In this document: positions 1 to 64,000 of the stretch, in pieces
How positions within the stretch are numbered: position 1 is the first letter of the stretch
Layout: each line of letters opens with the position of its first letter
DNA from: Vicugna vicugna
Taxonomy: Eukaryota
Assembly: GCA_013265495.1 (NCBI GenBank)
Contig: MU058565.1
Location: forward strand, 1 to 64,000
DNA length: 64,000 bases
Direction: 5' to 3'
Notes under the pieces: model-generated
Seen by the model: only the letters and a program-made list of their open reading frames with translations
Databases searched by the model: none
What the model was told of the DNA's origin: nothing
Position numbers and translations under genes: made by a program

Positions 1-1037
1 AATTTCAGTGACAGAAAGTTACTTGTGAAGCCATAAAGAAATCAGGGCAGCAGAATTTCACCTCTTTCCTGAGAAAATGCCCCCTTAAAGAGCAGGAGTC
101 AGACTCGTATCACCTGAGTCCTCAGTCAACAAAAATACCCAGCTGCACATCTGGGCGGGTACGACGTTCTCCTAAGAGAAGCCCAGCCGTCAGGCCCGAC
201 GGCTTTTTGGCCCTCTCTCTGATCTGGGGCTTCTCTGGCCTTTGAAACAGCTTCTTAACCAAAGAGGTACCTGCTCTCTCTCCTGTTACACCTGTGCGCA
301 GGAGGTAGTCTGTGGCTTCAATCTTTTTTTCTCTCCCGTCCAGCTTTAATTCTTAACGAATGGTCACGTAAATGAATCCCCTACATTTGCAGAGTTCATC
401 GGCAGCTTTTGTAGAAGCTTGTTCAAGTGCCTCACCCTTCCAGAACTCTACATAATTTCCAGTGCCTTCCAGCACCCAGCCCTGCCCCTAATATCCTTGT
501 TCTGGCCTCAAGTCCTCATGAGGCAAGGTTGGCTTAACGGCTTGCAGCCTCAGTGCCCAGACAAGACTCCGGCCCACTCCAGACTAGGAGACGGCTGCAC
601 ATAGCCTACACTCCTCCAGGGGCCTCATGTGTGCAGCGGAAAATCTGTAAGACAGGAGGCCTGGATCTGAAGTGATTCTTTGCCAATCTAATATTTGGTG
701 AAATATGAGTAAAATAATTTTTAGACAGTGATTTTTATCCGTTGACGATTTATCGAAGGTAAATGGCATAAAGTCTTAACCCAACAGTATTTTTGCAGTG
801 ACATACTAACTGGCATGCCTATTATTAAATTTAAACACTGCTCTCTGACTCCTGTTCTTATCTTCTTCCCCAGACTCCACTGTATTTATTTACCCCAAAT
901 TGTTAGGACCCTCCTGCTCTAAAATCCACAGTTCTCTACTTACCCTGAACAATGCAGAGAAGTACATAAATCATACGTATACAGCTCAATAAATTACCCA
1001 AACGTGAACAGCCTCATATCACACCACCAGATTTTAC

Positions 1038-1165
1038 CGTTCGTTCATCTTTGAGGCGACTTTCTTTAATCCTTTTTAAAGACGTGATGAAAAAATTCAC
1101 GGCACTTTTCGGAAACAAAGACAAATTTAAAACCTCAAGGATTGGGCAAAGGAATGGAAAGAGCA
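1038..1165 (-). CDS. CYP3A: CYP3A gene A exon 8: [42 protein letters not shown]; gene continues left of the window
   Basis: 128 nt, AG/GT flanks; window bases 1-30 align to the intron just before gene B exon 9 (about 34460). Confidence 0.96.
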
Positions 1166-1489
1166 CTGTAGGAGAAAAGATAAAAGGAAAGTACAGTGAA
1201 AATGCACAATTTCCCTGCAACAATTATAATTTGTGCTACCAGTCAGAGTGAAGACACCAGGATTCTCTAAGGGAGTCATTCCCTCTGGGACCCGTGCTTA
1301 CACTCCAAGCCAAGGCCTGAGCAAGGGCAGTCCACACACAGGAGCCATGACTAGAGCAGTGAAATCAGGGGCCCTTTCTCCATCTTTTGAGTGATCAGAG
1401 GGATAGAATTACACCTTGGGCTTCATTGCCTTTTATCTATAAAACTACAGTCTCTTTGGATGGAATAGACCATAGTCTGTTACTTCAGT

Positions 1490-4130
1490 TAATCATGTTC
1501 TTCAAAAAATGACTGGATAGATTTAATACAGTGTATGTCTTTCAAGCACAATGGCATGAAATTATAAATAGAAAAAAATTGAAAACTCACAAGTACATGG
1601 AAGTGAAATGATACACTCCTAAATGACTAATGGCTTGTAGAGGAAATCGAAAGGACAATGTGGAGCCACTGTGAAGTGAACAAAACTGAAGCCACAACAT
1701 ATCAGAACTGATGGGATGCAGCAAAAGAAGTGCTCGGAGAGAAATTTATGGCTTTACCTATCTACATTTTAAAAGAACAAAAATTTTGTATCAATAACCT
1801 AACTTTCCACTGTAACATATGGAAAAAGAGGAGCAAAGAAAAACTAAAGGAAGCAGGAGAAAAGAAAATAATAAAGATTGAAGTAGAAACGAATAAACTA
1901 GAGAAGAAAAACGCAATAGAGAAAGTCAATGAAACAAAAAGTTGATTCTTTGAAAAGACCTTTTTAGGTAGATTGACCAAGAGAAAAAGACAGAAGACTG
2001 AAACTGCTAGTGATGAAAATAAAGAAGGGAGATTACTACTTACAGTAAACAAATGAGAAGGACTAGATAGGAATACCAAAACAAACTGTAGGCCAATAAA
2101 TGAGTTAGCTTAGATAAAATGGACAGATTCCTAGAAAGACACAAACTACAGAAACAGATGCCAGAAAATAGACAATCTGAATAAACCTATAAGACGTACA
2201 AAGTTTGAGCTAGTAATCAAGAATCAAGTAATCAAACCATAATTTGACAAAGAAAAGCTCAGGTCCAGAAAGTTTCAATGCGGAATACTACCAAATATTC
2301 AAAGAAGAGTTAACAACAATTTTACATAAGGTCTTCTAAAAAGTAGAAGAGGATGGAACACTTCCAAACTCATTGTACATGGCCAGTATCAATCTGATAC
2401 AAAAACCAGACAAAGAGAGCACAGAAAAAGAAAACTATAGGCCAACATATCTTATGAACGTGGATGTGTACATTCTCAACAAATGAATCCAGCAAAATAT
2501 AAAAAGAGGTCTACACCAAGACCAGGGAGGGTTTATCCAAGGAATGCAAGGCTGTGTAATACGTAGCAGCAGCAGAATAAAGAACAAAAGCGTATGATCA
2601 TCTAAAGATGCAGCAGGAGCATCTGACAATATCCGACACACTCTTGTGCTAATAACTCTCAACCAAAAGGAGCAGAAGGGAATTTTCTCAACATGACGGA
2701 GGCCACGTATGAAAAATTCGTATGTAACATCACACTGAATCATCAAAGACTGGATGATTTCCTCTAATCTTGAAAAAGAAAAAGGAAATAAGTTGTAGGA
2801 TTCACATTTCCTGACTTCAAAACTTACACCACAAAGGTGTAATAATCAAGGCAATGTGCTATTGCCATAAGGATGGACATATACATCAATGCAATAGAAT
2901 TGAGAGTCCAGAAATAAATCCGCATGTGTATACTATAAACTGAATGTTAAAAAGTCTTCCAAGACCATTTAAAGGAGACAACATAGTCTTCAATAAGAGG
3001 TGCTGGGACAACACACAGCTGATGCAAAGCAATGAAGTTGGACTCTTACCTCACACCATATACATACGAGCCAATAATGCGTAATATTAGAAGAAAACCA
3101 AGGGGAAAATCATCATGACCTGAGATTTGGCAGTGAATTCTTAGATATGACACCAGAAGCACAGAAAATGAAAGGAAAAAATATAAGACTTATAGGTTAT
3201 TACAGTTTAAAATTTTGTACTTCAAAGCACACAATCAAGAAAGTAGAAAGACATACACAGAAGGGGAAAATATTTCAAATCATGCGTCTCGATAGGAGAC
3301 TTTATGCAGAATATAGAAGGAACTCTTACAACTCAACAACAAAAGGACAAACAATCCAATTATAAATGGGCAATGGATGTGACTAGACATCTATCCAAGA
3401 AGATACTAAAATGGCCGACAAACATACAAAAAGTTGCTCAACATCACGAGCCTTTAGGGAAATGCAAATCAAAACCACAAGGAGATTCCACTTCACACCC
3501 AGTGGAGTGGCCATAATAAAAAAGAAGGAGAAGTGCTGACCAGGCATTTGCAAGAATGTAGAGAACGTAGACCCCTCACACACCACCGGGGACAATGTAC
3601 TACGCTGCAGCTATAGTGGGAAATGGCTTGTCAGTTCCTCACAAATTAAACAAAGAGTTACATACAGCTCAGCAGGTTCACTTCTGAGTACTAACCCAAA
3701 GAATCAAAAACAGGGATTTCAACAATAACTTGTACGTGAATGTGCACAGCAGCACTATTCACAACAGTTAAGAGGTGGAATCAACCCAAATGTCCATCCA
3801 CTGATGAATGGATGAACAAAGTGCAGGGAGGTCATAAAACGGAATATTAATTGACCACACGAAGAAATGATCCATGCTACAATGCGGGTACACCTAGAGA
3901 ACATCACGACAACGGATCGAATCCAGCCACAAAAGACCACGTATATCATTCCACCTGTCATCTACTTGCAGTGTCCCGAACAGGCAAATCTGTGCTTAGA
4001 AAGTAGGATAGTGGTCGCTCAGGGGCAAGGGGCATGCGAGGTGACAAGTAAAAGGTACAGGGTTTCTGAGTGGACAAAAATGTTCTACAGTTGACTGCGG
4101 TAATGGTTGCACATATCTTTGAATGTAATA
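1490..4130 (+). mobile_element. Degenerate LINE-1 ORF2/3' region in gene A intron 7
   Basis: A-rich plus strand, L1 ORF2-like peptide remnants with many stops. Confidence 0.9.
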
Positions 4131-4139
4131 AAAGCCATT

Positions 4140-4900
4140 TTTTCAGTTTTTTGAGCCATAACTGACACTCTGTACTGTGTTAGTTTAAGGTGTACAGCAT
4201 AATGACAATGCATATATTGTGAAATGATTAAGATCATAAGTTTAGTTAATCTGGTGGTGGCTCACAGCAAAAGAGAATGAGACAATGAATATATGTATGT
4301 TCATGTATAACCGAAAAACTGCGCTCTACACTGGAAGTTGATAAAACATTGTAAAATGACTATAACTCAATAAAAAATGTTAAATAAGCTAAAAAAATAA
4401 GTTTAGTTAACATTCATTATCTCACATAGTCATAAAAAATGTTCTTTTTCCCTTGTGTTGAGAACTTTTAGGCTCTATGCTCTTAGCAACATAACACAAC
4501 ACAGAGCAGGGTTAGCCATATTGTATGTTATACCATCAACAATTATTTATGTTACAACTGAAAGTTTGTACCTTTTGGCCACTGTTATTCAATTCTCCCA
4601 CTACCCAACCCCCACTTCTGATAACCAAAAATTTGAAATAGTTTTTGTATGAGGTTGGATTTCTTTTTTTTGATTCTACATTTAAGTATTTATCTTCCTC
4701 TATCTCACCTATTTCACGTATCATAATGCCTTCAAGGGCTATCCACATCATGCAAAATCTGGATTTCCTTCCTTTTTATGGCTGAATAGGATTCCATGGT
4801 GCAAAGGCAATATATACATACATACACACTGACATATCACATTTTCTTGATCCATTCATATGTCGGCGACACAGATTGTAAATATTATTGAATTTTACAT
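4140..4900 (-). mobile_element. L1 3' end (minus) with a younger plus-strand L1 tail nested at ~4250-4400
   Basis: L1 3'UTR motifs (tttttatggctgaatag, ttccatgg); nested tail ends in ataactcaataaaaaa. Confidence 0.75.
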
Positions 4901-5061
4901 TTTTAAGGGGTGAATTACATGTTATGTGAATTCTATCTCAATATAGCTCTTTAGAAAAGAAAGAAACATAAATAAAGGAAGGGTGGAGGAAGGAATGAAA
5001 GAAGGAATAAAGGGAGAAGGGGAGGGAGGGAGTAAAGAAAAACACAGAACAGTCCACATAC

Positions 5062-5210
5062 TTGATACGATAAGGAGTGGATCTAGGAAGTCAAATCTTA
5101 GGAGCTTCCTGCCATTTTTTACAAAGGGATCCTGTGGGTTGTTGAGGGAATCAACGTTCACTCCAAATGATGTGCTGGTAATCACATCCATGCTGTAGGG
5201 TCCAAAGATG
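5062..5210 (-). CDS. CYP3A: CYP3A gene A exon 7: [49 protein letters not shown]
   Basis: 149 nt, AG/GTATGT flanks. Confidence 0.97.
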
Positions 5211-6433
5211 CTGAGTGCAGAAAGAAAGACATGGATGGCTCAAATTAGCACGACTTTCCCATCCTTTTCCAACATATGCAACAAGAAATGCATGAAAAAT
5301 AAGATGCCCAGGCAAGGAGGTAAAGAACCACACTTTGAGAACCACCAGCTGGATCCTCTGAACAGTCTATGCCACTGTACCACTGGGTCATGAGGTGTAT
5401 ATGAGTTGCCAAAGACACAGCTGGCCCTGTGCTAGGGACGACTGGGACTCAGTCAAGTTAGACCCTCGGCTCAAGGAACTCGGTCATAGAGGGATGGACG
5501 CCCACAATCACACAAATTGCAGTAGCGTGTTTTGACTACGGGCAAAAGCAGGTGTATAAGCACTGCGTCTGAGCAGGACAAAGGATGGAATCACTAACTT
5601 CCTCAGGGAGCCAAGAAAAGGGACATTGATCAGGGACTCGCCTCAACCCAGATCTGTGCTCAGAGTGATCCCTGTTAAGCACGTCACAGAACAGCAGCAC
5701 CCTGCTCTGAGTTGCCAGAAACATCACCCCGCCTTGGCGTGTACCCCACTAAGGCTGCAGAGACCCGCTCTTCCTCAGTGCCGCTGATCTGCGGTTGCCC
5801 CGAGGGCAGAGTCATTTCTGTAAAATGTAAGGAGTAAAAATGTTTCTAGTTAAAAAATTAATAAATCACTCCAAAATTGACTTGAGAGATGTAGCAGCTA
5901 AGTGACCACATGTCCCCAGGTTTTCAGGGCAGGCCCAGTTTGCCTGCTGTTCCTGCCTCACGGACAAAACCCCAGTCTAGACGCTCAATCCCGCGGTCGC
6001 CCTGCCCATAACCTGCGCGGGGCCTCCTCTCCTTTGGGACTGAAGGAAGTAGCAGTTGTGGCGAGAGGTAATAGTTAGCAAGTTCAGGTGTTCTCAGCAA
6101 CATTGTGAAGAGATGTAAGTTGTGCCAAGTTCCGGAGCGTGATGATTGCACCCCAGCCACGGCCCCCCAGTGCGTACCAAGGCCCTTCCCCTGCCATCAT
6201 CCCCCAGCGTCCGCACTCAAAATCGACATCATCGTGTTTCTTCTTTCTCTCCTGGCTGCCCTGCTCTTTTCGGGGATCCACCTCCTTCTGGGATGGCCCC
6301 TTGGCGTTAAACCACTGCAACCTGCTTCTGTCTGGTCAGTACGGTAACTCAGCAGTGGGAACGTCGGCGCCGTGGCAGGCAGCTGGAAGGTCTGCCCAGA
6401 GCCCGGAACACGGGCAGCTCTGCCCCTACTTAC

Positions 6434-6522
6434 TCCTTCATGGTGACGGGCTTGCCTTTCTCTGCTTCCTTCCTCAGGTTTCTCAACAACACATCTCCGT
6501 ACTGGCCAATGATGGGGAACAT
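6434..6522 (-). CDS. CYP3A: CYP3A gene A exon 6: [30 protein letters not shown]
   Basis: 89 nt, AG/GTAAGT flanks. Confidence 0.97.
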
Positions 6523-6763
6523 CTAGACACAAAATACAACAGCACCTGAGGTTAAACACAGAGACTCAAGTCCTAGAAAGATCAGGCTTTCCCATGAATG
6601 GAGCAGTAAGTGACATTTTATAACGAATCTTATAATGTTGCTTCCAGGGGGTGACGATGAAAGACAGTTTTAGATCAGCAGATCCCTCCTTGGAAAGGGA
6701 CTGTGATCTCATTTTCTACCTTATTCTCTAAGTTTCTAATAGCAGGTCCTCTTCTTTCCTTAC

Positions 6764-6877
6764 CTCCTTGAGCTTCCCACTGGTGAAGCTTGGCGACAGC
6801 AATATTCGTATTCTCTTCCACTGTTCATCCTCTGCCAGAGTAATGGCATTTTTCATAACTCCCACTGGACCAAAAAT
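6764..6877 (-). CDS. CYP3A: CYP3A gene A exon 5: [38 protein letters not shown]
   Basis: 114 nt, AG/GT flanks, WxxxR heme-propionate motif. Confidence 0.97.
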
Positions 6878-7539
6878 CTAGAGTTGAAAAAAACACATTT
6901 TACCCTGTATAAGTTTTGGAGATCTCCACATTTGTGGAAATTGTGTTAAATGTGCAGCAGTTATTCAGTAAGTATTTCGTGACTGCGTGCTTCGAAGCTG
7001 ACCCTAAGGTAGATGGTCAGTAAATATTTATCCCAAATGCACAGCCTCCTTTGAGGAGACACCCAGCCACCTGATGTCCTTTCCAGACTTTCTAGTCCAA
7101 TCTCCTTTTACATGCAGAAGACCCACGGGCAGGGAAACTGGTCTTCCAGGGGAATAAATGGGGTAGGTCTGAGCTCATCCTCCTGGGCTGTGCAAAGTAC
7201 AAGGAAGGGGACTGGTGACAGGAGCCAGAGAGCCTTGGCAAAATGCATGCTGACCAAACAGGTTCTGCCTTTACATACATCTAAAGCCTGAGCCGCCGGG
7301 ACAGGGGAGGTCTTGCTATGGTGATTGTTTAAAATAATAGTGCTTAGCACTTGAAACATTAGGGAACTATTTGCTAGTCTGAATAAATAATGATGTTACA
7401 TGAAAAACAATTTCCGCTACATTTTTTGCCGAGAGTAAGAAGGAAAACCAATTTTTATTTCTGAGCTTGGGACTGGCCTATCAAACCAAACTGCTTGAAA
7501 ATCTCCACAGCCTTCAAAATTACATTTTGTTTTAAAATG

Positions 7540-8780
7540 GATATCCCCAACACCCATTTCTGATAAAAACTCACAAAGAAGTAACAGAGGGAAACTGCTT
7601 TAATTTGATAAAGGACACTTAGCAAAAAACCCCGAAAAAACAAAAAACAACTACGGCAAACATGACACTTAATGATGAAATCCTGGGTTAACCTCATCGA
7701 GATGGCAGAGAAGGAGATTCCAGCCTCTGTTGCCCAACAAAGAAAAACAGTAAGACAGCTAGCAACGTAGAAAAATAGATCTAGGAAACCTTAGGAGTCA
7801 CTTAAGAAGTTTCAGCAACTCAGTAGAGCCTAAACGTGTGAAAAACTGACAAAAAAGACATGGGGGAGGGTTCCACTCTGCCCGCATCAGCTCACCCCCA
7901 AGGCCAGCGCCGCTCAGCGCCGCGCGGGGCTCCCAGCCTGAGAGGGCGCTCCTCGCTGGGAGGAGGACAGCAGAGCGAGTGAGCACCTTCCCAGCCGCTG
8001 AGAACACTGCAAAAGTGATGTGCTTTGGTCTCACGCCACCCAGAGACTGGCAGAGCTGAGACATCTAGGAACAAGCAGGCACTAAGAAGAAGGGCAGGGA
8101 CTACCAGTGTTAACTACACGGCAGGAGCGGCTGTGGGGAGGGACAGTCTTCCCACAAATGGGGGAGGAACAGCTTAGACAGTTACACGCAAAAACCAAGA
8201 AACACAAAAGAACCATGACCTAAACCTCCATGTTACACAAACAAAACAAAACAAAAAACCCCCACAAAATAGATTGCAGGCTTAAAAGTAAAACATAAAA
8301 CTATATGTTCGGGGGGGGAAAAAGGAGAAAAACTTCAGGATCTAGAGCTTGGTGAAGGTTTGGGAATTCATACCAAAGGCACAACCCATAAAAGAAAACA
8401 ATGGTAGGTTTGCCTCATCAAAATAAAACAAAGTCTGCTCTGCTAAAAACCCGGGTAAGAGGAGAAGGGCAGGTACACACTGTGACCATAAACAACGGAG
8501 GGAGCCTTGCGGGGCTGGAACAATTCTGTGTTTGGATTGTGGTGGCACTTACACAGAGCTAAATCCATGGCAAATTTTCAGAGAGCGCACAGAGCGCACA
8601 GAAAACTGATTAAATTGGAATCGGCTCTGCGGATAGTGTCACAGTCTGCGTCCTGCTCTGCTGTGGTACGACATTCATTCACGATGTTACCACCGGGGGA
8701 AGCATGATGCAGGTATATAACACGGGACCGCCCTGTAATTTTTTCTTTTGAGAACATTCTTTTGAGAATTTACAATTATT
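7540..8780 (+). mobile_element. Old L1 fragments (ORF2 piece, 5'UTR-like piece, 3' piece) in gene A intron 4; homolog in gene B at 40850-42170
   Basis: L1-like sequence shared by both paralogs. Confidence 0.7.
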
Positions 8781-8838
8781 TCAAAATGAAAATTTAATAA
8801 CGAATGAATGAATTAAAATTTTAAAAACACATGCCTAC

Positions 8839-8938
8839 CCGTCGGTTTGTGAAGGTAGAATAGCATTCTTTCACTAACACTGTTTTGATCATGTCTGGAT
8901 CAAGAATTGCCAGCACAGGCCGTCCACCATCATAAAAC
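8839..8938 (-). CDS. CYP3A: CYP3A gene A exon 4: [33 protein letters not shown]
   Basis: 100 nt, AG/GT flanks. Confidence 0.97.
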
Positions 8939-10189
8939 CTGCGTGCAGAAAACAGCTGATTAGATTGAACGAACTGGTTTGTGCAGCCGGGGCCACCCTG
9001 GAGTCCAGATGGTCATACCGCCGTTACATAACCCTTACTACTGGTATGATGGCTAGGGATACATTAACACTCCGGTTCGCTCTAGGACTGTGTGCAGGGG
9101 GATTCTACCACTCTTCATAATTTTTAAGGTTTTCAAATATTTCATTTTCAAAAACTAAGCTGGCTTAGTAAATCATTGAAGGCAAGTTAATTATGTGGAA
9201 ACAAACAAACAAACAAAATTAAGGAGAATCCACCTACTCAGTCATTTTTGAAAACATTTCAAGAAACATGAAAAATGTATATGATATAAAGTCAGGTCAA
9301 AATTCAAGACACACTGATCACAGAGAGGTAGCAGTGTGTCTGCAGACGGAAGATGTCGAATGGTCTACAGTGGCAGTAGGATTGTCAAAGATTTCTTTGC
9401 CCTATTTTATATTTTTTTGAAATATTAAAAAAAATAATACGGAGATATCCTTGGTAGCATCAAGTTTAGAATAATTTGAAACAAAAGGACAAAGAGAATA
9501 AAGGAAGTCAGAGCAGCAGGTAGAATTCATTTCTGAAATGTTCTCTTTCCACTGCTTGCATGTCTTCTTCTGCCGGGGTCCCCTGTGGGCCTCGGGCCCC
9601 ACGGCAGTGACATTCCTGTAGCAGGGCAGACGCACTTTTGACACACCTGCCACCCAAAGCTGAGCCTTCATATGTGACACTCCCCACTCTGGCCTCATCT
9701 CTTGCCTGTGAGGATGTCCATTCCCAGGAACGGGCCACTGCTGGGACATTTACCGTAAGTTGAATCATACTGCCTGCTGGCACGTTGTCTTCCACTGTGA
9801 AGCAGTTGCAATTGCTAGAACACAATGGAAGATTTTCTGCAAGTCACCTGTTACTCCTTTGACTTCACAGAGGAATTTCAAATGGTTTTGTGATCATGTA
9901 TATAAATGGATGAGAATCAGTGCGCTATTTCTAAAAACTATTCTAAAGCTCAGAGGCTTTAAGTGGGCGTCAACTGTACTTAGCGCTGAAGCCAGGCCAG
10001 AAGTGACTGAGGAGGCAGCTCGGCTGCTCCTCCACCTCACTGACCATGTTTCTTGGATGAGTCCCTTCTTCCCACCATGTTTTCTCAAAAACACCTCAGT
10101 GGAGACGGAATAGTGGTTTGGGGTGACCCTTTATATTCATGGTATCACACCAGCCTTCGTATTTCCTTCACTACCAGTTGAAATTCAGA

Positions 10190-10330
10190 TTCCTGGGCCC
10201 CTTCCCAGATCCTCCGGAGTCAGTGATGCTGTGGTGAGGGGCAAGTCTTGACTTTTAACCTGCCCTCCCAGGGGGTTCTTATTTACACCCAAGCACAAGA
10301 ACTGTTTTCTCAAGAGAGAACTGGGATCCA
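10190..10330. mobile_element. MER5-like hAT DNA transposon remnant; homolog at 43690-43825
   Basis: cagattcctgggcccc..cagatcct..ttttaac motif. Confidence 0.6.
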
Positions 10331-11297
10331 CCGTGAAAACGCGACTCCATCCGGAGCCCACAAGCACTACATGTTGGAGCCGGTCCAGAGGCGATGCAGT
10401 GCTGCGGGCTCTTTCCACTCTATCACGTTGCCCTTGTGGGCCATGCCAGCTCAGCAGGGCCTTACGGTTTCTGAGGACTCGATGAGGGAAGATGAAGAGG
10501 TACGGAGAGGCAGAGCCTTCTCCCACATGCTTTAAGCAAACAAGCATCACATTACAGCTGTCCTGCTCCTCTCACCAAACCTCCAACAGCTGCGAGGCAA
10601 CAGCCTCTGCCAAGGCCACTCTGCAAAGTCATCGAGTCCTCCAGCACACCTGCAACACCTGGGCTAGAGATAGCCCACATCTTTTCAAAGTCAGAGGAAT
10701 AGAGTAGTTAAAGCAGTTTTTCTATACACTTCTATTGAAAAATCTTGGCTTAAAATTAAAAAAAAACCACACCTCTGTGCAGAGAAAGTTTTAAAAAGTA
10801 GGGTAAGAAGGGTGTCCTTCTCTTGTTACCTCTACCCCACAGTCCTTCTTTAATAAGGACATACTTTTAAACTCAAAACTTAAATAAAGGAATTTGGCTT
10901 TTCCTTGAAAGCGAATCATGTCGTGAAGGGTAAACACATACATTTATGAGCACATGTTAGAATGTTCTGGAATAATGCGTTTGATGCAATTAAGGGTGCC
11001 CCAAAGAAGGCAAAATGGAGAAAAGAGGAAGAGCAAGATACTGGGCATGAGGTGGTGCTCGGAGTCCCTGGGCCATCAAAGGCTGGAGGAAAGTGATGGC
11101 CTGCAGCTCTCCAGGCCTGACTCAGACTGCAGACCTGCACACCTGGTGACCTCGGGGCTCCCTGGGAGAACAAGCTCCCAAAGCTGCACAACAGATGGTT
11201 TCAGCACAAGCAGCTCCGCACTGAGACCGCCCCCTTCACCGCAGGGCAGCGCCTCATCACGGCAAGCCTATCCCATGGAAGTTGCCGCAATACTCAC

Positions 11298-11350
11298 CCC
11301 CACACTTTCCCATACTTTTTAAAACATTCCTTGTCAAAATCCCAAATACC
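11298..11350 (-). CDS. CYP3A: CYP3A gene A exon 3: GIWDFDKECFKKYGKVWG
   Basis: 53 nt, AG/GT flanks, phase consistent. Confidence 0.96.
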
Positions 11351-11966
11351 CTGCAGGAGAAAAAAAACATCAAATTATTAGTTAAATGTATTGAACCCTA
11401 CCTCTAATTGGGACAAAAGTGACTTGAATGCCATGAAATCAGGGTTAACGTTGTCCACTGGCAAATGGAAGGAAACTCTCATTCAGGGATGTCTTAGGGG
11501 AAAAGAGATAAAACAGACGAGATATTTGAAATGGAGCATTTAAAGTCATTCCTCGCCTTGTCTGAATACTTAATAAATCCTTGTCTTTCTGAAGTGTTTT
11601 GGCTTGTGCATGTGTTCTCTCTAAAATCTCATAGCCCTCTGAGTTTACTCTCCGTGGACATGTAAGAATAATGAAGCTGAGAAAAAGAGTTTCCTCTGCA
11701 CACCTTCAGCTCCTAGTTAAGCTGCCTTTTCATTTATCCTAAGAGCCCTCTCCAGAATTGTAGCAGAGTTAGGAAGTTAAAGACACCAGTGACTTCTGTT
11801 AGTCTAGCAGATTTAACATCTAAGGCATGTGTGTTGAGTGAGAAACTGAGTGAGCAAAACAAATGAATGAGAAAGTGGATCGACTTCTAGTTTTCCAGCT
11901 CAGACAGAGAAGAAGGGGAGACACCACAGCTCAGCGAGGGCCAGTGCATAAGAACACGTGCCCTGA

Positions 11967-12204
11967 CTCCAAGATTTGCAGATACTGACTAGTATATATA
12001 AAATAGATCAACATCAAGTTTATACTGTAGAGCACAGGGAACTATATTCAATATCTTATAGTAACTTATGGTGAAAAAGAATATGAAAATGAATATATTT
12101 ATGTTCATGAATGACTGAAGCATTGTGCTGCACACCAGAAATTGACACAACATTGCAAACTGACTATACTTCAGTAAAAAAATATATATACATACAAGAA
12201 AAAA
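11967..12204 (+). mobile_element. 5'-truncated L1 3' tail, specific to gene A intron 2
   Basis: Flanked by ~14 bp TSD AACAC(G/T)TGCCCTGA; absent at the gene B homolog (~45350). Confidence 0.85.
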
Positions 12205-13473
12205 ACACTTGCCCTGAGTATTCACTTCTGTAACTGTAAAAACAAAACAAACAAACAAAACCCTTCCGGTTGCTAAGTTTCTGCTATGACTTTTGATGGT
12301 TTAACTGCAAATGAAGGTCCCAGAAGTGTGGGTCTTGGAGTGCATCCACCAAGTACTTTATCTGGGGAAGGCGGAAAGGATATCGTTGCCTTTTCAGAAG
12401 GAAGAAAGTTCAAGCAGTTCTTAGGCAGTAATGAGACAATGAAGGCTCAGGATGGAGAATGAGGATCTGAGGAACAAGCCCCAGGTCTGCGGGAAAGGAA
12501 GTCTGAGGCCGAGAGCAGCCTGCACACGAGGCTCTGCCCCTGGACGTCCAGGTGCTGCTCATGAGCTTCAGCTCAGGGGCCAGGCCCCGGGCGAGGAGGC
12601 GTCAGACCCGGATTAGCATCAAGGCTCTGCTGGAAGTCACAGTCTGTGTCACCTAGTACATTCTGTTCAGTTAAATTAAATTGAGAATAATTTTCTTAAA
12701 TCATGTCCCTTCTAGTGATTTTGTATAAGTGGTTCTGCCTTGCTTAAAAAAAAAAGACCAAAAAAACCCCAAATGCTCACGCAGAGGTTAAATAGGTGAA
12801 GTCGAAGACAGCTACCACCCTATCTCAGTTATACTCACTCTTTGCTCAGATTCCCCCGTAAGGCGCTTCCTTTCAGGGCACAGGAGTAAAGCAGAAAGCT
12901 CTCGCTCCAGCTCTCAGATCCCCCGGATTGTCACGGGCACAAGAGGTGGATTAGGGCGTGGAGAGACCGGCAGGGCTCAGCGGTTCTTGAGGGAATTCAG
13001 GTGTGTGAAAATTACCTGGTTGTGAAGTTTTGGGCTGCCTTAGAAAGTGAAGTTTCCCAGCCATCCAGGAGGAATGGAAAAAAAAGGTTACCCACAGCTC
13101 ATGCTACTAACAGCGAAGTCTGAGTCCAGTGAACATAGTTTAAGGAGCCAAGACTGGGCACCTCCTTCATGCTTTTCTCCTAATACTAAGGGAGCGGTAC
13201 CTTCCGGGGGATCTGCGTCTGGCAGAAAGAAAACCAGCTTCCCAGTACTCCCAAGATGGAGCATCAGGTCCTGTGCTGGACCAGCCAGGGGGTGGGCTGT
13301 CTGCCCGAGGCAAAACCTGGGGCTCCTACAGCTGACAATGAGGCACGTGCTGCTTAGGCCCACGATGGCATCTCTAGGAAGTGTGAAACCTCAGGACTTC
13401 CTCCTTTTATGATGGCACTCAGCTGGGATTTGCAACCATGAGAGGCAAAAGAGGAGGTTCAAACAACACTCAC

Positions 13474-13567
13474 CTTTTGGTAAGCTAGAATATTTCCAAA
13501 AAAGGGCAGAGGCTTTGGCCCAGGAATCCCCAGCTTCTTAAATACTCCATGTGAGTACGTCCCATAG
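13474..13567 (-). CDS. CYP3A: CYP3A gene A exon 2: [31 protein letters not shown]
   Basis: 94 nt, AG/GT flanks, proline-rich PGPKPLP hinge. Confidence 0.97.
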
Positions 13568-14084
13568 CTGTAAAGTGAAAGAGAGAACCCGGTCACAGGG
13601 ACTGTGGGACAGGTGGGGGGCTGGCCAGTCACTGACTCAGAGCTGGGTCACTGACCTAGGAAGTAACATGTAGGTGATAAATAAAAGCAGCGACTCCAAA
13701 AGCAATCATCACATTCACTGATTGTCTCCTTTCCCACCTCCACAGTGAGACCCGCAAAAGCTACTGATGAGTAGCTAAAAGCAGCTGAAGTCTTCAGGGT
13801 CCCCATCCCAGAGTGAATATTTGCTAAATATCTTGAATTTGAGTGCTCCTGGGAGGTTCAGGCTGAAATCCTTTGCGAGAATTACTCATGTTTATTAGTA
13901 ACTTGACGCAGTCATGATTTCCAGATTCTTCTTCTAGGTAGAGTGGGGGAAATTTTTTGTAGCACCCAAATCTCTAGCAATTTCCCGTCTGTTAACTGAT
14001 CTTCAAAACACATAGGGAAGGGGAGAAATGATTAGTTCCCCAAGTTCGAGTTTACAAAGGTTATGAACCTGGACAGTTACTCAC

Positions 14085-14155
14085 AGATAGAGCAGCACCA
14101 GGCTGGTAGCCAGGAGAACCCACGTTTCTATGGAAAAGCTTGGGATCAGGTCCAT
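14085..14155 (-). CDS. CYP3A: CYP3A gene A exon 1 (coding): MDLIPSFSIETWVLLATSLVLLYL
   Basis: ATG at 14155, 71 coding nt, GTGAGT donor; typical CYP3A N-terminal membrane anchor. Confidence 0.97.
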
Positions 14156-14272
14156 GGCCACTGTCCTCCGTGACTCCCTTCTCCGAGTTCCCTCACCGCT
14201 GTGTGCGCTGCTCTTCGCCTGTGAGCGTGGAGCTCCCCGTCCTGCCCGTGGAGATGCAGCGAGGCTGGAGGG

Positions 14273-14278
14273 TTTATG
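14273..14278 (-). promoter_or_regulatory. TATA-like box of gene A (CATAAA)
   Basis: Positional homolog, ~120 nt upstream of the ATG. Confidence 0.5.
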
Positions 14279-14379
14279 AGCTGGGAAGGGGGTGGGGCTG
14301 GAGCTGCAGCCAGTAGGAGGAACACCTGTGCTGTACCTGCAGGCGCTCAGTTGGCAAAGCATCTTGGACACTCTAGTTT

Positions 14380-14397
14380 TGGCCTCCTTTGTGTTCG
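14380..14397 (-). promoter_or_regulatory. Degenerate proximal ER6 of gene A: CGAACA-caaagg-AGGCCA
   Basis: Positional homolog of the gene B ER6 with 3 half-site substitutions. Confidence 0.7.
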
Positions 14398-17300
14398 TAT
14401 TCTGTAGGAATTCAATAACTACTCAATTAATGCCATCAGTAAGCACAACCGTCACAGACACTCACAAAAGCCGCTGACCGTATCTTCTCTAACTTGCTTC
14501 TCCTTAACTGCCCTCATTTGAAAATGCTTGAAATTCTTCCAACAAGCTGGGTCTACAGATCTTTATCCATGCAGTTTCCTCTCCCTCGAAGTCCCGTGTT
14601 CCCTTTGTATGTCCCCTGCTCATCCTTCAGATCCCATCTCAGACAGAACTCTCCGCTTTAGAGCCTTTCCTAGCCAACCTTCTTGATCAGGTATAACTAC
14701 TTCTCCTGGCAAACTTCCGTCCCCTGCACACAATCTATTATCTCCAGCACCATGGTTGGTTTCCTCACCTAGTTCCCTCACCAGATTGAGAACCTGGGCA
14801 CAGCCTGGCTATTAGTCACCACCATATCCCTGGAACCAAGTAGAGTGCTTTCTGTAGAGTGGGGATGAGAAAGGTTTGTGGAATTGCGTTGGTCGAGGTA
14901 GGACCTCTAGGCCACTGTATGTGCTTTTCAAGTGGCTCTTTGGTAACCACTGGACTGTTAGTACAACAAGAGGGCCTGGTTGGACCCTGGCCACCATCAC
15001 TGCACATGCAGGATGACCCATCAGATTCTGCTGACAAGAGGCCCTTGAAGGAGAGGCAGGACATGGACCAGGGGGTGATGGCTGCACCAGGGGATATCAA
15101 TTCATGCTGTCTTGTCTCAGGGCCCTGCAGTAGACAACAAGTTAGACAGATTCTTGACCAAAGAATGGCCTCTGTCTCTGGAAAGGCTACAAGTCCGAGA
15201 TCAACAGGCATAAAGAGAGTGGAGAGGAGAAAGCAGCCTGATGGTCAAGTGGACCCCAACCACCTTATCTACCAATGATGAGGCACACAATACACACAGG
15301 ACTCCAAAAGGGTATCAGGAAGTTCCTATGGGGCTGAGTGGGGTCAGAGCAGACAGCTTCCAACCTGTAGGCAAGTCGGGAAGGTTTTAATGGGTACGAC
15401 GATCTGGTAACGCAGAGACCTACAGTGGAACACGGTGTCATCTGTGAGCCCACACCCCACTCCTGATGAGAGACACATGCGGGTTAAGGGTCTGCAAATT
15501 CCATGGCCTCATTTTCATCCCTCTGACCCATGTCCTGTATCTGCTTCGTCTGGGAAACCATGAGCTGTGGAAGAAAGAAAATGTGAAACTTTTTTTTAAA
15601 ATTTATTATTAATTTTTATCTCAAAAATTGTTAAACTCAAGGGAAACACAAGACATTTAAGCTGTTTGTGCACTTCCTTCTTTCTTCATGCTTTGTCACT
15701 TTCAGTCCTTCTGCAGGATGAGATACTCATCTCTTACCAACTCTTTCCATTCCTCTGGTCTGAAAGTCCCTGGGGCTGCCTGACAACAGCCTGAGTGGGT
15801 GGATGTCTCATTGGTAAAATGCAGTAGGTCCCAACTATCTCACCTGTCCTCTGTTATTTCCTTGGGTTATTGTCATGGAGCATGACATTTCTACCATCAT
15901 AGTCTGTCAACTTTCTCCAGGAGGCACCTGTTACAATCCGTAGCTGCCACTGGAACAGTGTATGAAGACATCTGTTCACCAGTCCAGTGTTTGAAGGCCA
16001 AGTGGATGAATGTCAGGTGTAGGTGATGTGCTAGGCTGTGGATTAGAAGCCAGACAGTCCCTCCATGGGGAGGCTGCTCCCCATGAAGGGAGTGAGACAC
16101 ACAACCATGCCACGTATGTGGGATATGTGTGGAATGTCTGGGATAATGGAGCCCTACAGAAGCATAATGAAGGAGACAATTGGCTGCAAGCTTGAACACC
16201 AACACAGGACAGACCTGAGAAGCAGGAAGATGACCCCCAGGAGAGGTAGGATAGAACGTCCCAGGAATTCTGGTATGGGTGTGCACCATTTTGGTGACTT
16301 CTCTGGGCACTATTAAATAGAATCGTGCTACAATCTCCAGCTTACAGATGTAGAAAGTGAGGGTCAGTGAGCGCAAGTGGCTTCCCAACTACTGATCTCA
16401 AGAATGTGTTATAAATGAGCCAACACGAGACAGATGGCAAGTCTGCTCTGAAATGCTAATATTCAGTGTTTGTCATTTCACGGTAAGGGTCATTCTGGGA
16501 AATACTGAGTCCCAAGACTGCAAACTGGTTAACAATTGGTTAAAATAACTGATTCCTATCTTGAGGGCTACCCCCACCCAGGAGCTCCCCCATGGATCTC
16601 CACAAATAAAGGCTCCATCACCCCTCGTCAGGAACGACAGCTGGTGCAGGTCATCAGAACACTCGGGGTCTTGTATACAGTCTCTCTCTACAGTGCTGAC
16701 CAAGGGGTACATAACAGGGAAAGATTAGGGTGTCATTTGTAACTGCTGACACCTTAATTCACTCAACTAAACTCATTTCTTCTTCTTCTTGGAAACCAAG
16801 CTCTTGTGGAAACTATAAGGCTTTTCTCTTCCTCCAAAACAGGAACTCAGCTTTGATGATTATCAACTAAGCCTGGTATGACCATCACCCACCCTCCTCA
16901 CCACAGGGCTGCTTGGCATCTATCCTAATGGCAATAGGCTAGTCCCATGTATTTCCTGGGAATAAAATGCGGTCAGTACCATGTCCTAACAAATGTGTAA
17001 TGGTCTTGCTCTACAAGGGGAAATCATGGAAGGCATTATCTTTGTGTCCCTTCATTCCATGGCAGGGAACACCTAACGAGAAAAGTCTGACATACTAAGA
17101 CTGTGAAGAAAGATACTGTGTTCCTGACCCGCCCTCCTGGCTCCCCACCACCCACACACAACACTCCATATTTATCATCTATTTGTGTACTAGGAGATCA
17201 TCATGGACTTTCAAAGCTTGTTTCTCAATATTTAGGGCACAAATATGACTAAGACTCAGACATTATGCAGGTTGAAGACAAAGACAAATAAACTGGTAAT

Positions 17301-17431
17301 TATAGTACAGCCAAGGTAAACTAAGTATATGGACCCAGTATTCTCACCAAGTGTAAATGGCTTACTTTCTCTCTCAGACCACAGCAATCAAAGTTGAAAA
17401 TCAGGTAACACTCAGGTGTTGTGGAAAAATG

Positions 17432-17960
17432 TGTTACAGCTCAGTGTCACCGCTCAGTTGTGACACCAACCTGGATCCCAGCAAGAGACCAAGCAGCACT
17501 CAGAGCATTGGAGAATTCAGGTCTATTAAGCCAGCAGGCCAAGAAGAGTTAACACTCCAAGCTCTGGACCCTGCCTGTAGGTTTACACAGGCCTTTATAG
17601 GCTGCCAGTTTAACCTTTGCAACATCATATACAAATAAAGTATAACAAAAGTTGACCAACTAGGAACAAGCTTTGTAGAAATAGGCCAATCATGAGTGAG
17701 AGAAATAACCAATCAGGAGTGAGAGGAATGGACCAATCAGGAGTGAGAGAAACAACCAATCAGGAGTGAGCTCCATGCAAATGAAGTACTACAAATGGAC
17801 CAATTAGAAGTTAGGGAAGTGGACCAATCAGAAGTGAGAGTAATAATGAAGCCGGAATGAAGGCAATAACCAATCAGAAGGGAGCTGAGGGAACCAATAG
17901 AATTTTAGCAGTAAGTAAGCCATTTCAGAGGCAAAAAGTGACATAGAGCCTCTGGTCCGG
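17432..17960 (-). mobile_element. Solo ERV1-type LTR with CCAAT tandem repeats (right boundary approximate)
   Basis: Minus strand ends ...CTGAGCTGTAACA; TATAAA at 17594-17599; eight CCAAT boxes in ~23-24 bp units; octamer ATGCAAAT. Confidence 0.7.
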
Positions 17961-19144
17961 GGAACCGGATGATGCTGTCAGGAGAGTTTGACCCTGCTTG
18001 GGAGTCCCGCCGCTCTTTTCATGGGGCTCTCCGCCTTAAGAGAAGCATTAGGCTCAGCATCAGTACAGGTGAACCGGGTGTCAGGGACTCAGGGATGCAG
18101 GATGCACTACCAATTTGCTATTCCCATCCTTCTATATTGTTAGCCCAGGTGACTCCTCTTCTGGGAAGCCTGTCGGCATTTCCACTGGCTGAAAGAATTG
18201 CTCACGATATGGGGAGGTAGTGTTGGTCTGGAATGATTTGTGTTAGATTCAAATTTCTCAGATCACAATCTGAAGTGTGCAAACAATGAAAGCAAGATTA
18301 TGTTAAGTCTGCCCCCACGCCCTCCTTGTTCTCAGTAGGGCAACATTTGACAATGCCATTTTGGAATAACAGTGGGTCTCAAAGTGTGGGTAGCTGGGGG
18401 AGGGGAGGAGCCAAACTTTCAGGGGCTCCTGGTTCCAAGGATGGGGAGATAGTGACAAGACATTGTGTCTTGGCCTGAGAGGAGGTAGGCACCTCAACCC
18501 AATGTCGCTGTATGTTGGATGGGATCTATGCCTGCTGTGTTCAGTTCATGTGCCAAGAACTAACTGTAAAGAAAGCCAAATCCTTGCTCTCATGAAGCCC
18601 ACACTTAAAGGGGAGAGAGACATAAACAAATAACTTCACAAATCAATTTCAGTTACATGTCAGGACGTGTGTTATGAAGTAGAAGAACCCCCTTGCTTTA
18701 GCTTCCTTAGCATTGATATAATTCCCTTTTCGTCCTTTTCCTTCTGTTCCCCTTGAAAAATATGAAGGCAACAGAATCAACAGAACTTGACTCACTGGAA
18801 GTGTGTGAGCCTGGGCATCATCTGTGTGAGCCTGTTTCCTCATCTGTCCATGACGGAAATTGATTGGGATTGACGCAGAAAAACCTTATTCCAACTGCAA
18901 GACCCCTTCACTGCCTGCCTCTCTCAGCCTCTTTGTCCCTCGAGGATTTTCTGAACTCTTTCTCCATAATTCTCTGTCCCTCCTATGTCATTCAGGTCCC
19001 CTAGTCCCCCAGCCCTGTCAAGAACTGAGAGTTCCTGAGGGCAAGATGGAGAGCCAAGGTGCAATAGGATGGACCCATTTAGGACCTGAGCTCTAGATGC
19101 TAGAGTGGTTTCTCAGCTGGGACTGCACACAGAGGGGCACACAG

Positions 19145-19145
<1 letters not shown>

Positions 19146-19198
<53 letters not shown>
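19146..19198. repeat. Pure (AC)~26 microsatellite
   Basis: Directly visible; the gene B homolog (53360-53382) is short and interrupted. Confidence 0.97.
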
Positions 19199-19199
<1 letters not shown>

Positions 19200-19254
19200 C
19201 AAGACCTATCCTCGGGAAAGGAGAGCTAATATTTTTTGTTCTGAGTACTCGGCC

Positions 19255-19440
19255 TGCATTAAGATACTCAGTCCGCCCTACAATCCTATGAGATAGGTCT
19301 TGTTACGAAGCCTCTTATACAAATAAGCTAGCTGGGACCCAGAAAGTTACGCGACTGTTGAAGGGTACATGACTAATTACTATCAGAGCTGGGATTCAAA
19401 TTTAGATCTTCTAAGTTGAGAGCCCAAGGTCTTACCTTAA
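19255..19440 (+). mobile_element. MIR; homolog at 53420-53605; further MIRs near 19795-19930 and 53990-54110
   Basis: MIR core (cctatgag..cccattttacaga..agagctggga.tcaaa). Confidence 0.6.
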
Positions 19441-20779
19441 TCCAGGCTCAGCCCTGCCCAAGCATTTAGTGGGAAAGCCCGGGTCTTTTGAGGTGGCAGT
19501 GACCAGGGCTTCGCCCCCACCCAGAGACAAGGTGAGGCGCGTCCGCACACCCCTCGGGGGGGGGCTGGGGTGAGGTCGGGGGTGTCCCTTCTGGCCCCGC
19601 ACAGCCCATCGCGCACAAAGCCCCCTGTGCCCTGAGGCGGAAGCGCTTCCTTAGACTTCACAGCAAAGGGAGGAGGAGGCGGGCGCCCTCAGGGACGCTC
19701 ACTTTCTGCTCCATTGCAGAGTGTGTCCCTCCTGATGACCTAGTCACGGACCTCTCCACCACATGGTAGGCTTTATAAAGTGCTTTTAATGGATTCTTAC
19801 AAAATCTCTGTGAGATAAAACGTGTTGGAATCATTTTATTCCCACTTTACAGGTGTCGAAACAGAAGCTCAGGGTAAGGAAGAGTCCTGCCCAAGCAAAT
19901 AAACTGTGAATCTGGATCACACAGCCAGATCTTGTGATTCTAAATTGTTTCTGTGTCATGTTTGTTTAGAGTCAAGGGGCCTCCTGAAACAACTCTGCAG
20001 GCTGCGCCAGCCTCACATGGGACAGATATGTCTTTGCACGTAGCTGGGAATGACCCAAAATGAGATGCACATCCTTCTGTATTAGGTACTTGCTGAACTT
20101 TCGGTGCTTCCGTTAGAGGATAATGCAGGTGATTCGGACATGTCACAGTCAGAGTCATTTGGGTTTCCAGGAAAGCGGACAGTAAAAGGTGATGAAAACA
20201 GTAAGGGCAAGAGGAATCAGAGAACAGAGGCAAATATCAGAAGACCACGTGGAAGGGAATTAATAAACAGGAAGTGTAAGATGAAGGAAGAAGAAGAGCG
20301 AGTGTGTTGGGTGTGCTGGAGAGGAGAGGCAGCTCGCCGGCCTGTCCTCATCGCTGCAGTGGCTTCCTAACAAGCGGCCTCATCCAGGCAATTCCCCTCT
20401 TAAGCCACACGACAGATGCGGGTAAAATGTGGATCCTTTAACGTTCCCCTGTTGCTCAAATGCCTACAACCATTCCCATCATCCCCAAGAGAAAATCTAA
20501 ACGCCTCAGGTTAGCAACTCATGACCCGTCCTCACCTGGCCAAGAGGGGCTCCTTCAGATGTGTTCTGACCCATTTCCTCATCCATTTGGCACAAAGGAG
20601 GGAAGGGGAGAGGGCATTTCAGGCTGTGAGAATTGTGCAGCTGACTGCCATGATCACTGCTGAGTGTATTTCTCATCTCTTGCCTGCAAAACACAGTGTC
20701 TAAATGAAGCCAACTTTCTTACTGCTAATACAGGAGGGAGTGGATCAGAGAGCAAGCTAGGGACACTCTGCTTCTAGGG

Positions 20780-21110
20780 TCAGTGTCATTTAGTGCATTC
20801 ACAATGTCGTGCCACCAACACCTCCATGTAGTTCCAAAATATTTCCATTAAGCACTTCCTCTCCACTCTGTCCTCTCCCCAGGCCCGGATGACCACCCAT
20901 GCATGTTTCCTCTTTACGGAGTTGCTGACTCTGGATGTCCCACAGAAACGGGGTCCTGTAATATGTAGCCTCTTGTGTCTGGATTCTTTCACTGACGTGT
21001 GTTTGAGGTTCATTCCTTTTGCGTCACGTGTCAGTACTTCACTCCTTTGGTGGCTGAATACTATTCTGTTTGTTGATGAAAAAATTAATCTAATGGTCAA
21101 TCTAAGAAGA
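20780..21110 (-). mobile_element. Old L1M 3' fragment; a second one at ~21520-21830
   Basis: Typical L1M 3'UTR motifs in reverse orientation. Confidence 0.6.
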
Positions 21111-22329
21111 AGTAGAGAATTGCTTTTCAAGCCCATTGGAGGATTAGAACCCAGGAGACAAGCTTTCAGAAAGCTCTAAGGACTGTTCCACCCATTAGAG
21201 GTCAAAGCTCAAGTTAAGTAAGTTTTTGAGTCAAGGACTTATACTTCAGATAAGCTACTGACAGTTTCGACAGCCCACATCTGGACATTGTGACCTCTTA
21301 CAAAACTCGACGGAGTGTTGTCCCCTGAGGAGTTACCTTGGGAAAACTGTTGCTGACATGAAGCAGGCACTCCTGTCTTCTCAGGAGGTCTGGCTGACGC
21401 AGACGCACATGTACACTAAAGGGGGGCGGGCGGCCCTGATGGCAGAGAGAGAATTCAATGTATGAAAAACAGTTTTCTTGCTTTATCTTAAAAGTACGTT
21501 TGTTTCATCACATGCTGTGGGTGGATCTACAGTGTGTTTACCCGGTCCTCTGCTGATTTTCCTTGTTTCCACCCTTTTGCGCTCATGAATGGTGCTGCTA
21601 TGAGCCCACAGGTTCGTGTATTTGTTTGAAAACCTGTTTTCATTTCTCCCGAGGACCTACCCTGGGGCGCAGCTGCCGGCTCAGACGGGGACGCTGCGCT
21701 TACCGGTCTGGGCGGCCGGACGTCTCCTTCAGTGTCTGCGCCGTGTGCACCCCCGCCGGCAACGAATGAGCCTTCCAATTTCTACACGTTCTCACCCTCT
21801 TTTGCTTTTTACCTTGTATTCTTTTTTATAGGCATCCTAGTGGTTGTGCTGCAGTAAAATTTCTAAAAAAATCTGACTTTTTGTAACCACAAAGTCAAAA
21901 AAGTCAAAATGGTTAAGAATCTAAGAATTTGCCAGAGACAGAGGGGGACAAGCAAAGCGCCTGGCTGGGAACCTGGCCCTGGTGGCCCTTGAGCTGTCTT
22001 TGGACTCCAGGGACGTCTGTGCTCCGTGCTGTGCAGACAGCTGGCTAGGGAGCTGGCTGGTCCACGGAGTGTGACCGATACGCCGGCCCCGGGTGGGGGA
22101 TTGAAACCCTGTCAGCCTCAGCTGTCTGATCTATAGACTGAGCATTAGTAGCTGTGTCCTCCCCTCCTAAAGGAGCCCAGAGCAGACCAGACCAGACCCG
22201 GGTCCATGACCGGAGGGGCTTGAAGCCTGGATCTGCACGTCGGCCTCCCGGTGGCTTTGCGTGAGGACCCTCAGCAGGCCCTCAGGAAATGTTCACACAT
22301 AGGAGCTCATAAACAGTTCGCCTAGTGCT

Positions 22330-22475
22330 AAAAAGGACAAGCATTAGACAGTAGTGACAAGGTAGAGGGAAAAGAGTGACAGTGAACACATGTATGTTCA
22401 TGTATGTTGTGCTCTACACTGGAATTTGACACAACATTGTGAAATGATTATAACTCAATAAAACATGTTAAAAAA
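22330..22475 (+). mobile_element. Short L1 3' tail
   Basis: Same tail sequence as the inserts at 4260 and 12000. Confidence 0.7.
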
Positions 22476-22984
22476 GAACAAGCTATGGGCTGTACGTTTC
22501 GTTAGCAAGAGGAGGAGACATGAGTTCACGCTGAAGTGAAACATAATGAAAAGGCTAGGAGTCTGCTGAGCGCGGACTCTGTATTTTTCTCCTACTGGTT
22601 GTGCTGAAATGGATCTTTTTACTGCCTCCTGCGTGCGGAGGCCCTGACTCATAAATGTTTAGAACTTAATTTTCAGGATCCTCATGGGGGCGGTGGTGTC
22701 TGGCCAGCTGTGTGAGCTCGGGGCCCCCACCCCCAACATTTCCCACCCCTGCAGGACCTCCAGTCCACCCCCACCCCGTTGAAATGCTTCCTCTCCCCTC
22801 CTCCTGCCCTGGGGCAAAAATCGTTTCTAAAAAGTTCCCAAGTTGAGGCCATTGTAAGCAGAGAAAAGACAATCACAGAGGAACAAAACACAGGAGTAAG
22901 GTGAGCTCTTCCCCCTTTCAGACACAGGGTCGTTACAACATTCCGTCAGGGCTACTGGAAACGGAGGCCTAGGCTCCACATTCA

Positions 22985-23325
22985 GCCCCAGTTACTGGGA
23001 GCACTGGCTGCTACCAATGAGAGGCTGCCCCATTCTCTGGAGAAGCTCCCTGGGCCAAACTTAAGCCACTGCCCCCGGGAGCTTGCGCCTCCTGGGGGAT
23101 GGGACGGCCAGTCTGTGCGTGACTGATGGGGTACAAAGCTGGCCCCTGCCTCAAGCTGGGACCCCCTCTGTAGGACAATGCTCCACAGAGACCCCAGCGC
23201 CACTCACCTTTTCTTCCTGCCTTCCCCAGCTCCCCTCACTCCCTTCTCCAGAGAGCACCCTCTCCATAAACCATTTGTGCCTGAACCCCTGTCTCAGGCT
23301 CTGCTTTTAGGGAACCTAAGTCAGG
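22985..23325 (+). mobile_element. ERVL LTR16/LTR33-like LTR; homolog at 57090-57435
   Basis: 3' end ccctgtctcaggctctgcttttagggaacctaa typical of this group. Confidence 0.6.
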
Positions 23326-24049
23326 GGCTGAGCCAGAGCTAGTTTGTGCACAGTGGCATTCAGCCGAGTAGCATACAGGTCCTGAAATTCAGCCCAAACT
23401 CTGTGATCTAAGCTATGCAAAGTGTAGCGGAGCTTGTCCTCAATTGCCAAAAGCCACTGATTAGTGTAGACTCAGCCCTGGAAGGTGCTGGGATTTGAAA
23501 CCCAGGACTCCAGCTTCAGAGCCCCTCACCTCTCAGTCACAGTGTGATGTCACCTCCTTATATCAAAATAAAGAAGACTAGGGTAGGATGCGGAGAGCTG
23601 TATAAGCCAAAAGGTACCTTTGTGACCCCACCAAATAATCACAAATTTACTGAAGAGCCTGTTCAAAGAACTATTTTCCTGACCCATCTCAGAGAAAATT
23701 GCCAACCTGATATTTCACACCCCGTCTCACCCACAAACGGTGATGTGCCAGCACATGACCACAGCACGACCTCCAAGTCAGGAAGTTCACGCTGTACGTG
23801 ACTGCCATCTGACCTCAGAGCCCCCAGCTCCTCACCTGTCCCCACCATGTCCTTATCGCAGAAGGACCTGGCCTGTGAGTCACCTTTAGATGTCCCCTCT
23901 CCAGCGTCTCCTTCATCTGGAACATTGTCAGCCCGGCTTTGCCTTCATGAGCTTCATGCTTTCATAGATGACAAACTAGTAACAGACCAGGAGTAGAATA
24001 TTCCTCAGTTTGGGTTTGTCCGTCTTCTTTTCAGGATTTCTTTCAGGTT

Positions 24050-24650
24050 TGCCTGCTTGGCAGAAACATCACACAGGTGAAGCAATTTCTTCTCACCTCA
24101 TCCTGTCACTGCACCCTTGACGTGTGATCAGTTAATCCATCCCATTTCTGCTTAGGCTTTGAAAGCACCTTTCTCCCCTCTGAAGCTAACCCTTCCCCCC
24201 TGTAACTAATGGGCATTTTGAGCAACACTACTTTGAAGCTATGCAAGTATCCTCATCAAACTGCAATTTATCCATTTATTTATATTTGTTTGTGTGTTCT
24301 CATGTTTTTCTGTTTTCTTGAACGGCTTATAATCTCTTACTTTCCATATTTATTATGATGGTCAGCTTGTCCTTGATTTGGTCAGTGGTGATCCATCAGG
24401 CTAGCTTTCGCGTCCTTTTGACAAGTCCACCTCAATCTTCACATTTCCTTGTTTTCTAGCCCAAGATGTTCCAGGATCATGATGTACTTTCCCAGACCTG
24501 GAATCAGCCATTTCTCTAAGAAGATCTGGTTTCTTTCAGTGGAAAATGATGTTTACAAGCCAAGGTCTGGGCACGAGATATGCTTATTGCTATTGGGGTG
24601 TCGCTGTTTCTAAACTGTATCAGTGGAGAGAAGTGGGTAATACGTGTTTT
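24050..24650 (-). mobile_element. L1MC-like 3' fragment; homolog at 58150-58920
   Basis: cccagacctggaatcagccatttctc..gaagatctggttc motif. Confidence 0.6.
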
Positions 24651-25643
24651 TATAGCTACACAAACACACACACATACCCATCTATCTGTATCTGTATCTA
24701 TCTATCCACCTGTCTATCTATCATCTGTCTGTCTATATCATCTCTTCTGCTATCATCTGTCTACCTAGAAAAGCATGGATTTACGCAGATACATCCCATT
24801 CCAGTCTTTGACTCCACAGGCTTTATTCTGGTCTTCTCCCTGTCTAAATAAGTGACTCCCTTCTCCAACAGTGAGAATTCTGGCCTCCATCATCCTGTAT
24901 ATATTTACTTCCTTGATCAACCTAGTCCACGATCCATCTCTTTCCACACATGGATGCCCCCCTCACCATAATCGGGATCTCCACCCCGGTATTTAGGCTC
25001 TGGCTGCTGTTGCAGGCCACCCACCTGAGTGGGTGCTGCGGGTCCCTACAGCCATGCCAGGCTGCCATCCCTGTGGACACCCTGCCCTCCCTACTTGGTC
25101 TCTGATTTGGAGCCCCTGTGCCTGCGTTCTCTGTCCTGCCCTGCAGCGCGTGCCTGCCCATCTCCATGCCCCACCTGCTGGTTTTAGACTGGACTATCCA
25201 GGAAGGGGAGGTGACACGGGGGAAGGAGAGCAGAGGAAAGACGTAGAAGAGGGAAAGGAGGAGCCCTGTGCAGCTTCCGATACCAAGTGAAACTGACCAG
25301 TGCTTGTAGTCTTTCTGCCCGGTCAGTTGACCAATCAACCATCTTCTATACCACGTTCATTTTGTTAAGACAGTTGGGAATTGAGGGTGGAATACAAAGT
25401 AGTATGAAAAATATTTGCTCCAAAAAAGGTAGATTTAAACTATGAACATAGTTTCTAAGCAGTGGATGAAGTCCCAGTGGATTAACTCTTACTATTTAAT
25501 ATATCAAATTGGAGTTTTGGAAAAGGCCCACCCACCAGTGATGGTGATGGTCCAAAGCATTTAGCATCTGAACCTCCCTGATTCAGTGGTACGTTCCCCT
25601 TAACGTGCAGCCTGGCATCAGATAATACTTTGGTAAAGAGATC

Positions 25644-25649
25644 TTTATT
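25644..25649 (-). terminator. Distal polyadenylation signal AATAAA of gene B
   Basis: ~450 nt after the stop codon; human CYP3A4 also uses two poly(A) sites. Confidence 0.6.
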
Positions 25650-26005
25650 GACTTGTTCATTATCATATTTAATTTAGAACATTCAAAATAAAATCTGTGA
25701 CATAAATGTCACTACTTCAGTCACCACTATCATTCTTATTTTCACTAGGTCTGTTGGTAAAATTGTTGAGAATTTTTCATTCTGATCAGCACTCAGGAGG
25801 AGTAGATGGTACTAACTAGGGGTGGGTGGAGATGGTCCTGTGAGAACTCGGGAAGCTGAGTCTACATATCTGGCCCTTCCTAGTCACCTCCTTCATGTGA
25901 CACAACATACAACACTCCCCGTAGACCCTGAGAGAGACCCTGAGAGAGCTAAGTGAACGCACAGAATCCCTAGTCACCCATCACGTGCAGTGGGTGACGC
26001 CCGCC

Positions 26006-26011
26006 TTTATT
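26006..26011 (-). terminator. Proximal polyadenylation signal AATAAA of gene B
   Basis: ~85 nt after the stop codon. Confidence 0.55.
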
Positions 26012-26095
26012 TCTGGGTTTTCTCACAAAGTCCAGGTCTCTGGTGTTCCGGGATGCAGCTTCCTCGCAGAATAAAGTACAGGTCCTTAGGGAAAG

Positions 26096-26191
26096 TCAGG
26101 CTCCATTTACAGTCCCATCTCTGGGCTCCACCTTTAGAACAACAGGTTTTTCCGGTTGTGAAAGCGACTGAGTGATTAATTTCAGGGGGAT
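26096..26191 (-). CDS. CYP3A: CYP3A gene B exon 13 (coding): [31 protein letters not shown]
   Basis: 96 nt to TGA; total CDS 1512 nt = 503 aa + stop. Confidence 0.97.
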
Positions 26192-28261
26192 CTGCAACAG
26201 TTAAACAAGCTCATGAGAACTGAATGATGAAGCACTGCCGCCGAGGAAAGCAAAGCAGACAAGACACATTACAGAAAATAGCTTTACAAACACATAAAAG
26301 CTATTTTTAGCATCGTGTGTATCTGATTTTTTAAAAACTACCAATTCAATATGTTTAATGATATAGGAATGATCAGGCTGTCTATATTTCCTAATTGAAT
26401 TTCAACCGTTTGCCTCTTTCAGAGAATTGGTCTATTTAACATATGTTATAAAACACATGGGAATAAAGTTGTTCATAGTATTCCCTTATTATGCCCTATT
26501 TAAGTTTTTTTTAATCCATTTTTAATTGAGCTATAATTGACTTATAGCAGTGCAAAAATTTAGGGTGTAGAGCATAATGATTTGACTTCTACATATCGTG
26601 AAATTATTAACAAGGTACACTTTGTTAACATTCATCATCTCGTGTAGATATAAAAAGAAATATTGTTTTCTCTGTGTGAGAACTCTGAGGAGCTACTCTC
26701 TTATACCAAACAGAAATGTTAACTGTTGTCATCACGTTTGCATTACAGCCCTAGGACTTACTTTAACTGGACGTTTGTACCTTTCGATCACATTCATTTT
26801 TTGATCCTTTATACTTATTCTATAAGCTGTGTTAAGACTGGATAGTGAGAACATTCATCCATCATTTATTCCAAAAACTGTCTATTGGACACTTACTCTA
26901 TACCAGGTTTGATACAGAATCAGGTTGGCCTGTGTTCTTTATTGATTTAAATTTTAAGTAAAAATACTGAGTTTTAAAAACGTACCAGATTCTTAGACAT
27001 TATGGCAAAATATCTTGAAAAAGGATATAGAGGTAATCTTTTGTGTGCTGGAATTCAAAAGGTAATCCTGTGCAGGTATGACGCAGGTTAACTGTATGGG
27101 CCATTCTCAGCTTCCAAAGAGCTCAGTTACTTCTCCCAGTAGAACCCATCCAGTTTCAGGATGGAGAGGTGTTTGTGAGGCATCATGCCTGTTTCTAAAT
27201 ATCTCCTGGCTCCCAAGTATAGTACAAATGGTGAACTTCTGAAGACTTGCAGTGCTTTTATTTTTTCTGATACTTTTAGCTCCATTCTCACCCAGTCACT
27301 CCATCAGTGTTGGTGGAGCTTCCTTCCAATGTCAGTTGACAGAAGGGAAAGCAAACTGTCACGGAGGGGAGAAGCCCAGCCTGTGGATGACTGGGTGGAG
27401 CTTACAGGGAGTGTCTGCCCCCTCCCGGATGTGCCGGAGACCCCCTTTCTCTCGGGGCCAAGTCCCCTGTCTGTCCACCGTTACAGGACTGCCATAAGGA
27501 TGCCCACAAGTAAAATGAGAACCATCTCCATCCCCTGCCTCCCTGAGAAAGGCTACTTAAGGGGGGGGGCTGCTTATTAAATGTATGAGTCCTAGAAATA
27601 AGCCTTATTATAGGGTCGAGCTTGCTGTGAATCAGTGGCAACTATTCCTTGTGCTCTCCGGGAAAGATTCCAGATCTTTCTGTAAATATAACATCTTGTA
27701 TTTTAAAATTTCAAATGGCATGCATATATTTCCCCTGCAGACAAACAGACACACACAGAACAAGCACGTACATAGATGTCATTTGTTAAATCTTTTAAGT
27801 TCCAACAGTTTAACGTTTGTATCCAAGACCTGTAAATTAACTGCTCATCACTCCTTAAGCCTTTACCAGATGACTGGGAGGCACCATTAGGCATTTATGA
27901 AAGGAACACAATGAGGGGCTAGAGTTAAAGACGTTCTTAGGTGCAAAGGAAACACAGAAACCAAACTGGATGGTTCAATGATGAAGTATTAAGGTAGATG
28001 GTTGGACCCATGACGTCAGCCTGTGTAAACCAGTAACAGAATAGAGCAGGAAATGGGCTCAGGACTGTTTGGAGGAGGCTCTGTGGAGAGGCTTAGGGGT
28101 TGAACTAGAACTTGAAGGGGGAGGACAGAATGGTGGGGGGAGCGGGAAGGACACACATGGAGTTATTATTGGAATGCAAAGGGAGCCCAGCCCAATGGCA
28201 GCAGGACTCCCGGAAGGTGAGGGGGACCGTGGGAGTCTTCACATCTGGCAGAAATGCTTTC

Positions 28262-28410
28262 AATCAGGGATTCTCGCCTTGGCTGCACTGAGACGTTTTG
28301 AATGCCGCACTCTGGGGGAATTACATTAGAACGTCCGAGATGACCTAGGCACTAGGGTTTTTAACTCCCCCATGATTTCATTCTGCAAGCAGTGGCTGAG
28401 GACCGCTGCC
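28262..28410. mobile_element. MER5-like remnant; homolog at 62690-62840
   Basis: cagggattctc...gcagtggctgag..ctg termini. Confidence 0.5.
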
Positions 28411-28786
28411 AGGAGAGCTTCTGGAAGTCCTGGTGGAAAATCATGTTGTTGAAAAGGCACGACATGGTCATCACTGCACTCACGACTGTGCACACACTTC
28501 CCCTTCCTTCCTGCAGACTTGAAACCAAGTTTAAAATGTTGCTGAATTTCAGTGGACTGCGTATAATCAGGCCATGCCAACTGCACTGACTCTAGATGAA
28601 CATTATAGTTGAGTCTCTATGAAGCCACAGACTTAGCCCTCCCGAGCTGATGGCAAATAGATTCTCAGCCGAAGAGAATACATTTTTCTTTGAATAGATC
28701 ACATTCTTAGGCATAGAGACTGAACCCTCAGTTAAGAAAACAACCCGCAATGAAACATTGTGAATGCAGAAAGTGAACTGTCTGAC

Positions 28787-28949
28787 CTGTGTTTCTTTAC
28801 AAGGTTTGAAGGAGAAGTTCTGCAGGACTTTGACGAGAGCCAGTTTCATGCTCATCATAGCGAACCTCATGCCGATGCAGTTTCGGGGTCCAGTCCCAAA
28901 AGGCAGGTATGTGTAAGGATTTATGCTGTCCTGGTTCTTCTTGCTGAAC
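28787..28949 (-). CDS. CYP3A: CYP3A gene B exon 12 (heme ligand): [54 protein letters not shown]
   Basis: 163 nt, [10 protein letters not shown] heme-binding cysteine motif. Confidence 0.98.
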
Positions 28950-31124
28950 CTGGATCCACAACAGTAGATGAAACAGGTTAATGAGACATAAGAACCACAA
29001 GAGCTCCAGGTGTGGTTTTAACTTAAACCCTCAACCAGTAGCATTAGGGATCCTTTTGTGGGAGAGTCATTCATCCTGCTGTGGTTACTTTGCTGTGAGA
29101 AAGGTCAGCTCCAGTTCCTTCCCATCCCCCCCACCCTGTAAGAGCTCCCAGTCTTGCTGAGGAGATGAGATCAATGCTGTTTAACGAAAATTAATATTTA
29201 AACACTTAAACTACAGTCATGGAGGTGAGATGTTCACGCTCTGAAAGTCAAGCCGGAAATGAGACTGACTAACGGAAACGTGGGTTCCTGTCTCCATGGA
29301 CACTTGTGTTGGTCACATGCTCCTCGAGGAAGGAAGGAGCAGAAGTGTCTCTGAGTATTTAAATTACTATTTTTCCCTGTTTTCCCTTCCCTTCCCCTTC
29401 CCTTCTCTTGTGTCACTGTGTGTCTTTCTCTGCTGTACACAAAATGCTTAGGTCAAAAGATTCACAGAATCATATGATTCCACTCTACTCCCAATCACTA
29501 ATTTCCCTGTCTGCCTGTTCCACTAGCCTATGAATTCCTTGGTCATTAGACCTAGGTTTTATTCAAATCTGACTTCTCAGTATTTGAATATATTAAGAAA
29601 AAAATGTGGATTTGGAGAAAGTGATAAAGTTGTGGTGGTTAATGTATATTTTAAAGAATCCCTATCTTGCAAAACATTCTGTCATATTTACAGGCCATGT
29701 GACTCACAACGGTACAGGGATTAGGAGGGTAGGAGTGGCATGTGATGGAGCAGTGACGTGGGTTGATGGTTGTTGAGCAGGGAATGGGCACAGACAGATA
29801 CATTACAAGTATTCCATAGACTTGTACCTATAGAATATACTTGTGAATGTGTCCATTACACATACACTTGTGTATATTTAAAAAATTCTCCATAATAGGC
29901 TTTTTCTAACATGTGGATTTCACCGCTCCTGGCTCAGTCCCTGACACACAGAGGTAAGCACTCCCTGCGTGATGACTGAATGAACCCAAGAGAAGTGGAG
30001 TGACTGCTCTCTGTCTGGGGTTAGGACTGTGGAGCTGCGGGTCGGGGGGGAACTGCTGAGCTGGGAGGAACCACAGGTTCCCTGGTCCAGAAAACAGAGG
30101 ACTTGGTCCACTCTAACTTCTTTCAGCAAGTGTTATGTGTGGCCATGATGCTAGCACTAGGGACACTGTGGCAATAAGACCAAGTCCCTGCCATCAGGGG
30201 GCTTAAAGGCAGGGGTAATAAAAGTCTAGATCCCAGCTGGGGCCGGAAAAAGTTCATTCCACATTTTAACTCATTATGTAATAAATGGGACCATCAACTC
30301 TTTCCAGAGTTCAAGCTGTGCCCAAACCAGCCCTCTGTTCCTGGTTCCTGAAGAGGATGCTCAAGCCCCTCCAAGGAGGATGTCCCAGACGTCTAGAGGT
30401 CAGAGGGCTTCTCTTTGGAAGGTCACCAAATACCGAGGCAGAAGGGAGGTGGCCCAGGACTGCAGACACAGACAGCACTGGGGGCCGTGCTCCCCTCGGC
30501 CCTCAGTGAGGCTGCTCCAACCACCAGGGGTGACATCACCCCCGGCCTCTCAGCCTGAACTCTCACAGTAATGGTAGAAGACGTGACAGTCAATGTTTAA
30601 AAACATGGAAATGTGGGAACGTTGGTGGTGAATTCAAAGAGCTGAAGAGAACAGACAGAAAGACTTCAAGGAAATAAAAAGCCTATACACCTAAAATAAG
30701 ATAGAGGTTAGGTCAATTACAGCATATATACAAATACATACAAACACAACACAGAATGTTGTTTATAGTTTGCTGTGAAATAAGGCAAGCAGTTCAAAAA
30801 CAAAAAAAGTATAATACCATTCTAAAGGTTTTAAATCTATATATGCATTGGGAAAACGTCCACATGGACATACGCCACAGTATTAACGAGGCCCGTCTGA
30901 AGGCACTAGGAGTACAGCCAGCTGCTACTATCTATTTACTAATATACAGTTTGTATAATTTTAACTCAAACAATAAACACTCTTGCAAAGAGAAAAATCT
31001 CCTAACAATAGAAAGACGTACAAATAAATGACTGCACAACCACACATTTGTCGCCTATGAGGGTTCTCAGAATTTGCAAGCACCCAAAAGGATCAGGGTG
31101 GGTCCTTTCTCCAGGGCCTCGTAC

Positions 31125-31351
31125 CTTTCGGGACGGAACTCCTCAGGCTCTGGCCAGAGCTCTGGGTCGTGGTGAAGAATGAAGACTGGCACCATCACCG
31201 TTGTCCCTTTGGGAATGAGCACCCCGTTGAGTTCCACATCTTTCTTACAGACCCTCTCCAGCCTACCAGCAAGTGGGATTAACCTGAGCAATTCATTCAC
31301 CACCATGTCCAGATACTCCATCTGTACCAGGCCATCGTAGGTGGGGGGCGC
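31125..31351 (-). CDS. CYP3A: CYP3A gene B exon 11: [76 protein letters not shown]
   Basis: 227 nt, AG/GT flanks, ExxR and PERF-meander motifs. Confidence 0.97.
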
Positions 31352-33149
31352 CTGGGAAGGCAAAAGCAGATTTTGACACATTGAGATTTGGGATCAACCT
31401 TCAACTCAGTCTATGAAGTGCTATTGAAATGTTAGAATCTCCAGAGAATAATTTAAACTGGTAACGGACCTTAGCATTCACAGACATTTTAATCTCTTTC
31501 ATGTCTTTGACCCGCTCAGTGGCCCATAGAGATGTGTGGGGTAGTTACAACTACGGGAGGCCCTGGGGACAATTCCCTAAACAGGGCCTGAAATCCCACA
31601 CACTGTCAGGTAGTGTTTTTTCTTTCTCATGAGAACAAATGCGACTAATAGACTATGACCCCTACTCTTAAGTGAAATACCCCTTAGCCACTGTTTCTTT
31701 TTAAAAGAGAGGCCACACACCCGTTCCAAGGAAATGCTTTGCATGAACGTGCAATTTCCCCCCTTAACATACAGGTTTTAAGCTGAAAACTCCTGATTGC
31801 TGATTCTCCTGTATATGCATAGAACATTTGAAAACACTATGTGATGTAAAATCTAGGTAAACAATTTTGGGAGAAACTAGTTCTTTTTTAAAGTGAAAAT
31901 ATGCAATGGAGGGGTAAGATGGCTGCTCGGGGGGCACACACTTTCAGATCTAGGGGAAGTTACCTGAGGACCAGGACCCCGCCCTCGGCCCCGCCCTCCG
32001 TTGCTGAGCAGTCTCCTGCTGTCACTGAAATTTTGACTGTAAAGTCTGAGGGTCTAATCAAGCCTCTCCAGCCCCAGAGGCCAGGTCTCCTAACAGTTCC
32101 AGTTTTGGCAGAGATCCGCCAACAGTGAGGGTGACGTGTGGCTGTCACATGGTGTTGTATTTTAGAGGCAATATCGTAAAGGGTAAGAATTGGCTCAGGA
32201 GCCAGGGACACCCTGGCTCAGAGCTTGGCTTTTTCTCCACGGGGTACACGACGAGTGTATGCAAGGATTCCATCTCTCGGCAGCTCAGTTTTCTGATGTG
32301 TCACATGGAGATAATTCGAGCTGACACGTCACAGGGCTCTGTGGCAGAGACACTCACTGCTCACCCAGTGTCCACGTGGTCCCCACATTTCCCAGCCCAC
32401 CTGAAGTTAGGGGAAACCAGCTTTCTTTGCCAGCGGGCTGTGAACTGAGGCGATTATGTCAGTTCGAGGTAAAATACTTGAAAAGCTGGTGAGCAACGCT
32501 CAAGTCCCTTATCCCGAGACAACAAGAAGGCCTCACGGACCAGACAACACAGCTACAAGATGGTGGAGCCTCTCAGTCAGCATCCCCGAGTAACTGTGTG
32601 TCTGAGCTCCCCATTCCCATCCTCCACTAACCATCCATGTGGGACTTGAAAATGTGAGTGAGAAGTAAATATTTGCTATATAAAGCCCGGAGATTTGAGG
32701 GTTAATCTGTGTCTGAGCATAACCTAGCTTCTCCTGACTAATACTGAATTTTATGAAGGTGAGGTTCATTTATAAATAGAAAGTACTTAAGTAGACATAT
32801 ATAAAAGAAGTAAATGTTAACCAATAGTGTTGATGTTATTATAAGGATTATTTTAAACAGAGGAGAACACAATGCTAGTCTCTGTCTCTTAGCGACCTTT
32901 CCCTCCTATTGCATCCAAAGAATCACAATATGGGTTTTACCAGAGAAGGCAGATCATCTCTAATTTAGGTTGGCCCTATGCTGTATCCTCATCTTGTATA
33001 TGAAGGACCCAAGATTCTGAAAAGTCATAACTTATCCAAAACCATAGTCACGACTTGAGCTCATGTCCTCTATTTTCTACCCTCCTCTTAGTCTGCAGTT
33101 TACCCAGGGTGGGAGACTGAATAATGTTCCCAGTTCTCTGCCCCTTCCT

Positions 33150-33535
33150 GTGTTCATGCCCTTTGCCATCTGACTGTGTGGTGCCCTCCCATTTTGACTC
33201 TGGGATTGACCAGTTGACTTGTTTGAACCAGTGGAAAGTCACCCAAGTGTGATGCAAGCAGAGTTTTGAAGGCACCTGCATGATTGGGCGCCTTGCTCCT
33301 GCCACCTACCACTGCCCTGAGAAGCAGACATGTGGAGATTGGAGACATGTGGGGCACGTGTGCAGTTGAGTCAGCCCCCCTAGCTTAGCCAAGGCCAGCC
33401 TGGACCAGCCAACACCCAGACCAGTCAAGTCCAGCCATATCAACAGGTAACTATGCAGACACTGGAGCAATAAATGCTTACTCTAAGACGCCATTGAGGT
33501 TTTGCGACTTTTACGGGGCATTTTGTGATAACTGA
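33150..33535 (+). mobile_element. MLT1-like MaLR LTR in gene B intron 10; another fragment at 32560-32750
   Basis: MLT1-like motifs and aataaatg..gataactgata end. Confidence 0.6.
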
Positions 33536-33752
33536 TATGCCAGGACCAGCATTATTTTCACAGTACCGATAGTTCTGTGCGTTGCATGCATAACCTATGT
33601 TTCCTCCTTTGTTTTGTGTGCTTTGGGTCCTTCCTAAATAGCACAGGTAAAAGATTTTATGATCCTGCTTTTTGCAAAAATCTCATTAGAAGTGGTGAGG
33701 AGGCATCACTAAGGCTTCACTGTCTCTCTCATTTCAGGTGTCATTACCTCAC

Positions 33753-33913
33753 CTTGTTGGGGAAAGTCGCATCGATCTCCTCCTGCAGCTTCTGTTGGAC
33801 ATCGGGGTGCGTGGCCAGTTCATACACAAGTAAGGAGAGAGAATTGCTGGTGGTCTCATAGCCAGCAAAAATAAAGATAATGCCTTGGGCCACCAGTTCT
33901 AGGTCAGACAGAG
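33753..33913 (-). CDS. CYP3A: CYP3A gene B exon 10 (I-helix): [54 protein letters not shown]
   Basis: 161 nt, AG/GT flanks, AGYETT oxygen-activation motif. Confidence 0.97.
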
Positions 33914-34378
33914 CTAAAAGGAGATGAAAGATATGTCAGGTAAGCACGTCAATGTCAATTTTACAGCAGATTAAGCTAGTGAACAAAATGCTATCCAAAT
34001 GTTCCAAGCTGAGGTCACCAACTCTGGGGCAATGTCCCTCCTGATGTGATGAAGTCTTGGTGCAAATTTCCAGGCAGAGGTTCTGACTCAGTGGGTCTGG
34101 AGGAGCCTGAGAATTGACACTGGAAACAAGCCCCCCAGAGGCTGGGCTGCAGGTGGTCCAGGACCAGGACTGACTCTGGGCGTGACGTTCTTGTCATCCT
34201 CGCCCTTCACGCTCTGAACAAAGTTGTGCCTGCGTAGTTCTGGGAAGTACCTCTGGCTACTGTTTCTTTCTGAACATGTGACGTTCTTCAATTTGGAAGA
34301 AATTCTCATCTGCCTGGAAACCTTCCTGCACGTTTTCAGAACCTCCCCTCAGTGGCCCTCTGAAGCACTCCTGGTTAC

Positions 34379-34445
34379 CTTTGTGGGTGCCCGTTTCTTT
34401 GGAATTCTGGGAGTCAATCATCAGCTGAAGAAGATCCACTCGGTG
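34379..34445 (-). CDS. CYP3A: CYP3A gene B exon 9: HRVDLLQLMIDSQNSKETGTHK
   Basis: 67 nt, AG/GT flanks. Confidence 0.96.
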
Positions 34446-35517
34446 CTGGAAACAAAGAGAAATTTCAGGGACAGAGCGTTACTTATGAAGACAGAAATGA
34501 ATCAGGAGTGCAGTATTCCTCCTCTTTCCTAAGACAACGGCCCCTTAAAGAGCAGAGGTCTGACTAGTATCACCTGAGACCTCAGTGGACAAAAATGCCC
34601 CCTACAAATCTTGGAGACCATGATGTGCCCCCGAGGGAAAAGCGGCCGTCACGCCCAACTGCTTTTTGTTCCTCGCCCTCTCTGATCTTGGGCTTCTCTG
34701 GCTTTTGAAACAGTTCTTTGCCGAAGAGCTGTCTGTCCCTCTCCCATCATCCCTGTTTGCTCAGGAGAAAGTGCATGACTTCCACCCTTTTTTCCCACCA
34801 GCTTTAACTCTTAAAGAACGGCCACATAAATTAATACGCTGACATCTGCAGAGTTCATCAGCAACTTTTGTAGAAGCATCTTCAAGTGCCCACCCTTCCA
34901 GGACTCTCCACACTCTTCAGTCACATCCTGGAGTACACAACCCTGTCCTGTGACCTGCAGGCATCCTTGTGCTGACCTACAGGACCCATGAAGGCAAAGC
35001 TGGCTTAACCAGCTTACAGCCTCGTGGCCCAGGGAAGACTCCTTCCCACTCCAGACTATGAGAGGCCTCAAATTTAGCATAGACTGCACCCCTCCAGGTG
35101 CCTGATGGGGTCTTCCAGTGGAGGTCATGCAGCATAGGAGGCTGAGAGGTTAAGTGATTCTTTGCCAATCTACTATGAGGGGAAATACAGTAAAATCATT
35201 TTGAATCAGTAGCTTTTATCCCTTAACCATTTATTGAAGAAAACTGGTAAGCTCCTTACCTCAGTAATATTTCTGCAATGACATACTAATCAGCATGCCT
35301 ACTGTTATAGCCAAACATTGCTCTCTGACTCACATTCTTATCTCCTTCCCCAATCTCCTCCTTCTTCAGTCCCTCCAAATTTTAGAATTTCCTGATCTAA
35401 ACTCTATAATTTTCTACCTACCTCTAAAAAATGCAGAGATGTGCATATGTCATACATGTGTCGCTCAATAAATTATCAAAAAGTAAACATCCTCATGGAA
35501 CCACCACCAGACTTTAC

Positions 35518-35645
35518 CTTTTGTTTATCTTTGAGGCGATTTTCTTTCATTCTTTTTACGGACTTTGTGAAAAAATTCACAGCACTTTTTGGAAACAGAG
35601 AAATATTTAATGCTTCGTAGACTAGGGTGAGGAATGGAAAGAATA
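35518..35645 (-). CDS. CYP3A: CYP3A gene B exon 8: [42 protein letters not shown]
   Basis: 128 nt, AG/GT flanks. Confidence 0.97.
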
Positions 35646-35999
35646 CTGTAGGGAAAAAAACAAAAGGAAAGCACAGTGCAAATGCAAAGTTTACCTGGAG
35701 CAACTACTGTTTACTCCATCAATCAAAAAATAAAAACACCAGAGCACTCAAGCAGGAGCCATTCCCTCCACAACCTTTGCTCAGACTTCCAAGCCAATGG
35801 CTGAGCAAGAGTAAGTCCACATCCAGGGGCCATCACTATAGGAGTGAGGTCAGTGGTCGCTTCTGCATCTTTGGGATGACCACAGGAGCAGGAATGTATT
35901 TTGGAACCTTTACTTCTTGGACTAACGCCTCTTTGGTTGAACCAGACCATAGTCCGTTACTTCAATTAATTATGCTATTTAAAAAATAATAGTCATGAT

Positions 36000-38009
36000 A
36001 GAAATAATACAGTGTATGTCTTTCATCACAATGGAATGTAACTGGAAATCAACAGCAGAAAGAAAATCAGGAAACATGGAAATATGTGAAATTCAGTGAC
36101 ACACTCCTAAATCACCAATGGGCTGTAGAAGATAAAGAAGGGGAATCAGAAATTACTTTCAGATGAATAAAAATGAAGACACAATGTACCCAAACTGATG
36201 GGCTATAACAAAAGCAGTGCACAAAGAGACATTTATGGCTATCTGTTTAGAGTTTTAAAAGAACAAAGATTTCAGATCCAAAACTTTCCAACTTAACACA
36301 CTGAAAAGAGAAGAGCAAAGACAACCTAAAGTAGCAGAAGGAAGAAAATAATAAGGATGAGAAGAGAAACTACAATGAGCAGGAGGATTAAAAAGCAATG
36401 GAAAAAAATCAGTGAAACCAAAAGCTGTTTCTCTGAAAAGATTTTTTTAGCTAGATTGACCACGAAAAAAGAGAAAATACTTAAACTGCTAGCACCAGAG
36501 GGGGGATTACAACTGCTATTTTAAAAATGAGAAGGAGTATAAAGAAATCTATGAACGACAGTATGGCAAAGATAACAGGTAAAATGCACAGGTGCCTAGG
36601 GTTCACACCAAGTACAAAAATAGACTCAAAACAGGCCAAAGACCTATGCATAAGAGCTAAAACTATATAGCTCTTCAAAGTAAACCAAGGGCTAAATCTT
36701 TGGGATCTCAGACTTGGCAATGGATTCTTAGCTATGACACCAAAAAAGCACAGAGAAGAAGAGGAAAAAATCCCTAGAAATTATACATGATCAAAATGAA
36801 ACATTTTACACTTCAAAGTACACAAACAACAAAGTGAAAAGACACTTACAGAAAGGGAAAAATCTTTTAAAATCATATATCTGATAAGGGACACCTATCT
36901 AGCATATATAAAGAACTCTTCCAACTCAACAGAAATACAATTCAACTATAAAAGGGCAAAGGATCTGAATAGACATTTACATCAAAAAAGACTGTAAGAA
37001 ACAGTTTGGTGGTTACTGAAACACAGAGTTACTACATAACTTACAGTTTCACCCCTGAGTACCACCAGGAGAATTGAAAACAGATATTCAAACAAAACCT
37101 GCCCATGAACGTGTGCAGCAGCACTACTGACACAGCCAAAAGGTGGAAACAACGCAAATGTCCCTCGGCTGATGCATGGATGGACAAAATGCAGAAAGTC
37201 CACATAATGGAATATTATTTGGCCACACAAAGAAATGAGGTACTGATATATGCTACAGTGGGGATGAACCTTGAAAACTTCATGGTAACCAAGAGAATCC
37301 AGCCACAAAAGACCACATATTCAATGATTCCATCTACCTGAAGTGTCCACAACACGCAAATCTACAGAGATAGAAATTAGTGGATGCTCAGGGTCAAGGG
37401 GAGTGGGAAGTGACAGATGAAAGGTAACAGGTTTGTGACTGACAAAAATGTTCTTCTACTGACTGTAAAGATGGTTGCACAATCTTTGAAAGTACTAAAA
37501 CCTTTTTTTCAGTTTCATTGAGTTATACTTGAGGCCCAGTACTGTCTTAGTTTGTGTTCAGCATAATGACTTAACACATACATGTATTGTGAAATTATTA
37601 ACACCATAATGTGTACTTAAAATTCCTCACCTCATATAGTTACAAAAATATTCTCCCTTGTGATAGGAACTTTTAGGATCTACTTTCTTAGCAAGGTACA
37701 AATGTAGCACACAGTGGTGTCGATTATACTTATGTAGTACCTTACACTGCCACTAATTTCATGTTATAACTGAAAATGTATGCTTTTGACCACTTTTATC
37801 CAATACCCCACTACCCAACCCACACCTCTGGTAACTAAAAATCTAATCTCGCTTTTCTATGAGTTTAGTTTTCTTCTTCTTCTTCTTCTTTGTGTGTGTG
37901 TGTGTTATTCTACATATAAGAATTTGCATTGCTCTGTTCAACTTAATTCACTTCACATAATACCCTCAAGCTCTTTCCACTTTGTCACAAAGGGCAGGAT
38001 TTTCTTCCT
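36000..38009 (+). mobile_element. L1 fragments in gene B intron 7 (plus to ~37500, then a minus 3' end); internally deleted homolog of the gene A intron 7 L1
   Basis: Aligns to 1490-4900 with a large internal deletion. Confidence 0.85.
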
Positions 38010-38220
38010 NNNNNNNNNNNNNNNNNNNNNNNNNNNNNNNNNNNNNNNNNNNNNNNNNNNNNNNNNNNNNNNNNNNNNNNNNNNNNNNNNNNNNNNNNNN
38101 NNNNNNNNNNNNNNNNNNNNNNNNNNNNNNNNNNNNNNNNNNNNNNNNNNNNNNNNNNNNNNNNNNNNNNNNNNNNNNNNNNNNNNNNNNNNNNNNNAAG
38201 AAATAAAGTAGTCCACATAC

Positions 38221-38369
38221 GTAGTGAGAGAACGAATGGATCTAAGTAGTTAAATTTTAAGAGCTTCTTGCCGTATTCCACAAAAGGATCTTGTGGGTTG
38301 CTGAGAGAATCAACGTTCACTCCAAATGCTGTGCTGGTAATCACATCCATGCTGTAGGCTCCAAAGATG
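38221..38369 (-). CDS. CYP3A: CYP3A gene B exon 7: [49 protein letters not shown]
   Basis: 149 nt, AG/GT flanks. Confidence 0.97.
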
Positions 38370-39736
38370 CTGAGTGGAGAAAGAAAGACGTGGACAATTA
38401 CAATCAGCACCACTTTACCATCCTTACCCACCAAACGCAACAAGAATGTATGTAAATTCAGATGCCCAGGCAAGACAGGTAAAGAGCCACCAGTTTAAGG
38501 CCCACCTGCTGGATCATGGAAGAACCTATGCTGCCGTCACACTCACTCATGAGGTGTATATGAGGTGACAGTGATGCAGCTGGCCCTGTGCTGGGGTGAT
38601 GGGGACACTAAGGCAAGTTAGACACCCTCACCCCCAACTCAAGGAGCTCAGGCATAGAGGGACGGAGGCCCACAATCAGACAAATTGCAGTAGCGTGTTT
38701 TGACTATGGGCAATAGCAGGTGTATAAGCGCTGTGTCTGAGCAGGACGAAGGATGGAATAATTAACTCTTCCTGGGGAAGCCAGGAAAGGAGACATTCAT
38801 CTGGATCTCGCCTCAACACAGTTCTCACAGCTGATCCCTCTTAAGCACATCACAGGACAGCAGCACCCTGCTAGGGCTGCCAGAAACATCACCCCTCCTC
38901 GGCGTGCACCCCTGCTAAGGCTGCAGAGACCCGCTCTTCCTCAGCGCCACTGATCTGTGGTTGCCCTGAGGGCAGAATCATTTCTGTAAAACGTAAGGAG
39001 TAAAAATGTTTCTAGTTAAAAAAAAAAAAGTCACTCCAGCATTGATTAAGGGGATCCCATAGACAGGTGACCATATGTTCCCAGTTTTCCCAGGACATTC
39101 TCAGTTTATACCTGTTGTTCCTGCATAATTAAAAACAAGTAGAAATAAAGCATGGTTTTCACATTTGACCCCACCCCTCAAAATCTCAGTTTAGACAACA
39201 AATGCTGTGGTCACCCTACCCGTAGGCCTTACAGGGTCTTCTCTCTTTTGAGGAAGAACAAAGGGTATTTAAGAGTTAATATTTAGTATTTGCTGGTATC
39301 CTCTGGAAAACTGTGAAGAGACCGAAGTTGTTTCCAGTTCCATTCTGTGACGTTCCTGCCCCGTCCACTGCCTGCCAGCACGCACCAAGGGCCTTCCCCT
39401 GCCACCAGGCCACACCCTCTGCACTCAGAGCCTTGGTCCAATAACATTTCTTCTTTCTAAACTATGAACTTTTGTCTTCCAGAATATCTAAAGTGACAGG
39501 TAAGCGAATAAGTTAATCCTGGCTCATGCTCGCAGGAGGAGACCCTTTCTCTCCTGACTGTCCTGCGTCCTTCGGTGAGCCAACACTCATTCTGAGGTGG
39601 CCCGCTGGAGTTGTCCCACCACACACCTGCTTCTGCCTGGTCCCTAGGGTAACTCAACATGGCTTTTCGGCTCCGTGGCAGGCAGCTGGAGGGTCTCCAC
39701 GGTGCCCAGAACACCGGCAGCTTCGCCCCTACTTAC

Positions 39737-39825
39737 TCCTTCATGGTGACGGGCTTGCCTTTCTCTGCTTCCTTCCTCATATTTCTCACCAACATATCTC
39801 CATACTGGCCAATGATGGGGAACAT
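39737..39825 (-). CDS. CYP3A: CYP3A gene B exon 6: [30 protein letters not shown]
   Basis: 89 nt, AG/GT flanks. Confidence 0.97.
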
Positions 39826-40089
39826 CTAGACACAAAATACAACACCACCTGAGGTTAAATACAGACACTCAAGTCCTAGAAGGACTTGGTTTTCCCAAGA
39901 ATGGGGCAGTAAGTGAGATTTTTATAATGCATCTTATAATGTTTCTTCTAGGATGTGAAGATAAAAGACTATTTTTAGGAAACCCAAGTTTAGCAGACTG
40001 CTCCTTGAAAAGGGACTACACTCTTATTTTCTACGTGTCCCTAGAGTCATTCTTTAAGTTTCTAACAGCAGGTCCTCTTCTTTCCTTAC

Positions 40090-40203
40090 CTCCTTGAGCT
40101 TTCCGCTGGTGAAGCTTGGAGACAGCAACGTTCGTATTCTCTTCCATTGTTCATCCTGAGCCATAGAGATGGCATTTTTCATAATACCGGTTAAACCAAA
40201 AGA
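40090..40203 (-). CDS. CYP3A: CYP3A gene B exon 5: [38 protein letters not shown]
   Basis: 114 nt, AG/GT flanks. Confidence 0.97.
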
Positions 40204-41361
40204 CTACAGTCAAAAACAAAACGCATTTACCCTCCATAAGTTTTGGAACTTTCAACATTTGTAGAAAATTTCTTAAATAAGAACCAATTATTCAAGAAAT
40301 ATTTAGTGACCATCCACTTAGTAGCAGGCCCTGTGCTCGAGAGATATTTATCCCAAATGCTTGACTGCCTGTGAGGGTGAAGGAGACACCCGGCCACTTG
40401 ATGTGGTTTCCAGCCTTTATATTCCAACCTCCTTTTAAATGCGTAGGACCCATGTGGCAGTGTAAGGGTTCTTCCAGGGAAACAGGCAGGAGTAATACCT
40501 AGCTCATCCTCCTGGGCTGTGCAGAGCTGGTGACAGATGCCGCACAGCCTTGGCGAGCGTGTGTTGCCTCAAGCCAGTTCTGTCTTTACATACATCTACA
40601 GCATGCGCATTGGAAACAGATGTCTTGATATAGTGACTTTTCAAAAACAAATTAGGACTTTAAAATTCAGGAATCTATTTGCTTTCTGAAGAATTGTTAT
40701 AATTATATGGAAATCCTTTTCCCTCCCATATTTCCTCCAGTGATAGAAGGAAAAGGAAAGGGATCATTCTATTTCTCAGCTTGGGACTGGCTTATCAAGC
40801 CAACATGCTTGAGGCTTTTTACCATATTCCAAACCTATATTTAGTTTTCAGATGGATACCTCACTCATTCATGATAGGAGCCTACATACTAGATAGAGAA
40901 GGACAATTACACAACACGATAAAGAGCATCTACAAAAACCTACAGGTAACATCACACTAAATGATGAAATACTGGAGTGATGTCACCAAAATGGCAGAGC
41001 AGCAGGCTCCAGCCTCCCTCACATCACAAAGAAGAATGGTTAGACAGCTCTCAATAAATGAAAATAGGTCTCGGAGACCTCAGGAGTCCACTTAGAATCT
41101 TCAGAAATACAGTAGCGCAAAAAAAAACTTGAGAATAACTCACAAATCAGTAAGGAGGATAGTTTTGTTTTGCCTGCGTTATCCTATCTCCCCCAGGGAA
41201 GCACTGCCAGGTGCCGAGAGGGGACTCCCCAGCCTGAAGCAGCTCCCGTTGCTGGATGGAGGACCGCAGGGTGAGTGCCCAGTTTCCCCAGCCTTTCAGA
41301 ACACTGCACAAATGACCCACGTTGGCTTCACGCCACCCAGAGACTAGGAACAAAGAAGAAG

Positions 41362-41415
41362 GGCAGGGACGACCAGTGCCAAGCACACGGCAGGGACGAC
41401 CAGTGCCAATCACAC
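41362..41415. repeat. 27 bp tandem duplication (2 copies plus a partial third)
   Basis: GGCAGGGACGACCAGTGCCAA(G/T)CACAC x2; single copy in gene A (~8095). Confidence 0.9.
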
Positions 41416-42372
41416 AGCAGGAATGACCGTGGTCTCTGTGTCCTGCTCAGAGGGAGATCCCAGAGCCTCTGCCACGAGGGAAGCAGCTCCCACAGACAGG
41501 CCCGCGCGAGCTCTGGCAACGGCGCCAACGCTATTCGGTGAAGGAAGAGCAGTCCTTCGGTAAGCGGCGGGGGGGCAGTTTAGACATTTATGCGCAAAAC
41601 ATAAAAGAACCATGACCTAAACTTCACACGTTATATAAAGATTAACACAAAGTGGATCACGGACTAAAATGCAAAACATAAAACTATGTATGTTATATGT
41701 TCAGGAAAAAATAGGAGAAAATCTGAGGGCTAGGTGGTGAGTTTTCAATTTGACACCAAAGGCACAACCCATAAAAGAAAAGATTAATAAACTGGCCTCA
41801 TCAAAATTATTTTTAAAATTTGCTCTACTAAGGCCTTGATGAGAGAAAAGAAAAGCCGCTCGTGGTGACGGGAAAAGAACAGCACGCGGGAGCCTGTGGG
41901 GACGCAGCATCCCTGCACGCCCGCTGCGATGGCAGCCACGCAAGCCTGCCGGACGATCACTGTCGCTGACCAGCACGCACACCAGCAAGGGCACTTAAAC
42001 CTGACGAAGCCTGAGTGAGCTCTGTGGGTAGGACCAATGCCAAGTTCCTGCTTTGCTGTTGCAGTATAGCTGGGCAAGATATTACCACTGGGGAAAAAGG
42101 AGGAAGGGTACATGATGCGGAACCTCCCAGTATTTTTCTCTTTTGACAACATCATGTGAATTTATAATCANNNNNNNNNNNNNNNNNNNNNNNNNNNNNN
42201 NNNNNNNNNNNNNNNNNNNNNNNNNNNNNNNNNNNNNNNNNNNNNNNNNNNNNNNNNNNNNNNNNNNNNNNNNNNNNNNNNNNNNNNNNNNNNNNNNNNN
42301 NNNNNNNNNNNNNNNNNNNNNNNNNNNNNNNNNNNNNNNNNNNNNNNNNNNNNNNNNNNNNNNNNNNNNNNN

Positions 42373-42492
<120 letters not shown>

Positions 42493-44736
42493 TCAGGAAA
42501 ACAGAACCGATTAAATTTACTGATTCAGTAAATCAGCTGGGGCCACATCTGGAAGTCCAGACTCTCATCCTGAGATTATATAATCTTTGCTCCTGGAGAT
42601 GGTGGTTGGAAATACTAGAACATTTGCTAAGTGTAGGTGTTGTGTGCATGGCTTTTTCCTATACCATTCTCCATTATATTGTATGTTTAAAATATTTTAT
42701 TATCAAAAAGGAAGTTAGCTTAGTAAATACTTGAAGGCAAGTAAATTAACTAAGAATTAAAGAATTAATTATGGAGAGTCCACCCACTCAGTCATTTTTG
42801 AAGGTTTATCAAAAGCATGAAAATGCATATGAAATTTATAGACACACTGATTATAAATATGTAACAATGTGCTGGCAAATGGAAGATTTGGAATACTTTA
42901 CAAGTAACAGCAGGGTTATTAAAGATTGCTCTATTTTCTAAAATATGCTTCTAGCTTATAATTTTTTAAAGGAAAATATATTAAATAATAAGGAGATATC
43001 CTTGGTTGCATCAAGGTTAGAAAAATTTGAAACAAGAACGAAGAGAATAAAGAAATTCGGAGGAACATGTATAATTCATTTAAAAATATTCTCTTTTCAT
43101 TACTTATGTTTATTCTTCTACATGGGTCCCCAGGGGGCATCAGGCACCCACATTTGACACACATGCCACACAAAGGTGTCTGTTCATGTGTGACACGTCC
43201 CAGCTTGGCCTGACCGCCTGGCTGTCAGAGTGCCTGTTCATGGGAAGGGGCCACTGGCATGACATTTACTCTAAGTTAACCTCCCCGTCTTCCGGCATTT
43301 TGTTTCCACTGTCAATCACTTGCAATTACAAAGCAAAATAGAAGATTTTCTACAAGTCACCTATTCTTCCTTTGACTTCACAGAGGAATTTCAAATTTTT
43401 TTGATCACATACAAAAATCGCTGAGAACCACTGAGCTTGTTGCTGCCCATTTCCAAAAACTATTCTAAAACTGAGGGTGGAAGAGGGTGTCAGGCGCATC
43501 TAGTGCCGAAGCAGGGACAGAAGTGACTGAGGAGTCCCTCACCTGCTCCCCATCAGAGCGATCATATTTCTTGGAGACTCCCTTCTTCCCATCATGTTTT
43601 TTCAGAAACCCCTGGATGGAGAAGGGCTAGTGGTTGTGCATAATCCATTACAGTCATGATGCCACAGCAGCCTGAATTTCACTACCAGTTAAAATTCAGG
43701 TTTTGAGGCCCCACCCGAGATCCTACTGATTCAGTGTGCTGGTGGGTGGGGTCAAAGTCTACATTTATAAAATGCTCTCCCATGTGACTCTTATTACACC
43801 CAAACATGAGAACCATTTTCGAACAAGAAATCTGGAATTCACCATGAAAAAGTGGCCCCATCCTGAGCTCATAAGTGCTAAATGTTGGTGCTGGTCCAGT
43901 GGCGATCAGTGCCACGTGTTCTCTCCACTCAGTGATGTTACCCTTTTGGGTCATTACAACTCAGCGGAGCCCTATGGTTTCTGAGGACTTGGTGAGAGAA
44001 GATGAAGAGGTAGAGGGGCAGAGCCTTCTCCCACGTGCTTTCGGCAAATCATCACTGCATCACAGCTCTCCTGCTGCTCTCACCAAACCTCCAACGGCTG
44101 CTAACGGCCATCAACCCCCGTGGTGCTCTGAGTTAAGTATATCCTGTGTCTCCTCAAAGTCAGAGGAAAAGAGTCAATAAAACAGTAACTATATTGGCTT
44201 CTACTGGAAAGTCTTGGCTTAAAATTTAAAAATAAAAATAAAAATAACTCCTTACTTGTGGAGAAAATAAAAAGCTGAGCAGAAATAGTTTCCCATTCTG
44301 TTTACCTATAACCCCTAGCTCTTTTCCCAAAAGAATATATTAAATCCAAAATTTAAATAAGGAATTTTTGGCTTTTAATTATAAGTAAAGTATATAGGAA
44401 AGGTGTAATAAAATGCATTTATGAGCACATATTAGGACGTTCTGCAATAATGCATTTTATTATTTATTTATTAAGGGGAAAAAATGGAGATAAGAGGAAG
44501 AGTGAGACACTGGGCATAAAGTGAGGCTGGAGGAAAGCGGTGGCCTGCGGCTCTCCGGGCCTGACTCACTGCAGACCCGCACACCCGGCGACATGGGGGC
44601 TCCCTGGCAGAACAAGCTCCCAAAGCTACACAACAGATGATTTCGGCACAAGCAGCTCTGCACTGAGGCTGCCCTCCGCGGTGTGGGGGGCCTCGCCATA
44701 GCCAGCCTGTCCAATGCAACTTGCCAGAATACTCAC

Positions 44737-44789
44737 CCCCATATTTTTCCATACTTTTTAAAACATTTACTGTCAAAATCCCAAAGGCC
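44737..44789 (-). CDS. CYP3A: CYP3A gene B exon 3: GLWDFDSKCFKKYGKIWG
   Basis: 53 nt, AG/GT flanks. Confidence 0.96.
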
Positions 44790-46599
44790 CTGCAAGGAGA
44801 AACAAAATTAGATAACTAATCAAATTGTGTTGAACTCTACCTCTACTCATGGGACTTGAAACCCGTGAAATCAGGCTATTTCCCACTGGCAGTTGGAGAG
44901 AAGTGCTTATTCAGAGATATCTTAGGGGAAAGAAGGAAAAACAGAAAAGATGTTAGAAACAGGATTTAAAATCACTGTTGCATTTTCTCTGATTGTTGTA
45001 GATACTAAATGCTTAACTTTGCCTATGAATACTAAGTACCTCCTTGTCTTCTGTGAGAAAATTGAAGTTTAGGGAAAGTTAGGGTGGCCTGTAAACAGTT
45101 TCATCTTCTAGTCGAGCATCCTTTTCATTTATCTCATGAGCTCTCTCTAGAATTCTGGCAGAATTAGGAGGTTAAATACACCAGTGACCTCTGTTAGTCA
45201 AACAAATATAAGCAAGTCTAGGACTTTTGAATTGAGTAAGAAAATGAGTGAATGAATTAATCACAAAGTAGACTCACCTTCTAACTTTCCAGCTCAACAC
45301 AAAATAGATGGGAAGACACAACAACTCCACAAAGACAGTGGGAATTAAAACACATGCCCCGAGTTTTCTCTTCTGTAACTTAAAAAAAAAACTCCCTATT
45401 GTTAAGTTTCTGCTGTGATATTTGATGGTTTAATTATGCAAATGAAGGTCCTAGAAGTGTGGGTCTTGGAGTGCATTCACTAAGTTGTTCATATGGGGAA
45501 GGTGGAAAGGAAATCGTTGCCTTTTCAGAAGGATCAAAGTTCAAGCAGTTCTTAGGCAATAATGAGACAATGAAGGCTCAGGTGGGAGAATGAGGGTCTG
45601 AGAAACCAGCCTCAGGTCTGCAGGAAAGGAAGCCCTGAGGCCGAGAGCAGCCTGCACACGAGGCTCTGCCCCTGGATGTCTGGGCACCGCTCATGAGCTT
45701 CAGCTCAGGGCCAGGCCCCGGGCAAGGGGGCGTCAGAGCTGGATTAGCATGAAGGCTCTGCTGGAAGTCACAGTCTGTGTCACCTAGTACATTCCGTTCA
45801 GTTAAATTAAATTGAGAATAATTCTGTCATTCATGTCCTTTCTAATGATTTTGTGTAAGTGATTCTGCCTTGTTTAAAAGGGAAAAACCCGCAACTCATT
45901 TAGTGGTTAAATATCTGAAGTAAATAGACAACCACCACCTTACTGTGTCAGTTTTACCCACGCCCAGCTCAGATGCCCCGGTGAGGTGCCGCACTTGAAG
46001 GCACAGAAGTAGGGCAGAAAGCTCTTGTTCCGCCTCTTGAAACCCAAGAGATGTCAGGGGCAGCAAAAAGTGGAGAGAGTCATGGAAACAGCTGCCGGCA
46101 TTAGCAGTTGTTGAGAGAATTTACGTACGCACACTACCCGATAGTGAGGACTCAGGGTGCCTTAGACACTGAAGTTACCAAGCAAACCAGGAAGAAGAGA
46201 AAAATGCTATCCAGGGCTCATGCTGCCAGCGTGAAAGCCTGACACTAGCGGGGAAGCCGTGACTGGGCGTCCCCTTCACGCTTGTCTCCTAGTGTCAAGG
46301 AGACTTGTGCCTTTCTGGGAATTGACACCTAACAGAAATAAATCCTCTTCGTGATGCTTACAGGTTGTAACTTCAAGTCTTCTGCAGAATCAGCCAGAGA
46401 CCTGGGCTGTCTGAAGCAAAACCTGAGGCTCCTAACAAATAAAAATAGAACCAGGGGGTAAAACTGGCCATAGGCTGACTGGGGCCCATGATGTCACTTC
46501 CGGCAAGTGTGAAACCTCAGAACTTCCTCCTTTTATGATGGAACTCAGGTAGGATTTGCAATCATAAGAAGCAAAAGAGGGAGCTCAAACAACACACAC

Positions 46600-46693
46600 C
46601 TTCCGGTAGGCCAGAACATTTCCAAAATAAGGCAGAGGTCTTGGTCCAGGAATCCCTAGCTTCTTAAAACGTCCATGTGAGTAAGTCCCATAT
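46600..46693 (-). CDS. CYP3A: CYP3A gene B exon 2: [31 protein letters not shown]
   Basis: 94 nt, AG/GT flanks. Confidence 0.97.
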
Positions 46694-48238
46694 CTATAAA
46701 GTGAAAGAGAAAACTGGGTCACAGGGCTTGTGGAATAGGAACTGCAGCTGGCCAGACACTGACTCAGAACCGTAACAATCAACCTACGGAGACAACATGT
46801 AGGCGATAAATAAGAACAGCAACTCCAAAAGCAATAATTATATTCACTCATCATCTCCTTTCCCACCACCACTACGAGACCCACAAAATGCAATGATGAT
46901 TAGCTAAAAACATCTGAACTCTTCACGGTTCCAATCCTAGAGGGAATACTTGACAAATCTTTCCAATTTAGTTTTTCTGAGAGGTCTAAGCTGCAATTCT
47001 TCTAGGAAATTCACTCATATTTATTTAGTAACTTAACTCTTAGATGACTTGGAAATTTTAAAATGTCATCAGACATAAAATATGTTGTCACAATACCTGA
47101 ATTCCTAACATTACTTTTAAAGAATTAAAATGAGGTTTGTACTGCCCATGTTCATGTCATCAAGATTTCCTACTCTTTTCTACTGAAAGTGAAATTGAGA
47201 TAGAGGTCAAGTGTGACATGGAGATGACCTGTCCTACCCACTCATTGAAAATAATTCCTCTTGCAACCTACTGTGTGAAGCCAGGAACCTCACATTGAAA
47301 AAAAATTCCTCTATTAGATGATTGTGATTCATCCTCCTGTACTGTCCTTAAAGGGATAAAATACTTAAAATACAAATTGGCTTTTGGGACTTGTGCCTTT
47401 GCAAGTTGTTAGCAGATTTCATATCATGAGGAAAATATGTTTCTATGGTGATACTAACCCTCCTGGAGACTGGAGGAAAAGGCTAAAAAAATGAATAAAA
47501 TTTCAAGATTCATGCTTAGTCTCTTCTCCTCTACAGATTTCTCCCTTAGGGTTAGGTAGTTCTGCATAGTACAGGCTGGGGGAACTGAGTCTTAGTAAGG
47601 AATCCCAAAGGAGGGGCCCAGAAAAGAGAGAAGAGCTGAGTCTGAAGAGAAGGGCAATCAGTCTCTAGCCCCCAGCAAAGTCTGAATGACCAGGTGCTTT
47701 GTGTAAATGATGCCTAGGGTGGGAGGGAAGGGAGCAGGGAACTCCTGAGCACACAGGGGTCAGTCTGTCTATACACACCTCTTGCAGTAGATACTGCACC
47801 CAGAAGGTGAAGTTGAGACAAAAACTTAAGTTACTTAATCATGTTTCTAGAAACCCCAGAGCTTAAGAAGGGGAGAGGACCCCACTGCACAGGAACCAAT
47901 TGTTTTAAATCCCGTCCTGGTGGATTTGGCAACCACCAGGATTCAGTAGAGTCTAGGTCCATGCAAGCTGGTCGTCAATCGGAAGATCATCTGTGGGAGC
48001 AAATAATGTCACTAAACCCTCCTAAACTACAGAAAATGGGAACTTGGGGAAGGTTTGGTTAGTCTTTCAACAGAACTGGGTTAAGATCAATAATAACCCG
48101 TTTGGTGCTTGTAGCACCCACCACTTAAGCAACTTTCTCTTCAATAACTCTGATCCTCAAAACAGTAAAGGGAAAGGGGATCTGATTAGCAGCACAAGTC
48201 CAAGGTTACAGAGGAGACGAGCCTGCACAGATACTCAC

Positions 48239-48309
48239 AGATAGAGCAGCACCAGGCTGGTAGCTAGGAGAACCCAGGTTTCCGTGGAAAAGCTTGGGAT
48301 CAGGTCCAT
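48239..48309 (-). CDS. CYP3A: CYP3A gene B exon 1 (coding): MDLIPSFSTETWVLLATSLVLLYL
   Basis: ATG at 48309, 71 nt, GTGAGT donor. Confidence 0.97.
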
Positions 48310-48419
48310 GGCCGCTGTCCTCCGTGATTCCCTCCCTGAGTTTCCTTTCAGATATGTGTGCTACTCTTTGCCTGCCTGCTTCCTTTCATACCCAGTGATG
48401 ATGCCTTGAAGCTGAAAGG

Positions 48420-48427
48420 TTTATGTA
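48420..48427 (-). promoter_or_regulatory. TATA-like box of gene B (TACATAAA)
   Basis: Same position as the CYP3A4 TATA, following the conserved CAGCTCCA..CCTACTTCCC segment. Confidence 0.55.
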
Positions 48428-48508
48428 TTGGGAAGTAGGTGGAGTTGGAGCTGCAATCAGTTGAAGGAACAACTGTGCTCCACCTGCAGGAGCCCTCTCT
48501 GCCTTAAT

Positions 48509-48522
48509 AGTTGGCAAAGCAT
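48509..48522 (-). promoter_or_regulatory. C/EBP-like site (ATGCTTTGCCAACT) between ER6 and TATA; identical copy in gene A at 14349-14362
   Basis: Conserved in both paralogs; resembles the TTTGCCAACT element of the human CYP3A4 proximal promoter. Confidence 0.5.
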
Positions 48523-48538
48523 CATGGACGCCACAGTT

Positions 48539-48556
48539 TGACCTCCCTTGAGTTCA
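48539..48556 (-). promoter_or_regulatory. Proximal ER6 (PXR/CAR/VDR-RXR element) of gene B: TGAACT-caaggg-AGGTCA
   Basis: Both half-sites match the human CYP3A4 proximal ER6 (TGAACTcaaaggAGGTCA), at the equivalent position ~230 nt upstream of the ATG. Confidence 0.88.
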
Positions 48557-49974
48557 TATTCTCTGGGAATTCAATAACAACTCAATCAGTGTAATCAGTA
48601 AGTCCAAAGTTTATAGAAACTCAAACAAAATCATTAGCCATTAATCTCTAAACTGCCTTGTTTCTGTAACTACCTAAACTCCAAAATACATGAAATCCTT
48701 CAGACAAGCTGGGTCTACAGATCTTTGCCCATGCAGTTTCCTCTGCTTACAAATCCCCTTGTTCCCCCTCTAAGGCATCTACTCATCCTCTACATTGCAG
48801 CTTAGAAAAAACATTCTTTGTCAGAGTCCTTCCTAACCAACCTCCTTGAGCAGAAATAACTACTTAACCGAGCGGGCAATTCACATTCCCCCCACCCCCC
48901 ACAATTCTATTATTGTCCTTTTATCCTCCAGAACCGCACATTCTTGGCCTCCACACCTATTGCCCTTAACAGATTGAGAGCTTGGGCGCAAACTGGGTGT
49001 TAGTGACCCTATATTCCTGGTAGCTAGCAGGGGGCTTTCTGAGGAATGGGCATCCAGAAAGGTTGGTGAACTTGAGTTGGTGGAGGTAAGACTGCTGGGC
49101 CCCTGTGTCTCCTTTCCCTGGGGTTCCTTGCTGACCATACCAACGTCCTGAATTGTAAATACAACAGAGGGCCTGGCAGGACCTCAGCCACCATCACGGC
49201 ACATGCAGGATGATCCATCAGGATTCTGTCGACAAGAGGCCCCAGAAGGGGAGGCAGGACATGGACCAGGCAGTAACGGCTGTGTCAAGGGTATCAATTC
49301 AGGCAGATTCTTGTCCTGCCCATGAGAGGGCCCTGTAGCAGACAGCAGTTAGACAAATTCTCGACCAAAGAATCCGCCCCCCTCTCCACATGCCCCCCCC
49401 CCCGTCTCTGGAAAGGCGTCAAGTTCAAGATCAATGGGTATGAAGGGAGTGAAGGGGAGAAAGCCACCTGATGACGAAGTGGAGCCCAACCGCCTTAACC
49501 ACCTGTGGTGAGGCACACATAGCTTGTAGGACTTAGAAAGGTGACATGAGGTTTCTCTATGGGGCAAAGTGGGCGTCAGAGTAGATGCTTCCCTATTGTT
49601 GACTAGACTGAAAAATTTTCACAGGTAGTGAGAGTTAGTAAGGAGGAGGCCTATGGTAGAAGTTGTTGTCATCTCAAGGGCCCACTGCATTCCTACTGAG
49701 GCTAGAGGATTGACGTTCTGAAATTTACACTGGCTCTCTGACCAACGTCCTGTGTCTGCCTGGCCCAAGAAATCACAGATCATGGGAAAAACAAAAACTC
49801 AGAAGTTCTTAAAACTCAGCAGAAACGAAAGACATTTAAGCTGTGTTTATGCACTTCCTTTTCCTTTTGTTCTTTCTGACTTTCAGTCCTTCTGTAAATG
49901 CTGATGCTCACCTCTCACCAACTCTTTCCCTTCCTCTAGCCAGAAATCCAACACCAGTCTGAGTGGGTGAATAA

Positions 49975-51800
49975 ACCTAACAAGGACCATACACCATGAT
50001 CAAGTTACATAATAAAGGAGATGAAAGACTTACGCGCTGAAAAATATAAAACATTGATAAAGGAAATTGAAGATGATGTAAAGAAATCGAACTCAGATAG
50101 GAAGAATTAATATGGTTACAATGGCTACATTACCTAAAACAATCTACAGTTCTAATGTGATCGCTATCAAATTACCTATGACATTTTTCAGAAAACTAGA
50201 ACAAGTAATTCTAAAATAAATAGGGAACAACAAAGGATCCAGAATTGCCAAAGCATACCTTAGAAAAAAGAACAAAGCTGGAGGCATACCTTCTCAAACT
50301 TCAGAAAACACTACAAAGCTATAATAATTGAAACACTGTGGTATAGGCCCCTAAACAGATATGTAAATCAATGGAACAGAGTAGAGAGTCCAGAAATAAA
50401 CCCACACACCTATGGATAATTAATCTATGACCAAGAAGGCAAGAATATACAATGGAGAAAAGACAATCTTTTCAGTAAGTGGTGTGAGAAAGGTGGACAG
50501 CCTCATAGAAATCAATGAAACTAGAACACCCCCTCACAAGATGTATGGTTTAAAGACCTAAATATAAAACGTGACACCATAAAACTCCTAGAAGAGAACA
50601 TAGGTGAAACATTTTTGGACATAAATACTATCCATTTTTTTTAGAGGAGTCTCCCAAGGCAAAAGACACAGAAGCAAAAATAAATCAGTGGGNNNNNNNN
50701 NNNNNNNNNNNNNNNNNNNNNNNNNNNNNNNNNNNNNNNNNNNNNNNNNNNNNNNNNNNNNNNNNNNNNNNNNNNNNNNNNNNNNNNNNNNNNNNNNNNN
50801 NNNNNNNNNNNNNNNNNNNNNNNNNNNNNNNNNACTCAATATAATAAAAAAAACAAACAAACAAGCCAATCAANNNNNNNNNNNNNNNNNNNNNNNNNNN
50901 NNNNNNNNNNNNNNNNNNNNNNNNNNNNNNNNNNNNNNNNNNNNNNNNNNNNNNNNNNNNNNNNNNNNNNNNNNNNNNNNNNNNNNNNNNNNNNNNNNNN
51001 NNNNNNNNNNNNNNNNNNNNNNNNNNNNNNNNNNNNNNNNNNNNNNNNNNNNNNNNNNNNNNNNNNNNNNNNNNNNNNNNNNNNNNNNNNNNNNNNNNNN
51101 NNNNNNNNNNNNNNNNNNNNNNNNNNNNNNNNNNNNNNNNNNNNNNNNNNNNNNNNNNNNNNNNNNNNNNNNNNNNNNNNNNNNNNNNNNNTAGGATATG
51201 CCTAGAAAAGATGAAAACTCTGATTTGAAAAGATAAATGCACCCCAGTGTTCATGGCAGCATTATTTAGAATAGTCAAGACATGGAAAGAAGCCAAATGT
51301 CCATCAACAGGTGATCGTTTTAAGAAGATGTGACATATCTCTTTGTACACACACAGTGTGATATATATTACTCAGGCATAAAAAAGAATGAAATACTGTC
51401 ATTTGAACACTATGGCTGGACCTAGAGAATATCATCCTAAGTGAAGGCAATCAAAGACAAATAGTATATGGGGAACCTAAAAAATAATACAAATGAATCT
51501 TTATACAAATCAGAGTCAGACTCACAGACACAGAAAACAAACTTGTGGGTACTAAGGGGAGAGAGGGAGAGAGAAATTAGGAATATGGGATTAACAAATA
51601 CAAACTACCATGCATAAGACCGATAGCAACAAGGACTTACGATATAACACAAGGAAAAATATTCACTATCTTGTAATAACCTATAATGAAAAATAATCTT
51701 TAAACAGTTTATACGTATGTATATATATAATAATAACTGAGTCACTTTGCTATACACCTGAACTTAACACAATATTGCAAATCAACTAGAGTTCAATTCT
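49975..51800 (+). mobile_element. L1 ORF2-3'UTR insertion upstream of gene B (contains N gaps)
   Basis: Clear L1 ORF2 C-terminal region and 3'UTR; absent at the gene A homolog (~15800). Confidence 0.9.
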
Positions 51801-52160
51801 AAAAGGTTGTAAACACTGCAAGACTGGTATTCGGGCACAATCTGTACCGACTGCCGAGATCAGCGTAAAACGGTTACTCAATAAATGTTTGTCAAATTGA
51901 GTTGAATCAATATAGTGCCCTCCACATTTATTACTCATTTGCTTGTATTGATTTTTATACTGACTAAATGATTAAATAAACCACTTTGCTGGTACGTACA
52001 AAGTATTAAAATACTTTAGACCAACTCTCTGCTTTTGGTTTAATACTGACCCTTGCTTGGAAGACTCATTCTGCATACGTAGCAACTCTTTGAGGTAGAT
52101 TCTGAGGAAGCACTTTCAGAGCCAACTATGAGTTAAAGATATTGAATGTCTACATTGATT

Positions 52161-52290
52161 CTATTGTTTTTAAACTTTTTTTTCTTTTTGATGGGGGGGG
52201 AAAACAGGTTTATTTATTTATTTTAGTGGAAGTACTGGGGATTGAAGCCAGGGCCGCGTGCATGCTAGGATCTATACCCGCCCCCGGAAA
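52161..52290 (-). mobile_element. Vic-1-like tRNA-derived SINE, internally deleted
   Basis: Perfect 12 bp TSD TCTACATTGATT; shared tail taaataaataaacct. Confidence 0.8.
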
Positions 52291-54759
52291 TCTACATTGA
52301 TTTGAACATCGTAAACTTTAAAATCACAAAGGAATACTAGAGATTATCTACATCCACTTAGAAATAAACTGGAGCTACAAAAACTAACAGAATTTCCAAA
52401 GTCCTTACAGACTCCTAGTGAAATAATGTGGAAAAATGAAGTTTTAGCAATGTTGAAATAAAAAAATTATGTTTCATAATTAACTAATTAATCAACTAGT
52501 TACTAAAAGCAAGCCTATGGGTCTGTACCTCAGCTCTCAAGCCCTCCTGATTCTCCACAGGGAAAAACCTGGTGTTGCCATTTCGGGGTAACCAGGTGGT
52601 ATCTAAGCTTGGTGGCTGGGTGCGGAGGCTGGTGGGGGAGTGGTGAGGTAAGCGGCAGGTCTGTGGACATCCTCTCTTGGCCTTGGAGGCAGTGGCCACC
52701 TCACCCCTGTAACACTGTATGTTGGCCGGGATCTATAACTGCTGTGTTCAGGCCACGTGCCAAGCCTGGAATACAAGACTCAGATCCTTGCTTATGAAGG
52801 CGAGGAGGTGAGAGGCACTAAACGAATAATCACACAAATAAATATTGAGCTGTATACTGGGACATGTGCCATGCAATAAAAGAACCACCTTTCTTAAGCT
52901 CCCACAGCATTGATATAGTTGACCTTTCTTTCCTTAGACTCTGCCCTCCTTTGAAAAATATGAAGACAACAGAAATAGTAGGACTTGATGCACTGGAAGC
53001 GTGTGACCTTGGGCATCCCTGGGTCTGCCTCCTCATGTGTCGGTGAGGAAAACTGTCAAGAATTGAGGTAAGAGGACCTTACCCCAACCACAAGGCCCTT
53101 TCACTGCTGCCTCTCTCAGCTTCTGTGTCCCTTGAGGGTTTTCTAAACACTCCCTCTCCCTTTATTCTTCTTCCTATATATGTCATTTAGGGTCCCCAGG
53201 TACCCCCAGCCAATCGGGAACCAAGAGTTCCTGAGGGCAAGATGGAGAGCTGAGATGGAACAGGATGGGCCTGGGAGAAGACAGCCACCCATTTAGGACC
53301 TGAACTCTAAACTGTAGAGTGGTGTCTCAGCTGGGATTGCAGAGAGAGGGGCACACAGAACACACACACACACTCACACACATGTAATGAGAGCTAATAA
53401 TTTTTGTTCTGAGGACTTGGCCTGCATTAAGTGATTCCATCCACCCAACAATCCTATGAGATACGTACTTTCTGGATCCCTATTTTACAAATAAGCAAAA
53501 GGGGCCCCGAAAGGGTACGTGACCATTCAAGGATGCATCACGAATTACTAGCAGAGCTGGGATCCAAATTCACATCTTCTAGGTTTAGAGCCCAAGGTCT
53601 TAACTTCAAGTAGGCTCAGCCTTGCCCAAGAATTAGTGGGGGATCTAGCATTAAAGACCAGGTCTTCTGAGAGGGTAGTGGCCAGTGCTCTGCCCAAAAC
53701 AGAGACCGGGTGAGGCCCCTCGCAAGGCCATCAGGGAGGGCTGGGGGAGCTAGGGGGATGTCCTTCCTGACCCGCACACGGCCCACTGAGGAGAAAATCC
53801 TGAAGCCCATGCAGTGATGTGAGTGAAGCTGAAGCTGCACCATCCACTTTGCAGCAAAGGGAACAGGAGGAGGATTTCTTCATGGCTGCTCACCTACACA
53901 GTCCCAGACTTCTTATTCTTATAAACTGCCCACCAACACCTCTACTGTGGTTTATAAAATCCTTTCCTGTCTCTCTTACTTACCCTCATGAAATGTCTCA
54001 GATTATTTAATTCCCACTTTATAGATCTGGAAACAGGAGCTCAGGGTGGGGAAGAGTCTTGCCCAAGCCATTAAATCATGAAACCAGGATAGGGAGCCAG
54101 ATCGTGTGATTCAAAATTGTTGCAATAGCACACTTGCTTGGATTTCCAGGGGCGTCCTAAATAACCTGGCAGGTTTTATCAGCCTCGTAAGGATGAGTAT
54201 TTCTTCCCACTCCTCCCAGCATGCTTGCCTTGTTGTACAAATGCTACAGAACTGGTTGTGTCTGCAAAAATGACAGCCCATCCTTTTACTCGTTACTAAA
54301 TTTGGGTCACTGAACTGCTGCTGTCAGCTGATAGGTGATGTTGCAAACAGTTCTGACGTGTAGCAATCAGAATCATTTGATCTTCCAAGAAAGCAGGAAG
54401 TTAAAAAAAAAAGTGAACTCAGCAAGTGAAAGAGGAATCAGAATGGGAGGCAAATTTAAGAAGACCGCATGGAAGGGAGTTACTGAAATAGGAAGTGTAA
54501 GATGAAGGAAAAGGTAAGCATCACAGGTTACCTTGCAAAGAGGGGCAAAACTTTGGTGGTCTCTCCTAACTGTTGCCAGAAACACCTAAGGAGTTTTGCC
54601 TGACCCTAGGCTGACCTCACCCAAGGAATCGTCTCCTCGGCCACCAGACAGGGCCTGGTACGATAAGGATCTTGCAACATTCTTCTCTTCTTCAAATCTC
54701 TCCAAACACTCCCATCATCGACAGGATAAAACCCACTGCCTTAGGGTAGCAACTCAAGA

Positions 54760-56170
54760 CCTTCATTGGAAACTTAGGTTGCTTCCATATCTTGGCTGTT
54801 ATACAAAGAGCTGTAATGTGCCCAGGGGTACATATATCTTTCATTTTTGTGTGTGGTGTAAGGGAGTCTTCTAGCTTCATTTCTTTACATGCTCTTGTCC
54901 AGTTTTCCCAACACCATTTGCTGAAGAGACTGTCTTTATTCCATTGTATATTCTTGCCTCCTTTGTCAAAGATTAGTTGACCCAAAGTTTGTGGGTTCAT
55001 TCCTGGCTCTCTATTCTGCTCCATTGGTCCTTATGTCTGTTTTTGTACCAATACCATGCTGTCTTGATGACCGTAGCTCTGTAGTATTGTCTGAAGTCTG
55101 GGAGAGTTATTCCTCCAGCCTCTTCCTTTTTCTTCAGTAATGCTTTGGCAATTCTAGGTCTTTTGTGGTTATCTTTCAAATTTATGTTCTCATACTTTTG
55201 AGATAAAAGTGGAATTCCTGGATCATCGGATAGCTCTCTTTTTCATTCTTTTGAGGACTCTCCATATTGCTTTCCACAGTGGCTGCATCAGTTCACAATC
55301 CCACCAACAACACAGGAGGCCTTCCTTTTCTCCACATCTCTGAACGTGTTACGTGTCTTTTTGGTAATAACCACTTTGACAGATGTGAGGTGGTCTCTCG
55401 TGGTTTTTAAAATACTTTTTAATTTTATTTATTTTATTTTGGGGTGGGGTGGGGAGGAAGGGAATTAGGTTTATTTACTTCTTTTTAGAGGAGGTCCTGG
55501 GGCTTGAACCCAAGACCTCATGCATGCTAAGCATGCGCTCTAGCACCTGAGCTAGACCCTCTCCCCTCATTGTGGTTTTCATTTGCATTTCCTGGTGGCG
55601 GGTGATGTGGGGCACATTTTCATGAGCATCTGTACGTCTTCACTGGAAAACTGTCTCTTCAGGTGTTCTGCCCACCTTTAAATTTGTTTGCCCACTTTTG
55701 GTTTATTTTCTTTTTATATTGACTTAGAGGGTATTAGGCTAAATGAAATAAATCAGAGAAAAAAAAGTGTCTTATCATTTTACTTACACGTGGAATCTAA
55801 AAAAACAAAACAAATGAACAAACAAAACAACATGAGAAAGAGTCTCAGAGATACAGAGAACACACTGGTGGTTGCCAGAAGGGAGGAGGGTTGCGGGGCA
55901 GACGAAATGTATTAAGAGGTACAAACCTTTAGATATAAAACAAATAAGTCACGGGGATATAATGTACACATGGGGAATATGATCAAGAACATTTTAACCA
56001 CACTGCGCGGTGACCGATGGGCATCGGCCTCACTGATGTGCTCATGGCACAGGGCACTGACATGTGGAAACATTCTGCTGTAAACCTGAAACTAATATAA
56101 GGTTGTATGCTAGTTATAACTCAATTATTTAAAATAATAAAAATGCATAAAATAAAATAAGATAAACAGG
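54760..56170. mobile_element. Nested L1 fragments (minus 54760-55700, plus 3' end 55715-56170)
   Basis: ORF2-like peptide [27 protein letters not shown] on minus; poly(A)-tailed plus 3' end. Confidence 0.85.
55408..55566 (-). mobile_element. Vic-1-like SINE inserted into L1
   Basis: tRNA-like A/B boxes (AGCTCAG..GGTTCAAGCCCC), TSD GTGGTTTT. Confidence 0.85.
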
Positions 56171-58326
56171 GGAAAAAATACCCTTGGGCCACAGCTAGCT
56201 TCTTCAGTCTGGTCTAGGTCCACTCACAGAATATACATAGAGACCTTCAAGGAGCAAGTATATTTTAGCCTGCTTTCCCGAGAAAGAAGAGCCTGAGACT
56301 CAGACTATCGTGCTAAGATTTTAGAAGGAATTTGATCCCAGGGGAGCAACAGTGAAGGAACCAAGCATGGAAGGAAAGTGAATTTACACCAGGTTCCTAT
56401 TCAAAGGCACACTGCCTGTGTATCTTTGACCCCTGAAGGAATAAACCCGCCTCATCCTAGCTTTTCATGTACCCTGGACACGGCACAGATTGGACGTGAG
56501 CAGCGACATTTGTCAGAAACCTGGGCCATGAAAGCAATTCGAAGGGAGGGCAGGAGGGAGCCCGCACGAGCACGGTGGCAGCGTTTCCCCCAGGGTCCCT
56601 GCAGCTCCTCCCCCACAAGGTTCCCCACGCTCAGCTGTGATGACAAAGGCGCTCAGGAGATGGGGGATGTTTACGTTGTCCTTTGGAAAATTACTGAACA
56701 GCGTTAGGCATCACTGAGGCACTGACGTTGTCATAGTTAAACCTGCGTGAGTGGTGTTTGTAATTAGTTTCCGAAAGAGCAGTTGAAGGTGGAGTTGATA
56801 ATGTTGGAGCCCAAACTTCAAAACCACTATTGGCCTCCTGAGGACCGAGGATGACATGTCTGTGAAAGTGACAGGCAGGATTTATGCAGCACTCACTGCG
56901 TGCCCCCTGGTCTGTGTCCTAAACGGCTCACACGCAGCCTGATTCCATCATCACAGGGTAGGTGATGGCGTTATCCCCCATTGTGCAGGTGGGGACTCTG
57001 AGACAAACACTAAGGTATAAAATATTAACTCAGTTTTCAAGGACAGACTCTAGTGAAGTTACCACATCCCTTCCTGAGCTACAAATTCAGCCCCAGTTAC
57101 TGGGAGCACTGGCTGCCACCAATGAGAGGCTGCCCCATTCTCTGGAGAAGCTCCCTGGGCCAAACTAAAGCCACTGCACCTGGGAGCTTGCACCTCCTGG
57201 GGGATGGGACGGCCAGTCTATGAGTGACTGATGGGTTACAAATGCTGGCGCCTGCCTCAAACCGGGACCCCCTCTGTAGGACAGTGCTCCACAGAGACCA
57301 CAGCGCCACTCACCTTTTCTTCCTGCCTTCCCCAGCTCCCCACACTCCCTTCTCCAGAGAGCGCCCTCTCCGTAAACCATTTGTGCCTGAACCCCTGTCT
57401 CGGGCTTTGCTTTCAAGGAACCCAACCTAAGTGAGCAGCAAAGCCTGAGCTAGTTTGTGCACAGTGACATTCAGCTGAGGGACATACAGTTGCTGAAATT
57501 CAGCTCAAACTCTGGGGCCAAGTTATGCAAAGGGGTAGCTTGTCCTCAATTGCCAAAAGCCACTGATTAGTGTAGACTCAGCCCTGGAAGGTGCTGGGAT
57601 TTGAAACCCAGGACTCCAGCTTCAGAGCCCCTCACCTCTCAGTCAGTGTGGTGCCACCGCCTTACATCAAAATAAAGAAGACTAGGGTAGGATGCGGAGA
57701 GCTGTATAAGCCAAAAGGTACCTTTGTGACCCCACCAAATAATCACAAATTTACTGAAGAGCCTGTTCAAAGAACTATTTTCCTGACCCATCTCAGAGAA
57801 AATTGCCAACCTGATATTTCACACCCCGTCTCACCCACAAACGGTGATGTGCCAGCACATGACCACAGCACGACCTCCAAGTCAGGAAGTTCACGCTGAC
57901 ACATGACTGCCATCTGACCTCAGAGCCCCCAGTTCCCCACCTGTCCCCACAATGTCCTTATCGCAGAAGGACCCAGCCAGCGAGTTACCTTTAGATGTCC
58001 CCTCTAGAGTCTCCTTGTGCCTGGAACGTTGTCAGTCCGTCTTTGGTTTTCATGATGTTGACTCTTTCCAAGATTATGAACCAGTTGCAGACCTGGAGTA
58101 GAATAATCCTGTTTAGGTTCGCCTGACCCTTCAGGGTTTCCTTCAGGTTTGCCTCCTGCGCGGGAACATCACACAGGTGAAGCGAGTTCGTCTCACTGCG
58201 TTCCATTAGGTAACGTGCAGTCAGTTTCTCCCATCCCAGAATGCTCTCTCTGATCCCTTGATTAAAGCGCTGTCTGCCAGGTTTCTCCACTCTAAAGCTA
58301 CTCTTTCCCCTCTGTAATTAGTGGAT

Positions 58327-58472
58327 TTTTTAAAAGTCTTTTGGGGGGTTTAATTAGGTTTATTTATTTATCTATTTTATTTTTTAATGGAGATAACTGG
58401 GAATTGGACCCAGGATTCCTTGCATGCTAAGCATGGCACTCTACCACTGAGCTATATCCTGACTGCCCCCTA
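58327..58472 (-). mobile_element. Vic-1-like SINE
   Basis: TSD TAGTGGAT; absent at the homolog near 24200. Confidence 0.85.
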
Positions 58473-59253
58473 TAGTGGATATTCTGAGCAGCACTAATCT
58501 GAAGCTATGTAAGTATCCTCATCAAATTGAAATTTATCAATTTATATATACATATTTACATATATATATCTGTATGTAGTCATGTTTTCCTATTTTCTTG
58601 AATGACTTACAATTTCTTATTATTCTTATGTATTATTATTTATTGTGTTTAAATTGTCCTTGATTTGGTCAATGGAAGCCCCTCAGGCTGGCTTCTGTCC
58701 TTTGGATGCACCCCCTCAATGTTTAGCGTTTTCTTCCTTTCTAGCATGAGATGTTCCAGAGTCAGCATGTGCTTTCCCAGCCCTGGAGACAGCATTTCTC
58801 CAAGAAGCCCTGGTTCCTTTCAGTGGAAAATGATATTTATAAGCCAAGATTTGTGTACGAAGTGTACTTACTGCTATTAGAGTGTCACTGTTTCTAAAGC
58901 ATGAGTTGAAATAAATAGGTAATATGTGTATTTATACCAACACACACACACACACACACACACTCACACAGAAGCACCCATCTGTATCCATCCATCATCT
59001 GTCTGTCTATATCATCTACCTATGTTATATGGAAAGAAATGGATTGACACTGATACATTCAGTTCCAGTCTCTGACTCCACGGGGTTTATTCTGGTTTCC
59101 TCCCTTTCTGAACCAGTGACTCCTTTAGTACTTGGGAACATCCTATTTGGGCTCTGGGTGGTACTGCAGGCCGCCTGAGCGGGCTTTTGGGGTTCCCACA
59201 CCCATGCCAGCCTGCTGTCTGTGTGGACATTGTCCCCAGCCTATTCAATTCAG

Positions 59254-60053
59254 NNNNNNNNNNNNNNNNNNNNNNNNNNNNNNNNNNNNNNNNNNNNNNN
59301 NNNNNNNNNNNNNNNNNNNNNNNNNNNNNNNNNNNNNNNNNNNNNNNNNNNNNNNNNNNNNNNNNNNNNNNNNNNNNNNNNNNNNNNNNNNNNNNNNNNN
59401 NNNNNNNNNNNNNNNNNNNNNNNNNNNNNNNNNNNNNNNNNNNNNNNNNNNNNNNNNNNNNNNNNNNNNNNNNNNNNNNNNNNNNNNNNNNNNNNNNNNN
59501 NNNNNNNNNNNNNNNNNNNNNNNNNNNNNNNNNNNNNNNNNNNNNNNNNNNNNNNNNNNNNNNNNNNNNNNNNNNNNNNNNNNNNNNNNNNNNNNNNNNN
59601 NNNNNNNNNNNNNNNNNNNNNNNNNNNNNNNNNNNNNNNNNNNNNNNNNNNNNNNNNNNNNNNNNNNNNNNNNNNNNNNNNNNNNNNNNNNNNNNNNNNN
59701 NNNNNNNNNNNNNNNNNNNNNNNNNNNNNNNNNNNNNNNNNNNNNNNNNNNNNNNNNNNNNNNNNNNNNNNNNNNNNNNNNNNNNNNNNNNNNNNNNNNN
59801 NNNNNNNNNNNNNNNNNNNNNNNNNNNNNNNNNNNNNNNNNNNNNNNNNNNNNNNNNNNNNNNNNNNNNNNNNNNNNNNNNNNNNNNNNNNNNNNNNNNN
59901 NNNNNNNNNNNNNNNNNNNNNNNNNNNNNNNNNNNNNNNNNNNNNNNNNNNNNNNNNNNNNNNNNNNNNNNNNNNNNNNNNNNNNNNNNNNNNNNNNNNN
60001 NNNNNNNNNNNNNNNNNNNNNNNNNNNNNNNNNNNNNNNNNNNNNNNNNNNNN
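59254..60053. other. Assembly gap (N); other gaps at 38010-38197, 42171-42372, 50693-50833, 50874-51191
   Basis: Runs of N; these produce the X-filled 'ORFs'. Confidence 1.
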
Positions 60054-60326
60054 AACTGGGGGTGGGTGGAGATGGTCCTGTGAGAACTCGGGAAGCTGGG
60101 TCTAGATATCTGGCCCTTCCTAGTCACCTCCTTCATGTGGCACAACATACAACACTCCCCGTAGACCCTGAAAAGGCTCAATGAATGTACAGGATCTGTG
60201 ATCATCCAACAAGGCAGCGGGTGAGGCCCGTTTTCATTTCTGGGTTTTTTCACAAAGTCAGTCCAGGTCTCTGGTGCTCTGGAACGCGGCTTCCTTGCAG
60301 AACAACGCCCAGGTCCTTAGGGAAAG

Positions 60327-60422
60327 TCAGGCTTCATTTAAGGTTCCGTGTCTGGGCACAACTTTTAGAATGATGGGTTTTTTCGGTTGCAAAAGGCCTT
60401 GAGTGCCTAATTCCAGGGGGAT
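60327..60422 (-). CDS. CYP3A: CYP3A gene C exon 13 (coding): IPLELGTQGLLQPKKPIILKVVPRHGTLNEA*
   Basis: 96 nt to TGA, AG acceptor. Confidence 0.96.
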   Translation of the reverse strand: MPLELGTQGLLQPKKPIILKVVPRHGTLNEA

Positions 60423-60744
60423 CTGCAAGAGTTAAACAAGCACATGAGAACCAATCAATGAAGCATCACCAAGAAAAGAAGCAAAGTAGACAAGATACAT
60501 TAGGGACAATGATGCTTTACAAACACATAAAAGCTAACTTTCAGCAGCCTGTATCTTTGACTTTTTTAAACTACTAATTCAATGTGTTTAACAGATGAAA
60601 GGGCAGTCAGTCTATTTGTAGTTCCTTGATTGAATTATAATAGTTTAGGTCTTTCAGAGAATTGTTTAATTTAACATAAACTATATGGGCATAAAGGTGT
60701 TTGCCATACTCCTTTCTTATCTAATAAGGGTAGAATTAAAAAAA

Positions 60745-60891
60745 TTTTTTTTTCACAATGGTTTTGGGGGAGAAGGGAGGTAATTAGGTTTATTTATTTA
60801 TTTTCTTTTTTTAAACAGAGTCACTAAGGACTGGCCCAGGGCCTTGCGCATGCTAAGCATACACCTGCCACTGAGCTGTGTCTCACCCCCT
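60745..60891 (-). mobile_element. Vic-1-like SINE in gene C intron 12
   Basis: Same head and tail as the other three copies. Confidence 0.8.
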
Positions 60892-63238
60892 TATCCTCTG
60901 AAAATTAAAAAAAAATTTTTCACTTTTATTGAGATATAATTGATGTACAGAAGGGCATAAGTTTATGGCATATAGCATAGTGATCTACTTCTAATTATCG
61001 TGAAATTACTACCATAATAAGTTTTGTGAGCATTCATTATCTCATATAGATAGAAAAGAAGGGAAAAAAAACCATTGTCTTCCATGTGTGGGAACTCCTA
61101 GGATCTCCTCTCTTACACTGCACAGATGCTAACCCATCATGTGGTACATTACATCCTGCTCCTAATTTATTGTATAATCAGAAGTTTGTAACTTTTGACC
61201 ACGTTCATTCAATGTCCCCTCCTATCTCTGATCCTGTATATTTATTCTATCAGCTGTGTCAAAAGTGGATAGTGAAAGGATTCATCCATCATTCATTCCA
61301 CAGAATAGCTCTTGAGCACCTATTCTGTACCAGACTTGATCCAAAAGTCAGGTTGGCCTGTGTTCTTTATTGATTTAGAATTTAAATAAAAATGCTCAAT
61401 TTTAAAAAATATACCAGGTTCTTTGACATTATGGCAAAATATCTTGAAAAATGATGTACAGGTATTTTGTATATGTCAGCTTACAAGGTAACCCTTGGTG
61501 CGTATTACACATTTTAATTTTATGGGCCTTCCTCAACTTGTAAAGAGGCCAGCCCCTCTCTGAGTTGGACCCCATCAGTTTCATGGTGGAAAGAAGGCAT
61601 TGTGAAGCATTATGCCCGTTGTTTTCAACATCTCCTGGCTCCCAAGTGCAGGGAAAATGGTAAACTTCTGACGGCCTACAGCATTTTGCCTGATATTTTA
61701 GACCCATTCTCACTGAGTCACTTCTTCAGAGTTGGGGGAAACAACAGAGTGACCTTCTGACGTCAGGTGACAGAAGGGAAAACAAAACGTCATGGAGGGG
61801 AGAAGCCCCAGCCTGCGGGTGACTGGGTGCAGCTTGCTGGGAGCGTCTGCCCCTCCCAGATGTGCCAGGGGCCCCGTTTCTCTCAAGGGTGAGTCCCATG
61901 TCTGCACATGATTACAGGACTGCCTCACAGGTGCCCCAAAACAAAATGGAAACCATCTCTTTCCTCCTCGTCCCTGAGAAAGGCTGTTCATGTGGTGCAG
62001 CTTCTTATTAACTGCCTGGGTCCTGACACAGACCTTGTAATAGGGCCGGGATTCATACCAGTCAATGGCGACTGTCCTTTGTGCTCTTTAGAGAAGAGAA
62101 AGCAGATCCTTCTAGAAGTATTACACCTTGGTATTTTAGAATTTCAAAGGGCATGCATACATTTCCCTGCAGACAGACGGATACCCACAAACCCCAGAAA
62201 TACACAAATGTCATTTGTTAAATTTTAGAGGTCCAAACTGCTCAAATGTTTGTGTGCAAGAACTCTACGTCAACAGCAAGTCACTCCTTTAGCATTTACT
62301 GGGTGACTGCAAGGCACCGCTGGAAGTCTATGAAATGAATAAATGGAGGGGATAGAGTTCAAGACATTTTCGGTAGAAAGAAGACAGAAAGCCAAGCTGG
62401 ACTGTTCAACAACGCAGTCTTGAGTTAGGTGGTAGGACCCATGAGGTCAGCCTGTGTGAGCTAATAAGAGAACAGGGAGAATGGGCTTTGGCCAGACGGG
62501 GGAGGGCTCCATGGAATGGGCTTGGGGACTGAACTAGACCTGAGGGTGAGAACAGAATGGTGGGGGCGTAGACAGAACACACATGGACTTATTATTGGAA
62601 TGCAAAGGGAGCCCAGCCTGATGGCAGCAGGACTCCTGGAAGGTGAGGGGGACTGTGGGAGTCCTTCACATCTGGCAGAAATGCTTTCAATCAGGGTTTC
62701 TCCCCACAGCAGAATCTCTGGGGGTGTTTTGAATGTCACCCTGTGAGAATTATTTTAGGATGCCTCAGATGTCCTAGGCATCAGAATTTGTAAAGGACCA
62801 CAGATTTTCCTTATGCAAGCAGTGGCTGAGAAGCACTGTCAGGAGAGCTTCAGGAAGTTCTGGTGGAGAAGCGTGTTGCTGAAAGGTCATGACGTGGTAA
62901 TGACTGCACTCAGGACTGTGCATGCACTTCCCCTTCTCTCAAGGGGACTTGAGTCCAAATATCAAGTGTTGCTCAAGTTCAATGGACTGCATCTAATGCT
63001 GTCACACTAACTGCATTGACTCTAGATGACCTTTACAGTTGAGACTTTATACAGCTACAGACGTAGCCCTCCAGAGCTGATGGACAGTCAGAAGCTCAAG
63101 AGCTCCAAATAGATCTCTGCCTAGTAGAACAAATGATTCTTTGAATAGATCACATTCCTAGATATATATTGGGAGACCCCTCCGTTAAAACAAAAGTCCC
63201 AACAAAACATTGTTAACGCAGATAGGAAACTCTCTGAC

Positions 63239-63401
63239 CTGTGTTTCTTTACAAGGTTTGAAGGAGAAGTTCTGCAGGACTTTGGTGAGCGCAAGTTTCA
63301 TGCTCATCATAGCAAACCTCATGCCGATGCAGTTTCGGGGTCCAGTTCCAAAAGGCAGGTATGTGTAAGGATTTATGCTGTCCTGGTTCTTCTTACTGAA
63401 C
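63239..63401 (-). CDS. CYP3A: CYP3A gene C exon 12: [54 protein letters not shown]; upstream exons lie right of the window
   Basis: 163 nt, AG/GT flanks, heme motif. Confidence 0.96.
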
Positions 63402-64000
63402 CTGTATCCACAACAGTAGATGACACAAGTTAATGAGACATAAGAACCACAAGAGCTCCAGGTGAGGTTTTAACTTAAACTCTCAACCAGTCGCATTAGG
63501 GAAGGGATCGTCTTGTGGGCGAGGCATTCATCCTGCTGTGGTTAATGTGTTGTGAGGAAAGAAAGGTCAGCTCCTGTTCCTTCCCAACCCCCCTACCCTG
63601 TAAGAGCTCCCAGTCTTGCTGGGGAGATGAGATGAAGGCTGTTTAAAGAAAATTGATCTTTAAACACTTAAACTACAGTCATGGAGGTGAGATGTTCACG
63701 CTCAAGCAGGAAATGAAAAGGAAAGTCAAGCAGGAAATGAGACTGACTAACGGAAACGTGGGTTCCTGTCTCCATGGACACTTGTGTTGGTCACATGCTC
63801 CTCGAGGAAGGAAGGAGCAGAAGTGTCTCTGAGAATTCAAATTGTTATTTTTCTTGTATTTCATATCCTACCTCCTCCCCTCCCCTTGTGTCACTGTCTG
63901 TCTCTCCGTCTTTCTCTTTCCCACACACAGAAGGTACTTAGGTCAGATTACACTACCCTAAGCACTGGTGTCCTTGTCTGTCTGTTGCATTAGCCTACAA

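Follow-up and report, generated by a model that had tools for sequence, protein, structure and literature searches.

Do two neighbouring CYP3A genes of Vicugna vicugna still share the nuclear-receptor elements of their promoters, or has one of them been uncoupled from PXR and CAR? An earlier note on this DNA had claimed that one gene, A, has lost the proximal ER6 that its neighbour B retains, and had predicted that B is inducible by xenobiotics and A only weakly so. We analyzed the stretch of 64,000 nucleotides that contains both genes (the window). Three genes were found by the heme motif and other CYP3A peptides and were modelled from the canonical CYP3A exon lengths and phases. All three are on the minus strand and form a head-to-tail CYP3A array with a repeat unit of about 34 kb, in the minus-strand order C (3′ end), B (complete) and A (exons 1-8), and A is colinear with B through genes and intergenic DNA.

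1..14155, minus strand: gene A, exons 1-8 only, the remainder lying beyond the window; its NCBI name in alpaca is CYP3A24-like
14155-14085, 13567-13474, 11350-11298 and 8938-8839, minus strand: exons e1-e4 of gene A
6877-6764, 6522-6434, 5210-5062 and 1165-1038, minus strand: exons e5-e8 of gene A
26096..48309, minus strand: gene B, CYP3A29-like, intact, with all 13 exons, 503 codons and AG/GT splice sites
60330..64000, minus strand: gene C, 3′ end with exons 12-13 only; orthologue of a dromedary gene annotated CYP3A29 (L006)

The eight exons of A have open frames and AG/GT splice sites and are 98.9% identical to the alpaca ‘CYP3A24-like’ (P0346) and 93.6% identical to the Bactrian camel orthologue. 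Gene B is 99% identical to a camelid ‘CYP3A29’ cluster (P0333/P0389/P0390), and A and B share 79% identity. The 13-exon structure, the open frame and the motifs FxxGxRxCxG, ExxR and AGxETT mark the genes as CYP3A, in the case of the motifs of A via its orthologues, as the 503-aa alpaca and Bactrian proteins of full length carry the haem, ExxR and I-helix motifs; relatives also carry PF00067. The gene order C-then-B was found in dromedary as well, and positions 1-24168 of the window are 98.96% identical to the alpaca assembly. In the protein tree all cetartiodactyl CYP3As form one clade, and the camelid paralogues (A; B with the C-type; the 3A12-type) stand apart from those of hippo, ruminants, pig and whale. 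Because the base of this tree is not resolved, the NCBI gene names are no proof of orthology to ruminant genes, and an assignment of A as the orthologue of ruminant or hippo CYP3A24 was rejected as unproven.

The proximal elements and the TATA-like boxes, which are invariant in all nine promoters that we aligned, are located as follows.

14380..14397, minus strand: degenerate proximal ER6 of gene A, CGAACAcaaaggAGGCCA, with three half-site changes and one spacer change from the ancestral form
48539..48556, minus strand: intact proximal ER6 of gene B, TGAACTcaagggAGGTCA
14273..14278, minus strand: TATA-like CATAAA of gene A
48420..48425, minus strand: TATA-like CATAAA of gene B

Both 18-mers read on the minus strand exactly as in the earlier note (reverse complementation gives CGAACACAAAGGAGGCCA for 14380-14397 and TGAACTCAAGGGAGGTCA for 48539-48556). 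They lie 242 nt (A) and 247 nt (B) upstream of the ATGs at 14155 and 48309, and they fall into the same columns of an alignment that joins the two promoters over about 1 kb with 83% column identity. As the CATAAA is about 110 nt downstream of each ER6, the elements are near −150 of the inferred start, a location like that in cattle (−156) and in human. The six-base spacer and the homologous position are shared by A and B, which occupy the same columns as the promoters of hippo, buffalo and Camelus, all with the ER6 position 242-253 nt upstream of the ATG.

The element of B is the sole zero-mismatch match to TGAACTn6AGGTCA in the 64-kb window and has the everted half-sites intact, whereas that of A (CGAACA/AGGCCA) deviates from the everted half-site rule by three mismatches across both half-sites. 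It is one of 70 three-mismatch matches in the window with a chance expectation of 76, and since such matches are no commoner than chance, it is recognisable by homology alone. The claim that B has kept the ER6 perfectly and A has lost it was thus confirmed, as was the claim of damage to both half-sites of A, with two changed positions in the 5′ half and one in the 3′ half. One half-site is changed at its bases 1 and 6 and the other at its base 4, with bases 2 and 5 unaltered in both. Perfect AG(G/T)TCA repeats of the DR3-5/ER6 types occur three times in the window vs 0.37 times expected in composition-matched shuffles, a count reached by 2 of 300 shuffles, and all three are located within the B unit. 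The proximal ER6 of human CYP3A4 (pNR), located at −272/−255, is TGAACTcaaaggAGGTCA (PMC4125183, Table 2). Compared with it, B has identical half-sites, as had been stated before, and A has only the spacer in common.

To place the two forms in an evolutionary order, promoters of relatives from camelids, hippo and buffalo were fetched and aligned. The 18-mers at the ER6 position are:

CGAACAcaaaggAGGCCA: window A, alpaca A and Bactrian A
TGAACTcaagggAGGTCA: window B, dromedary B, wild Bactrian B and hippo CYP3A29
TGAACAcaagggAGGTCA: buffalo ‘CYP3A28’
TGAACTcaagggAGGCCA: wild Bactrian ‘3A12’
TTAGTTcaagggAGGTCA: dromedary C-type
TGAAGTtcagggAGATCA: hippo ‘3A24’

The ER6 of B shows the ancestral state and that of A a derived one, because the B form is the same in Camelus B and in hippo CYP3A29 and because its half-sites equal those of human CYP3A4 and those in a bovine primer: the mutagenesis primer for bovine CYP3A28 implies the half-sites TGAACT and AGGTCA. 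By the same comparison the degenerate element of A is old and fixed. Its form is found in both alpaca and Bactrian camel, i.e., in Lamini and Camelini, and is therefore older than their split. By published estimates the Lamini/Camelini split is roughly 16-25 million years old, and dS between Lamini and Camelus amounts to 0.05-0.07 for A and B. A TGAACA half-site is also present in the buffalo ‘CYP3A28’. This annotated gene (L004) was considered as the counterpart of the promoter cloned from cattle and rejected, as its flanks are unlike the published primers and its 10-kb upstream region is devoid of the DR5 block. Since the buffalo promoter is a different one, the bovine comparison rests on primer sequences.

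Besides the ER6, a second element separates the two genes.

54601..54617, minus strand: perfect DR5 AGGTCAgcctaGGGTCA, 6308 nt upstream of the ATG of gene B
20362..20380, minus strand: DR5 remnant upstream of gene A, with an 18-bp deletion at the junction 20376/20375

The flanks of the B element match the mutagenesis primer as well as the forward ChIP primer for the DR5 of bovine CYP3A28, which identifies it as the homologue of the bovine F3 DR5 (−5541/−5525). In the homologous flank a DR5 is found for B and not for A: of the two half-sites upstream of A, the second is removed by the deletion and the first survives as AGGCC. Alpaca A and Bactrian A share this 18-bp deletion. Dromedary B and wild Bactrian B carry the DR5 unchanged, and its counterpart upstream of hippo CYP3A29 shows a single mismatch. 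In bovine cells ChIP signals for RXR and CAR were reported at this DR5, although the enrichment was rated as low and the outcome as suggestive in that study itself, and mutation of the DR5 had a marginal effect on PXR activation. Both elements for which the cattle data indicate a link to PXR/CAR are thus lost in A.

The two genes also differ in their evolutionary rates:

dN, Lamini vs Camelus: 0.0026 for B, 0.028 for A (exons 1-8)
dS, Lamini vs Camelus: 0.068 for B, 0.052 for A (exons 1-8)
dN/dS, Lamini vs Camelus: 0.04 for B, 0.53 for A (exons 1-8)
Amino-acid changes, window vs Camelus: 3/503 for B, 17/266 for A
Full-length amino-acid differences, alpaca vs Camelus: 6-10 for B, 23 for A
Identity of the upstream 10 kb to Camelus: 96.1-96.8% for B, 94.0% for A

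B is under strong purifying selection. The dN/dS of the A protein is about ten times that of B, and the frame of A is still intact. In the promoter of A, changes affect 4 of the 18 ER6 positions vs 48 of 286 elsewhere (Fisher p = 0.52). Because this is no faster than the surrounding promoter, the loss looks like drift and not like selection for a new role, and it represents a release from constraint rather than a targeted change. For B together with hippo, 0 of 18 ER6 positions changed vs 38 of 286 elsewhere (p = 0.14), which is compatible with constraint and not significant alone. Unique promoter changes number 52 for A vs 16 for B. A relative-rate test with hippo CYP3A29 as outgroup is descriptive only, because the promoter and protein trees disagree on whether this gene is an outgroup or the orthologue of B.

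Further candidate receptor sites were found at larger distance from the start and inside gene B:

23775..23789, minus strand: DR3-like TGAACTtccTGACTT, 9.6 kb upstream of gene A; candidate homologue of the XREM dNR1
57879..57893, minus strand: identical DR3-like TGAACTtccTGACTT, 9.6 kb upstream of gene B
28774..28788, minus strand: perfect DR3 AGGTCAgacAGTTCA across the splice donor of exon 12 of gene B; specific to the B lineage

Of the 15 positions of the DR3-like element, 12 agree with human dNR1 TGAACTtgcTGACCC; its one mismatch to the consensus is at base 2 of a half-site (AAGTCA). The element is followed by a TGAAAT-initiated stretch that resembles dNR2 and is without a good 3′ half-site. 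A distal PXR input may persist in A, provided that the −9.6 kb element is a functional homologue of the XREM. Since the block with the DR3-like element is present upstream of both genes, it does not discriminate between them. The block has a length of 1.1 kb (22973-24096 / 57078-58196) and is 89% identical between the two upstream regions, in flanks of about 69-73%; its identity between Lamini and Camelus is about 94.6% over a 315-nt segment, no higher than background. The block may be a tract of gene conversion or else an enhancer under constraint. A scan of the region upstream of A for DR3, DR4, DR5 and ER6 with one mismatch allowed gave 2 matches vs 2.1 expected, and there is thus no sign of compensating new sites of these types. 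Upstream of the ER6, the CAAAG core of a predicted HNF4 DR1 is gone in A; in cattle, mutation of the HNF4 DR1 site was without effect.

The perfect DR3 across the exon 12 donor is kept in Camelus B and degenerate in all other paralogues and species checked; its position is 14.5 kb upstream of the start of A. The promoter of gene C lies beyond the end of the window, and the C-type ER6 data come from the dromedary orthologue (L006:9763-9778). The ER6 position reads TTAGTTcaagggAGGTCA in this gene, where the everted repeat is destroyed and a perfect DR4, AGTTCAagggAGGTCA, is created, a possible switch of the element class. DR4 is a further type of site for PXR, CAR, LXR and TR.

Several observations concern exchange between the repeat units. 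On the minus strand, the core promoter and 5′ UTR of A (14156-14285) have a GC content of 65% with 9 CpG in 130 nt, vs 49% and 2 CpG for B (48310-48440), and this region of A recurs almost unchanged in the camelid paralogues of the C-type and the 3A12-type. Exon 1 of A shares 97-99% identity with these paralogues, the other exons 76-93%. This pattern points to gene conversion of a promoter/exon 1 module among the three paralogues, with a putative end short of the ER6. At the other end of the gene, window positions 60054-64000, which comprise the 3′ end of C with exons 12-13, are 97% identical to the 3′ end of alpaca A (L001:39081-43007) and 94% identical to the 3′ ends of Bactrian A and of the dromedary C-type gene. 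Hence A and C have become homogenised in their 3′ halves. In alpaca, the gene model of A (47 kb) extends into a partial duplicate of exons 8-13. The A promoter in the window is without 13 bp at 14349/14350, just downstream of a TGCCAAC (CCAAT/NF1-like) box, which are present in alpaca A and Bactrian A; the gap is either a species-specific deletion or a difference between assemblies. The region around positions 17432-17960 is colinear with the upstream region of Bactrian A at about 94% identity, so an insertion there would probably be old.

With respect to transcription, we used word-search shares in the assemblies of public runs. A stretch of A with exons 1 and 2, in which exons make up about 0.26, had shares of 0.19-0.22 in four RNA-seq assemblies. 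The stretch of B had shares of 0.15-0.35 in eight RNA-type assemblies, six of them absent from the list for A; since these shares exceed the exon fraction of the B stretch, the material must include unspliced RNA or DNA. In one study, words of A together with less than one in 20 of the words of B were found in some runs, the reverse in others, and both sets in two. A run labelled ‘liver metagenome’ contained words of B only, and these weakly. The run-specific occurrence is a weak and indirect hint at different regulation of A and B.

Taken together, B has kept the ancestral cetartiodactyl nuclear-receptor layout, with an ER6 about 150 bp upstream of the inferred start and a DR5 about 6 kb upstream. 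After the duplication both elements decayed in the A lineage, the ER6 by three half-site substitutions and the DR5 by the loss of 18 bp, and both losses were fixed before camels and llamas split. A remained a gene with an open frame, catalytic motifs and a core promoter comprising a TATA-like box and a CACCC/BTE box. The most likely mechanism would be regulatory subfunctionalisation through neutral loss: B stays the conserved gene that is inducible via PXR/CAR, and the promoter of A is largely uncoupled from ER6/DR5, with a weak response or with other inputs. The sequences themselves show the homology of the elements, the direction and age of the changes and the unequal rates, and from these we infer differences in receptor binding, inducibility and expression; on balance we lean towards A being substantially less responsive through PXR/CAR than B. 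The prediction of an inducible B and a weakly inducible A, which was made from the ER6 pair, gains strength from the loss of the DR5 and from the faster evolution of A, and with several points against it, it continues to be a prediction from sequence. A more far-reaching idea, which we put forward tentatively and consider unlikely, is that A is a camelid-specific CYP3A that escaped control by xenobiotic sensors over about 16 million years ago, having lost ER6 and DR5 and acquired a GC/CpG-rich core promoter, which conversion made common to it and two further paralogues, and that it has since evolved quickly toward a constitutive or endobiotic (e.g., steroid) role in tissues other than liver.

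The opposite view would be that A still responds to PXR/CAR and that the proximal difference is minor, either because the affinity of the variant ER6 is sufficient or because the shared −9.6 kb DR3-like element or other enhancers of the cluster contribute; enhancers in tandem arrays may act on several genes. We regard this as possible, if rather unlikely. It is in line with the conservation of bases 2 and 5 in both half-sites of A, which were the most conserved ones in the bovine study, and with the identical DR3-like element upstream of A and B and its similarity to human dNR1. Data on the weight of the proximal element point the same way. The ER6 (−156) of cattle CYP3A28 contributes to PXR-dependent activation, and no more than 30% of the ligand response was lost on its mutation; in human cells, activation was about 2-fold with just the proximal promoter and 13-fold when the XREM was included. 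Among ligands, SR12813 and RU486 activate bovine PXR, and rifampicin, one of the inducers suggested in the earlier note, does not. On the other hand, with three half-site mismatches the A element is no better than the 70 background matches, the DR5 is lost too, the DR3-like element carries the mismatch at base 2 with a putative XREM homology, and a change of two bases in the ER6 of human CYP3A7 is reported to reduce binding of PXR and VDR.

It seems quite improbable that A is simply a decaying or marginal paralogue under relaxed constraint, in which the losses of ER6 and DR5 reflect general neutral erosion without a division of labour. Such erosion would explain the elevated dN/dS of A, the lower identity of its upstream 10 kb to Camelus, the excess of unique promoter changes and the fact that the ER6 changed at the background rate of the A promoter. 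Nevertheless, three species have maintained an open frame of 503 codons, canonical splice sites and catalytic motifs over many millions of years, dN/dS does not reach 1, conservation extends to the TATA-like and CACCC boxes, and words of A occur in RNA-seq assemblies. Extremely improbable is an artefact of assembly or gene conversion in a repetitive tandem array that only simulates two different promoters. The window does contain runs of N and signs of conversion tracts, such as the exon 1 of A with its near identity to two paralogues and the 89% identical block inside flanks of about 70% identity. Both promoter types with the same 18-mers were, however, recovered independently from the alpaca, Bactrian, dromedary and wild Bactrian assemblies, and the order C-then-B is the same in dromedary. 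We therefore retain subfunctionalisation through neutral loss of ER6 and DR5 as the preferred, sequence-derived explanation.

This reading would be of practical relevance. Drug doses for camelids are extrapolated from cattle or horses, and B is a concrete candidate for the inducible enzyme behind drug-drug interactions. Gene A, in turn, represents a paired natural mutant that could be used to gauge the contributions of the proximal ER6 and the distal DR5 in an artiodactyl, and the pair would add an independent non-primate case of CYP3A paralogues that diverge in their nuclear-receptor elements. The camelid divergence seems to be undescribed, as the one survey of camel CYP genes that we found only counts copies, reports six CYP3A copies in Bactrian camels and calls for expression studies (PMC5748438).

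For primates it is already established that the paralogues of CYP3A clusters gain and lose PXR elements individually. ER6, XREM and CLEM belong to the original placental scheme, from which CYP3A5 deviates by the loss of the XREM and of a repressive YY1 site (PMC3264657). The earlier note had compared B and A with human CYP3A4 and CYP3A5. As a concept of paralogue uncoupling this comparison holds: also in the human pair one paralogue gains PXR elements and the other is partly uncoupled and constitutive in other organs. At the ER6 itself the analogy is inexact, because CYP3A5, unlike camelid A, has kept this element, which is underlined in both aligned proximal promoters, and it is PXR-inducible in liver and gut (PMC3264657). 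A closer human parallel would be CYP3A7, whose weakened ER6 TTAACTcaatggAGGTCA differs in two bases and reportedly binds PXR-RXR and VDR-RXR less well. CYP3A4 and CYP3A7 are, like the camelid genes, tandem paralogues with aligned ER6s about 250-270 nt upstream of the ATG, one consensus and one changed. In contrast to A, with three half-site changes and the loss of the DR5, CYP3A7 has two changes, only one of them in a half-site, and has kept the XREM.

The layout of B most resembles that of bovine CYP3A28 with its ER6 at −156 and its DR5 at −5541/−5525: both have the two elements, identical ER6 half-sites and homologous DR5 flanks, whereas the first DR5 half-site is AGGTCA in camelid B and AGGC.A in cattle. 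In the protein tree B is no more than a possible orthologue of CYP3A28, and the bovine effects were modest. Finally, the camelid −9.6 kb block recalls the human XREM at −7.8 kb (dNR1 DR3 plus dNR2 ER6) in that the dNR1-like TGAACTtccTGACTT is followed by the TGAAAT stretch, but the spacing of the elements, by our count, is about 57 nt compared with about 29 nt in human, and the camelid block is located upstream of both A and B.

What the first reader, a model, noticed from the sequence alone, without database searches (positions are those of the whole stretch)
17432..17960. Co-oriented LTR with 8 CCAAT boxes, an octamer and a TATA 3.3 kb upstream of gene A: candidate alternative promoter or enhancer
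CCAAT occurs at 17686, 17709, 17733, 17756, 17800, 17824, 17870 and 17894, five of them as the strong NF-Y form ACCAATCAG, in ~23-24 bp repeats. ATGCAAAT lies at 17775-17782 and minus-strand TATAAA at 17594-17599, so transcription would point towards gene A. No equivalent is visible upstream of gene B. The layout recalls NF-Y-array LTRs such as human ERV9/LTR12, which act as promoters and enhancers. Inference: the paralog that lost its ER6 may have gained an LTR-derived constitutive or germline/embryonic regulatory module.
Basis: partly seen in the sequence, partly recalled or inferred. Interest (0 to 1): 0.7.

Follow-up and report, generated by a model that had tools for sequence, protein, structure and literature searches.

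The report
Viral LTR firing away from CYP3A
This is one of many hundred copies of an old retroviral end-repeat, sitting upstream of a CYP3A drug-metabolism gene; its CCAAT boxes are standard for the family, and the only transcript seen is a spliced RNA that runs away from the gene and likely starts in the repeat.

Summary
The motifs are real, but they came with the repeat family. The element is a 622-bp solo LTR (17417-18038, minus strand) of a gammaretrovirus-like (ERV1) family primed by tRNA-Thr, with at least 562 copies in this genome. All 29 other copies examined carry 6-10 CCAAT boxes (median 8), and most carry the TATA box and octamers. It inserted upstream of one CYP3A paralog (gene A); two other paralogs show the empty site.

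Gene A keeps its own core promoter. RNA contigs from three studies show no joint from the LTR towards gene A within the stretch laid; exon 2 was not in that stretch, and contigs cannot prove absence. Two studies instead show a GT-AG-spliced plus-strand RNA (exon to 18068, intron 18069-18767) that crosses the LTR's U3 edge and runs away from gene A.

Best reading: an ordinary NF-Y-array solo LTR acting as an antisense promoter of a likely non-coding RNA through splice sites older than the insertion. Enhancer action on gene A is untested, and replacement of the lost ER6 is unsupported. New member of a known kind; modest interest.

The parts
17417..18038 (-). Solo LTR, 622 bp, of an ERV1 (gammaretrovirus-like) family primed by tRNA-Thr; its target-site duplication is decayed
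17686..17898 (-). U3 array: 8 intact inverted CCAAT boxes out of 9 homologous family positions, in ~23-24 bp repeats
17775..17782 (-). Octamer, also present in most family copies
17629..17636 (-). Second octamer position, degenerate in this copy (intact in 27 of 29 others)
17594..17599 (-). LTR TATA box, pointing towards gene A; present in most family copies
17522..17527 (-). LTR polyadenylation-signal position, degenerate in this copy (canonical in 20 of 29 others)
17912..18068 (+). First seen exon of a spliced RNA antisense to the LTR; its 5' end lies at or before 17912 and is not mapped; it crosses the LTR edge at 18038
   Evidence: X6 record 30; X1 joint
18069..18767 (+). 699-nt GT-AG intron. 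Donor GT also present at the empty-site paralogs C7320 and C6266; acceptor AG present at C7320, C6266 and gene B
18768..19098 (+). Second exon of the spliced RNA; continues past the laid stretch; nearest plus-strand AATAAA at 19898 and 20262
17360..17368 (-). Candidate splice donor just outside the LTR, seen only in gene A among three paralogs; not seen used. A second candidate donor lies in U5 at 17470
14380..14397 (-). Degenerate proximal ER6 of gene A (3 mismatches)
14085..14325 (-). Gene A core promoter (CATAAA 14278-14273), 5' UTR and exon 1 (ATG 14155); nearly identical to paralogs C7320 and C6266
23775..23789 (-). DR3-like nuclear-receptor site (1 mismatch) in a block 98% identical between the A and B upstream regions; candidate distal element kept by gene A
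48539..48556 (-). Perfect proximal ER6 of gene B

Best explanation
The element is a solo LTR of a widespread ERV1-type family, and a spliced RNA leaves it on the plus strand, away from CYP3A gene A, likely initiated in the U3 CCAAT array as antisense LTR transcription. Shown: LTR identity and family, family-typical motifs, insertion at one paralog only, and the GT-AG spliced plus-strand RNA crossing the U3 edge in two studies. Inferred: NF-Y binds the array and opens chromatin in permissive tissues; polymerase starts in U3 in the antisense direction and uses a donor 30 nt outside the LTR and an acceptor 699 nt further on, both older than the insertion. The product is likely non-coding (longest ORF 64 aa for the seen exons, 69 aa if the whole LTR is included) and most likely a by-product. 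Gene A is likely still driven mainly by its own core promoter.
For: Family size: 1666 first-look candidates, 40 scored, best 88% identity; 562 exact hits of a 19-nt LTR-start pattern, 0 for the reversed control. Class: exact 4-bp target-site duplications in 15 of 24 copies with both ends called, 5-bp in 0 of 24. In 5 of 30 loci the LTR is followed by shared internal sequence whose primer-binding site matches the genome's own tRNA-Thr(TGT). Gag_MA, Gag_p30, MLVIN_C and TLV_coat hits in 8 of 14 fragments scanned, counting one Integrase_H2C2 hit below its cut-off. Motifs are the default: 6-10 boxes in 29 of 29 other copies, mean 7.6; CpG 7 versus median 6. Empty sites at 2 paralogs. RNA: joint 18066>18766, read as GT..AG at +2, in X6 (depth 59.8, 155 nt on the short side) and X1 (depth 2, 25 nt), 2 of 3 RNA runs from different studies. 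The likely-DNA run X10 crosses unspliced. X6 and X1 also hold intron pieces at depth ~3, so it is not a genomic deletion. The LTR part of the exon is locus-specific: other copies reach at most 84% there, against 8 differences in 155 for X6. X6 has depth 0 over 14160-17294. Antisense starts in U3 and bidirectional solo LTRs are documented (PMC10186651, passages).
Against: The start site is not mapped. The X6 contig begins at 17912, almost where the X10 contig also breaks (17914), so this is an assembly branch point and not a start. A weak plus-strand acceptor at 17590 exists, so the exon could be internal. The RNA runs are 95-99% identical relatives, not the window's own label, and their tissues are poorly known. 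X1 support is thin. X4 shows no joint. All runs are contigs, with no strand or level, and they show presence, not absence. Exon 2 of gene A was outside the laid stretch, and only 24 of 93 loose ends were shown. NF-Y binding is untested, and NF-Y-bound LTR12s are mostly in closed chromatin (PMC12065363, abstract).
Confidence: 0.62

Rival explanations
1. The LTR is an NF-Y/OCT enhancer that raises or broadens gene A expression, and the plus-strand RNA is its enhancer-type transcript. This can hold together with the best explanation.
For: It lies 3.3 kb from the gene A promoter, has 8 intact boxes, and shows RNA evidence of activity. Gene A's ER6 is degenerate. The ERV9 LTR with a CCAAT repeat array enhances the globin genes (PMC11853044, passages), and NF-Y-bound TEs are enriched for eRNA loci (PMC12065363, section 10).
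Against: There is no sign of selective keeping: box number and CpG count are family-average, and one box and one octamer are lost. Gene A keeps a DR3-like distal site shared with B. No expression comparison of the paralogs was possible.
Confidence: 0.25
2. The LTR is a sense alternative promoter of gene A in germline, placenta or embryo, splicing from U5 or the flank into exon 1 or 2.
For: It is co-oriented, its TATA is intact, and its poly(A) signal is degenerate. Candidate donors lie at 17470 and 17365, and acceptor-like sites at 14304-14242. CYP19A1 is a P450 precedent (PMC11007075, passage).
Against: No joint from the LTR towards gene A in 3 of 3 RNA runs within 14160-19100. Bin 17130-17294 has zero depth in all three, including two labelled reproductive-system samples. 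Unspliced read-through would meet 60 ATGs and 2 poly(A)-like hexamers.
Confidence: 0.12
3. The plus-strand spliced RNA starts elsewhere (for example antisense within gene A) and only passes through the LTR; the LTR itself is inert.
For: The contig's 5' end is an assembly branch point. A weak acceptor exists at 17590. The splice sites predate the LTR. A human lncRNA linked to lower CYP3A4/5 expression is reported (AC069294.1; PMC9243486, passage).
Against: X6 has no contig over 14160-17294 while the exon has depth ~60, and no joint enters the LTR from that side. The plus strand of U3 is purine-rich, with no good acceptor in the array.
Confidence: 0.15

Closest known systems
Human ERV9/LTR12 solo LTRs (NF-Y array LTRs)
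   Same: Class I ERV LTR with tandem U3 repeats bearing CCAAT boxes; acts as promoter, enhancer and lncRNA source, including bidirectionally (PMC11853044 passages; PMC10186651 passages)
   Different: Repeat unit ~23-24 bp with octamers, versus ~40 bp with GATA/MZF1 sites; 622 bp versus ~1.2-1.7 kb for the LTR12C loci listed; tRNA-Thr primer (LTR12/ERV9 uses Arg: recalled). Sequence homology was not tested; the resemblance is architectural.
PERV LTR U3 repeat boxes (pig gammaretrovirus)
   Same: Artiodactyl gammaretroviral LTR with multimerised U3 repeats; NF-Y regulation is named in a cited title (PMC5932395, passages and reference titles)
   Different: 39/37-bp repeats in a young family; this family is 11-13% diverged and mostly solo copies
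Antisense/bidirectional LTR promoters (MLV U3 antisense starts, LTR9 at DSCR4/DSCR8, MER48 at EVADR)
   Same: Transcription from an LTR into flanking host DNA, giving chimeric spliced RNA (passages)
   Different: Here only the antisense direction was seen, the start is unmapped and no function is known
CYP19A1 placental LTR promoter
   Same: An LTR upstream of a cytochrome P450 gene (PMC11007075, passage)
   Different: There the LTR drives the coding mRNA; here no chimeric CYP3A transcript was found
HERV-T-like, Thr-primed class I ERVs
   Same: tRNA-Thr primer site and MLV-like domains
   Different: The name is recalled; the paper search found nothing; no Dfam/Repbase comparison or pol phylogeny was possible

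Membership tests
Class I (ERV1, gammaretrovirus-like) LTR | TG...CA termini and a 4-bp target-site duplication | tested here: met
   Family: 15 of 24 copies with exact 4-bp and 0 of 24 with 5-bp duplications. In the window copy the 5' dinucleotide and the duplication are decayed, with +3 nt against the C7320 empty site.
Class I (ERV1, gammaretrovirus-like) LTR | Same LTR flanks an internal region with primer-binding site, polypurine tract and gamma-type gag/integrase/env | tested here: met
   PBS in 5 of 30 loci matches the genome's tRNA-Thr(TGT); PPT before the 3' LTR in L091 and L092; Gag_MA, Gag_p30, MLVIN_C and TLV_coat above cut-off. These provirus-flanking LTRs match the window copy at 78-87%.
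Class I (ERV1, gammaretrovirus-like) LTR | Reverse-transcriptase phylogeny / Dfam family name | not testable with these tools
   No RT hit among the 14 fragments scanned; no Dfam or Repbase library on hand
Solo LTR | No internal sequence on either side; flanks join at an empty site | tested here: met
   Flanks align on both sides to the paralogs C7320 and C6266, which lack the insert; no second copy in the window
ERV9/LTR12 | Sequence homology and ~40-bp U3 repeats with GATA/MZF1 sites | tested here: not met
   Repeat period is 23 versus ~40 bp; homology itself was not tested. Works like LTR12, but is not LTR12.
NF-Y-array LTR | Tandem CCAAT boxes in U3 | tested here: met
NF-Y-array LTR | NF-Y binding and dependence | not testable with these tools
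   needs ChIP or mutagenesis
Exapted LTR alternative promoter of a coding gene | Chimeric LTR-to-exon transcript | tested here: inconclusive
Antisense LTR promoter | Spliced RNA opposite to the LTR, crossing its U3 edge | tested here: met
   GT-AG only on the plus strand, 2 of 3 RNA runs, absent from the likely-DNA run
Antisense LTR promoter | 5' end inside the LTR | tested here: inconclusive
   The contig start is a branch point; there is no cover further 5' in X6

The most novel reading that the evidence does not exclude
The LTR was exapted as a bidirectional NF-Y switch inside the CYP3A array: it gives gene A xenobiotic-independent enhancer input in place of its lost ER6, while its divergent spliced RNA runs over the conserved DR3 block (23.5-24 kb) towards the 3' end of gene B (last exon ~26.1-26.2 kb) and so couples or opposes the two paralogs.
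Probability: 0.08. Interest if true: 0.6.

Novelty: new member of a known kind. Interest (0 to 1): 0.3.

Why it matters
If the LTR only makes a divergent non-coding RNA, it is one more case of a known behaviour. It is useful mainly as annotation of the camelid CYP3A cluster and of a large NF-Y-array ERV1 family that I did not find described in the result listings (subscription papers, Dfam and Repbase not searched). If it alters gene A or B expression, it would be a lineage-specific change in a main drug-metabolising locus of a livestock group. That is directly testable, because filled and empty paralogous sites exist side by side.

Tried and rejected
1. Using gene B as the empty site: rejected, since B lacks the whole segment.
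2. The 'perfect DR3' at 28774 as a gene A enhancer: set aside, because it coincides with the exon-12 donor region of gene B.
3. C6266 as a second 'ER6 lost without LTR' control: only partly valid, because its site now reads as a perfect DR4.
4. X6 contig 17759-17904 as proof that the exon extends further 5': rejected, since other copies reach 94% there.
5. X4 contig 14160-14327 as an upstream-start transcript of A: rejected; it carries paralog-type letters, and three paralogs share this stretch.
6. X1/X4 patchy cover at depth 2-8 on both sides of the LTR: read as DNA or nascent background, not evidence. Lack of cover at 17130-17294 is not proof of absence.
7. CpG retention as a sign of germline activity: not above family (7 versus median 6).
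8. First attempts to find a provirus failed: no PBS; L059 is two LTRs with no retroviral Pfam hit in 15 fragments; L060 is a segmental duplicate.
9. Rfam: 0 hits over 17300-20500.
10. Earlier scan notes: none.

Full report
OBSERVATION. The eight CCAAT boxes, the octamer at 17775 and the minus-strand TATA at 17594-17599 are all present. Five boxes have the extended form, and a 23-bp unit repeats 4.0 times at 17677-17770. The cluster is not chance: 8 in 213 bp against a maximum of 5 in 2000 random placements of the window's 74 sites. Gene A (ATG 14155, minus strand) is a CYP3A. Exon 4 matches CYP3A4 at E 6e-14, and exons 1-8 are open, with the expected sizes. The window is a tandem array with a ~34-kb unit and holds the last exons of a third CYP3A at 60-63 kb.

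WHAT THE ELEMENT IS. A search of the own genome gave 1666 first-look candidates; 40 were scored, and the best other copy was 88% identical. A 19-nt pattern of the LTR start has 562 exact hits, and 0 for the reversed control. The copies fix the ends at 17417-18038 on the minus strand, 622 bp. Of 24 copies with both ends called (out of 32 examined), 15 have an exact 4-bp target-site duplication and none a 5-bp one. In 5 of 30 loci from a second pattern search, the LTR is followed by a shared internal sequence. Its primer-binding site matches the 3' end of the genome's own tRNA-Thr(TGT). Two such loci are ~5.9-kb two-LTR elements with polypurine tracts, their LTR pairs 3.5% and 9.8% apart. Stop-free fragments from three loci hit Gag_MA, Gag_p30, MLVIN_C and TLV_coat (8 of 14 fragments had a hit, one of them Integrase_H2C2 below its cut-off; no RT hit). 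The element is therefore a solo LTR of a class I, gammaretrovirus-like family.

THE MOTIFS ARE THE FAMILY DEFAULT. The 29 other copies (the best matches to this one, so a biased sample) carry 6-10 boxes, median 8, at nine homologous positions. The window copy has lost one box position and the second octamer (intact in 27 of 29), and its poly(A) signal is degenerate (canonical in 20 of 29). Its CpG count is ordinary: 7 versus median 6. Nothing suggests that this copy was specially preserved.

INSERTION HISTORY. Two further CYP3A paralogs, on contigs C7320 and C6266, align on both sides of the insertion point without the LTR, and no copy lies in the ~60 kb fetched from each contig. Gene B lacks the whole 2.5-kb segment. 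The window copy is 10.6-16% from other copies (median 13%), while A's flank is 23-24% from the paralogs, so the insertion postdates the duplications. RNA-run contigs about 95% identical to the window span the LTR edge (X4: 17976-18126; X6: 17912-18066), so it predates the split from that relative. If that relative is the other camelid tribe (inference), the split is dated 11-25 Mya (PMC4884201, passages).

THE ER6 STORY. Gene A's ER6 has 3 mismatches, B's is perfect, C7320's has 1, and C6266's now reads as a perfect DR4. The proximal ER6 is conserved and functional in cattle CYP3A28 (PMC6433341, passages), so its decay in A may matter. However, A keeps a core promoter and exon 1 nearly identical to those of C7320 and C6266, and a DR3-like site at 23775 in a block 98% identical with B (the likeness to the human XREM is recalled, not tested). 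One gene with both changes cannot show compensation, and their order is unknown.

RNA EVIDENCE. The run search listed 21 runs. Four were laid on 14160-19100: three RNA runs from three studies and one near-identical run of unrecorded kind that behaves as DNA. The stretch did not include exon 2 or the coding part of exon 1, so joints to them are untested. One joint is locus-specific: 18066>18766, which reads GT..AG only on the plus strand (intron 18069-18767). It is in X6 (depth 59.8; contig 17912-18066 plus 18766-19098) and in X1 (depth 2, 25 nt on the short side), but not in X4. X10 runs through unspliced, and X6 and X1 hold intron pieces at depth ~3, which excludes a genomic deletion. The exon crosses the LTR edge, and other copies are at most 84% alike there. 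The donor GT exists at both empty-site paralogs and the acceptor AG at all three other paralogs, so the splice sites are older than the LTR. No joint leads from the LTR towards gene A. Bin 17130-17294 is empty in all three RNA runs, and X6 is empty from 14160 to 17294. The 24 of 93 loose ends shown match neither the flank nor exon 2, judged by eye. Limits: these are contigs, with no strand, level or start; the 5' end at 17912 coincides with a branch point also seen in X10; tissues are known only by coarse labels; absence is not shown. The longest ORF is 64 aa for the seen exons extended to 20300, or 69 aa if the whole LTR is included. Rfam has no hit.

MECHANISM. Most likely (0.62), NF-Y on the U3 array opens the LTR in permissive cells (inferred), polymerase starts antisense in U3 (inferred), and the RNA is spliced through latent flank sites (shown) into a likely non-coding RNA heading away from gene A, towards the 3' end of gene B (last exon near 26.1-26.2 kb). 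Antisense starts in U3 and bidirectional solo LTRs are established (PMC10186651, passages; PMC11007075, passages). Rivals: enhancer of gene A (0.25, compatible with the above); pass-through RNA from an inert LTR (0.15); sense alternative promoter (0.12). The last is structurally possible, with donors at 17470 and 17365 and acceptor-like sites at 14304-14242, but was not seen.

COMPARISON AND NOVELTY. It works like ERV9/LTR12 and PERV NF-Y-array LTRs (PMC11853044, passages; PMC5932395, passages; PMC12065363, abstract and section 10), but is not LTR12: the repeat period and length differ. I found no paper on this family or locus in the listings; in the one camelid TE survey searched (PMC8605555, passages), the passages shown describe ERV1 clusters only in general. 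Its supplements were not read and may name this family. Dfam and Repbase could not be checked. Earlier scan notes held nothing.

VERDICT. Observation confirmed, interpretation partly supported. New member of a known kind; interest 0.3. The useful addition is that the LTR's seen output points away from gene A.

Noticed in passing
L038 (G000:C6266 CYP3A paralog, proximal promoter): The ER6 position now reads AGTTCA-AGGG-AGGTCA, a perfect DR4: an apparent ER6-to-DR4 switch of the proximal nuclear-receptor element.
   Followed up: no
window 14085-14325; L037; L038: Core promoter, 5' UTR and exon 1 are nearly identical in gene A, C7320 and C6266, while their flanks are 23-24% apart, suggesting gene conversion that stops short of the ER6.
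   Followed up: partly
window 14348: Run X10 carries an 11-nt insertion relative to the window in gene A's proximal promoter, where A has a gap against B and C7320: a likely polymorphic indel.
   Followed up: no
window 22973-24096 / 57078-58196: Intergenic block 89% identical between A and B (98% over 255 nt) against ~70% elsewhere, holding a DR3-like site; a candidate distal enhancer or conversion tract.
   Followed up: partly
window 60280-63400: Open exons 12 and 13 of a third CYP3A gene upstream of gene B.
   Followed up: partly
window 19480-19780: G+C-rich patch (64% GC, CpG o/e 0.49 versus 0.31 for the window) just beyond the second exon of the plus-strand RNA.
   Followed up: no
L091, L092 (G000:C4354, C4951): ~5.9-kb two-LTR elements of this family with gag, integrase and env domain remnants and no RT hit among the fragments scanned; LTR pairs 3.5% and 9.8% apart, so the family spread over a long period.
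   Followed up: partly
window 49973-52505: Gene B's upstream region holds L1-like and SINE-like sequence (recognised from recall) in place of the segment that carries the LTR in gene A.
   Followed up: no
window 17295-17954 in runs X1, X4, X6: Family-wide RNA-run depth over the LTR is in the hundreds to thousands, with loose ends into other loci's flanks, so other copies may be transcribed too; multi-copy DNA background explains part of it.
   Followed up: no
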